This document shows, piece after piece, positions 1-28,067 of a DNA stretch of 28,067 nt (positions are counted from its first letter, which is position 1; each line of letters begins with the position of its first letter). The stretch lies in contig NZ_JAAHGX010000014.1 of assembly GCF_010672305.1 (NCBI RefSeq), forward strand, positions 90,698 through 118,764, in the 5' to 3' direction. The notes below the pieces were generated by a model. That model was not told where the DNA came from and did not search any database. It saw only the letters and a program-made list of their open reading frames with translations. The position numbers and the translations under genes were made by a program. Origin of the DNA: Okeania sp. SIO2G5. GTDB lineage: Bacteria > Cyanobacteriota > Cyanobacteriia > Cyanobacteriales > Microcoleaceae.

Positions 1-84
1 ATGAAATGATTCGTCAAAAAAAACTGATAAAATTTTACAACCTATTTAGAATTACTATATCTCAATTTCTCATTTGCTTCAACC

Positions 85-120
85 TTTTTTCTTTCTTCCT
101 TCTTCCTTCTTCCTTCCTTA
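85..120. repeat. heptanucleotide tandem repeat (TTCCTTC)n, STRR-like
   Basis: Direct reading: ttttctttcttccttcttccttcttccttcctta. Confidence 0.8.
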
Positions 121-169
121 GTCAGAAAAAAGTAGTTTTGCGAAATTACTTTAACTCTTAGTTCCTTAT

Positions 170-204
170 TTCCTTTTTCCTTCTTCCTTCTTCCTTATTT
201 TTAT
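170..204. repeat. heptanucleotide tandem repeat (TTCCTTC)n immediately 5' of the ATG at 203
   Basis: Direct reading: tttcctttttccttcttccttcttcctt abutting the start codon of ORF 203..484. Confidence 0.8.
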
Positions 205-484
205 GAAATCAGAAGAACAACAGCATCCCCAATATCATAAAGATAGACTAATAGTTAACACCCTATTAGCAGAAAAAGATACTGCCTATAACTTAGCAGA
301 ATTAGCAAGACTAAAAATTCGTTATCGAGGTTTTCCTGGGGCAAAAGATATTCAGGAAGACTTAGAGAAAGTATTAGTAAAGTGGGAACTAACTGAAGAA
401 AAGCTCTATGAAAAAACTCGTGAAATTCATCGCAAAGGTCAGGTTTATAAAAAACACAATAACGACCAAGAAGATTGGTTTTAG
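203..484 (+). CDS. small conserved hypothetical protein (93 aa); resembles a small protein family conserved in cyanobacteria (possibly DUF3288-type)
   Basis: Intact ORF of 93 aa. Protein-like composition with motif NLAELARLKIRYRGFPGAKDIQEDL, which I associate from memory with a cyanobacteria-wide small protein family. Not verified by search. Confidence 0.45.
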   Translation: MKSEEQQHPQYHKDRLIVNTLLAEKDTAYNLAELARLKIRYRGFPGAKDIQEDLEKVLVKWELTEEKLYEKTREIHRKGQVYKKHNNDQEDWF

Positions 485-813
485 AAATTTTTTATAATTA
501 TTTAATAGAGTGGTTAAATAAGGTAATAAGCAGTAGGTCTGGTTAGCAATGGAAGTAGAGGTTCGTGAGATTATTGCTGTTTATATGGACTCACGGGATT
601 GAGAAGTCACTAGGCATTTGTAGCAGTCCTTACCTGCTGTAGGTCGTCAATTTGCCTTTCGCTCCGCGACATTAAACGTGTAAATAATGTGTAGTCCGTT
701 ACTGTGAATCGCTACATTTATATAGTTTTTGCAGATAATATCAAATCCGGTTAATTGCACATAAAAAAATTCTCCAATCGTCATAACTACGCTTATCTTT
801 GTAATTCTCTTTC

Positions 814-850
<37 letters not shown>

Positions 851-944
851 AGTTAACCATTCTATAACTGTTTAACCGGACTTGATATAATTTGGCATTC
901 CACTATACCTAAAGTATAATTAATATGAAATACGAAAAATTATG

Positions 945-1330
945 CTACAAATAAAGCATCAGATAAAGCTTCTAAAATCAAGTCCCATCCGGTCACAGAT
1001 ATAATAGTTTTTGGGGTTAATTCTAGTAAGATTTTAGATAATCGCTTTCTGAAAATATCGAGATTTTCAAACAGTTCCCACTTGAATTTTTTTTGAATTT
1101 CTTTCCACAATCTTTCAATGGGATTGACTTGTGGAGTGTAAGGAGGTTGAAATAAGGAGTGTAAGGAGGTTGAAATAAAAGGATGACATTATTGGGAATT
1201 AGGCGATCCATCTATAATGCCGTAATCTGCAAGTCTTACCTGTGAATAGTCTTGGATAGATTCGATTGCTTTTGTTACTAAATCACCAGTAGGTTCGAGA
1301 GAAGGTTTTGCTCCAATTGTGTTGAATGAA
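945..1330 (-). pseudogene. IS630/Tc1-mariner family transposase remnant (C-terminal DDE region), degraded
   Basis: Minus-strand translation gives LFQPPYTPQVNPIERLWKEIQKKFKWELFENLDIFRKRLSKILLELTPKTIISVTGW, the classic IS630 C-terminal signature (PPYSP-LNPIE-LW). The frame is broken by a perfect 23-bp tandem duplication (ggagtgtaaggaggttgaaataa x2, about 1133..1180). The N-terminal part is missing or unrecognisable. Confidence 0.55.
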
Positions 1331-1910
1331 GTAGTTAGATGTCATATAAATTTCCATGTCATATCCTCTCTAATGATGATTATTTGCAACCTGATTTTTA
1401 GCTAATTCATCCTCAATAAACTCAGAAGTTTTACTTCCAACTTTTGGTTGTTTATCTACGTTCTGAAATTATAGTAGTTTAACTTAAAAATGAGACGTTT
1501 TTTCATCTGAAACTCCCTCATAGCAAGAAAGCTTTGTCTCAATCTAAAGTTAAATGACTATAGTGTTGATATGATTCAGGTATTTCATAATGCCAAAAAT
1601 CACAATAGCATATTTTGGACATCCAAATTGAAAATTTAGACCGCTTAGGTATAAATCAATACAGTTCAGTTAAGGATTTTTTTTGGCAGTTCTGTAATCT
1701 CAAGAGCTACTCTAATAGTTCCATACCTTATGAGTTTTATCCCTATTCCCTACTCCCTATTTCCTACTGCCTAAAATTTAATGATTATCTGTTTCACTTT
1801 TTGCGATAAATATGAAACTTTTGGCTTTCATGGATACTAACAAAACTAAATCCAGCTTGTTCCATAATTTCTTCTTTTTTCCATTGCTTAATGTAACTCA
1901 ACTTAAGTTT

Positions 1911-2555
1911 TTATTGAGCTAATATTTCCCCATCTTTCTTAAAAAAATAAGTTTTATCAATGGATTCAATTTCATAATTTTCCCCAATTTTTTCTATCTC
2001 ATGAGAATAAACAATTCCTGTGGGAAGACTTTGTTGATAACTTTTATGTTCTCCTTGAAAACTCAATAGGAATAACCCATCTTGATGCAGATGTTTAGCA
2101 ACATTAATTAATCCCTTAATATCCTCATCAATATCCTTAGTATGATTTCTTAAGTCAGTCCGATCACCTCGTTGACTTATTACCCAAACTCCTCTACTAG
2201 AAACAGCGATATCAAAAGTTTCTTGGAGGTTCATATCATAGATATCTGCCTCTAGCAACTTTCCCCATCCTCCTAATCTCTTTCTGGCAATTTCGAGCAT
2301 TGATAAGGTAATATCTACTCCTGTAAATTCAGCTTCGGGAGCAAGTGGCAATAATTTTTCAGCAAATAATCCTGTTCCTACACCTAATTCAAGTATTTTT
2401 TTATGACCATCTTTCATCAAAGAATAGACTGCATTAGCCATTCCTTGATAATCATAATAGCCTTGGGTCATCAAAAGATCATAATAATCAGTAAAACTAT
2501 CGTAATAATCGGTGATATTAATATATTGACTCATAGTTAATTTTGCAGGAGTCAA
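1911..2555 (-). CDS. class I SAM-dependent methyltransferase (214 aa)
   Basis: Intact ORF. Motif I ILELGVGTGLFAEKL (GxGxG SAM-binding loop) with downstream acidic residue (VDIT), the Rossmann MTase pattern. Confidence 0.8.
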   Translation of the reverse strand: MTPAKLTMSQYINITDYYDSFTDYYDLLMTQGYYDYQGMANAVYSLMKDGHKKILELGVGTGLFAEKLLPLAPEAEFTGVDITLSMLEIARKRLGGWGKLLEADIYDMNLQETFDIAVSSRGVWVISQRGDRTDLRNHTKDIDEDIKGLINVAKHLHQDGLFLLSFQGEHKSYQQSLPTGIVYSHEIEKIGENYEIESIDKTYFFKKDGEILAQ

Positions 2556-2699
2556 GTGCAGTCCCTAATAAATAATTTGAATTTTAGTAACTATAACCAT
2601 GATGATTTGATTGAAAAATCCGTATCAATAAATCAGCTATTTATTTTCTCAATTTGATGCAACTTAACAGGGAATTTGTATCAGACTTAATTTGGATAC

Positions 2700-3110
2700 A
2701 ATTATTTGATTATCTGTTTCACTTTTTGCGATAAACATAAAACTTTTGGCTTTCATAGACACTAACAAAACTAAACCCATCTTGTTCCATAATTTCTTCT
2801 TTTTTCAATTGCTTAATGTAGTTCAACTTAAGTTTTTGTTGAGCTAATATTTCCCCATCTTTCTTAAAAAAATAACTTTTCTCAATGGATTCAATTTCAT
2901 CATTTTCCCCAATCTTTTCTATCTCCTGAGATTAACGAAGTCAGAAGTCAGAAGTCAGAAGTTAACCCACCCCTCGCCCCTCCCCCTCCCAGGAGGGGAA
3001 GTAGGGGATGCGTGAGCAACTCTCCAAAAATATTGCGCCTTAAAAGGCGGGGTTTTAGACCAATATTATTTTGATAAACAATTCCTGTGTGGAAATTTTG
3101 TTGATAACTT
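2700..3110 (-). pseudogene. duplicated fragment of the 3' end and downstream flank of the 1911..2555 methyltransferase gene, split by a MITE insertion
   Basis: 2700..2930 matches 1782..1999 at about 90% nucleotide identity (ttatctgtttcactttttgcgataaa...atctcNtgag). Homology resumes at 3073 (aaacaattcctgtg...ttgttgataac, matching 2003..2045). The 142 bp in between are a dispersed-repeat element. Confidence 0.6.
2931..3072 (+). mobile_element. MITE-like element, family A (heptamer head GAAGTCA x3-4 + G/C-rich palindrome cccctccccctccc/aggaggggaag + ccttaaaaggcggggttttagacc tail)
   Basis: It interrupts the duplicated MTase fragment exactly, with TA present at both junctions (t-TA-acgaag ... ttttga-TA-aacaa). 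A second copy lies in inverse orientation at 14711..14858 and a partial related copy at 27925..28010. Confidence 0.55.
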
Positions 3111-3156
3111 TATAGGTTAGCTATGGGTAATTAGGGTTTGCTGAATAAAGTATGAG

Positions 3157-3385
3157 TAGTAGGGGTAGGAGTCAGGAGTCAGGAGTCAGGAGAAATGGGG
3201 AATTTAGAGGAGGTAGGAGTAAGAATTGTCCCTCAATTTTTTTGTCCGAAGGTTTGCCTTTTATGCTAACTTTTTGAGGGTTTTAGACTAAAACAAGCGC
3301 ATTTTTTGGGAATCGAAGAAAGCTCAAACCTTTACCTGTCAATGGTCTTAAAATTAATTGGCAAACCCTAATTATAAATATCTGG
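3157..3385 (+). repeat. dispersed repeat family B (about 230 bp), copy 1
   Basis: Shares ggagtcagg...gtcaggagaaatgggga-at-tagagg-ggtag...aattgtccct-gattttt...aacctttacctgtcaatgg with 24612..24840. Confidence 0.6.
3166..3194. repeat. heptanucleotide tandem repeat (GGAGTCA)x3 (reverse complement of CCTGACT)
   Basis: Direct reading: ggagtcaggagtcaggagtcagg. Confidence 0.85.
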
Positions 3386-3404
3386 AAATCAAAGAATTAA
3401 TTTA

Positions 3405-3610
3405 ATATTTGGAAAAGGTAGGCAATAGGTAATTTCAGTTATCAGTTATTAGTAACTCTTCAATAAGGAGGCAAGAAAATACGGAATTCTCTTTTCTCTT
3501 GGTCAATTGGATATGGGGAGGTCTCCTCGTCACCCCACCCTACGGGAAGCTCCGAAGCTATACTGCTTTTTATCCCCTTAAAAGGCTATGCTTTATCAAC
3601 ATATTTACTT
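3405..3610 (+). repeat. composite small dispersed repeats (tcagttatcagttat-family followed by ttggatatggggagg...cccaccctacgggaagctccg family and a ccttaaaagg...ctttatc tail)
   Basis: 3421..3500 matches 11697..11768 (+) and the reverse complement of 14560..14702. 3508..3565 matches 22413..22545. Confidence 0.55.
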
Positions 3611-3793
3611 AACATAAAACTTGACAAAATAGACAAGTTATATTCAAGCCTTTAAAAGTTTTTTTTCAGAGAAAAAGTGTATTCAAAGGTATATTTGTTT
3701 TGATAACTTAAGTAGCTTTTCCTATCTATATGATTCTTTCTCCCTTCTCCCCTGCTCTCCACAAGGTTTTCAGGAGTTCCTTATAAGGGATAG

Positions 3794-3835
3794 CTTAAAA
3801 GGGGAGGCTTTAGACCAGGATTTTTCGGTCAAAAG
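3794..3835 (+). repeat. gcttaaaaggggaggctttagaccaggatttttcggtcaaaag module, 3' flank of the giant gene
   Basis: Near-identical to 11769..11812 (ccttaaaagaggaggctttagaccaagatttttcggtaataaag) at the 5' flank of the same gene, in the same orientation. Related ccttaaaagg-N-gg-g-tttagacc modules occur at 3038..3061, 14735..14760 (rc) and 22546..22575. Confidence 0.6.
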
Positions 3836-3909
3836 AATATCGTTGATTAGTAAATGCACAAATAATTTTATCCATCTACTTAGCACAATAATTTGATTGA
3901 AAAAAATCA

Positions 3910-6900
3910 TCAATTTCCTGCAAATTTTTGATAATCTTCTAGTAACCAATGAGGCAGTTTAGTTATATCTTCGATTCGTAATTGTTCAGAACGACAATAT
4001 AACATTGCTGCTAATAAATAATTTATAGTTTTTGGTGCTTCTATTCCTTTGGCAAGTTGAGCAGCTAACTGTCGTAAAAATTCTTGTTCGCTTTCTATTA
4101 AAGATTCATTTTGAATTTTGCTATTGAGTAATGCTTGATAACCTTTACCCATTTCACCCAAGTAAAAAGTTTCTAGTTTTTGAGGTTCTAAATTTATCCA
4201 AAAATCAGCCATTTGTTTTCTGATTTGACGCAATTCTTGAACCACAGATTCATCAGATGGGTCAATATAGTAAAGATTCACACTGCCCAATAATTGATTG
4301 ATAAATTTTTGCTGTGGAATGTCTAAATTATCTGTTTGATTTGCTGTTAAAACTACATTTTTTTCTGGTCTAACTTCAGCAGTTGTGACTGGAGAATTTT
4401 CTGGTAGATGAGGGGATTTAGATTTAAAAGCTTTTTCCAACTTCTGGGCAACTTCTCGACTTTCAAATATCTGTTTATAATCATCTATCAACCACTGAGG
4501 TAAACGATTTTTAGCATCTCTGACTAACATTTTGCTTGGAGGAAAATATAACATTGCCCCTAAAAATGTATTGATAGCTTTTGGATTAGTTAAACCCATA
4601 CTTGTCTCAGCTAATTCTTTGAGAAATTTCTGTTCATCTTCGGTTTGAGGTTCGTTTTGAATTCCACTTTTTAATAAAGCTTGATATGCTTGTCTAATTT
4701 TGCCTTGATAAGTATTTTCTAATTCTTTGGGAGCTACAGCTAACCAAAAATCAGCTATTTGTTTACGAAGTTGACGTAATTCTTCTATTAAAGATTGGTC
4801 AGTAGGATCGATTTCGTAGAGATTCACACAACCAATCAAACGATTGATAAATTCAGAAGTTAAAGAATTTTTATCTGTAGATTCTATAGTTTTTGGCGCG
4901 TGAATATTTTGCCATTCTTGGAATAATTCTTGAAATAATTTACCTATCTGTGTAGAGTAACTAAGACTGTCTAAAAATGAAGGGTTTTGCTCAATTTTTT
5001 CCAGAATTTCTTGCCGCTTTTGTTGACGTAACTGAGGATTAGTTGCTAGTTTCACTACTAAATTAATATAACTCTCTTCCCCATCAGCAATAAGATCGTC
5101 CATCTTTATCTCTCTGAGCAATGCTGATGCTTGTCGAAACCTTAAAGCATTTCCTTCAACAACTACTGGTGGAACTCCGACCATGAGTGGATCGACCAGA
5201 GAGGTTGCACCACCGTAAGGGAAAGAGTCTAAATAAATATCCGCTAATTTCAAACATTCTTTGATATCTGCTTGACTTGGTAATGCTTTAATTACGACCA
5301 AGCGCTTACTGTCGATACCATGACGTTTCAAAACAGACCGCATCTGTTTGATAAAAGGGGCAAATCGATAAGAATTAGTCCAGTTAGGATTAAAAGGATA
5401 CAAGACTAAAATAGAATTGGGCACTTTTGCTAGGATTTTGGCCCAAGTCTCCCGCATCTCCGGTATAATTTTGTAGAAATTAGCTCCAGAAATAAATATG
5501 GTGGTTTGGTCGGTTGCCCCCCAACTAGAGCGAATTGGTTTTACTCCTGAGGGGGGTTCGGCGATCGCATATCGGAAACAGAGTCCGGAATCTTCTAGGT
5601 TGGCCAGTTTTTCTGTATAATGTTCTTGGGTTGTCTCTGTTGGTGCAGTAATTTTACCGGAGATATAGTAGTCTATGGAGTGCATCCCGGTGGTAGTGGG
5701 AGAATTGATGGATGTAATTTGTATTCTGGCCAGTTTGTGTATTGCCAGCAAGGTAGAATTTTTGATAGTAGCAGTAATATTAGAGCCAATAAATAGAATA
5801 TCAAGGTTGTCGTTGCGAATAATTTGTGCTTGACTTTTCAATTCTTCTGGTAGTTGTAGAAATTTATCGGCGTGACTTTGGCAATATTTTTCTAAGGGAT
5901 GTCCGTTAGATTTTATTGCATAGAGAAATATCTCAAATTTACTCCGGTCTAAATGTTCAAATACTGGGAGTAAGGAATATGTTTCTGTTTGGGGAGAATA
6001 ATGATCTTTGAGAATTCCCAAGCGAATTTTTGGGCGGTTAAATGGGCGGTCGTTCATCTTATAATCTAACTCTAACCCACGATTTTTTAGAGCAAATTCT
6101 ATAATTTCTGCACGCTTGATGTAGAGATTTTTTAAATTGGGCGTAGTAGTAAAATATAGAGGAATCCAATTAGCATTTTCCACAAAAAACCAGGCGATAA
6201 CTTGCCATAATTCTGAGTCTGGATTAGTGGATATATTGTTATGCACATAATTCAACCATCCTACTAGAAAATTATGATAATTATCTGTTTCTCCTATTTC
6301 TTGAAAAAGTTGGGGAGAGGCAAACATAAATTTTAAATAGTCTGTAGCAAACCAGCTAGGTATGGGAGCTTTTTCGTATTTAATTCCTAGTCGATCTGCT
6401 CTTTGATAAAGCATCCCTGCCAATAAATACTGAATGGCTAAAGGTTGGTTAAATCCTTTGGCAAAATTAGCTTTTATTTTGTCTACAAATCTTTGTTCTA
6501 TTTCAGTTAAAGTTTCGTCTTTTATACCACTTGCTAATAATGCTTTGTGTGCTTGACCAAATGCTCCCAAGTAAACATTTTTGAGTTCTTCCGAAGTTTG
6601 AATATTCAGCCAGCATTCTGCAATTTGCTTTCTAATTTCTTGCAATCTAACTAATGCTGATTCATCCAACTGGTTTTGCTGATAAAGCTGAATATTCTGA
6701 TTTATTTCTGTCAGAGATGGTAATAAATTAGTTTTAACAGTAGGAACAACTTTTTGTTGTTCTATAGACTGAGGTTTTGGAGAATTGACTGACTGATTTG
6801 GTGTCTTAATTAAATCTGTTTCCCCACTGACCAAAACAGAGATAAGTAAATTAACTACAGAAGGAGATTGACTACATTTAAGACCTTCACGAATTTGAGC

Positions 6901-9900
6901 GATCGCTCCATTAGTATTTCCTCCTTTCAACATAGAAGCAGCCATTTTTATTGCTTCAATTGCATAATGTTCCCTAGCTTTATCAGATAATTTTTCTGCC
7001 ATTTTTGTTGGTAAATAAGTTTGAGTAATTTCTATAGCTTTCCGAGCATTTTCTATATTACCGCCAGACTGCATTAAGCGGGAAGTTTCCGAGGAGGAAT
7101 GTAAACGGAAACAAGCCAAAATTTCCGGTTCAAACCAAATAGGATAAAAAGCAGTTATTCGCTTCCAAATTTCCCAATCAGCCGCCGAATCTGCCTGAGA
7201 ACAAAAACCTCCTAAATTTTCATAAACCTTACGTTTTACTACCATCCCCACAACTTGAATTCGTTGTTCAATAGTAATTTTTTCTAAGAAATTTTCTATA
7301 ATACCTGGAGTTTTTCTTTCCAACACAGACAAATACTTTTTCTGGTCATATTCATCTATATAATAGTGGCGACAAAATGCTGCTCCTACTGTTGTATTTT
7401 GTTCAATTCCACGACGTAATTTTTCATAAAAACCAGGCAAGACAAAATCATCATCATGGAGTAGATGAATCCAATATCCTTTTGCTCTTTGTAGACAAAT
7501 ATTAAAAATCGGAGCTTGACCAATATCTTGTGGAAAATGTCGATAAAAATTAACTCTTTCTCCCCCTACCTTTCGGACAATTGCTTCTATTTCAGCTTGA
7601 ATTTTATGGTCTGGACAATCATTTACGACTTCTATCTGCATTTCTTCTAGGGCAGGAGCTTGTTGCAATACACTTTTGAGAGTTTGCTCTAAATATTTCG
7701 CCTTTTTATAAGTAGGAATCATCACAGACCAAAACGGTCGATGGTTATTATCTGACAATGGATTAATTTCTGGATATTCAATACCCATTTGATTATTTTT
7801 GAGAGTAGCTATTTGAGGAAATTTTTCTATACCTACTTCTAGTTGTTGTTCTCGTCTTACCGTTGCCCAAATCCAAGGTTTAGCAGATTTTAAAGAAACT
7901 AAATTAAACCCCGCTGCCATTAATAAATCTTTTAATTTTTCTTCAGTATAAGCATTGCCAGAAAAATAATATTGTTGATCTTTTGCCCCTTCCTCATCAA
8001 AATTTCCTAAACTTTCAGCGCTGTGGTCATGTACTTTAATTCTCAAATATCCTCCCGGTTTCAAAACCCGAAATATTTCTCGGAAATAACTTTTGACAAT
8101 AGAAATAGAACGGATGTGCTGAAAAACTATCGTCGAAAAAACAAAGTCGTAATTTTCATCAGCTAACTGTTGCAAATCATCGCCATTATTAATATATAGC
8201 TCTCCATTTTGTTTCCCATCAGCTAAATATTGTCGGGCAAACTGAATCATATTTTCCGAAATATCTACACCATCTACCCGTGCAAATTTTTCTCGCAAAT
8301 ACTTAATAAGACGACCAACACCACAACCGATTTCTAATACTTTCCACTCTGGTTTAACAGGGATACCTTCCAGAATTTGTGGCACCCAAATTTCCATTAA
8401 CTCTTTCCTAACTTGCTTTTTTTGTCCTGGAGAAAGCGTCTCCATTCCACTGTAAGCTAAGACTCGCTCAAAAATAGCTTCATCTAAAGAATTAACATTC
8501 CTAAAATAGCGTTGTATTTCTAACTGCCCGTGATTTATTTGAAATTGAATTTTGCCTAAATTTTTCCTATCTTCCATACCAGATAATTCCTTTGATTTAA
8601 GCTGTATCTCTGACTCTCCATGATTTATTGGAGATGAAATTTCTCCTGACTTTTTCCTATCTTCCACACTAGAAAATTCCTTTGATTTAACCTGCATCTC
8701 TAAATCTCTATGATTTATTGGAAATGGAATTTCTCCTGACTTTTTCCTATCTTCCATAGCAGATAATCTCTCTACTTTAATCCGATTAAAAGTCTGGATA
8801 AATACATCAGTCATAATCTTAGCCATTCGAGACCAAGAAAACTTTTGAGCTTGTGCTAAACCAGCAGTTATTAATTGTTGCCGAACTTCTGATTTTTGCA
8901 CTTCACCCAAAGCATTTACCAATCCATTAACATCATTATCATTAATATATAAAGCTGCTCTTCCTGCCACTTCTGGAATTGAAGCATTTTTACAAGTAAT
9001 AACTGGACAACCACAAGCCATTGCTTCTAAAATAGGCAGTCCAAAACCTTCATATTTTGATGGATAAACTAAAGCCATCGCTCCAGAGTAAGCCGATTTT
9101 AATTCTTGGTCACTCAGTTGTAATAAATGAATTTTACTATCTGAAATATATTTGCTTAATTCTGGCTCTACTTTTCTATTTCCCCCTATACAAACAATCT
9201 CAAATTCTGCGGATTTTTTGAATTTAGCAAAAGCTTGAAAGAATAACATAGTATTTTTATAACCTAGCCAACCTATTCTCTCACCCACTATCAGAAAGTA
9301 TGGGCGATGAATGTTATATTTCAACTGAAAATTAGTAACTTCTTGAGGGGTCGCTCTAGAAAATTTAGGTTCAATTCCGCAGGGAGCTACTCTGATAGAA
9401 TTTGCGGATATTTGAGGAAAATATTTTACTAAATCACGAGCTGTATTTTCTGAAATTGAAATATAAGAAATTGCCTGTTTAATACTACGATGTTTTTCTT
9501 GCCATGAAGGGTTATCAAGATTTTTAGCTAAAACTTCTGGAATCATATCATAAGCCATAAATATAGATGGCGTTAAGATAGGTGTTGTGTAATAAGTAGA
9601 AATGAAAATATCAGCATTTTCTTCATCACATATTTGCTGCAAAATTTGACGGTCTGCATCTATTCTGCCGTAATTATATCCAGGGATAACACGATATTTT
9701 ATGCCGGGAATTTTTGGTGCAGTTTTTGCTCTGTCAAGCACTAAAATATTTTTAGCAAAACTATCTTTTGACCATACTTCCAACAAAGACTTCCAGACAC
9801 GGGCAATACCTGTATTATTTATTTGGAAAAATACACCATCAATAAGAACCTTGAAATCTAATAGCTGCCAATTTTTCGATTTTCTTTCGGCAATATTTTC

Positions 9901-11583
9901 AGAGTCTAACTCAGTTAACTGCTGCTGATTTTTTAGTTTCTTTTCTGTCACTTTTTCATAGTCTACCTCAGTTAAAGATTCTTTCCTTTTCTCAGGTTTA
10001 TATCTACCTATCCTAAATATGCTGTGAAACTCGGAATTTGATAAACTTTTCTCTGTTAATAAGTGCAGAGATTCTCCATCCGAACATAAATTAAGTTTAA
10101 ACTTTTGAGCAATTACAGATAATGCTTTTTTGTTAAATATAGAAATGTGTTGACCTTCTTCCAGAGCATAATACCACCAATCATTAGGACGAGGATTATC
10201 AGGTGGCAATAGCTTTGTACTAAATAAAATATTTCTAGTTTGTTGCAGTATCTTCTCAATTTCTGCCAGAGGATTTATGAAATGTTCAAATACTTCAAAA
10301 GCTGTGACTATTTCATATTTTTGTTCCCTATTTATTTCTCCTTCCCATCCTTGAGAAAAAATATTTTGGCAATATTTATCATATCCATAAAAATCTAATC
10401 CTAAGTCACGCATCATCCGGACAAATAAACCATACCCACACCCATAATCTAGGAATTTATCATTGGCATTAAAGAAGTTGAGAATTAAATTTTCTGTAAT
10501 CAAAGAAAAATTTTGATTTCTAGAAACCAAACCCACATCACTACTAGCAATTGCCTCTGTATAAGCTTCCCCTAACCAGTAAGGATTTTCCGTTTGTACA
10601 AAACCACAATTAGAACATTGAAAATAGTCAACATTATATTTATTTAAAACCTTAGCATTATCAAATTTGTGAGATATTGAACCACAAACTTTGCAATGAA
10701 CATTTTGAATTTGTAAACCACCACTAAACATTGTTTTTTCTGTAAAATTGTCTGCTGGAATATTACGAATAATAGAGGGAGGATGAGTCAGAGGAAAAAT
10801 CATTTCCTCCACAGACATATTGGCAAACTTATTAATACTTGAAGTGTGAGTAGCACCTTGACCAAAACCAATATTAGAAACTAAATTAACCTTGGGTAAA
10901 ATAGTTAAACCATGATAATTCCAACAGGCAAATGTCCAAGCATAAGCCCAAGAATTAAACCCTTGATAATTCTTCTGAAAAATCTCCGACCAATATTGAA
11001 CTGCCCTACTATTTTGTAGAATATTTTCTAACCACTTACTACCTCTAAGCTTCGACCATAATTGCATTTGATTATCATAATTTTTCCATGCTCTTCGCCA
11101 AGTTGCCCAACCCCAACAATGGGGATAGCGAGAGAAATAATAACTAGACTCTATTGGATTATTACCAAACTGAAAATTATCTCCAGATATAGCCATAATC
11201 CTCTCATCATTTCGATATCTTTCTAATAACTCTTCACAAAACCTAAAAAAAGTTAAATGAGGTACACAGTCATCCTCCAAAATAATTGCTGATTCTACCA
11301 AACTAAAAACCCAATTTAATCCATTATAAATACGCTCTCTACAACCTAAATTCTTCTCAGAATAATTAGTCAAAACTTCACAATTCCAATCAACCTGATC
11401 GATTATCTTTCTTGCTGCCATACACCTCTCAACTTCTCCATATCTATCGAGGCGAGGAGCATCAGCTATTACAAATAATTGAAGAGGCTTTACTTGACGA
11501 ATTGCCTCAAATACTTTTGCCGTTGTATCTGGTCGATTAAATATAATTATAACTACAGGAGTTGTTAATTGAAATTGAGTCAT
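3910..11583 (-). CDS. giant multidomain glycosyltransferase/methyltransferase (2557 aa): GT-A + Zn-ribbon SAM-MTase + GT4 + SAM-MTase + GT2 + GT41 (OGT-like) + repeated helical modules
   Basis: Single uninterrupted 7674-bp ORF; residue numbers are approximate. N-terminal GT-A-like domain with EDD motif (ILEDDCVP, res 1-300). CxxC...CxxC zinc ribbon, then MTase motif I LDYGCGYGLF (res 300-520). GT-B/GT4 domain with EX7E signature EGFGLPILEAMACGCPVI (res 570-960). 3 x 30-aa tandem repeat (res ~929-1018). Second MTase, motif I VLEIGCGVGRL (res ~1030-1230). GT2 domain with SVMIPTYKKAKYLEQTLKSVLQQ and HDDD (res ~1280-1530). C-terminal domain (res ~1790-2210) aligns by eye with GT41 catalytic-domain landmarks (RPKIRLGIL...FEIFLYA; VPNSILVLYPF; ADIYLDSFPYGGATSLVDPLMVGVPPVVVEG). 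Three paralogous ~125-aa modules at res ~1628-1760, ~2230-2350 and ~2420-2557. Confidence 0.9.
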   Translation of the reverse strand: MTQFQLTTPVVIIIFNRPDTTAKVFEAIRQVKPLQLFVIADAPRLDRYGEVERCMAARKIIDQVDWNCEVLTNYSEKNLGCRERIYNGLNWVFSLVESAIILEDDCVPHLTFFRFCEELLERYRNDERIMAISGDNFQFGNNPIESSYYFSRYPHCWGWATWRRAWKNYDNQMQLWSKLRGSKWLENILQNSRAVQYWSEIFQKNYQGFNSWAYAWTFACWNYHGLTILPKVNLVSNIGFGQGATHTSSINKFANMSVEEMIFPLTHPPSIIRNIPADNFTEKTMFSGGLQIQNVHCKVCGSISHKFDNAKVLNKYNVDYFQCSNCGFVQTENPYWLGEAYTEAIASSDVGLVSRNQNFSLITENLILNFFNANDKFLDYGCGYGLFVRMMRDLGLDFYGYDKYCQNIFSQGWEGEINREQKYEIVTAFEVFEHFINPLAEIEKILQQTRNILFSTKLLPPDNPRPNDWWYYALEEGQHISIFNKKALSVIAQKFKLNLCSDGESLHLLTEKSLSNSEFHSIFRIGRYKPEKRKESLTEVDYEKVTEKKLKNQQQLTELDSENIAERKSKNWQLLDFKVLIDGVFFQINNTGIARVWKSLLEVWSKDSFAKNILVLDRAKTAPKIPGIKYRVIPGYNYGRIDADRQILQQICDEENADIFISTYYTTPILTPSIFMAYDMIPEVLAKNLDNPSWQEKHRSIKQAISYISISENTARDLVKYFPQISANSIRVAPCGIEPKFSRATPQEVTNFQLKYNIHRPYFLIVGERIGWLGYKNTMLFFQAFAKFKKSAEFEIVCIGGNRKVEPELSKYISDSKIHLLQLSDQELKSAYSGAMALVYPSKYEGFGLPILEAMACGCPVITCKNASIPEVAGRAALYINDNDVNGLVNALGEVQKSEVRQQLITAGLAQAQKFSWSRMAKIMTDVFIQTFNRIKVERLSAMEDRKKSGEIPFPINHRDLEMQVKSKEFSSVEDRKKSGEISSPINHGESEIQLKSKELSGMEDRKNLGKIQFQINHGQLEIQRYFRNVNSLDEAIFERVLAYSGMETLSPGQKKQVRKELMEIWVPQILEGIPVKPEWKVLEIGCGVGRLIKYLREKFARVDGVDISENMIQFARQYLADGKQNGELYINNGDDLQQLADENYDFVFSTIVFQHIRSISIVKSYFREIFRVLKPGGYLRIKVHDHSAESLGNFDEEGAKDQQYYFSGNAYTEEKLKDLLMAAGFNLVSLKSAKPWIWATVRREQQLEVGIEKFPQIATLKNNQMGIEYPEINPLSDNNHRPFWSVMIPTYKKAKYLEQTLKSVLQQAPALEEMQIEVVNDCPDHKIQAEIEAIVRKVGGERVNFYRHFPQDIGQAPIFNICLQRAKGYWIHLLHDDDFVLPGFYEKLRRGIEQNTTVGAAFCRHYYIDEYDQKKYLSVLERKTPGIIENFLEKITIEQRIQVVGMVVKRKVYENLGGFCSQADSAADWEIWKRITAFYPIWFEPEILACFRLHSSSETSRLMQSGGNIENARKAIEITQTYLPTKMAEKLSDKAREHYAIEAIKMAASMLKGGNTNGAIAQIREGLKCSQSPSVVNLLISVLVSGETDLIKTPNQSVNSPKPQSIEQQKVVPTVKTNLLPSLTEINQNIQLYQQNQLDESALVRLQEIRKQIAECWLNIQTSEELKNVYLGAFGQAHKALLASGIKDETLTEIEQRFVDKIKANFAKGFNQPLAIQYLLAGMLYQRADRLGIKYEKAPIPSWFATDYLKFMFASPQLFQEIGETDNYHNFLVGWLNYVHNNISTNPDSELWQVIAWFFVENANWIPLYFTTTPNLKNLYIKRAEIIEFALKNRGLELDYKMNDRPFNRPKIRLGILKDHYSPQTETYSLLPVFEHLDRSKFEIFLYAIKSNGHPLEKYCQSHADKFLQLPEELKSQAQIIRNDNLDILFIGSNITATIKNSTLLAIHKLARIQITSINSPTTTGMHSIDYYISGKITAPTETTQEHYTEKLANLEDSGLCFRYAIAEPPSGVKPIRSSWGATDQTTIFISGANFYKIIPEMRETWAKILAKVPNSILVLYPFNPNWTNSYRFAPFIKQMRSVLKRHGIDSKRLVVIKALPSQADIKECLKLADIYLDSFPYGGATSLVDPLMVGVPPVVVEGNALRFRQASALLREIKMDDLIADGEESYINLVVKLATNPQLRQQKRQEILEKIEQNPSFLDSLSYSTQIGKLFQELFQEWQNIHAPKTIESTDKNSLTSEFINRLIGCVNLYEIDPTDQSLIEELRQLRKQIADFWLAVAPKELENTYQGKIRQAYQALLKSGIQNEPQTEDEQKFLKELAETSMGLTNPKAINTFLGAMLYFPPSKMLVRDAKNRLPQWLIDDYKQIFESREVAQKLEKAFKSKSPHLPENSPVTTAEVRPEKNVVLTANQTDNLDIPQQKFINQLLGSVNLYYIDPSDESVVQELRQIRKQMADFWINLEPQKLETFYLGEMGKGYQALLNSKIQNESLIESEQEFLRQLAAQLAKGIEAPKTINYLLAAMLYCRSEQLRIEDITKLPHWLLEDYQKFAGN
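4955..6215 (-). other. GT41 (O-GlcNAc-transferase / SPINDLY-like) catalytic-type domain within the giant ORF
   Basis: Motifs RPKIRLGILKDHYSPQTETYSLLPVFEHLDRSKFEIFLYA, ETWAKILAKVPNSILVLYPF and ADIYLDSFPYGGATSLVDPLMVGVPPVVVEGNALRFRQASALL correspond to the conserved OGT C-terminal blocks. Confidence 0.7.
8531..8800 (-). repeat. in-frame 90-bp x3 tandem repeat inside the giant ORF (30-aa units MEDRKKSGEI-FPINH--LE-Q-KSKE-S)
   Basis: tgatttattgga-atg-aatttctcctgactttttcctatcttcca recurs with an exact 90-bp period (unit starts 8531, 8621, 8711). The period is a multiple of 3 and preserves the frame. Confidence 0.85.
8704..9874 (-). other. GT4 (GT-B fold, group 1 glycosyltransferase) domain within the giant ORF
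   Basis: EX7E-type motif SKYEGFGLPILEAMACGCPVI and the upstream Rossmann-like half VLIDGVFFQINNTGIARV. Confidence 0.75.
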
Positions 11584-11597
11584 TTTTAGTTTAATAG

Positions 11598-11640
11598 GAA
11601 AGAAGGAAGAAGGAATAAGGAAGAGATAAGAAGGAATAAA
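11598..11640. repeat. heptanucleotide repeat (GAAGGAA)n immediately 5' of the giant gene start (TTCCTTC on the coding strand)
   Basis: Direct reading: gaaagaaggaagaaggaataaggaagagataagaaggaataaag. Confidence 0.8.
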
Positions 11641-11696
11641 GTAGATAAATCTACAGATAAATCAAGTTCAACTAAAGATTTGTTTAAGAAGGAGAA

Positions 11697-11812
11697 AGTC
11701 ATTTCAGTTATCAGTTATCAGTACCTCTGTAATAAAGAGGCTTTAAATACGAAATTATCTTTTTTTTTCCTTAAAAGAGGAGGCTTTAGACCAAGATTTT
11801 TCGGTAATAAAG
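11697..11812 (+). repeat. tcagttatcagttat-family + ccttaaaagaggaggctttagaccaagatttttcgg module, 5' flank of the giant gene
   Basis: Same two modules, in the same order and orientation, as at 3421..3500 and 3794..3835 on the 3' flank. Confidence 0.6.
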
Positions 11813-12204
11813 TTGATAGCTGATATCTCACTACTGAATCCTGAGAAACTTTTAATTATGGAAAATATTTCCATTATTTTTTCTCCTTTCAAAGTAATCA
11901 AAACTGATAGCTGACTGCTGAGTGCTAAATGCTTATAAGCTAATAAAGCTGATAGCTGATACCTGAGTGCTGAATGCTTATAAACTTTTAATTATGGAAA
12001 ATATTTCCATTATTTTCCCCTCCTTTCAAAGTAATAAAAACTGATAGCTGAATGCTGAGTGCTAAATGCTTATCAGGTAAGAAAGCTGATAGCTGATACC
12101 TGAGTACTGAATGCTGAGAAACTTTTAATTCTGGGAAATATCTCAATTACTTTTTCCTCCTCTAAAGGTAATAAAGCTGAATCCTCACCGCTGAATGCTT
12201 AACC
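11813..12204. repeat. intergenic tandem repeat, about 136-bp unit x 2.9
   Basis: Units at 11813..11947, 11948..12084, 12085..12204. Each carries two gctgatagctga-N-ctgagtgct-aatgcttat half-sites and a near-palindrome atggaaaatatttccat. Confidence 0.85.
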
Positions 12205-12325
12205 AATGGATAATTGATAATTATTTTGCTTGGGAATCTTTGTACAAAAAGTGAAAAATTTTATATTTTTATTATCTAAAAGAAATAGTTGATCTACAAG
12301 GTTTAAAAATTAAATTCATTATCCA

Positions 12326-12856
12326 TTATCCATTATCCATTAATGACGTCGCTTTATATAAAATATCTTGATGAGACCGTTCCAGTAAAGTCTCATTGAT
12401 AGAATTAGATAATACTGCAACAGGTTCATATAATGGTCTTAAAAAAGAGTCAATTGCTTTTCTATCTCCATAACGTACTTCTATCAACATAAACTTTGGT
12501 TGGTATTTATCAAAATCAATACCTTGCAACACATCTAATTCAAAACCTTCAACATCCAACGAAAACAAATCTATATTTTCAACTCCATACTTATCAAGAA
12601 TTGCAGTTAGTGTCCTTACTCGTACATTAATTTCATAACTATGATTAATATTTTGAACTTGACAACCCGCTTTTAAATGAACCTTTTTTTCCTCCTCTGA
12701 CTTCATAGCTCCATCAACAAAAGACATAAGATTACAATAGTACATTTTTATATAATCCTGACCATAATTAAAAGGAACCAAAGCATAATTTTCAACCGCT
12801 GACTTAGACCGATTAATTCTACATTTTTCTGCTAACTCTGGTATTGCCTCTATCAA
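12326..12856 (-). CDS. FkbM-family SAM methyltransferase, C-terminal portion; reading frame continues upstream to an in-frame TGA at 12890..12892
   Basis: Motif IDLFSLDVEGFELDVLQG is the FkbM (Methyltransf_21) signature. The frame is open from 12889 and continuous with the upstream ORF across a single TGA (FIEAGANDGISQSNT*YFEKYKNWQGILIEAIPELAEK). Confidence 0.7.
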   Translation of the reverse strand: MIEAIPELAEKCRINRSKSAVENYALVPFNYGQDYIKMYYCNLMSFVDGAMKSEEEKKVHLKAGCQVQNINHSYEINVRVRTLTAILDKYGVENIDLFSLDVEGFELDVLQGIDFDKYQPKFMLIEVRYGDRKAIDSFLRPLYEPVAVLSNSINETLLERSHQDILYKATSLMDNG

Positions 12857-12889
12857 AATACCTTGCCAGTTTTTGTACTTCTCAAAATA

Positions 12890-14038
12890 TCAAGTATTAC
12901 TTTGACTTATCCCATCATTCGCCCCAGCTTCAATAAAAAATCCATTTTCCCAAGTTAAGTAAGAAGCAAGTTTAAGATCGAGCTGATTCAAAGCATAAGA
13001 TTTTCTCATTAAATCAGGTTTTATTTCTAATGCCTTTTGCTGATAAATATTAGCCTCAAATAATCTACCCTGTTTCTGTAAAATATTACCAATACTCCAA
13101 TATATACCTGCCGACTTTGGTTCAAGTGCAATAACTTTTTGATAGTAAGCGTTCGCCTGTTCTAGCTGACCTTTTTGGGAATAAATTTTGCCTAGTTTTG
13201 CATAAACTATTGCCAAGTTTGGTTGTGATTTTATTGCTTTGTTATAAGAACGAATAGACTTTTCAATTTGACCTTTAGAATAATAAAAATCCCCTAATCC
13301 CTGATAAGCTTCAGCAGCATAAGGTTGATTTTTAATAGCTTCGTAATAAGCCAAAATCTGATTATCTTGACTGTCTAGATTTTTATTTTTTCTTTTAGCT
13401 CTTGCTTCACCTTGACCCAAAGAAATACCCAAGCAAGACTGCTTTTGACTAGGTAATTTTAAATCCGATAAAAAATCATCACTTTGAAAAAAAATAGAAG
13501 TACAGCTTTTATATCTTTGACTAGGAACTAAACCATAAAAATCAATACGTTTAAATCCTTGATGATGAAGCAAAATTACTCCCCTATCATTTTCCTCTCT
13601 ATCCGAATTATCAAATACTATCCAGCCATTTTTAGATAATTTTTCACCACATATTTCAGCACATTTAACTCGCTCAATTCCATCAATAATAATCACATCA
13701 AAATCACCATTATCATAATTCTGAATTTCCTCAACATATCTTTGCCTATCTTCCCTCAAAACTAGCTTCACATTTTGAGGAATATAAGTTGAAACATTGA
13801 CAAAATAATCAGGATTATGTTCTACAGAAACCACCTGCTTAACTCGGTCAGCGTACCAAAAAGTTGACTGTCCGCTCCCATATTCAAATACTCGAAAATC
13901 GCTCTTTAACTTATCCTCAATAAATTCAATAGCAGGATAAGAATACCAAGGAAGAGGATGATAATTATAATCTATAGATTTTCCTTCTTTTAATGAATTG
14001 AGCCATCCTGAAGTTTCTAGATAGTTCAAATTAGTCAT
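12890..14038 (-). CDS. TylF/CmcI-like class I methyltransferase domain + TPR repeats + start of the FkbM methyltransferase domain (382 aa ORF ending at in-frame TGA)
   Basis: N-terminal FEYGSGQSTFWYA...DVIIIDGIERV...NGWIVFDNSD resembles the macrocin-O-MTase/CmcI-type fold. Central TPR-like repeats (AEAYQGLGDFYYSKGQIEKSIRSYNKAIKSQP; AIVYAKLGKIYSQKGQLEQANAYYQKVIALEP). Ends FFIEAGANDGISQSNT, which is the FkbM N-terminal GAN-G motif. Confidence 0.7.
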   Translation of the reverse strand: MTNLNYLETSGWLNSLKEGKSIDYNYHPLPWYSYPAIEFIEDKLKSDFRVFEYGSGQSTFWYADRVKQVVSVEHNPDYFVNVSTYIPQNVKLVLREDRQRYVEEIQNYDNGDFDVIIIDGIERVKCAEICGEKLSKNGWIVFDNSDREENDRGVILLHHQGFKRIDFYGLVPSQRYKSCTSIFFQSDDFLSDLKLPSQKQSCLGISLGQGEARAKRKNKNLDSQDNQILAYYEAIKNQPYAAEAYQGLGDFYYSKGQIEKSIRSYNKAIKSQPNLAIVYAKLGKIYSQKGQLEQANAYYQKVIALEPKSAGIYWSIGNILQKQGRLFEANIYQQKALEIKPDLMRKSYALNQLDLKLASYLTWENGFFIEAGANDGISQSNT

Positions 14039-14114
14039 ATTATTTGAGCATTAGTATTTAGTGTGTTGAAAACTAAAGGAAACTGATATAGCGTGTTTCA
14101 ACTTATTGAGGTTA

Positions 14115-14215
14115 GTTCATTAATTGATAATGGATAACCACCTCTGGTTAAAACCGTTCTTGATTGAATATAAGGAAATATTATTTATTTTTTTCCTCTT
14201 TGATTGCTATGTTAT
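14115..14215. repeat. dispersed repeat (cattaattgataatggataa...ggttaaaaccg...attgaatat-aggaaatattat family)
   Basis: Matches 22333..22412. Partial copies at 12205..12240 and 28019..28067. Confidence 0.6.
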
Positions 14216-14559
14216 AGAGCCATCAAAAGATTAACAATAAATTTATATATAAATAATTTTGTCTGCTTACTTAAATTTTTTTCTTATTTTCTATTCCCTA
14301 CTCCCGCGTAAAAAAGGAATTTTGTACCTCACGCTTCTTGGTAATTACTATAGAAAAAACTTCTACATCCAATTACCAACTTGATAATACAAAATAACAA
14401 TAGTATAAATCCATAACTCTCAGCTAGCTATTAAAGAAAGAAAGCAAAGAAACAAGAGTTTACTTAAGATAACCTATCAGATAGCCAAAAATTATGAGAA
14501 CTACTCATTGAAACTACCATAGACATCTCCAGAAAAGAGATAGTAAGGAGTAAGCGGTA

Positions 14560-14702
14560 GGGATGAAGTCTCCCTTCCCTCCAGTCCCCAAGAGAACGCC
14601 ATATCCATCAGACCAACAAAAAAGAGAACTCCGTATTCTCTTGCCTCCCTATGACAGCAAGTACTGATAACTAATAACTGATAACTGAAATGACTGTTTA
14701 CT
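14560..14702 (-). repeat. dispersed repeat, reverse-complement copy of the tcagttatcagttat...ggaggcaagaaaatacggaattctct...ttggatatgg family
   Basis: The reverse complement of 14560..14702 aligns with 3415..3530. Confidence 0.6.
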
Positions 14703-14710
14703 TAATTACC

Positions 14711-14858
14711 GAACAACATTATCAAAATAATTGGGTCGCGCAACCCCACCTTTTAAGGCGAAATATTCTTGAAACCTTGCTCAAATCCCCTACTTCCCCT
14801 CCACCGGAGGGGGAGGGGCGAGGGGTGGGTTAACTTCTGACTTCTGACTTCTGACTTC
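14711..14858 (-). mobile_element. MITE-like element family A, second copy (inverse orientation)
   Basis: Its reverse complement reads gaagtcagaagtcagaagtcagaagttaacccacccctcgcccctccccctcc-ggtggaggggaagtagggga...cgccttaaaaggtggggtt...attattttgataa, co-linear with 2935..3085. Confidence 0.6.
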
Positions 14859-14975
14859 AAATCCCCGTTACAAAAATAACTTCTGACTTCTAACTTTTGA
14901 GTTTTGACTTCAAATCCCCGTTACAAAAATAACTTCTAACTTTTGACTTTTGAGTTTTGACTTTTGACTTTAATC
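14834..14975. repeat. heptamer-based tandem repeats (CTTCTGA/TTTTGAC) with an embedded ~52-bp duplicated unit caaatccccgttacaaaaataacttct
   Basis: Direct reading. The 52-bp unit is at 14858..14885 and again at 14910..14937. Confidence 0.75.
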
Positions 14976-15057
14976 TACTGTGATATTATATTAGAAATCA
15001 GTTAACATAAGTTAATATACCAGGATTAAAAAATAGTCCCAATAGTATAAAAAGATA

Positions 15058-15063
15058 AGAAGG
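15058..15063 (+). promoter_or_regulatory. Shine-Dalgarno sequence (aaggag) for ftsH, GTG start 10 nt downstream
   Basis: aaggagcaaccccaGTG; the ORF begins at 15074. Confidence 0.5.
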
Positions 15064-15073
15064 AGCAACCCCA

Positions 15074-16915
15074 GTGAATAATAAAAGGTGGAGAAATGCT
15101 GGCCTATATGCCCTATTAGCAATAGTAGTCATCGCCTTAGCAACAGCATTCTTCGATCAACAACCCCAAACCAGCGAAACCTGGAAATATAGTCAATTTA
15201 TTCAGCAGGTAGAAACCAAAAACGTAGACAGAGTAAGCATCAGCGCCGACCGTACAGCAGCACGAGTCAAAGTCGCCGACGGTAGTATAGTCCGCGTTAA
15301 CCTACCCAACGACCCAGACCTAATAAACATCCTCACCAAAAACAACGTAGACATTTCCGTACTCCCCCAAAGCGAAGAAGGTTTCTGGGTTAGAGCATTA
15401 AGTAGTTTATTCTTCCCCGTCCTATTATTAGTGGGACTATTTTTCCTACTACGTCGTGCCCAAAGTGGACCTGGTAGCCAAGCTATGAACTTTGGTAAAT
15501 CCAAAGCAAGAGTCCAAATGGAACCCCAAACCCAAGTCACATTCGGCGATGTAGCAGGTATTGAACAAGCCAAACTAGAACTAACAGAAGTAGTAGACTT
15601 CCTCAAAAATGCTGATCGCTTCACAGCAGTAGGCGCAAAAATTCCCAAAGGAGTATTGTTAGTAGGTCCTCCGGGAACAGGTAAAACCCTATTAGCAAAA
15701 GCAGTAGCTGGGGAAGCAGGAGTACCATTCTTCTCCATCTCCGGTTCAGAATTTGTAGAAATGTTTGTGGGTGTAGGTGCTTCCCGCGTCCGCGACCTAT
15801 TTGAACAAGCAAAATCTAACGCTCCCTGTATCGTATTTATAGATGAAATTGATGCGGTGGGTCGTCAACGGGGTGCTGGTTTAGGTGGTGGTAATGATGA
15901 AAGAGAACAAACCCTCAACCAGCTACTTACCGAAATGGACGGTTTTGAAGGCAATACAGGTATCATTATTATTGCAGCTACTAACCGCCCAGATGTTCTA
16001 GATGCTGCCCTACTCCGACCAGGTCGTTTTGACCGTCAAGTAGTAGTAGACCGCCCTGACTATGCAGGTCGTCTAGAAATTCTCAATGTTCATGCTCGTG
16101 GTAAGAGTCTATCTAAAGATGTAGACCTAGAAAAAATTGCTCGTCGAACTCCTGGATTTACTGGAGCAGACTTGTCTAACCTATTAAATGAAGGAGCTAT
16201 TTTGGCAGCTCGTCGCAACTTAACTGAAATCTCTATGGACGAAGTTAATGATGCTATTGACCGGGTATTAGCTGGTCCAGAAAAGAAAGACCGAGTAATG
16301 AGCGAGAAGCGTAAGGAGTTAGTAGCGTATCACGAAGCTGGTCATGCTTTAGTCGGAGCGTTGATGCCTGATTATGACCCAGTACAGAAAATTAGTATTA
16401 TTCCTCGCGGTCGTGCTGGTGGTTTGACTTGGTTTACTCCTAGCGAAGACCGGATGGACTCTGGTTTGTATTCTCGTGCTTATCTACAAAATCAGATGGC
16501 TGTAGCTTTGGGTGGTCGTCTTGCTGAGGAGATTATTTTTGGTGATGAAGAGGTGACTACTGGTGCTTCTAACGATTTACAGCAGGTTGCTAATGTGGCA
16601 AGGCAAATGGTGACTCGCTTTGGCATGAGCGATCGCCTTGGTCCAGTTGCTCTTGGTCGTCAGAACGGTAATATGTTCTTAGGTAGGGATATTATGGCGG
16701 AGCGTGATTTTTCTGAGGAAACTGCTGCTGCTATTGATGATGAGGTGCGCAATTTGGTAGAGCAAGCTTATCGTCGGGCGAAGGAAGTATTGGTAACTAA
16801 CCGTCATATTTTGGATAAGTTAGCCGAGATGTTGGTTGACAAGGAGACTGTAGACTCTGATGAGTTACAGGAGTTGTTGGCAACTAATGATGTGAAGATG
16901 GCGGCTTTGATATAG
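15074..16915 (+). CDS. ftsH: ATP-dependent zinc metalloprotease FtsH (613 aa)
   Basis: N-terminal TM helix. Walker A GPPGTGKT, Walker [10 protein letters not shown], second-region-of-homology motif, zinc-binding HEAGHA. Cyanobacteria carry several ftsH paralogues, so which one is not determinable from this window. Confidence 0.95.
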
Positions 16916-16919
16916 GGCT

Positions 16920-16955
16920 ATAGCAGAAGGAAGAAGGCAGAAGGCAGAAGGAAAA
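16920..16955. repeat. heptanucleotide repeat (GAAGGCA/GAAGGAA)n just 3' of ftsH
   Basis: Direct reading: gcagaaggaagaaggcagaaggcagaaggaaaaa. Confidence 0.75.
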
Positions 16956-17060
16956 ACCTAGCGTTGTCTAGAGTTTTAACCTTTTGATCTGCCCTCACCT
17001 TTCCTTCGACTTCGTATGATCTGAAATTTTTCTCCTCTTTAGTTAGTCAGGGATTACTTC

Positions 17061-17087
17061 TAACTTCTGTAGGGGCGAATGACTATT
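17061..17087 (+). other. near-perfect hairpin gtaggggcgaa-tgactat-ttcgccctac downstream of ftsH
   Basis: 10-bp stem (one bulged g) with a 7-nt loop, about 150 nt after the ftsH stop. No U-tract, so not a canonical intrinsic terminator. Could be a short palindromic repeat. Confidence 0.35.
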
Positions 17088-17967
17088 CGCCCTACTAACT
17101 CCTGACTTGCGCTACGCGCTATAGCTGACATCATTAGGTAATTTATCCTAAGTTCAATCAATACTATTACAGTTGCACCGACTGCCGATATTGAGTGTCT
17201 GGAATTTACATCTTACATTTATGTACTATTTGTCAATAGCTAGAATTACTTAGGCATTTATACTTGTTCAAAATTTGTTTTTTTGAAGTTATCTGACTCT
17301 GCTGAAAATTACCAGATTTGAGATGCAATTAACGTAAATACAAGGTTGTAGCTTTCTTGAAAAGGTCTTTTTTTTGATTTAAATATAACATTGGCATCAT
17401 ATCTTAATGTACAGAGTATGATACAAATCGCTGAAATAACGCAAGTTCGTGAAATATTTTGTAATAATTAGCGAAAAATGAGGCAATTTTGATTAATATA
17501 AATAATATTAAAAATAAATTTAATTAGTATAAATTATGTAAAAGGGTGACAATTTAGTTTTGTTTTTGAAATGAATTTTGCCCTCCCTTGGAGACAGTAG
17601 AACAGAAAGTAATGATAATTTTCTGATTACTTTGTCATACTCTAATTAGTTGGAGCGATCGCTACAGCAGAAGAATTCAAATTGTCAGAAATCAGAAGTG
17701 TGTTTGTGCAGCATTCGGACCGAAAGGCAGAAAGGAAAATTGCTTATGGATAGTCAATGACCGATCACCTTAATATCTTAATAACCCCAAACAATTTTCA
17801 GCACCCCCGTTGACTATGGGTGATTAAACCCGTAAAAGAAAAGATAATTTATGCAAATTATACAGTCATTCAATAATAGTAAATTAACTATTATCCACAT
17901 CCTCAAAAAGTGCATCTAAATCTTGATATCCACTCACCACTTTCTAATTCTTTCTTCTCCTAAATTT

Positions 17968-18430
17968 AGCAGGCTTAAATGGAGTTGCTTGCCTATACGC
18001 ATGACTTTTTATTCAATTAATTTTCCTTACTCAAAGGCGATGAACTATTCAGGATTTTTTTCCCAGAAGCAATACCACCAAGATTTTCATTCTCTGAAGC
18101 TCAAGAACTACTTACTTATTTCTTCTCTAATCAAATCTTTCCATCCATGGCAATTGAGTGAAAAATTACCAAGATTTTCATTCTCTGAAGCTCCGAAAAA
18201 AAATCGCGACTCAAAGGAATTTCCGGTTGCATCCTCACAAAAATTCTGATATCATCAGATTTAAATGGGGCTGTTCGTCTATGCGCATGACTTTTTATTC
18301 AACAAAATTCCCTTGCTTAGAGGCGATGAACTATTTAGGAATTTTTTCCCTGAAGCAATACCACCAAGATTTTCATTCTCTGAAGCTACCTGAAGAATAC
18401 TGATTTTTCCCTCATCAAATCTTTCCATCT
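17968..18430. repeat. tandem duplication of a ~285-bp composite non-coding repeat (modules A-B-C, then A-B)
   Basis: Module A (~135 bp: ttaaatgg-g-tg...cgcatgactttttattcaa...ggcgatgaactatt-agga...gaagcaataccaccaagattttcattctctgaagct) at 17968..18101 and 18253..18386. Module B (atcaaatctttccatc) at 18131..18146 and 18414..18430. Module C (gattgagtgaaaaattaccaagattttcattctctgaagctcc-gaaaaaaaatcgcgac) at 18154..18210, and again at 18622..18685 after an intervening inserted element. Confidence 0.7.
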
Positions 18431-18612
18431 ATTGGGACTTAAACAAAATAGAGCCAGAAAATAGGCTTAAATATAGACGGGCAAAGGCTTTTACGTCAAA
18501 AAGGTATAAATCCTGAATTACCAAAGGTTCTAGCCATTTTTAGGGAATCGACGTAATTCCCTTGTCTAGAGTGGCTTTGACGCATTTTTTCGACCAGAAA
18601 ATGTTTAAGTAC
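18430..18612 (-). mobile_element. MITE-like element family C (ggtcaaaaaatg...gggaattacgtcaatg...ggaaccctt...atacctttttgac family), reverse orientation, inserted between modules B and C of the second repeat copy
   Basis: Contains the reverse complements of the blocks at 23105..23295: cattttttcgaccagaaaatg, gggaatcgacgtaattccc, tttacgtcaaaaaggtataa. Confidence 0.55.
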
Positions 18613-18774
18613 CACTATGACGATTGAGTGGAAAATCACCAATTTTTTTTTCATTCTCGGAAGCTCCTCCAGAAAAAATCGCGACATCCCGTTAGCAGAG
18701 ATTATCCGTTAGGATAAACCCAACATTAGTAAGGTTTTGTTGGGTTGAACGGTAGTGAAACCCAACCTACTAAA

Positions 18775-18803
18775 CTCTGACTTTTGACTTTTGACTTGTC
18801 CTA
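18775..18803. repeat. heptanucleotide repeat (TTTGACT)x3
   Basis: Direct reading: ctgacttttgacttttgacttgtcc. It overlaps the TTG start proposed by the ORF track. Confidence 0.8.
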
Positions 18804-18804
18804 T

Positions 18805-19428
18805 ATGAGCAATCTTTCTTACAGTAAATTCACATTGGAAATAGCCAAGACAAATTTTGAATTAACCTTAGAAGAAAATCAAGATTTATTCGCCCAAATT
18901 AAACCAGTTAAACCTTCTGAAATTCTCACAACTATCTTACGAGAATATATTCCATTAGCAACAGCTATTAATACAGAAAAAGCTCGTTCTGAACTATTAA
19001 TTTCTCAAATTTTAGCTGATGTGAGACGGCAATTAAATTATCGAATTAGTCTTTTTTCAGGAACAGAATTTAACGTAGAAGCAGAATTAGGATTACAAGG
19101 ATATTGTGATTTTTTGCTCAGTTTTTCCTCCGAACAATATTTCATTACAGCTCCAGTGATTATCATTGTTGAAGCTAAAAATGAAAATATTATTCGTGGG
19201 TTAGGACAATGTGTTGCTAGTATGGTTGGAGCGCAATTATTTAATCAGCGAGCTGATAATCCAGTTAAGGTTATTTATGGCGCAGTTACAACTGGAACAA
19301 ATTGGAAGTTTTTAACACTTGAAGAAAAAATTGTGTGTATAGATGCAGTGGAATATTACGTCAAAGAAGTTGATAAAATTTTAGGAATTATTTTACAGCC
19401 ATTTCGAGAATATCGAGAAAATTCTTGA
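18805..19428 (+). CDS. hypothetical protein (207 aa from ATG 18805) with a PD-(D/E)xK-like / HsdR-N-like motif arrangement
   Basis: The intact ORF in the track starts at TTG 18784, but that codon lies inside a heptamer repeat, so ATG 18805 is more plausible. The spacing GYCDFLL ... IIIVEAKNE ... Q ... GAVTTGTNWKF resembles the D ... (D/E)xK ... Q ... NG..W.F layout of restriction-endonuclease-fold domains. No family recognised with certainty. Confidence 0.55.
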   Translation: MSNLSYSKFTLEIAKTNFELTLEENQDLFAQIKPVKPSEILTTILREYIPLATAINTEKARSELLISQILADVRRQLNYRISLFSGTEFNVEAELGLQGYCDFLLSFSSEQYFITAPVIIIVEAKNENIIRGLGQCVASMVGAQLFNQRADNPVKVIYGAVTTGTNWKFLTLEEKIVCIDAVEYYVKEVDKILGIILQPFREYRENS

Positions 19429-19579
19429 ATGCTTAATCCCTAGATTTTCTTAAATCCATCCCTACATCTATAAACCTAAATCCTTAAATAAATATAAAGT
19501 ATTTCAGTAATGAAAGCCTGGTGTAATTAAGATATTTAATCAAAAATTTTTAATTCTTATCACATTTAGGTTTAACCAC

Positions 19580-19586
19580 AGTAAAG
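19580..19586 (+). promoter_or_regulatory. Shine-Dalgarno-like aaggaag upstream of ATG 19599
   Basis: gtaaaggaagggctagaaATG. Confidence 0.35.
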
Positions 19587-19598
19587 GAAGGGCTAGAA

Positions 19599-20138
19599 AT
19601 GAAAATTATACAAAGTCGCATAGCAAAGGTTTTACTTGCAAGTATTATCGCTCTCTTAACAATTTTTACATCTGTTGTGAATCCTCAAGGTATCTCTGGT
19701 GTTCTATTTGCTCAGAAACCCAATGGAGAATTGTCATACTATAGCTATAGTGGTTTGCCAGACCGTAATAACTTTAACAACAATGGTAATGAAAGGGTAA
19801 TATCTAGCGGTTGGAATATTTACAGCAAGATTTTTTCAGGAGGTTCTGGTGTTCTATTTGCTCAGAAATCCAATGGAGAATTGTCATACTATAGCTATAG
19901 TGGTTTGCCAGACCGTAATAACTTTAACAACAATGGTAATGAAAGGGTAATATCTAGCGGTTGGAATATTTACAGCAAGATTTTTTCAGGAGGTTCTGGT
20001 GTTCTATTTGCTCAGAAACCTAATGGAGAATTATCATACTATAACTATAGTGGCTCGCCAGACCTTAATAACTTCAACAACAATGGTAATGAAAGGGTAA
20101 TATCTAGCGGTTGGAATATTTACAGCAAGATTTTCTAA
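19599..20138 (+). CDS. secreted protein (179 aa) made of a signal peptide plus three 50-aa tandem repeats
   Basis: N-terminus MKIIQSRIAKVLLASIIALLTIFTSVVNPQG (positive N-region, hydrophobic core). It is followed by 3 x GVLFAQKPNGELSYYSYSGLPDRNNFNNNGNERVISSGWNIYSKIFSGGS. Coding repeats 1 and 2 differ by a single nucleotide. Confidence 0.75.
   Translation: MKIIQSRIAKVLLASIIALLTIFTSVVNPQGISGVLFAQKPNGELSYYSYSGLPDRNNFNNNGNERVISSGWNIYSKIFSGGSGVLFAQKSNGELSYYSYSGLPDRNNFNNNGNERVISSGWNIYSKIFSGGSGVLFAQKPNGELSYYNYSGSPDLNNFNNNGNERVISSGWNIYSKIF
19695..20138 (+). repeat. 150-bp x 3 near-identical coding tandem repeat
   Basis: Unit starts at 19695, 19845, 19995. Copies 1 and 2 differ at one position (cagaaaCccaatgg vs cagaaaTccaatgg); copy 3 has about 8 differences. 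Confidence 0.9.
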
Positions 20139-20351
20139 GGAAGAATATCCTTTTTTTTCTGGGAATAGGAAATCACTCGCTAATACGCTCCATAGTAGTG
20201 GACTGTTTCATCTAAAGTAGAGAATATTTAGTAAGGTGCGTTTCGGCTAAGAACCGACATGAAACACTGCGTGACATGAAAATGAAATGTAATGCACCAC
20301 CTCTGCCAAATATTTTTATCCTAAATATTTCGGTGCGTTACGCTTCGCTAA

Positions 20352-22172
20352 CTACTGAACTCTAAAATTATTAATTACCTCAATTTTCCTATTTCCTTTT
20401 TCCTCTTTCCTTTTTCCTTCTTCCTTCTTCCCTCTTCCTTCTTCCTTCCTCACACAATTAGCATCCAAAACCAATAAACTATCATTCTCAAAAACAGTAC
20501 AAGTAGATATAGTTGTTGCCAAAGCAGGAATATATCCCAACTGCAAAAAAGTAACCGCATCCTGTGCAGGTTCATATTGCATTAACCAACTATTATCCTC
20601 AATATATTCTGGCGTAAAACTACCACGATGTAACATCCAAAAATCAATTCCATACTTTTGAATAAAATTTTTCACATCTGCTAAATCTGAACTATATTGA
20701 GCAACAATTAAATCTATAGTTCGTTGCCGAAATTGACTGTAATAACCAACTTGATAAGGAATAGCATATTCCCTACCCAACAAAATAGAACGTTGAGCAA
20801 ATGTAGGTAATAAATTTGCCTCTTCCTCCAAAGAAGCAATCAAAATATCTTGAGGTTGTGCTTGAAAAAAGCTATATAAATCTGTAGCTCTACCCACTTT
20901 ATATTTCACCAGAGGAAAGCCTTTAACAAAAGCAGGATATAACACCAGAGATGCCATAATTAAACTCGTTAAAATTAAAGAAATAATACCCTGAAATTTA
21001 ACAGGATATTTTTGTCTATTTTCTGCCCAATTAAACAAAGCATCAATAATTAAAGTCAGAGCGATCGCCGTTGCCAAAGCAATAATTATCCGGAAACTTA
21101 ATCCTGTATATCTACTCGGAAGATGCAACCGAAAAAGTAAGGCATGAGCAATGAAAAACATTGCCAAAGATGACAGTAATAGATGTACTAATAACCAAAT
21201 TCTATTAGTAATACTTCTGATTAAAGGAAAAGCAGATTTAAAAGTCAATAAAAACGGCAATAATAATCCTGCACATTGAGTAGCTGGAGTAAATAAAGAC
21301 TTAGGAAACATTCCACTACGTTTGCCAGTTAACCAAAAATCTTTTGGATGAACGTGAAAAAAAGTACTCCTCCCATTTGGATAAAACTCTCTTAATTTCA
21401 TCGCTGCTTCTCGACTAATAGCAGGTCCGAATTCTGAAGAAGTTAAAGCGTAGGGTAATAAAACAAAAAATGCCGTGCTTAAACCAACTCCACAAAATAG
21501 AAAAGTCCGTTTTTCTGATGATAACTGAAACCTCCCATTTTTCCAGTAAATTAGTTGGAAAATTAGAATGCCAGAAGCGATAAATACATATTGAGGATAA
21601 AATAATCCGACCAGAGCAATCGCTATTCCCATTCTGACCAATGAACCTTGGAGTAAATAATATAAAAAAGCCAGAAAAAATGGATAAACAAATGCTCTAG
21701 GTGTAGCAGAAGCAACATCATCTTTCATCCAAATAGCTTGATTCATTACCAAAGCAGCAATAAATCCTGCCATTGGTACTGGTAATATCTCTAAACAGAT
21801 TTGAAAAATATAGTAAGTACAAATTAAACCCAAAATAAAAGGGATAATTTTGGCAAAGATAAACGGGTTAATTCCTATAATTGCTGCACTTTTATAAAGT
21901 AAAGTATATCCTGCTGGAGCTACTGACTGAAAATAATTAGCAATTAAATCATTGGGGAATAAATCTGGATAAAAAAAACGCTGCATCCAAAAAATATGTT
22001 GTCTAGCATCATCTTGAATACTCAGACTACTAGCAAAAGCTTTTTTAAGTGTCATAAAAGCATAAATTGTAGCAAAAGTCATGCTAAGGCTAAACCAAAA
22101 TATCACCCCTTTACAAGATTTTTCATCTACGATAGGGGTAGTTAAAAATTTATGTATATTTGTCATTAACAT
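20352..22172 (-). CDS. polytopic integral membrane protein (606 aa), putative GT-C-fold glycosyltransferase, with low-complexity Lys/Glu/Gly C-terminal tail
   Basis: About 12 predicted hydrophobic helices in the first ~430 residues. Acidic DD motif (SIQDDARQH) in the first extracytoplasmic loop, as in GT-C enzymes (ArnT/PMT/OST-like). Soluble C-terminal domain. The last ~30 residues (RKEEGRGKKEEGKRKEEKGNRK) are encoded by the heptamer array at 20385..20452. Confidence 0.55.
   Translation of the reverse strand: MLMTNIHKFLTTPIVDEKSCKGVIFWFSLSMTFATIYAFMTLKKAFASSLSIQDDARQHIFWMQRFFYPDLFPNDLIANYFQSVAPAGYTLLYKSAAIIGINPFIFAKIIPFILGLICTYYIFQICLEILPVPMAGFIAALVMNQAIWMKDDVASATPRAFVYPFFLAFLYYLLQGSLVRMGIAIALVGLFYPQYVFIASGILIFQLIYWKNGRFQLSSEKRTFLFCGVGLSTAFFVLLPYALTSSEFGPAISREAAMKLREFYPNGRSTFFHVHPKDFWLTGKRSGMFPKSLFTPATQCAGLLLPFLLTFKSAFPLIRSITNRIWLLVHLLLSSLAMFFIAHALLFRLHLPSRYTGLSFRIIIALATAIALTLIIDALFNWAENRQKYPVKFQGIISLILTSLIMASLVLYPAFVKGFPLVKYKVGRATDLYSFFQAQPQDILIASLEEEANLLPTFAQRSILLGREYAIPYQVGYYSQFRQRTIDLIVAQYSSDLADVKNFIQKYGIDFWMLHRGSFTPEYIEDNSWLMQYEPAQDAVTFLQLGYIPALATTISTCTVFENDSLLVLDANCVRKEEGRGKKEEGKRKEEKGNRKIEVINNFRVQ
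20385..20452. repeat. heptanucleotide repeat (TTCCTTT/TTCCTTC)n lying inside the 3' end of the 20352..22172 ORF
   Basis: Direct reading: cctatttcctttttcctctttcctttttccttcttccttcttccctcttccttcttccttcc. Confidence 0.85.
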
Positions 22173-22332
22173 ATAATCAAGAATTGATTGAATAGGCAGA
22201 TTTTAACAGATATTTAAAATAATTTTTTATACTATTGGGACTTAAACATTTTATGATCAAAAAATGGCTGATAGTCAGTCTAGATAAGGGAATTACGTCA
22301 ATGCCATAAAAATTCCTAGAACCCTTGTTCAT

Positions 22333-22590
22333 TAATGGATAATTGATAATTACCTTTGGTTAAAACCGAGAGGATTGAATATCAGGAAATATTATTTTTT
22401 CTCTTGTTCGATTGGATATGGCGAGGAGACCCGTTCTTGCAGACTCGCTCCGCTGTTAGCGTTTGCGGTAGCATTCCGGAATGGAAAGCTTTGCGGTAGC
22501 AAACGCCATCCCACCCTACGGGAAGCTCCGCTAACGACCACTTTTTTTTCCTTTAAAATGGGAAGCTTTAAACCAGAATTATTTAATTAT
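22333..22590 (+). mobile_element. nested composite MITE-like insert (cattaatggataattgataatta...ggttaaaaccg module + ttggatatggcgagg...cccaccctacgggaagctccg module with an internal palindrome)
   Basis: Matches 14115..14215 and 3508..3565. Contains the hairpin-forming gcgtttgcggtagc-attccggaat-ggaaagcttt-gcggtagcaaacgc (attccggaat is a perfect palindrome). Ends with cctttaaaatgggaagctttaaacc. Confidence 0.55.
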
Positions 22591-22630
22591 TAATAATTAA
22601 TAATTAATTATTAATTATTAATTATTCGGT
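22591..22630. repeat. simple AT repeat (TTAATAA/TTAATTA)n
   Basis: Direct reading: ttaataattaataattaattattaattattaattatt. Confidence 0.85.
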
Positions 22631-23104
22631 AATTAAGGATTTATACCTTTTTGACATCAAAGCCTCTTTCTGTATATGCTTGAGACTATTTTACAACTCG
22701 ATTTTGTATAATTACCACTATAAAAATTATCATACTGGTAAGTTACAGTATTCTGGTTTTCAGAGAACATTATCCCGGAAATATTAGCTGAAATAAAAAT
22801 ACAAAAACCATACTTTAAACAGGTTAAAATGCTATATTAATACCGCATCAATTGCTTTATAAAGCTTTAAAAAAAACAGGCTTATCTGATTTTAATTGGT
22901 AAATTATAATGGTTGAATAGATTCAAAAAAAATTGATGTATTGAAATATATTATAAATTTTATTATGATTAATTTAAGATTTTTAAAAGCAAAAAAACAG
23001 TATAATTTAAATTTAAAAATAGAACTAAAAATGCAATCAATTTATTTTTTTGCAGTTCTAAATATGTAATAATATTATTCGCTAAATTCCTTGAATTATT
23101 AGTG

Positions 23105-23295
23105 GTACTTACACATTTTCTGGTCAAAAAATGCCTATTTGCGTAGCATTCCGCAGGAAGAGTCTGTCTGCATAAGGAAATTACGTCAATGTCCTAAAAA
23201 TGCCTGGAACCCTTGGTAGTCAAAGAATTATACCTTTTTGACGTGAAGCTCTCTATCTGTATATATTTGAGACTATTTTATCACTCTACGAGCGT
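23105..23295 (+). mobile_element. MITE-like element family C, uninterrupted copy
   Basis: ggtcaaaaaatgcc...ggaaattacgtcaatgtcctaaaaatgcctggaacccttgg...atacctttttgacgtgaagctctctatctgtatatatttgagactatttta. Confidence 0.55.
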
Positions 23296-23530
23296 GTAAG
23301 TCCCATGACGAAGATATACAAGAAAAATAATTACTTGTTTAGCACTATCTAATTTGTTGATGACAAAAATCTAGTAAAAAATATGTTGATTATAACTAAC
23401 GATAACTCCATTAAGTTATATGTAATTTTCTACACCATACTGTATGGCCAACGCCAGGTCTATCATCAAAATTTATTGTGATATCATCAGACTCATAACA
23501 TTTACTTAATAAGCAACTTTAAGACCTTTA

Positions 23531-23923
23531 ATGGAACCACCAATTGAAAGAATACGACTTTCTCAAACAGCTAAAGATCAGTTAACTAAGCTGAAACGTA
23601 ATACCAAAATAGACCAATGGAATATTCTTTGTCGTTGGGCATTTTGTTGCTCTTTAGCAGAATCAAGCATTCCCTCTCTAGTACCAACCCCTGCTGATAG
23701 TAATTTAGAATTAACATGGAGAATTTTCGGTGGAGAATTTTCTGACATCTTTTTATTAGCTCTAAAGCAACGTTGTTATAATGATCAAATAGGCATAGAA
23801 AGAGAAACTTTGGCCACTCAGTTTCGCCTACACTTGCATCGAGGTATTGGATATTTAGCTGGTAACCCAAATATCAAAAGGATAGAAGACTTAATTGCAA
23901 CTGTGATTCCTTCTCTCGACTAA
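23531..23923 (+). CDS. dndE: DndE-like protein (DNA phosphorothioation system component family), 130 aa, stand-alone
   Basis: Intact ORF. The pattern RIRLSQTAKDQLTKLKRNTKIDQWNILCRWAFCCSL ... TWRIFGGEFSDIF ... LATQFRLHLHRGIGYLAG matches my recollection of the DndE family consensus (RLS..AK.QL..LKR.TGI..WN.LCRWA.C.SL ... FGGE ... FRLHLHRGI.YLAG). No dndB/C/D homologues are present in the window. Confidence 0.5.
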   Translation: MEPPIERIRLSQTAKDQLTKLKRNTKIDQWNILCRWAFCCSLAESSIPSLVPTPADSNLELTWRIFGGEFSDIFLLALKQRCYNDQIGIERETLATQFRLHLHRGIGYLAGNPNIKRIEDLIATVIPSLD

Positions 23924-24141
23924 ATTTTAACTCTAAACATTTAATATTTAGATATCTCTTGTTATGTAGAGTAAATATAATTTATGTAACTAAATTGTTA
24001 CATCAAATTGTAAATAAATAATAGAAGAAGTTGAGTCAATACAAGTAATTAACTAAGTTAACTAAGTTAATATTATAGAAGCATTCTTATCCTAAAGTTG
24101 GAGGTACAACAGCTAGGTAGGTTAAATATTGGAACAATAAA

Positions 24142-24147
24142 AAGGAG
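24142..24147 (+). promoter_or_regulatory. Shine-Dalgarno aaggag, 7 nt before ATG 24155
   Basis: aaaaggagatatgcaATGattcat. Confidence 0.5.
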
Positions 24148-24154
24148 ATATGCA

Positions 24155-24583
24155 ATGATTCATGCTAACTCTAAAAAGAAATATCTAAATGTCATGGAAG
24201 ATATGGTAGCACAGGAAGTAAATCGCCAAATTACCTTATTACCTCAAAAGTTAGCGAAATATATTAAGCGAGTTGATGTAGAAACTTATGCGCTGAATCG
24301 TCTCCCACCCTTATATGCTTCTAGTCAGGAAGGCTGGAAGTTTCAAACAAAAAAAGCACAAGAAGATTATAGAAAGGAGATTGTGGTAGTAGTACGTCAT
24401 GCTTTTGCAGCAGTACAAAGAGACTTGTTGAAAAGCTCAACTCCTCTATTTACAGAGGAAACCAAAAAAGTATCCTCCTTAGTAACAAAAGCAGGAGGAT
24501 CTACGGCAGAAAATAAAGAAAGCAGTAAAAATTATAATTGGAATCATAGTCAGTACTATAACTTAGGGAGTTCTAGAAAATAA
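24155..24583 (+). CDS. comFB: ComFB-family protein (late competence development protein ComFB domain; in cyanobacteria a cyclic-dinucleotide receptor family)
   Basis: The ORF is open from 24098, but the RBS-supported start is 24155 (142 aa). Block YLNVMEDMVAQEVNRQITLLPQKLAKYIKRVDVETYALNRLPPLYASSQEGWKFQ matches the ComFB domain core (LN.LPPLY). Confidence 0.6.
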   Translation: MIHANSKKKYLNVMEDMVAQEVNRQITLLPQKLAKYIKRVDVETYALNRLPPLYASSQEGWKFQTKKAQEDYRKEIVVVVRHAFAAVQRDLLKSSTPLFTEETKKVSSLVTKAGGSTAENKESSKNYNWNHSQYYNLGSSRK

Positions 24584-24611
24584 GTAGGGTTTGCGTATGG
24601 AAAGTCTTTTG

Positions 24612-24840
24612 GTAGAGCTAGGAGTCAGGAAGACCTCCTCAGAAGTCAGGAGAAATGGGAATTATAGAGGGGGTAGTCGGAAAAATTGTCCCTTGATTTT
24701 TCTGCCATAATCGTCCTAAAATACTAACTTTATGCAGCTCTTTCCACCGAAAAGCTTATACTTTTTTAGACAAAAAAATGCTACAACCTTTATCTGTCAA
24801 TGCTTTGATTTTTAATCAGCAAGCCCTAAGTATATTGTGA
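24612..24840 (+). repeat. dispersed repeat family B, copy 2
   Basis: Aligns with 3157..3385 (ggagtcagg...gtcaggagaaatggga...aattgtcccttgattttt...aacctttatctgtcaatgc). Confidence 0.6.
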
Positions 24841-24939
24841 AATGGCTATTACCAACTTAACCATTAGCCATTTAGCCAATTTTTTTCTTAAATTTTTCTC
24901 GCAAGATCGAGATAGATAGCTAAAACATTCTTACTTCTG

Positions 24940-25752
24940 CTATAATAAAGGGAAAAAATGTCCTACTGGCCCTTGACCAAGACCAATTTCTAAAGCATAC
25001 TCCAAAGCATTTGTGACATAATCCTTCGCCAATTTAACTGCAGAAAATAAATCTTTCCCTTGAGCTAAATTAGCAGCTATAGCTGCCGAGAGAGTACAAC
25101 CAGTGCCATGAGTATTATTAGTCTCCACCGTAGCAGTCCTTAAAATTTCAAACTGCGCTCCATCAAACCAAACATCTACTCCTAGTAACTCATTCTTCAT
25201 GGCTCCCCCCTTGACTAAAACTGTTTTTGCTCCTAGCCTGTGAATTTCCTGAGCAGCCATCTGCATATCATCTAGGTTATTAATCTCTAAACCCGTAAAA
25301 ATCTCTGCCTCATAAATGTTAGGAGTAACAATAGTCGCCTTAGGCAGCAAAACATTCTGTAGAGCTTCCACAGCCAAATCATCAATCAACTGAACACCTG
25401 CACGGGAGACCATCACTGGGTCTATTACTAATTTATTTAAATTTAAAGCTTCTATCTCTTCAGCTACGGCCAAGATAATTTCCTGACTCAATAACATTCC
25501 GGTCTTAGTTGCTTGTACGCCTATATCCGTAAAAACAACTTGAATTTGTGCTTTTACCGCTTCTGGGGACAAAGCGTCAACCCTATTTACTCCCAAAGTA
25601 TTTTGAGCAGTAATACAAGTCAAAGCACTCGTACCATGAACACAATGAAAAGCAAAAGTACGCAGGTCTGCCTGAATACCCGCTCCACCACCACTATCAG
25701 ATCCAGCAATAGTCAAAGCAACAGGAATACTTGATACCTTTAAATTATTCAT
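24940..25752 (-). CDS. thiD: hydroxymethylpyrimidine/phosphomethylpyrimidine kinase ThiD (270 aa)
   Basis: N-terminal LTIAGSDSGGGAGIQADLRTF signature. Downstream DPVMV and GTGCTLS motifs of the ribokinase-like HMPP kinase family. Confidence 0.9.
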   Translation of the reverse strand: MNNLKVSSIPVALTIAGSDSGGGAGIQADLRTFAFHCVHGTSALTCITAQNTLGVNRVDALSPEAVKAQIQVVFTDIGVQATKTGMLLSQEIILAVAEEIEALNLNKLVIDPVMVSRAGVQLIDDLAVEALQNVLLPKATIVTPNIYEAEIFTGLEINNLDDMQMAAQEIHRLGAKTVLVKGGAMKNELLGVDVWFDGAQFEILRTATVETNNTHGTGCTLSAAIAANLAQGKDLFSAVKLAKDYVTNALEYALEIGLGQGPVGHFFPLL

Positions 25753-26041
25753 AATATCAAATTTAGTAGTCAGTAGTCAATAGTCTGTAGTTATTTTTAA
25801 ATAAATAGAACTTATGCACAAATACTGCATAACATTTATAAACTATAGTTAAACCTATAGTGCCACACTATATAAACCTGTTAACCACTAAAGAATGCCT
25901 AAATTTACCTCTAACTAAACTACTATTAACTTAATCAACTTCTTTAAATTGCACTGCCGTGCAAGGCCAACAAATTTGATATAACAATTAATAGAATTGA
26001 CCTGGATGTCAATATCAAGAAAATTCCCTTGCTTTAACCAT

Positions 26042-27313
26042 CTATCTATTAGTAGGTGGAGTCCGTCGCCTTTGCAGAAAATCAGGAATATCCAATCCTG
26101 GTAATTTTTTCTGCTTCTCTGTGCTTTGAGTTGGAGTTGGAGTTGGAGTTGGTATCGACCTTCTTGGCTGTGATATTTCCTGGGTAGGATTCATTTGTGC
26201 TTCTCCACTAAAACCAGTTGCTATGACAGTAATTTTGATTTCTCCCTGCAATTTCTCATCAATTACAGCCCCAAAAATAATATTGGCATTAGGATCGACA
26301 ACTTCATAGATAGTCTCAGCAGCAGTATTAACTTCATGTAACGTTAAATCAGTTCCGCCAGTAATATTAAATACCACCCCTCTAGCTCCTTCCACAGAAG
26401 ATTCCAGTAAAGGAGAAGAAATGGCCATATTTGCTGCTTCTCTTGCCCTAGACTTCCCAGACCCCATACCAATTCCCATCAAGGCTGAACCTGCATCTGC
26501 CATCACTGCTCGTACATCGGCAAAGTCAACATTCACCAACCCAGGCACAGTAATAATATCTGAAATTCCTTGTATACCTTGACGTAATATATCATCTGCA
26601 ATTCTAAAAGCTTCCTGTACGGGAGTTTGTTCATTAATTACAGATAGCAAACGATTATTGGGAATTACGATTAAAGTATCAACTCTACTTTGTAAAGCAG
26701 CAACTCCTTCATCAGCTTGAGTAATTCGACGTCTTCCCTCGAAAGTGAAGGGACGCGTCACAATACCCACTGTCAGAGATCCTGCTTCTTTAGCAATTTC
26801 AGCTATAACGGGTGCTGCACCAGTACCAGTACCACCTCCCATTCCAGCAGTAATAAATACTAAATCGGGGTGGTCTAAAGCATTAGCTATTTCATCCCTA
26901 GATTCTTCAGCCGCTTTTTGGCCAATAGCCGGATTACCCCCTGCCCCCAAACCTCTTGTGAGTTTTTGTCCAAGTTGTAAGCGTTTAGGAGCATTGGACA
27001 GGGTTAGAGCTTGGGCATCTGTATTAACTGTCCAGAATTCTATACCAGAAACCTCACTAGCAATCATTCGGTTAACAGCATTGCCGCCACCCCCTCCAAC
27101 ACCTATTACTTTAATTTTTGCTGTATTACTTGGCACAATATCATCACTCCTAGATTCTTTCTTTGGGGTGGCTTTGGGGTCATAATTTTGTTCTCCATAA
27201 AGTCCCGAGCTATTGCGAAAGGGATTAGAGAGATTTTTTGGTAATGGAAAATTTCCTTGTCCTTGGGATTGGGGACTTTCACTGTTGACCCCTTGTTGAT
27301 TATTCACTATCAT
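26042..27313 (-). CDS. ftsZ: cell division GTPase FtsZ (423 aa) with cyanobacterial-type N-terminal extension and Pro/Thr/Gln-rich C-terminal linker
   Basis: Tubulin signature GGGTGTG ([20 protein letters not shown]) and [15 protein letters not shown] nucleotide-binding start. About 60-aa N-terminal extension, as in cyanobacterial FtsZ. C-terminal DIPDFL-type conserved peptide. Confidence 0.95.
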
Positions 27314-27924
27314 TTTTGGGGATGGTAGATATATAGTATTTTTAAATTTTAATTTAATTTATACCTTATTACCAGAATAGCTCTTAGCATAGGTTAATCA
27401 GTCATATTCTAAAGCATGGTGAAGTTCTCTCTCGTTAAAATCGGAGATGATAACGGGAGCTTCTCAAACAAAGAAGTTTCTTGCTCCTGCTGGCGCAACG
27501 TTGCACGAACACAGGTTGATTAACGTCTTACGCCTCCACAAGCAGGCAAGATGATACCCACCTCGTTTAATGTTTTATTGCAATATGTTAATTGCAGCAT
27601 CGGTATTCATTGCTTTTACTTAAAAAGTCAGAGGCTGCATATATGCTTTGTGTAGGTGCTTGAGAGATACCCGCAGCAATATTCTCAAAATGGTTCAGGA
27701 GAGAGGTTACACGAGGCCCTTTAAGCATAGTAGCCCTGATTTTATCATAGTCAAATACTTTCATATTTAAAAAATACCAGTCGAATTCTATCTATGATCC
27801 CTGCCACTATACCACAAAGGGGGTTGGGGGGTTAGATTTTTTTCATCCATAGTTCTAGACTAGACGTGCTAGTAGTTTGGGTTATAAATATATAGGGTTT
27901 GCGCTCAAAAGTCTTATGGGTAAG

Positions 27925-28010
27925 GGTAGGAGACAGGAGACAGGAGACAACCCACCCCTAACCCCTCCCAGGAGGGGAGGGGAAGACAGGAGGAACGGGG
28001 AATGAGCGAG
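27925..28010. repeat. partial family-A-related element (heptamer GGAGACA x3 + aacccacccctaacccctcccaggaggggagggg palindrome)
   Basis: gtaggagacaggagacaggagacaacccacccctaacccctcccaggaggggaggggaag parallels the 2941..3010 core. Confidence 0.5.
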
Positions 28011-28018
28011 GAGGTAGG

Positions 28019-28067
28019 ATTCATTAATTGATAATGGATAATGGATAATTACCTCGGATTTTAACCG
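28019..28067. repeat. partial copy of cattaattgataatggataa...ttaaccg repeat (truncated by window end)
   Basis: cattaattgataatggataatggataattacctcggattttaaccg compared with 14115..14160 and 22333..22372. Confidence 0.5.

Follow-up and report, generated by a model that had tools for sequence, protein, structure and literature searches.

Within the window, the 28,067 nucleotides of Okeania sp. SIO2G5 DNA that were analysed as a whole, an uninterrupted 7.7-kb open reading frame (ORF) on the minus strand encodes a polypeptide of 2557 amino acids, as stated in the preliminary description (Table 1). With a GC content of about 33%, at which approximately 7.5% of random codons are stops, simple arithmetic puts the probability of a chance open frame of 2557 codons at about 1e-86. 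Four glycosyltransferase (GT) modules of different families (GT13-like GT-A, GT4, GT2 and GT41) are combined with two SAM-dependent methyltransferase (MTase) modules on this one chain, and linkers composed of repeats in variable copy number separate the modules. From N- to C-terminus the order is GT13-like GT-A, Cys4 motif plus class-I MTase, GT4, linker repeat, MTase, GT2, R, GT41, R and R, with R designating a helical repeat; all six previously proposed catalytic domain assignments were confirmed by Pfam, PDB sequence matches, fold comparison and motifs. Transmembrane segment prediction gave none for the 2557-aa protein (maximal Kyte-Doolittle value of 1.47 over 19-residue windows), which is thus predicted to be soluble and is best read as cytoplasmic.

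Table 1. Coordinates of the genes, modules and repeats at the Okeania locus (positions in the window).
Feature	Residues	Position	Strand	Basis or remark
Giant ORF, GT/MTase multi-domain protein, predicted soluble	1-2557	3910..11583	minus	2557 aa + stop, ATG start, 0 internal stops
Module A, GnT-I/GT13-like GT-A	1-290	10714..11583	minus	EDD 103-105
Module B, Cys4 zinc-ribbon-like motif + class-I SAM MTase	291-520	10024..10713	minus	Methyltransf_23
B-C linker	521-574	9862..10023	minus	~17-18-aa charged repeat x 2 (LTExDxExxxExK..QQQ)
Module C, GT4 (GT-B, retaining family)	575-935	8779..9861	minus	E845-x7-E853
C-D linker, 3 x 30 aa (EDRKKxGEIxxPINHxxxEIQxKSKExS)		8513..8767	minus	90-bp x 2.8 tandem repeat, TRF
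Module D, second class-I SAM MTase	1040-1250	7834..8466	minus	LEIGCGVG 1083-1090
Module E, GT2 (GT-A, inverting family)	1270-1560	6904..7776	minus	DDD 1377-1379
R1	1605-1765	6289..6771	minus	self-BLAST, 34-41% identity to R2/R3
Module F, GT41 (OGT/SPINDLY-type GT-B)	1790-2215	4939..6216	minus	K2038 in GANFYK, T2127/S2128
R2	2225-2385	4429..4911	minus	49% identity to R3, E 1e-40
R3, C-terminus	2404-2557	3913..4374	minus	self-BLAST
Upstream partner gene		12326..14038	minus	weak Methyltransf_24-like, TPRs, FkbM MTase; interrupted by TGA
ftsH, divergent from giant ORF; positional landmark, not functional part		15074..16915	plus	translation
Downstream small class-I SAM MTase, 214 aa, possible accessory		1911..2555	minus	Methyltransf_25 E 2e-11

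The upstream partner gene had been described to carry two MTase domains and TPRs, of which the TPRs and an FkbM domain are present; the Methyltransf_24-like domain is weak (E 1e-4, below the Pfam cut-off) and the FkbM domain is interrupted by an in-frame TGA at 12890-12892 in the strain studied. Orthologues possess TTA (Leu) at this position, and the gene is intact in Trichodesmium (569 aa) and split in O. hirsuta. Such a TPR-containing MTase partner gene is repeatedly found upstream at related loci, and it is in this gene that the TPRs of the locus reside, not in the 2557-aa protein. Trichodesmium lacks the small downstream MTase gene, which in O. hirsuta is broken up into two ORFs. The two genes of the locus are flanked by a perfect 53-nt inverted repeat; a mobile cassette was considered on this basis and dismissed, as the location next to ftsH is retained from genus to genus and none of nine related loci carries the repeat, and more likely the two arms are copies of a small dispersed repeat. 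Equally, a defence or 'conflict' system, considered upon a weak GT4-conflict Pfam match, was discarded, as PADLOC reported only a generic methyltransferase (mad2) and no system.

In the N-terminal part, the GT-A fold of module A, which carries an EDD motif, resembles GnT-I most, and as no Pfam family matches this module at E<=1, GNT-I (PF03071) included, it is GT13-like in fold only; the sole PF03071 match in the protein (E 2.7e-5, below cut-off) falls on the GT2 module. Compared with GnT-I and POMGnT1 (CAZy GT13), identity amounts to just 12-18%, and the protein harbouring module A is bacterial and apparently cytoplasmic, without a stem or transmembrane region. Module A belongs to a very large bacterial family without a curated model, of whose stand-alone homologues none bore a name. 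Both module B and module D are class-I SAM MTases by Pfam match and glycine-rich motif I. In module B, matched by Methyltransf_23 at residues 367-498 (E 1e-40 on the whole protein, E 1.6e-22 on the segment alone), the four Cys (C297, C300, C323 and C326) and the glycine-rich SAM motif (LDYGCGYG, 378-385) are invariant in the family alignment. A connection of this zinc-ribbon MTase with sugar C/O-methylation, as drawn in the preliminary description, was not recovered: the zinc domain Methyltransf_13 (PF08421) is matched weakly in Pfam (E 0.044) and Methyltransf_14 not at all, single-sequence and family-profile searches of the PDB gave generic class-I MTases with none better than E 0.02, and the PDB entry of the TcaB9-type zinc-ribbon sugar C-methyltransferase was not retrieved by the family profile. 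Module D is matched at residues 1083-1181 by Methyltransf_11 (E 1.6e-24), Methyltransf_12 (E 2e-22) and Methyltransf_25 (E 1e-21), with a range to about 1e-25.

Module C, which among homologues is always located directly C-terminal to module B, is a GT4 member with an EX7E motif and Glycos_transf_1/Glyco_trans_1_4 matches at residues 761-905 (E 1e-19 to 1e-21; PF00534, Glycos_transf_1, with E 7e-19 and 68.5 bits at a cut-off of 26.4, PF13692, Glyco_trans_1_4, with E 1e-20 and 75 bits). Module E is recognized as GT2 by Glycos_transf_2 (PF00535; residues 1286-1436, E 6e-19, 69 bits at a cut-off of 23.3) together with its DDD motif. Processivity, attributed to the GT modules at the outset, was shown by none of the tests performed here. 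The previously noted linker of three 30-aa repeats was recovered as a tandem repeat on the DNA level (TRF score 363, 83% matches); O. hirsuta and Trichodesmium have a single copy (60 gap columns), Dapis has three and Okeania P0008 about six. The B-C linker, with two copies here, equally varies, with approximately four copies in Dapis and nine in P0008.

The GT41 fold of module F was confirmed by sequence and by structural prediction. Glyco_transf_41 (PF13844) matches residues 2017-2203 (E 5e-30, 104.6 bits at a cut-off of 25; 3e-32 on the segment), and PDB sequence searches gave SPINDLY (E 2e-31), TtOGT (1.4e-23), OGT (1e-22) and XcOGT (2e-14). The 50 best Foldseek matches of the predicted model, whose N-lobe is in part predicted with low confidence (pLDDT <50 at residues ~1948-2007), are all GT41 proteins (OGT, SPY, XcOGT, TtOGT and AaNGT) with probability 1.0. 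In the alignment with Arabidopsis SPINDLY, residues ~1853-2197 form a single block. Like SPY and bacterial OGTs and unlike metazoan OGT, module F is without an intervening domain. K2038 (GANFYK), invariant in the family alignment of GT41 modules, aligns with the Lys of the SPY motif 'NNLAKI' and with the site mutated in the DmOGT K-to-M crystal construct; it is the equivalent of the donor-phosphate-binding catalytic Lys (K842 of hOGT, K445 of the S. elongatus Ogt). On the other hand, Gln1865 occupies in the HMMER alignment the column of the leading His in the 'GNHPTSH' loop of OGT (H498 in hOGT and H218 in XcOGT), and since this column varies among Q, A and M in the family, the alignment indicates that the active site is not the canonical OGT site. 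A near-invariant His1861 is found four residues upstream. Furthermore, the nucleotide-binding stretch is unlike that of both OGT and SPY.

The GT41 module, previously placed at the C-terminus, is internal, as one R copy precedes and two follow it in what constitutes a 950-aa C-terminal cassette. The R repeats, of ~135-160 aa with 34-49% identity, were detected by BLAST with masked segments, as a plain self-BLAST of the whole protein gave just the identity match. R1, without a Pfam match and modelled by AF2 as helices with pLDDT 80-92, lies right before the GT41 module in almost all homologues possessing one. Its place immediately N-terminal to GT41 is that of the TPRs in OGT and SPINDLY, and no TPR family is matched by Pfam anywhere in the 2557 amino acids. 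Homologues of R3 were found in cyanobacteria only.

The giant gene is genuine. That it might represent an artefact or a decaying gene, composed of mis-assembled genes or a pseudogene fusion without coherent function, is suggested by the premature stop in the adjacent upstream gene, split in O. hirsuta, by an equivalent locus in genome L009 that has been called as five overlapping ORFs, and by the abundance of small repeats in the region. Against mis-assembly, already raised in the preliminary description, the gene is collinear end to end in independent assemblies of Okeania (two), Dapis and Trichodesmium, including the finished chromosome of T. erythraeum IMS101, where the orthologue is a single ORF of 2490 aa. 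Full-length orthologues in Okeania, Dapis and Trichodesmium show 70-94% identity at 100% coverage. Equally, a dN/dS ratio of 0.12-0.34 in every module (0.31 for R2 versus Trichodesmium, 0.12 for R3) indicates purifying selection on all modules, and all catalytic motifs are intact, with the key motifs invariant among aligned homologues. Artefact and decay are thereby effectively refuted, with barely any probability left to them.

Placement of the DNA among the Nostocales was wrong: Okeania belongs to the Oscillatoriales, and the closest relatives of the protein are found in Okeania (94-100% identity), followed by Dapis and Trichodesmium. Its family is confined to filamentous cyanobacteria of the Oscillatoriales type. 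Considering the at least 480 relatives counted in species-level genomes (one genome per species), the 111 long homologues and the GT-MTase fusions already characterized in other bacteria (PMC2943079; PMC11231755), the initial assessment as an unusual degree of pathway fusion was overstated. Publications on a megaenzyme family with the R-GT41-R-R cassette were not found in the literature searches conducted. Comparison of 64 species-level loci shows that the C-terminal R-GT41-R-R(-R) arrangement is constant, while the N-terminal GT and MTase modules are reshuffled into combinations such as ABCDE, CCC, BC, EC, DDD, EE and others. Among these 64 related loci, which have enough flanking sequence, 58 have ftsH divergent upstream; in eight annotated neighbourhoods no other neighbour recurs.

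These observations are tentatively best explained, at a confidence just below even, by a soluble cytoplasmic multi-module glycan-assembly enzyme, the GT41 cassette of which primes a protein acceptor while the other modules build a methylated glycan. Most likely, R-GT41-R-R would perform the conserved first step, the transfer of the first sugar onto a Ser/Thr residue of some conserved acceptor protein, and the TPR acceptor-binding arm of OGT and SPINDLY would be replaced by the helical R domain. The swappable N-terminal modules might then extend the primer into a strain-specific methylated glycan, whereby a short hetero-oligosaccharide would receive one linkage from each GT module (judging from their families, with inversion in three GT modules and retention in GT4), the MTase modules would O-methylate its sugars and the TPR-FkbM neighbour, where intact, might contribute additional methylation. 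Such a logic would be akin to serotype-variable O-antigen or flagellin and pilin glycosylation loci. The earlier suggestion that the OGT-like domain starts and the others elongate and methylate gains indirect support from the constant cassette with its exchanged modules. That the cassette probably primes a protein is favoured because the characterized GT41 matches in sequence and Foldseek searches (OGT, SPINDLY and HMW1C/NGT) are protein glycosyltransferases without exception, and because the cytoplasmic GT41 Ogt of Synechococcus elongatus is required for glycosylation of the pilin PilA via the conserved Lys K445 (PMC9306852). The leading guess for the acceptor is a pilin or another secreted surface protein glycosylated before export.

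Counting against this explanation are the Gln at the OGT loop-His position and the deviant nucleotide-binding stretch, the partly low model confidence of the GT41 N-lobe, ftsH as the only recurrent neighbour, and the fact that the characterized soluble multi-module GT plus MTase enzymes all act on lipid-linked glycans for export by ABC transporters. With OGT and SPINDLY, including the cyanobacterial Ogt Synpcc7942_0051 and OgtA of Nostoc punctiforme, the Okeania protein shares GT41 sequence, predicted fold and the catalytic Lys, and, as proposed for the Synechococcus enzyme, it is read as cytoplasmic (PMC9306852). In contrast to these proteins, it lacks a TPR array and carries R copies on both sides of the catalytic domain, and unlike in any characterized GT41 protein the module shares its chain with three further GTs and two MTases. 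A stepwise extension of a glycan on a cytoplasmic protein by soluble multi-domain GTs is found in Skp1 glycosylation in Dictyostelium and Toxoplasma, for example by the bifunctional PgtA, which resembles the proposed extension on a protein primer. The Skp1 enzymes are, however, eukaryotic, belong to other GT families and possess no methyltransferases and not more than two catalytic domains per chain.

A serious rival, of appreciable and lower probability, is a polymerase/terminator of a lipid-linked surface polysaccharide such as O-antigen, sheath or EPS that depends on an ABC transporter, where, at the inner membrane face, the GTs would polymerize a repeat unit onto undecaprenyl-PP-sugar and an MTase would cap the non-reducing end, stop growth and license export, with the repeat linkers as spacers or rulers and GT41 plus R serving either for scaffolding or for sugar transfer to non-protein acceptors. 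At one related locus, a weak precomputed Pfam match of the upstream partner gene to V_cholerae_RfbT, a family related to FkbM, points in this direction, RfbT being the methylase of the O-antigen terminus in V. cholerae; so do the nucleotide-sugar modification genes adjoining some relatives, the variable linker copy number, compatible with a spacer role, and module shuffling at a fixed locus, which is also typical of O-antigen loci. Experimentally, soluble chains with several GTs and a SAM MTase have been established in this role alone, as in Geobacillus WsaE with two rhamnosyltransferase domains and a capping 2-O-MTase (PMC2943079), WbdA/WbdD of E. coli O8/O9, Klebsiella O12 WbbB and Klebsiella O7 ORF6 with an MTase-kinase, a coiled coil and two GT2 modules (PMC11231755). 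In these systems module content is equally reshuffled between serotypes or species and spacers are found between modules (PMC2943079; PMC11231755), and cyanobacterial orthologues of the ORF6 terminator have been mentioned (PMC11231755). These enzymes, however, have no GT41 module, a recognizable long coiled-coil ruler and wzm/wzt adjoining, while the Okeania protein has twice the catalytic modules. Beside the gene, in the eight annotated neighbourhoods, which cover linked genes, neither a wzm/wzt (ABC-2 permease/ATPase) pair, a CBM-bearing Wzt, wzx/wzy, a polyprenyl-phosphate GT, a WecA/WbaP-type primer GT nor a ligase is present, and inspection of the sequence and of the structural model, which covers residues 1600-2557 (besides that of module A), revealed neither a long coiled coil nor a membrane-anchoring amphipathic C-terminus. 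In cyanobacteria the transporter genes of such systems need not adjoin. Arguing further against polymerization is that the sole invariant part of the family is the GT41 cassette, whose characterized relatives act on proteins.

Improbable in comparison is a cytoplasmic or small-molecule product, that is a free polymethylated oligo- or polysaccharide, a glycosylated lipid or a natural product, and no surface glycoconjugate. The predicted solubility, the lack of export genes nearby and the several MTases per locus would suit such a product, for which the mycobacterial methylmannose and methylglucose polysaccharides (PMPS), where GT and MTase alternate on a free cytoplasmic glycan, provide a precedent. 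Hypervariable modules at a fixed locus among close relatives, though, fit surface-exposed, selection-driven glycans better; no PKS/NRPS genes were found adjoining the locus and GT41 enzymes are not known to use a small-molecule acceptor. Extending the preferred reading of a protein-primed glycan, the ftsH-side locus might, as a bolder and less probable proposition, correspond on the side of protein glycosylation to an O-antigen serotype locus, where R-GT41-R-R would recognize and prime, in the cytoplasm, one conserved protein of filamentous cyanobacteria such as a pilin, an S-layer/oscillin-type or another secreted protein, R would be a new acceptor-binding or docking fold in place of TPRs and the GT and MTase modules in cis would write a species- or strain-specific methylated O-glycan. 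If true, the locus would encode a glycan assembly line on a single chain that works without a template and evolves by module swapping, like PKS/NRPS.

Should an O-antigen-type polymerase be encoded instead, the known module repertoire of such systems would still be extended. Trichodesmium, Okeania, Microcoleus, Arthrospira and Planktothrix are bloom-forming, globally important filamentous cyanobacteria. If the reading as protein-primed glycan assembly is true, they have in common a dedicated, positionally fixed chromosomal locus that diversifies a methylated glycan by swaps of enzyme modules on a single chain. It would provide the first GT41 (OGT/SPINDLY-type) enzyme in physical union with enzymes that elongate and methylate and a new helical domain replacing the TPR acceptor arm, and would bring forward a large GT13-like bacterial GT-A family without a curated model. 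Equally, it would open a tractable route to the targets of bacterial OGT homologues and to the origin of methylated sugars on cyanobacterial surface proteins and polymers, sugars which matter for grazing, phage attachment, gliding and aggregation.

The megaenzyme is encoded by one uninterrupted open reading frame of 2557 codons (3910..11583) with an ATG start and zero internal stop codons, in agreement with the preliminary description, from which the strand (minus) was missing. With stops making up ~7.5% of random codons at the ~33% GC of the window, the probability of a chance open reading frame of this length is by our own arithmetic near 1e-86. The top matches, all at 100% coverage, derive from Okeania hirsuta (94% identity), Okeania sp. 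SIO3B5 (85%), Dapis (82%) and Trichodesmium (79%), and the C-terminus is matched at 100% identity by a 401-aa fragment from Okeania sp. SIO4D6. These matches place the source organism in Okeania (Oscillatoriales/Microcoleaceae) rather than in the Nostocales. On the finished T. erythraeum IMS101 chromosome, the orthologue is a single 2490-aa open reading frame beside an intact partner gene (the upstream methyltransferase-TPR-FkbM gene) and ftsH. The megaenzyme is under purifying selection, with a dN/dS versus Trichodesmium of 0.12-0.34 across all modules, R repeats included (Nei-Gojobori). Mis-assembly, which had been considered capable of overturning the description, and a pseudogene have thus been effectively excluded by the collinear full-coverage relatives, the single IMS101 frame and the dN/dS. 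The protein is soluble, none of its 19-residue windows exceeding 1.47 on the Kyte-Doolittle scale.

Six catalytic modules with intact motifs succeed each other in the megaenzyme, a GT13-like GT-A (A), a Cys4-containing methyltransferase (B), a GT4 (C), a second methyltransferase (D), a GT2 (E) and a GT41 (F). GT13-like, GT2 and GT41 enzymes belong to inverting families, GT4 enzymes to a retaining one. Five of the domains originally proposed exceed the curated Pfam thresholds and the diagnostic motifs named at that time are present in the sequence.

Domains and motifs of the megaenzyme (residues) and neighbouring genes (window positions)
Feature	Position	Remark
EDD motif	residues 103-105	module A
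Cys4	Cys297/300/323/326	module B
Methyltransf_23	residues 367-498	Pfam, well over curated threshold
SAM motif LDYGCGYG	residues 378-385	module B
GT group 1 (GT4)	residues 761-905	Pfam, well over curated threshold
EX7E motif	E845-x7-E853	module C
Methyltransf_11/12/25	residues 1083-1181	Pfam, well over curated threshold
SAM motif LEIGCGVG	residues 1083-1090	module D
Glycos_transf_2	residues 1286-1436	Pfam, well over curated threshold
DDD motif	residues 1377-1379	module E
Glyco_transf_41	residues 2017-2203, plus second stretch in N-lobe	Pfam, well over curated threshold
Small class-I methyltransferase gene	1911-2555	downstream of megaenzyme
Partner gene	12326-14038	minus strand; weak Methyltransf_24-like (E 1e-4, below cut-off), clear TPRs, FkbM
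ftsH	15074-16915	divergently transcribed

Module A (window 10714-11583) is a member of a very large family of bacterial GT-A domains for which no curated model exists. Among 1.84 billion cluster representatives searched with HMMER, 11,982 relatives were recovered at E<=1e-3 and 3,563 at E<=1e-30, counted as representatives of 50%-identity clusters. Stand-alone proteins of ~300-320 aa are numerous among them; the family has no Pfam or NCBIfam model and the stand-alone members sampled bore no name. In module B, neither the four Cys nor the SAM motif varies in an alignment of 13 diverse homologues, but the kinship of this zinc-ribbon methyltransferase with sugar C/O-methyltransferases, suggested initially, was not recovered: the Pfam Methyltransf_13 zinc domain matched at E 0.044 only, and neither the single sequence nor the family profile found a solved relative better than E 0.02. 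This kinship is kept as a plausible lead.

Both inter-module spacers are variable-number tandem repeats between close relatives, as indicated by a comparison that took in the window and the homologous proteins P0003 and P0008, the latter from another Okeania. The C-D linker (8513-8767), known from the outset as 3 x 30 aa, corresponds to a tandem repeat of 90 bp x 2.8; its 30-aa unit between GT4 and the second methyltransferase is present in three copies in the window and Dapis, O. hirsuta and Trichodesmium have a single copy, and P0008 has ~6. Equally, the B-C linker (9862-10023), leading from the first methyltransferase to GT4, is built from a charged 17-18-aa 'LTELDYENIAEKK..QQQ' unit with ~2, ~4 and ~9 copies in the window, Dapis and P0008, respectively. 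This variation may reflect a tunable spacer, the length of which might matter as in ruler proteins, or plain replication slippage.

The GT41 module had been placed at the C-terminus. Masked self-BLAST identified, however, three copies of a ~135-160-aa repeat, R (residues 1605-1763, 2225-2382 and 2404-2557; 34-49% identical, E down to 1e-40), and since R2 and R3 lie after GT41, the module is internal to a 950-aa R-GT41-R-R cassette. No Pfam family matches R, its predicted structure is all-helical (R1 pLDDT 80-92 in AF2), and a database search with R2-R3 matched solely cyanobacterial proteins. R1 stands where OGT and SPINDLY have TPRs, and the megaenzyme chain itself is without TPR. In phmmer searches of PDB sequences, module F aligned with Arabidopsis SPINDLY in one continuous stretch (residues ~1853-2197, E 2e-31), followed by T. 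terrenum OGT (E 1.4e-23), human and fly OGT (~1e-22), XcOGT (E 2e-14) and HMW1C-type NGTs (~1e-4). The human and fly alignments are split in two stretches, which fits the absence of the metazoan intervening domain in module F. With the AF2 model of residues 1600-2557 (mean pLDDT 70), Foldseek matched solely GT41 structures at probability 1.0. Sequence and predicted structure consequently agree with the OGT-like fold proposed beforehand, and the GT41 fold and family membership of module F are solid. K2038 corresponds to the donor-phosphate Lys; it does not vary in the family alignment and is equivalent to the Lys mutated in the TtOGT K341M and SeOgt K445A constructs. On the other hand, the column of the canonical OGT N-lobe loop His holds Gln1865 and is variable in the family, and the nucleotide-contacting stretch of OGT differs. 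O-GlcNAc transferase identity is not established for module F.

The family combines a fixed position on the chromosome with a GT41 cassette that stays invariant and accessory GT/methyltransferase modules that are hypervariable. Mapping of the window modules onto 111 long homologues recovered as recurring units A, B-C, D, E and R-F, then up to four more R copies; B and C are always adjacent and R directly precedes GT41 in nearly every homologue. The fusion, considered unusual in the preliminary description, is common in this clade: when each species was represented by one genome, the C-terminal cassette had at least 480 relatives. The best 80 of these, judged by their record titles, are mostly of Oscillatoriales type (Okeania, Trichodesmium, Dapis, Microcoleus, Tychonema, Kamptonema, Lyngbya, Arthrospira), the remainder being unclassified or differently binned MAGs. 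The neighbourhood comparison proposed earlier located ftsH upstream on the opposite strand in 58 of the 64 loci for which 8 kb or more of upstream sequence was available (tblastn mapping), with the cassette R-F-R-R(-R) constant and the modules upstream of it widely different: CCC (18 loci), BC (10) and EC (9), besides ABCDE, DDD(D)(E), EE and others, the mapping detecting solely module types found in the window protein. Module turnover is extreme even inside the genus Okeania, as Okeania sp. SIO1I7, SIO2B3 and SIO2C9, together with a Cyanobacteriota MAG, possess three or four tandem module-D methyltransferases before R-GT41-R-R in place of ABCDE (ftsH upstream in two of these four loci). In GCA_030545275.1 (L009 233-8588), gene calling divides the locus beside ftsH into five overlapping open reading frames of 397, 816, 266, 1120 and 195 aa; this could be a pseudogene with frameshifts, a copy riddled with assembly errors or a version that is truly unfused.

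The domains attributed beforehand to the partner gene were found, the Methyltransf_24-like one weakly. A single in-frame TGA (12890-12892, minus strand) breaks, however, the SAM-binding region of FkbM, where Trichodesmium and O. hirsuta have TTA (Leu). The codon stems from a nonsense mutation of recent date or from an erroneous base call, and unless the latter applies, the fourth methyltransferase of this strain has probably lost its activity. The gene is intact in Trichodesmium (569 aa) and split at another place in O. hirsuta. O. hirsuta has the small methyltransferase gene in split form and Trichodesmium lacks it; a 246-nt direct repeat (1772-2017 and 2697-2942, 91% identical), which duplicates the 3' end of this gene upstream of it, suggests a local rearrangement. 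Two inverted copies of a ~120-nt element (2937-3054 and 14742-14858), including a perfect 53-nt inverted match and a 42-nt match at 83%, flank the megaenzyme and partner genes. STRR-like GAAGTCA heptamers in tandem open each copy, ahead of a G/C-rich hairpin; an exact 28-mer of the element was not found in nine related loci searched. Three tandem 137-nt units (11747-12156), with two ~38-nt sub-repeats each, take up most of the 742-bp partner gene-megaenzyme spacer, which spans only ~140 bp in Trichodesmium. A short TnpB/Cas12f-like TNB-domain open reading frame adjoining ftsH in O. hirsuta (L001 4575-4910), Trichodesmium (L002 5751-5891) and Limnospira (L003 5954-6310) looks like a transposon remnant, itself syntenic.

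Elsewhere, the window is repeat-rich with low coding density from 17 to 23.3 kb, with inverted repeats at 18430-18590 versus 22259-23288. A tachylectin-like open reading frame (19599-20138) consists of three near-identical units of 150 nt (50 aa) in tandem, which share 93-99% identity; the repeat (19695-20144) extends as far as the stop codon. The frames 20352-22172 (minus strand, 606 aa) and 18784-19428 (214 aa) have no Pfam or NCBIfam match, the former no PADLOC match either. A stand-alone homologue of DndE (DNA phosphorothioation; 23531-23923, Pfam E 1e-42) has a ComFB-domain gene (24098-24583) as next downstream neighbour; no open reading frame of at least 100 aa beside it within the window is a candidate dndA-D partner.

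Sugar O-methylation is common among class-I, FkbM and CmcI-type methyltransferases. The megaenzyme probably assembles and methylates a short hetero-oligosaccharide with at most four linkage types, and such modular glycan assembly, taken alone, is highly probable. The GT41 cassette would perform the priming step on a protein, a role given to it because it is invariant in the family and because, to our knowledge, all characterised GT41 enzymes glycosylate proteins. In S. elongatus, PilA glycosylation needs a cytoplasmic GT41, through the Lys equivalent to K2038 (PMC9306852). The variable modules would next elaborate a strain-specific glycan; combined with modular assembly and GT41 priming, the proposal as a whole is tentative.

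The main rival, a polymerase-terminator of lipid-linked glycans of the O-antigen/S-layer-glycan type, is less likely but a serious contender; this is the sole experimentally established role of soluble multi-GT and methyltransferase proteins, with WsaE (PMC2943079) and WbdA/WbdD, WbbB and Klebsiella O7 ORF6 (PMC11231755) all acting on lipid-linked glycans. Arguments against it are that the GT41 module is invariant, that no coiled-coil ruler was recognised and that wzm/wzt are not linked to the megaenzyme gene in eight annotated neighbourhoods, where equally no transporter, flippase, polymerase or lipid-carrier gene was found beside it. That the product is a free cytoplasmic methylated glycan or a small molecule is considerably less probable still. 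A defence-system reading was checked and dropped.

Multi-module GT/methyltransferase enzymes are of a known kind, and single domains of the cyanobacterial proteins already have labels in databases. Within the reach of the literature searches, the fusion of GT41 to elongating GTs and methyltransferases, the R domain replacing TPRs, the uncurated GT13-like family of module A and the ftsH-linked locus with module swapping are new. The most informative result is this last pattern, the combination of a fixed locus and a constant cassette with variable modules.

Follow-up and report, generated by a model that had tools for sequence, protein, structure and literature searches.

GT41 enzymes, among them OGT, SPINDLY and NGT, are defined by helical domains on their acceptor side as much as by their catalytic fold. 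To our knowledge, only two such helical solutions have been found so far, TPR and the AAD, and the AAD is a single domain that is neither repeated nor mobile. O-antigen-type loci are hypervariable surface-glycan clusters that lie between conserved flanks. In NGT, residues of the AAD bind the acceptor peptide (PMC10507012), while EADs, which are small, all-alpha, fused to diverse enzymes and present as several paralogues per genome, have been proposed to act in homotypic bridging (PMC7159879). The module described here is a third helical partner of GT41, one that is specific to cyanobacteria and mobile, occurring also with GT4, with GT2 and alone.

All three copies of the module in the window, a stretch of 28,067 nucleotides from Okeania sp. 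SIO2G5, lie in one ORF (3910..11583, minus strand) that encodes 2557 amino acids (Table 1). As the original prediction had it, one copy (M1) precedes and two (M2 and M3) follow a domain that proved to be GT41; the protein ends two residues past M3. With a profile made from 60 sequences, we found exactly three copies across the window, and no further diverged copies were found in the window and neighbouring genes.

Table 1. Extents of the modules and associated features (window positions, protein residues)
Feature	Window positions	Strand	Residues	Remarks
Module M1, 'pre-GT41' subtype	6289..6717	(-)	1623-1765	profile E = 3e-55
GT41 unit	4900..6288	(-)	1766-2228
Conserved helical linker, within GT41 unit			~1766-1852
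GT-B catalytic domain, within GT41 unit			~1853-2228
Module M2, 'inner post-GT41' subtype	4441..4875	(-)	2237-2381	profile E = 2e-61
M2-M3 linker, low-confidence	4324..4440	(-)	2382-2420	pLDDT < 50 at model residues 790-821
Module M3, 'C-terminal-most' subtype	3919..4323	(-)	2421-2555	profile E = 3e-60
Constant 3' block of mosaic gene	3913..5000	(-)		last GT41 helix + M2 + linker + M3

The three segments are true paralogues. When each was compared by BLASTP with the rest of the protein, M2 and M3 were 49.6% identical over 129 amino acids (E = 4e-40), M1 and M3 40.7% over 135 (E = 2e-27) and M1 and M2 34.2% over 161 (E = 2e-23), and the remaining internal matches all had E > 0.1. A three-way alignment contains 37 invariant columns and reproduces the consensus proposed originally, with modules of ~135-145 residues in place of the predicted ~125. 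In DNA, M2 and M3 are 65.7% identical, M1 and M3 60% and M1 and M2 54%, against ~50% for shuffled controls. The nucleotide similarity of 65-70% claimed for M2 and M3 was thus slightly high for the segments as first delimited (63.5%) and is reached at its lower end with the corrected boundaries.

The module resembles no domain that we could name. An AlphaFold2 (AF2) model of M2 is all-alpha, as had been expected, with nine helices of irregular length (pLDDT 91.6, pTM 0.83). TPR or Sel1-like repeats were rejected as an identity for the module: hmmscan against Pfam listed no TPR family for the three modules (E <= 10) or for any of 60 diverse instances (E <= 0.1), although the same search gave strong TPR matches in neighbouring genes; Foldseek matches to TPR proteins had TM scores of only 0.17-0.23; and the module does not form a regular right-handed superhelix of paired antiparallel helices. 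Neither Pfam, searched with the three modules and the 60 instances, nor NCBIfam gave a named family for it, the best hit of a sequence profile search of the PDB had E = 0.027, and a fold search of the PDB returned no matching solved structure. VMAP-M1 (PF19963) was dismissed as a chance match, since M2 scores 20.5 bits (E = 7.7e-4), below the Pfam cut-off of 25 bits, and only two of the 60 instances match at E <= 0.1. In the literature on GT41 and cyanobacteria we found only work on TPR-type Ogt and nothing on this domain.

Relatives fall into 493 clusters at 50% identity (E <= 1e-3) and are essentially cyanobacterial; nearly all of the 79 genomic loci are from Okeania, Trichodesmium, Microcoleus, Kamptonema, Dapis, Nostoc or Limnoraphis. 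A family of this size, ~500 clusters, appears to merit an entry in Pfam or InterPro. Writing M for the module and G for GT41, the architectures are MG (99), MGM (23), MGMM (24), MGMMM (17) and MGMMMM (9), so that the number of post-GT41 modules varies from 0 to 4. The minimal proteins, of ~605 amino acids, consist of M at 4-145 and GT41 at 146-605. GT4-M, GT4-MMM and GT2-M proteins lack GT41, and stand-alone MM proteins of 360-400 amino acids, with no enzyme domain, occur in the picocyanobacteria (Synechococcaceae and Cyanobium).

The copies differ by position. Pre-type modules find their best match only among pre-type modules (131/131) and inner post-type modules only among their own kind (87/87), and 61 of 73 last-position modules best match other last-position modules. 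The positional subtypes into which the copies have split are kept across cyanobacterial orders and appear to serve different roles. Their genomic context is glycan biosynthesis: neighbours include methyltransferases, GT4, GT2 and GT61 enzymes, TPR proteins, NDP-sugar enzymes and FtsH. No ABC transporter or Wzx/Wzy was present among the 10 neighbours scanned within 10 kb of sampled GT41-type genes.

Our preferred reading, to which we give a probability of roughly 55% as a whole, is that the modules constitute a previously undescribed family of non-catalytic, all-alpha domains of ~140 residues that is essentially restricted to cyanobacteria and travels with glycan-building enzymes, and that in this protein M1 serves as the helical arm of GT41 and M2 and M3 as docking modules.

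For M1, the argument begins with the enzyme it adjoins. The catalytic domain matches PF13844 above the cut-off, and its GT-B fold is most similar to those of OGT, SPINDLY or NGT. Its sequence GANFYKIIPE aligns with SFNNLAKITPK of SPINDLY, and the nucleotide-phosphate-binding lysine motif N-x-x-x-K-I-x-P is present; the lysine, at position 439 of the 958-residue segment that was modelled, is nearly invariant in a 49-sequence family alignment and is presumably the equivalent of OGT K842. In the model of this segment (pTM 0.67), low-confidence linkers occur only after the GT41 domain, and M1 spans helices H25-H154 at pLDDT ~85-95. M1 is always directly N-terminal to the GT41 core, with no gap before the helical linker and GT-B fold, and the predicted model aligns over 512 residues with AaNGT, compared with 454-460 for bacterial TPR-type OGTs and 478 for SPINDLY. 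M1, which is never missing from this one GT41 clade and is built into it, lies where other GT41 enzymes have their TPR or AAD domain. It would probably act as a helical arm that supports, and helps to define, the side of the active site that faces the acceptor. The suggestion that the modules stand where TPRs stand thus applies to M1 and not to M2 and M3, which are C-terminal and carried on low-confidence linkers. Against such a role for M1, the residues of NGT that touch peptide lie towards the C-terminal end of the AAD, and by sequence position they would correspond to the helical linker here and not to M1.

A comparison of six divergent Okeania-type alleles (L011, L013, L063, L066, L079 and L052) revealed a variable enzyme with a constant tail. 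The loci share their flanks, FtsH (89-97% nucleotide identity) and a downstream methyltransferase (87-93%). Between alleles, M1 is ~60% identical in nucleotides and 42-56% in amino acids and the GT-B domain 64-67% in nucleotides, M1 co-diverging with GT41, whereas M2 is 93-96% identical between alleles whose GT41 domains are 64-67% identical. From M2 through M3, nucleotide identity is 89-97% in five of the six alleles, and at third (synonymous) positions it is 90-97% in those five. The low-confidence M2-M3 linker belongs to this constant 3' block, since it is 89-97% identical in L011, L013, L063, L066 and L079 (73% in L052); M3 is likewise 89-97% identical in five alleles (85% in L052). In 20-codon windows, identity to L063, L066, L079, L013 and L011 is 40-62% at residues 2120-2179; it reaches 83% or more from residue 2200 onwards and lies mostly at 90-100% from 2220 onwards, with the switch at residues 2180-2200; in L063 and L066, a BLASTN block of 95.4-95.6% identity starts at window position 4876. 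Microcoleus genes are mosaics of the same kind (M1 57-63%, GT41 66-68% and post modules 84-93% nucleotide identity).

If the enzyme is exchanged and the tail kept, what might M2 and M3 do? We infer a docking role from their variable copy number, the occurrence of the module with GT4, with GT2 and alone, and the near-identical copies found beside exchanged enzyme parts in two genera. In the preferred reading, M1, which diverges together with its own catalytic domain, would be an acceptor-side helical arm, and M2 and M3, flexibly tethered, would dock interchangeable glycosyltransferase 'alleles' onto an invariant partner. This partner could be a scaffold, a carrier or acceptor that does not vary, or a further enzyme that bears modules or TPRs. 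A variable glycan is an unlikely partner; since the post-GT41 copies are near-constant and M1 and GT41 differ strongly from allele to allele, it is disfavoured that M2 and M3 read a variable acceptor. Several points weigh against the preferred reading. The constant tail may only mark where homologous recombination happens to resolve, the 3' end being the conserved part of a locus that is otherwise hypervariable, and in that case it would carry no information on a shared partner. In addition, pairing of pre and post copies by complementary charge was rejected, because all subtypes have a pI of ~5.4-5.7. Most module-bearing genes also have no second such gene within 10 kb, so that any homotypic network would have to act in trans.

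Taken to its extreme, the recombination argument would make the modules inert spacers or degenerate TPR-like repeats, their 3' conservation arising solely from exchange at the locus boundary. The modules are indeed helical and acidic and carry no catalytic motifs, and the constant block starts in the last GT41 helix, shortly before the disordered GT41-M2 linker, which would be expected if recombination resolved near a domain boundary. However, this is very improbable given that 60 diverse instances share nearly invariant residues, that conservation of the modules is on a par with that of the catalytic domain when orthologues from Okeania, Trichodesmium and Dapis are compared, and that a large stand-alone family is made of little else; the retention of positional subtypes across orders, the lack of Pfam TPR matches and the irregular helix lengths argue in the same direction.

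It is also conceivable, although we think it rather unlikely, that the original proposal holds in a general form and all three modules bind the same polymeric or repetitive acceptor or product, which could be a glycan chain or a protein with repeats. Extra copies would then add avidity or processivity, and the copies on GT4 and GT2 would bring those enzymes to this common substrate. In characterised GT41 enzymes, the TPR and AAD domains whose place M1 takes both bind acceptors (PMC10507012); a beads-on-a-string arrangement with a copy number varying from 0 to 4 is typical of substrate-binding modules; and glycosyltransferases of several families carry the module in small glycan clusters. Yet post modules that stay at 84-97% nucleotide identity while the catalytic set, and with it presumably the product, is swapped at 60-68% would fit only an invariant acceptor, an enzyme domain is absent from the stand-alone two-module proteins, and conserved aromatic or polar residues form no clusters other than what resembles a fold core (R, W, Y, G and P-x-W). 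The proposal that the modules are an acceptor-recognition unit is therefore at best partly supported, and it is too narrow for a domain that also follows GT4 and GT2 in the absence of GT41 and occurs alone.

One tentative extension of the docking idea is that the post-GT41 modules form a constant 'plug' that joins recombining glycosyltransferase cassettes to an invariant scaffold for glycan assembly or export, in the manner of a dockerin or an EAD-type homotypic adaptor, with the stand-alone picocyanobacterial MM proteins as the free scaffold or adaptor form. We consider this appreciably less probable than the preferred reading. If it were true, filamentous cyanobacteria could switch the chemistry of their surface glycans by recombination at a domain boundary while keeping the docking interface.

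In two genera, giant glycosyltransferase genes are hypervariable except for a constant end, which is formed by the module. As a domain of ~140 amino acids that models well, the module offers a handle on how cyanobacteria organise glycan assembly by multiple enzymes, on the origin of surface-glycan diversity in the bloom- and mat-forming Trichodesmium, Okeania and Microcoleus, and on the role of a 'hypothetical protein' that is widespread among picocyanobacteria in marine and fresh waters.

How does the module compare with the helical domains of other GT41 enzymes? The TPR domains of human OGT, XcOGT, TtOGT and Arabidopsis SPINDLY are built on a 34-residue repeat that the module lacks; unlike them, the module also follows the catalytic domain, joins GT4 and GT2 and stands alone. 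M1 resembles the AAD of NGT (ApNGT, 3Q3E; AaNGT, 8P0O; HMW1C-like, GT41) in being a non-TPR, all-alpha domain N-terminal to a GT-B fold, against which it would pack. NGT differs in that sequence similarity is limited to the C-terminal Rossmann lobe, and homology between module and AAD was rejected on both sequence and isolated fold, leaving an analogy of position.

The module also resembles EAD2 (PF19956) in being small, all-alpha, fused to varied enzymes and present in several copies per genome, traits that EADs share (PMC7159879). This likeness raises the question of whether modules are homotypic coupling adaptors, distant relatives or analogues of EADs, that assemble separate glycosyltransferases and stand-alone MM proteins into one complex. 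Several module proteins are encoded at separate loci in a genome: each of seven Microcoleus genomes has an MGMMM gene and an MG gene, and P0110, P0067 and P0156 lie on one 7.6-Mb contig. EAD2 is weakly matched by 14 of 117 stand-alone, picocyanobacterial relatives (E <= 0.1), any other family by at most two, and one of the 117, P0306, exceeds the Pfam gathering cut-off of 23.8 (25.2 bits, E = 1.9e-5). However, the 117 proteins are interrelated, so that the 14 matches are not independent, EAD2 matches neither the window modules nor 60 GT41-associated instances, and its profile, at 81 positions, would span about half a module. At the level of sequence, the similarity may serve as a lead rather than as evidence of membership. 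EADs sit in NTP-dependent conflict systems (NTPase, vWA-MoxR, caspase, STAND or GTPase cores, effector fusions), whereas module genes have a glycan-biosynthesis context, and no such conflict genes were next to the module-bearing genes examined; one peptidase_C14/NACHT gene lies ~8 kb away in locus L084. We regard homotypic coupling as quite improbable.

Finally, like O-antigen-type loci, these loci have deeply diverged enzyme sets that are swapped between conserved flanks at a single chromosomal position, the flanks here being FtsH and a methyltransferase. Unlike in O-antigen-type loci, the boundary between variable and constant sequence falls inside a gene, near a domain boundary, and the constant part encodes two of the modules.

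In the region where the original prediction placed three paralogous helical modules of ~125 amino acids, one before and two after a GT41-like domain, the DNA encodes the 3′ third of a single giant ORF, and two deposited proteins of Okeania sp. SIO2H7 (P0004 and P0008) are fragments identical to it (table). Each module segment was masked in turn and compared with the remainder of the protein by BLASTP. The three modules, M1 to M3 from the N terminus, are indeed paralogous: M2 and M3 are 49.6% identical over 129 amino acids (E = 4e-40), M1 and M3 40.7% over 135 (E = 2e-27) and M1 and M2 34.2% over 161 (E = 2e-23), with no further internal similarity at E ≤ 0.1. Their alignment contains 37 invariant columns and recovers the consensus first proposed. 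A 60-sequence profile, run over all six frames, finds exactly three copies in the window, each ~135–145 amino acids and thus longer than predicted. Nucleotide identity between M2 and M3 is 65.7%, near the bottom of the predicted 65–70% (63.5% with the originally predicted boundaries); for M1 it is 60% with M3 and 54% with M2, compared with ~50% for shuffled controls.

Features of the giant gene and its surroundings in the Okeania sp. SIO2G5 window
Feature	Residues	Window positions	Strand	Basis or remark
Giant ORF	2557 codons	3910-11583	minus	
N-terminal region	1 to ~290	10714-11583		no match among the best 25 of 29 Pfam families matched
Methyltransf_23	367-498			Pfam
GT4 domain	~761-905			Pfam
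Three tandem ~27-aa repeats	~955-1040	~8464-8721		between GT4 and Methyltransf_11
Methyltransf_11	1083-1181			Pfam
GT2	1286-1436			Pfam
M1	1623-1765	6289-6717	minus	60-sequence profile
Conserved helical linker	1766-1852			
GT41 (PF13844), best stretch	2017-2203			Pfam, 104.6 bits, cut-off 25
M2	2237-2381	4441-4875	minus	60-sequence profile
M3	2421-2555	3919-4323	minus	60-sequence profile
Downstream methyltransferase		1911-2555		
137-bp tandem repeat		11803-12175		2.7 copies, 87% matches; immediately 5′ of the start codon of the giant gene
176-aa FkbM-methyltransferase ORF		12326-12856	minus	
382-aa methyltransferase + TPR ORF		12890-14038	minus	
FtsH flank		15074-16915		
179-aa ORF		19599-20138	plus	tachylectin-like, PF14517, E = 1.5e-17
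606-aa ORF		20352-22172	minus	no Pfam match

The prediction of an unrecognised domain is borne out against Pfam, NCBIfam and the PDB. The whole-ORF Pfam scan (best 25 of 29 families matched) assigned nothing to the M1, M2 and M3 segments, hmmscan at E ≤ 10 gave no Pfam family above its cut-off for any of the three, NCBIfam gave no match and a profile search of PDB sequences gave a best E of 0.027. When 60 diverse module instances were compared with Pfam, no family was matched by more than two; VMAP-M1, which scored 20.5 bits on M2 (cut-off 25) and matched 2 of the 60, was taken as chance. An AlphaFold2 model of M2, built from a 60-sequence alignment, contains nine helices of irregular length (mean pLDDT 91.6, pTM 0.83). 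The modules form a new all-alpha domain family of a known kind, the helical accessory domains without catalytic role that accompany glycosyltransferases.

The domain is widespread: an exhaustive HMMER search of 1.84 billion representative proteins using a 10-sequence module profile yielded 493 cluster representatives at E ≤ 1e-3 (272 at E ≤ 1e-10). When a single genome was scanned for each species, 79 loci emerged, nearly all in filamentous cyanobacteria (Okeania, Dapis, Microcoleus, Kamptonema, Limnoraphis, Nostoc, Oscillatoria and Trichodesmium erythraeum IMS101); only an “Actinomycetota” MAG and an “uncultured bacterium” contig fall outside this group. With M denoting a module and G the GT41 core, the architectures among 261 proteins fetched are MG (99 proteins), MGM (23), MGMM (24), MGMMM (17) and MGMMMM (9). 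Exactly one module lies directly N-terminal to the GT41 core in every protein whose GT41 region is N-terminally complete, and the smallest proteins (~605 amino acids) consist only of M (4–145) and GT41 (146–605). The M1-GT41 linkage is obligate, and the post-GT41 copies are variable in number and flexibly linked. GT2, GT4, several methyltransferase types, sulfotransferase and fucosyltransferase-like domains occur N-terminal to the M-GT41 cassette. The module is not confined to GT41 proteins: GT4 and GT2 enzymes that lack GT41 end C-terminally in modules (GT4-M, GT4-MMM, GT2-M), and a profile search found 236 stand-alone two-module proteins of 270–400 amino acids in Synechococcaceae and Cyanobium, named, where named at all, only “hypothetical protein”. 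On an “uncultured bacterium” contig (L047), adjacent ORFs of ~610–620 amino acids at 1667-3532 and 3655-5484, each a module followed by ~470 residues, look like tandem minimal M-GT41 genes with a putative GT41 part. In two picocyanobacterial metagenome contigs (L082, 8001-9191; L083, 1649-2839), a stand-alone two-module gene has four neighbors, encoding an HlyD/AprE-type membrane-fusion protein, a ~990-aa ABC exporter with a cNMP-binding domain, an unassigned 259–281-aa protein and a 977-aa GT2+GT4 protein, so the two-module protein may be tied to a secretion or glycosylation cluster.

These stand-alone relatives raise a rival reading, in which the modules are homotypic adaptors resembling effector-associated domains (EADs), which have been proposed as coupling adaptors (PMC7159879). 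EAD2 (PF19956) is matched by 14 of 117 stand-alone relatives, and any other family by at most two; one of these proteins, P0306, scores 25.2 bits (cut-off 23.8, E = 1.9e-5). However, the 14 matches are not independent, EAD2 is matched neither by the window's modules nor by 60 GT41-linked instances, and the genomic context is not that of a conflict system.

To compare positions, 570 module instances were labelled by position and the best match in a different protein was scored. Pre-GT41 modules matched pre-GT41 modules in 131 of 131 cases, inner post-GT41 modules matched inner ones in 87 of 87, and C-terminal-most modules matched their own class in 61 of 73. Since best matches stay within position class, M1, M2 and M3 belong to three old, positionally conserved paralogue classes and are not recent tandem duplicates. 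We looked for charge complementarity between subtypes and found none.

In true orthologues, all parts of the giant gene are similarly conserved (94–99% nucleotide identity in Okeania SIO3B5 and O. hirsuta, 78–88% in Trichodesmium and Dapis). Five Okeania-type loci (L011, L013, L063, L066 and L079) share the chromosomal position of the window locus: the FtsH flank is 92–97% identical in nucleotides in the three of them that include it (L011, L013 and L066) and the downstream methyltransferase on the opposite flank is 87–93% identical, but the giant genes are very different, with 1953 to 3498 codons. In these five, M1 is ~60% identical in nucleotides and 42–56% in amino acids and the GT-B domain 64–67% and 59–61%, compared with 89–97% and 74–97% for the tail (M2, linker and M3). 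Where the amino acid is the same in the tail, the third codon base agrees in 90–97% of cases. The switch is sharp: in 20-codon windows, identity is 40–62% at residues 2120–2179 and mostly 90–100% from residue 2220, and a 95% BLASTN block begins at window position 4876 in L063 and L066. A sixth, more distant locus (L052) has a weaker pattern (M1 60%, GT-B 67%, M2 88%, linker 73%, M3 85% in nucleotides). Independently, when four Microcoleus loci (L037, L046, L048, L050) are compared with L020, M1 is 57–63% and GT41 66–68% identical in nucleotides, and three post-GT41 modules 84–93%. Thus, in two genera an exchangeable enzyme body carries a tail of post-GT41 modules that stays constant, whereas M1 changes together with the catalytic domain and slightly faster than it. 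An alternative in which the modules serve as inert spacers, with a constant tail that is only a recombination artefact, is contradicted by the deep positional orthology, by the conservation of residues between orders and by the size of the stand-alone family.

Other parts of the locus also vary. Comparison of window positions 3913-16915 with the five loci and L052 places the giant gene in a hypervariable locus of differing enzyme-domain content between conserved flanks; FtsH is 89–97% identical in nucleotides in the four of these six loci that include it. The Methyltransf_11 segment (7822-8520) has three or four tandem matches in the L011, L013, L063 and L079 alleles (in L013, 4761-5453, 5562-6260 and 6369-6964, with three Methyltransf_11 stretches in a 1352-aa protein), so this domain has been amplified within the variable part of the gene. 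The ~27-aa repeats have the consensus “EDRKKSGEI..INH..E.Q.KSKE.S”; their number may vary, since alignment of the DNA with orthologues L001, L002 and L004 is interrupted at 8600-8714. By BLASTN, the 137-bp unit occurs at many more offsets in L001 (~3570-5183) and L066 (~2491-3412), and its copy number therefore varies between genomes. The N-terminal region, with an “EDD” motif near residue 103, may be a further, unassigned glycosyltransferase-like domain.

Genes near the giant gene and its relatives encode TPR-FkbM and TPR-GXM-like methyltransferases, C-methyltransferases, GT4s and one TPR-GT61, and small sugar-nucleotide, methyltransferase and GT clusters surround the GT4-M and GT2-M proteins. 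This neighborhood fits an assembly that tailors glycans and offers many potential protein-protein contacts. Among 10 neighbors scanned within 10 kb of sampled GT41-type genes, none was an ABC or Wzx-type exporter. The 382-aa and 176-aa ORFs lie head to tail and may be one gene split by a frameshift, or a sequencing artefact; Trichodesmium L004 (3564-5270) has a single 569-aa ORF with TPR and FkbM. The 179-aa and 606-aa ORFs lie between the glycosyltransferase locus and the ThiD, FtsZ and ComFB housekeeping genes.

How might the modules contribute to the enzyme? By sequence, the closest solved relative of the GT41 domain is Arabidopsis SPINDLY (E = 2e-31), and the “KIxP” lysine motif is kept in the alignment. 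A 958-residue model of residues 1600–2557 (pLDDT 87.8, pTM 0.67) has low-confidence stretches only at model residues 1–18, 633–638 (GT41 to M2) and 790–821 (M2 to M3). Since this pTM corresponds to about one rigid body of ~610 of the 958 residues and no low-confidence linker separates M1 from GT41, M1 is probably packed rigidly on GT41. The model scored 41.3 against Thermobaculum OGT (460 residues aligned), 38.6 against Xanthomonas OGT (454), 38.2 against SPINDLY (478) and 34.3 against AaNGT (512 of 622). In the AaNGT structure paper, superposition of AaNGT on SPINDLY and XcOGT is reported to cover only 453–467 residues. As the alignment is longest with AaNGT, the model suggests that M1 and the helical linker partly fill the space of the NGT all-alpha domain (AAD).

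M2 and M3 probably bind something that stays unchanged when the enzyme set changes, and their partner would therefore be a protein, scaffold or invariant carrier rather than the variable glycan. It is also possible that every copy binds acceptor or product, which agrees with the position of M1 and with the beads-on-a-string layout; however, this reading needs an invariant acceptor to account for the constant tail and leaves the enzyme-free stand-alone proteins unexplained. A role for M2 and M3 in acceptor recognition, which the original prediction suggested for the modules, is less probable than constant docking, both roles being putative. The original prediction that the modules stand where TPRs stand holds for M1, directly N-terminal to GT41, and fails for M2 and M3. 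We propose that in this GT41 clade M1 would be the helical arm, contributing to the acceptor side, as do the TPR and AAD domains of characterised GT41 enzymes. Since the isolated module, used as a fold query, does not retrieve NGT, the likeness of M1 and its linker to the AAD is one of positional analogy, not homology.

Follow-up and report, generated by a model that had tools for sequence, protein, structure and literature searches.

The window examined here, a 28,067-nucleotide stretch of Okeania sp. SIO2G5 DNA, carries an intact dndE gene at a locus from which dndB, dndC and dndD are missing. The reading that we favor, at a probability of roughly 80%, is that this dndE is functional and acts in trans, its partners dndB, dndC and dndD being clustered far away in the same genome. 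It is a known Dnd system in an unusual, conserved split layout. The novelty lies in the gene order, and the protein itself is ordinary.

Results

Identification of DndE

The gene and the lines of evidence for it are as follows.

23531–23923, plus strand: dndE coding sequence (130 aa); ORF, PF08870, TIGR03184, PDB matches and dN/dS

The 130-residue ORF is a bona fide DndE of the DNA phosphorothioate modification system. The first-pass annotation had assigned it to DndE and had proposed an HMM search against the Pfam DndE family. That search gives a significant, near full-length match: PF08870 scores 145.4 bits (E 1e-42, cutoff 25) over profile positions 1–110 of 111. The TIGR03184 equivalog model scores 134.8 bits against a cutoff of 71.85, which bears out the assignment. 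The three PADLOC DndE models match more weakly, at 58, 36 and 28 bits. The public annotation of the protein already reads DndE.

A sequence search of the PDB, with the protein or with a profile built from 37 homologs, finds the solved DndE structures 7x4e, 5wtu and 4lrv and nothing else. The match to 7x4e covers residues 4–122 (E 3e-4), and those to 5wtu and 4lrv are weaker. The solved enterobacterial DndE has low sequence similarity to the window protein (4lrv E 0.05–0.8). An AlphaFold2 model based on a low-diversity alignment of 37 sequences has a mean pLDDT of 51.7 and no strands; it is poor because the available homologs are all at least 75% identical. DndE has been described as a monomeric DNA binder composed of two tandem ribbon-helix-helix units and a C-terminal helix, with the tandem architecture shared with TraY (PMC10853773). 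That the window protein aligns end to end with 7x4e lends this fold indirect support. The window DndE has no sequence-level match to the TraY, Arc or MetJ families.

An identical DndE is found in Okeania sp. SIO2G4 and in related Okeania that are unclassified. Of 2309 homologs, the best 120 are all cyanobacterial and 76–92% identical; they come from genera that include Okeania, Trichodesmium, Coleofasciculus, Chroococcidiopsis, Fischerella, Nostoc and Allocoleopsis. In a set of 37 cyanobacterial DndEs, taken from split and unsplit genomes alike, 60 of the 130 positions are invariant. The ATG start is common to all orthologs in the upstream alignments, and the length of the gene is also conserved. 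The high identity of the homologs does not fit a gene in a decaying island, and the genomic context of dndE was therefore surveyed.

The dndE neighborhood in the window

The genes and the spacer that surround dndE are listed below.

20352–22172, minus strand: gene for a 606-aa multi-pass membrane protein; ORF with no Pfam family
22173–23530, no strand: non-coding spacer of 1358 bp from the membrane-protein gene to dndE; repeat-laden, hypervariable between species
24155–24583, plus strand: ComFB-family gene; PF10719, 73.5 bits, and a gene call on the near-identical contig L001
24940–25752, minus strand: thiD; Pfam Phos_pyr_kin, 307 bits
26042–27313, minus strand: ftsZ; synteny anchor

The queries DndB, DndC and DndD from cyanobacteria, together with the dnd-associated methyltransferase, gave no tblastn match at E≤1 anywhere in the 28-kb window. 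The earlier statement that no dnd-like ORF lies within 5 kb of dndE is correct, and it extends to the entire window. The ComFB gene downstream was also rightly recognized. The spacer upstream of dndE, previously put at about 930 bp, measures 1358 bp to the nearest credible gene, that of the 606-aa membrane protein. The spacer contains no credible ORF or Pfam match, and an Rfam scan found no family anywhere in the window.

It had further been supposed that dndE sits in an AT-rich island. The GC content is 34.9% for the window, 36.6% for dndE, 35.8% for the other coding DNA and 33.2% for the non-coding DNA, which makes up 36% of the window. These values are those of the genome background, and a compositional island is ruled out.

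dndE stands apart from dndBCD throughout one clade

The survey covered 80 dndE loci from species-representative genomes, with 10-kb flanks annotated by tblastn using probe proteins. A full dnd cluster is present in about 45 of the 80, in Nostocales, Chroococcidiopsis, Coleofasciculaceae, Floridaenema, Hormoscilla and Prochloron. Its layout is a divergent dndB, then dndC, dndD and dndE. In most of these loci the next gene encodes a protein of about 485 residues, which is the TIGR04096 'DNA phosphorothioation-associated putative methyltransferase' (721 bits).

Of the 80 loci, 19 look like the window; they all belong to Okeania, Dapis, Trichodesmium and close relatives. A solitary dndE has the gene for the 606-aa membrane protein on one side and ComFB-thiD-ftsZ on the other. 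None of these split loci has dndB, dndC, dndD or the methyltransferase gene within 10 kb of dndE. DndD–DndE linkage is therefore lacking both in the 28-kb window and within 10 kb in the 19 related genomes. Because linkage is a property of gene order and not of the protein, the unlinked protein stays in the DndE family.

A locus of another kind is that of Allocoleopsis PCC 7113, which has dndE and the methyltransferase gene without dndBCD nearby. A published table lists one dndC and two dndD for this strain; a search of plasmids and of the 120 sequences most closely related to a Coleofasciculaceae DndD did not locate them.

Origin of the split

In a sister Microcoleaceae lineage (L091 and L092, of the MO_207.B10 type), the genes dndB, dndC, dndD, dndE, ComFB, ThiD, FtsZ and FtsQ form an uninterrupted run. 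This unbroken run indicates that dndE stayed in place and dndBCD moved. L022 has the order dndD-dndE-ComFB-ThiD-FtsZ, with dndD still upstream of dndE. The order dndE-ComFB-ThiD-FtsZ-FtsQ is common to the unsplit L091 and the split loci, with ComFB lost and dndE kept at the Trichodesmium locus. With thiD and ftsZ as housekeeping anchors, dndE is therefore the part of the old cluster that stayed put. The 606-aa membrane-protein gene, which is upstream of dndE in the 19 split-clade loci and absent from L091, L092 and L022, occupies the place that dndD has in the unsplit relatives.

ComFB is a synteny anchor as well. It lies 3′ of dndE in split and unsplit genomes, L091, L092 and L022 included, and it is outside the Dnd system. 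A functional link between DndE and ComFB was considered and rejected, since their adjacency is older than the split and ComFB is lost in Trichodesmium.

The same comparison bears on the idea that dndE and its present neighbors, ComFB, a PD-(D/E)xK protein (18784–19428) or the 606-aa membrane protein, constitute an uncharacterized DndE system. The PD-(D/E)xK protein matches a PADLOC defence-associated model at 165 bits, the membrane protein next to dndE is conserved across the split clade, and Dnd modification modules are often found near other nucleases (PMC10853773). However, it was the rearrangement that brought the upstream neighbors next to dndE, and the unsplit L091, L092 and L022 lack them. 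The PD-(D/E)xK gene is missing from many split loci, and in the window it is about 4 kb from dndE with two unrelated genes between, while ComFB is dispensable at the Trichodesmium locus. Such a local system is very unlikely.

A neighbor-joining tree of FtsZ plus ThiD was built from 3 unsplit and 17 split genomes. The three unsplit genomes group as a single clan, with 100% support from 200 bootstraps. A single split event on the branch to the 17 split genomes would suffice to explain the tree. Gene order and this phylogeny indicate that a single cut separated dndD from dndE, in the common ancestor of Okeania, Dapis and Trichodesmium. On the dndE side, the junction left by the removal of dndBCD is the 22173–23530 spacer. 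A relic search found no dndE relic beside the relocated dndD.

In the complete chromosome of Trichodesmium erythraeum IMS101, the order by coordinate is dndD (minus), dndC (minus), dndB (plus), and then dndE (plus) 2.79 Mb further on. If a stretch of about 2.8 Mb had been inverted once, with one breakpoint inside the dndD–dndE spacer, exactly this orientation would be expected. An inversion may thus have been the mechanism, as read from one complete genome.

Partner genes at a distant locus

The partners of the solitary dndE were searched for with the DndD of L022, the closest relative with a linked dndD, as query. DndD orthologs of 82–85% identity are found in Okeania SIO2F4, KiyG1, SIO3I5, SIO1I7 and SIO3B5, in Dapis M126, M172 and M229, and in many Trichodesmium including IMS101. 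Cluster membership adds DndD in Okeania sp. SIO2G4, O. hirsuta, SIO2C9 and SIO2B3. Contig L001 of assembly GCA_010692585.1 is 99.85% identical to the window over 3.3 kb. In this assembly dndE is on contig 652 (L001) and dndD on contig 250 (L094). The partner gene retrieved there was dndD; for dndB and dndC the genomes are IMS101, SIO1I7, KiyG1 and that of the unsplit relative.

IMS101 has dndB, dndC and dndD at 2.98–3.00 Mb and dndE at 5.78 Mb, about 2.8 Mb apart, and no dndE follows dndD at its dndBCD locus. Its DndC scores 684.7 bits with TIGR03183 (cutoff 290.4) and its DndD 679.1 bits with TIGR03185 (cutoff 245.85). Okeania SIO1I7 and KiyG1 carry dndE on one large contig and the dndBCD trio on another. 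In split genomes dndD is now followed by a TPP-enzyme gene and a gene for a 172-aa protein. DndC genes are thus present at the SIO1I7 and KiyG1 loci, and also at the MO_207-type loci. Published source data tabulate one dndB, one dndC, two dndD, one dndE and no dndFGH for IMS101, together with 10 DndA/IscS-like genes (PMC8569181, column order read from a neighboring sheet).

Co-occurrence of dndE and DndD in one genome is therefore seen in GCA_010692585.1, IMS101, SIO1I7, KiyG1 and others, and dndD was found in every named dndE-bearing genome of the clade that was checked. The genome-wide check for partners that the first-pass annotation had suggested finds dndD in GCA_010692585.1, and dndB, dndC and dndD in IMS101, SIO1I7 and KiyG1. 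The term "orphan" holds for the window, which has no dndB, dndC or dndD. It does not hold for the genome, where the partner genes are at other loci. Since the partners are at a distant locus, dndE is solitary in the window and not an orphan in the genome. The suggestion that the other parts of the system lie outside the window is correct as to their position, but those parts are an ordinary dndBCD set and not an uncharacterized system.

Some dndBCD loci contain nuclease genes. In KiyG1 an HNH_2 nuclease gene separates dndB from dndC; the gene before this nuclease gene has a precomputed sulfur-binding-domain annotation, a match that our own Pfam scan did not give. SIO1I7 has an RRXRR-HNH gene between dndC and dndD. 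These details are weakly consistent with a live system.

Selection on the separated genes

Pairwise dN/dS was calculated by the Nei-Gojobori method in 20 split-clade genomes. The dndE gene is intact in all 20, with a dN/dS of about 0.13 at a mean dS of 0.53. In the split-clade genomes the values are 0.10 for FtsZ, 0.18 for ThiD, 0.19 for the membrane protein and 0.27 for ComFB. The relocated genes of the split genomes have values of 0.04–0.13 for DndB, 0.13–0.26 for DndC and 0.08–0.16 for DndD. Between IMS101 and Okeania, DndE and DndD change at the same protein rate (dN 0.085 and 0.078, respectively). Purifying selection acts on the unlinked dndE, and on dndB, dndC and dndD as well. DndE gives no sign of the shift in constraint that is expected after a change of function.

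These values decide on the possibility that dndE is a decaying remnant of a lost Dnd island, as the first-pass annotation had also considered. The gene is locally solitary and sits in repeat-rich non-coding DNA, as a remnant might. However, it is constrained like thiD and ftsZ and intact in every split-clade genome, its start codon and length are conserved, and dndBCD has been relocated, not lost. The constraint on dndE, similar to that on FtsZ and ThiD, leads us to reject this reading, which is extremely unlikely. The marks of a pseudogene were looked for separately. Neither relaxed selection nor truncation or frameshift was seen, and tblastn with DndB, DndC, DndD and the methyltransferase found no dnd relic at E≤1 in the spacers of any split locus.

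The spacer, its repeats and a candidate promoter

Repeats and promoter-like elements around dndE are listed below.

23097–23286, plus strand: intact copy of a ~190-nt repeat unit; repeat families D1-D3, blastn
23238–23267, plus strand: promoter-like pair TTGACG-18-TATATT within the intact repeat copy; promoter scan
22230–22343 plus 22628–22699 (within 22230–22699), plus strand: second copy of the ~190-nt unit, in two segments on either side of a 284-nt insertion
22344–22627, plus strand: the 284-nt insertion in the second copy; member of a small-repeat family dispersed in Okeania/Dapis genomes
18458–18617, minus strand: third copy of the ~190-nt unit, more diverged (70% identity); blastn
23479–23487, plus strand: candidate extended −10 element of dndE; TG at 23479–23480 and TATCAT at 23482–23487, 44 nt before the ATG

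The small repeats that had been noted around dndE are real. The ~190-nt unit has three copies in the window, and the family of the 284-nt insertion has up to 17 matches per 20-kb locus in relatives. The insertion ends in an AATTATT microsatellite/palindrome, with a 7-nt tandem array at 22577–22626. Conservation of the spacer is confined to the proximal ~240 nt and to the closest Okeania. The upstream spacer of the window has no blastn homology to the dndD–dndE spacers of the unsplit relatives. Therefore, the breakpoint can be placed only as upstream of about −55.

The block TGATATAAT (TGATATCAT in the window) is conserved across all Okeania upstream alignments, and the sequence further upstream of this candidate −10 block is hypervariable. 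The unsplit relatives have A/T-rich −10-like hexamers at the equivalent position. Promoter-like matches in the region are not enriched over shuffled sequences (15 versus 11.9 expected). We hypothesize that the candidate −10 block is part of a promoter of dndE's own. The dndD–dndE spacer is already 0.9–1.3 kb long in the unsplit relatives, compared with about 70 bp in Chroococcidiopsis. Since the long spacer predates the split, dndE probably had its own promoter before the break.

A separate promoter would also suit a protein that has been recruited to another role, as the first-pass annotation had envisaged. The unlinked DndE might be a stand-alone ribbon-helix-helix DNA-binding or regulatory protein, acting for example on ComFB, with dndBCD independent of it or irrelevant. 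The gene has its own long upstream spacer and candidate promoter. It also shares its strand with ComFB, which lies 231 bp downstream; the promoter/terminator scan predicts no terminator between the two, and ribbon-helix-helix proteins are commonly transcription factors (PMC10853773). However, the adjacency to ComFB is ancestral, being found in the unsplit cluster too, and Trichodesmium retains dndE after the loss of ComFB. The presence of dndD in every named dndE-bearing clade genome checked and the equal rates of DndE and DndD also argue against such a role. The window DndE remains 77–84% identical to DndEs from complete clusters, with the 60 invariant positions kept and no shift in constraint. 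With dndB, dndC and dndD retained and conserved in the same genomes, recruitment finds no support, and we consider it unlikely.

Discussion

A functional dndE that works in trans with the distant dndBCD cluster would have arisen as follows. The ancestor would have had a divergent dndB, then dndC, dndD and dndE, directly upstream of ComFB-thiD-ftsZ-ftsQ. One rearrangement, with its breakpoint in the already long dndD–dndE spacer, would have carried dndBCD off and left dndE behind. Okeania, Dapis and Trichodesmium would then have inherited the split layout, with all four genes kept under purifying selection.

In the present genomes, dndE would be transcribed alone from its own promoter, and its product would join the DndC and DndD made at the distant locus. 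It was reported that DndE pairs with the DndD ABC ATPase through its C-terminal helix and was proposed to take part in recognition of the target sequence, and that DndC is the sulfurtransferase (PMC10853773, PMC8569181). By homology, the DndE of the split clade would dock on the ABC-type ATPase DndD and position the sulfurtransferase DndC on the DNA target. DndC would be fed by an IscS/NifS-type desulfurase, and sulfur would replace a non-bridging phosphate oxygen. The unlinked DndE would meet DndD by diffusion, not by co-translation. The DNA of these organisms may accordingly carry phosphorothioates; no phosphorothioate measurement for Trichodesmium or Okeania was found in the literature searched.

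Trichodesmium, Okeania and Dapis, marine cyanobacteria of ecological importance, share the split as a clade, and one complete genome among them has the pair megabases apart. It shows that operon linkage is not needed for retention of the DndD–DndE pair. The clade offers a natural setting in which to ask whether DndE can be supplied in trans and put under separate regulation. In practice, defence-system callers that rely on gene neighborhood will call the Dnd system of such genomes incomplete or list their DndE as an orphan.

A broader possibility is that the unlinking of dndE from dndD is tolerated and perhaps exploited. It could allow separate control of the amount or place of phosphorothioation, or DndE could moonlight as a sequence-specific ribbon-helix-helix regulator, and the same may recur in other lineages, with Allocoleopsis PCC 7113 as a candidate. 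We regard this extension as speculative and rather unlikely.

Comparison with known Dnd systems

The canonical dndBCDE/dptBCDE systems of Streptomyces lividans, Salmonella enterica Cerro 87 and E. coli B7A have the same four protein families as the genome here, namely DndB/DGQHR, DndC (TIGR03183), DndD (TIGR03185) and DndE (TIGR03184). As in the canonical operon, dndB is divergent from dndC-dndD. In contrast to it, dndE is not the last gene of the operon and is at a separate locus, 2.8 Mb away in IMS101. A further difference is that no dndFGH is tabulated for IMS101.

The dnd cluster of Nostocales, Chroococcidiopsis and Coleofasciculaceae consists of the same four genes plus the TIGR04096 methyltransferase gene. 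Its DndE is 74–84% identical, and compared with the Chroococcidiopsis proteins DndC is 68–74%, DndD about 58% and DndB about 61% identical. To judge from these sequences, the dnd genes of the split clade are clearly the same, vertically related system. In those groups dndE follows dndD by tens of bases and is followed by the methyltransferase gene, whereas here dndE is unlinked. The TIGR04096 methyltransferase gene is absent from both split loci, that of dndE and that of dndBCD.

The sister lineage (L091/L092 and L022) has an unbroken cluster. It has the same dndE-ComFB-ThiD-FtsZ-FtsQ order, a DndE of 84% identity and a long spacer 5′ of dndE. It differs in having dndD (in L091 also dndC and dndB) upstream of dndE, where the window has an unrelated membrane-protein gene.

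It was also reported that DndA can be replaced by the housekeeping IscS (PMC8569181, PMC10853773). Supply of a Dnd component from elsewhere in the genome has, in this case, a precedent. The parallel is limited in that the component concerned, the cysteine desulfurase, has housekeeping equivalents, whereas for DndE there is no such equivalent and its linkage to DndD has been called obligate (PMC10853773).

A 2021 study described cyanobacterial dnd systems in "various configurations", with incomplete clusters (PMC8569181). In a survey of more than 4000 taxa, DndD and DndE were considered an always-linked "obligate pair", and exceptions were put down to fragmentary assemblies (PMC10853773). The function in trans that we infer for an unlinked DndE would be unprecedented in that survey. 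The dndD/dndE dyad of the split clade, unlinked yet maintained, is a modest but real exception to the statement that the two are always linked.

Repeats and other genes in the window

The repeat-rich character of the intergenic DNA is a property of the whole window, and the dndE locus is not special in that respect, since 36% of the window is non-coding and, besides dispersed small repeats, it carries two intergenic tandem arrays.

11803..12175, intergenic: tandem array, 137-nt unit, 2.7 copies
14831..14963, intergenic: tandem array, 53-nt unit, 2.5 copies

The window also contains a single very long ORF flanked by two further genes.

3910..11583, minus strand: 2557-aa glycosyltransferase and SAM-methyltransferase fusion
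12326..12856, minus strand: FkbM-type methyltransferase
12890..14038, minus strand: TPR/methyltransferase protein

Glycosyltransferase domains (GT1, GT2 and GT41-type) and two or more SAM-methyltransferase domains are joined in the one polypeptide of the fusion, and a 90-nt tandem repeat (2.8 copies, 8513-8767) lies within its ORF. Two smaller genes are encoded on the opposite strand.

18784..19428, plus strand: PD-(D/E)xK protein, 214 aa
19599..20138, plus strand: tachylectin-like secreted protein with three 150-nt repeats

The former matches the PADLOC "cas-associated PD_DExK" model with 165 bits, and profile searches placed it in no Pfam or NCBIfam family. Its synteny is kept in several Okeania and Dapis loci, and the gene is absent from others. 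The three repeats of the tachylectin-like gene are 96% identical to one another, which suggests that the internal duplication was very recent.

Neighbours of dndE and dndBCD in related genomes

A ComFB gene follows dndE in Okeania, in Dapis and in the relatives whose dndE adjoins dndD. ComFB is missing from the Trichodesmium dndE loci L020, L021 and L023, where a relic search at E<=1 retrieved none. In T. erythraeum IMS101 the gap between dndE and thiD consists of about 2.8 kb of non-coding DNA.

Nuclease genes interrupt the relocated dndBCD locus in two Okeania genomes.

L090:3786-4633, Okeania sp. KiyG1: putative sulfur-binding-domain protein (161 aa) and HNH_2 protein
L089:8537-9853, Okeania sp. 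SIO1I7: RRXRR-HNH protein

The ScoMcrA-type sulfur-binding domain of the 161-aa protein is putative: it comes from a precomputed annotation, which a fresh Pfam scan, with zero matches for this protein, did not reproduce.

In most cyanobacterial dnd clusters the immediate 3' neighbour of dndE is a putative methyltransferase, with equivalents in about 50 loci.

L004:10417-11865: TIGR04096, "phosphorothioation-associated putative methyltransferase", 721 bits

In the clade of Okeania, Dapis and Trichodesmium, no TIGR04096 methyltransferase was found near dndE or near dndBCD. A dndE gene and a TIGR04096 methyltransferase gene are present together in Allocoleopsis franciscana PCC 7113 (L002) and at loci L041, L068 and L085, and dndB, dndC and dndD are all missing within 10 kb at these four loci. 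The dndC and dndD genes of PCC 7113 were not located among the 120 closest relatives of a Coleofasciculaceae DndD or on plasmids. PCC 7113 is entered with one dndC and two dndD in a published table, so its dndE may have been unlinked a second time, independently of the Okeania, Dapis and Trichodesmium clade.
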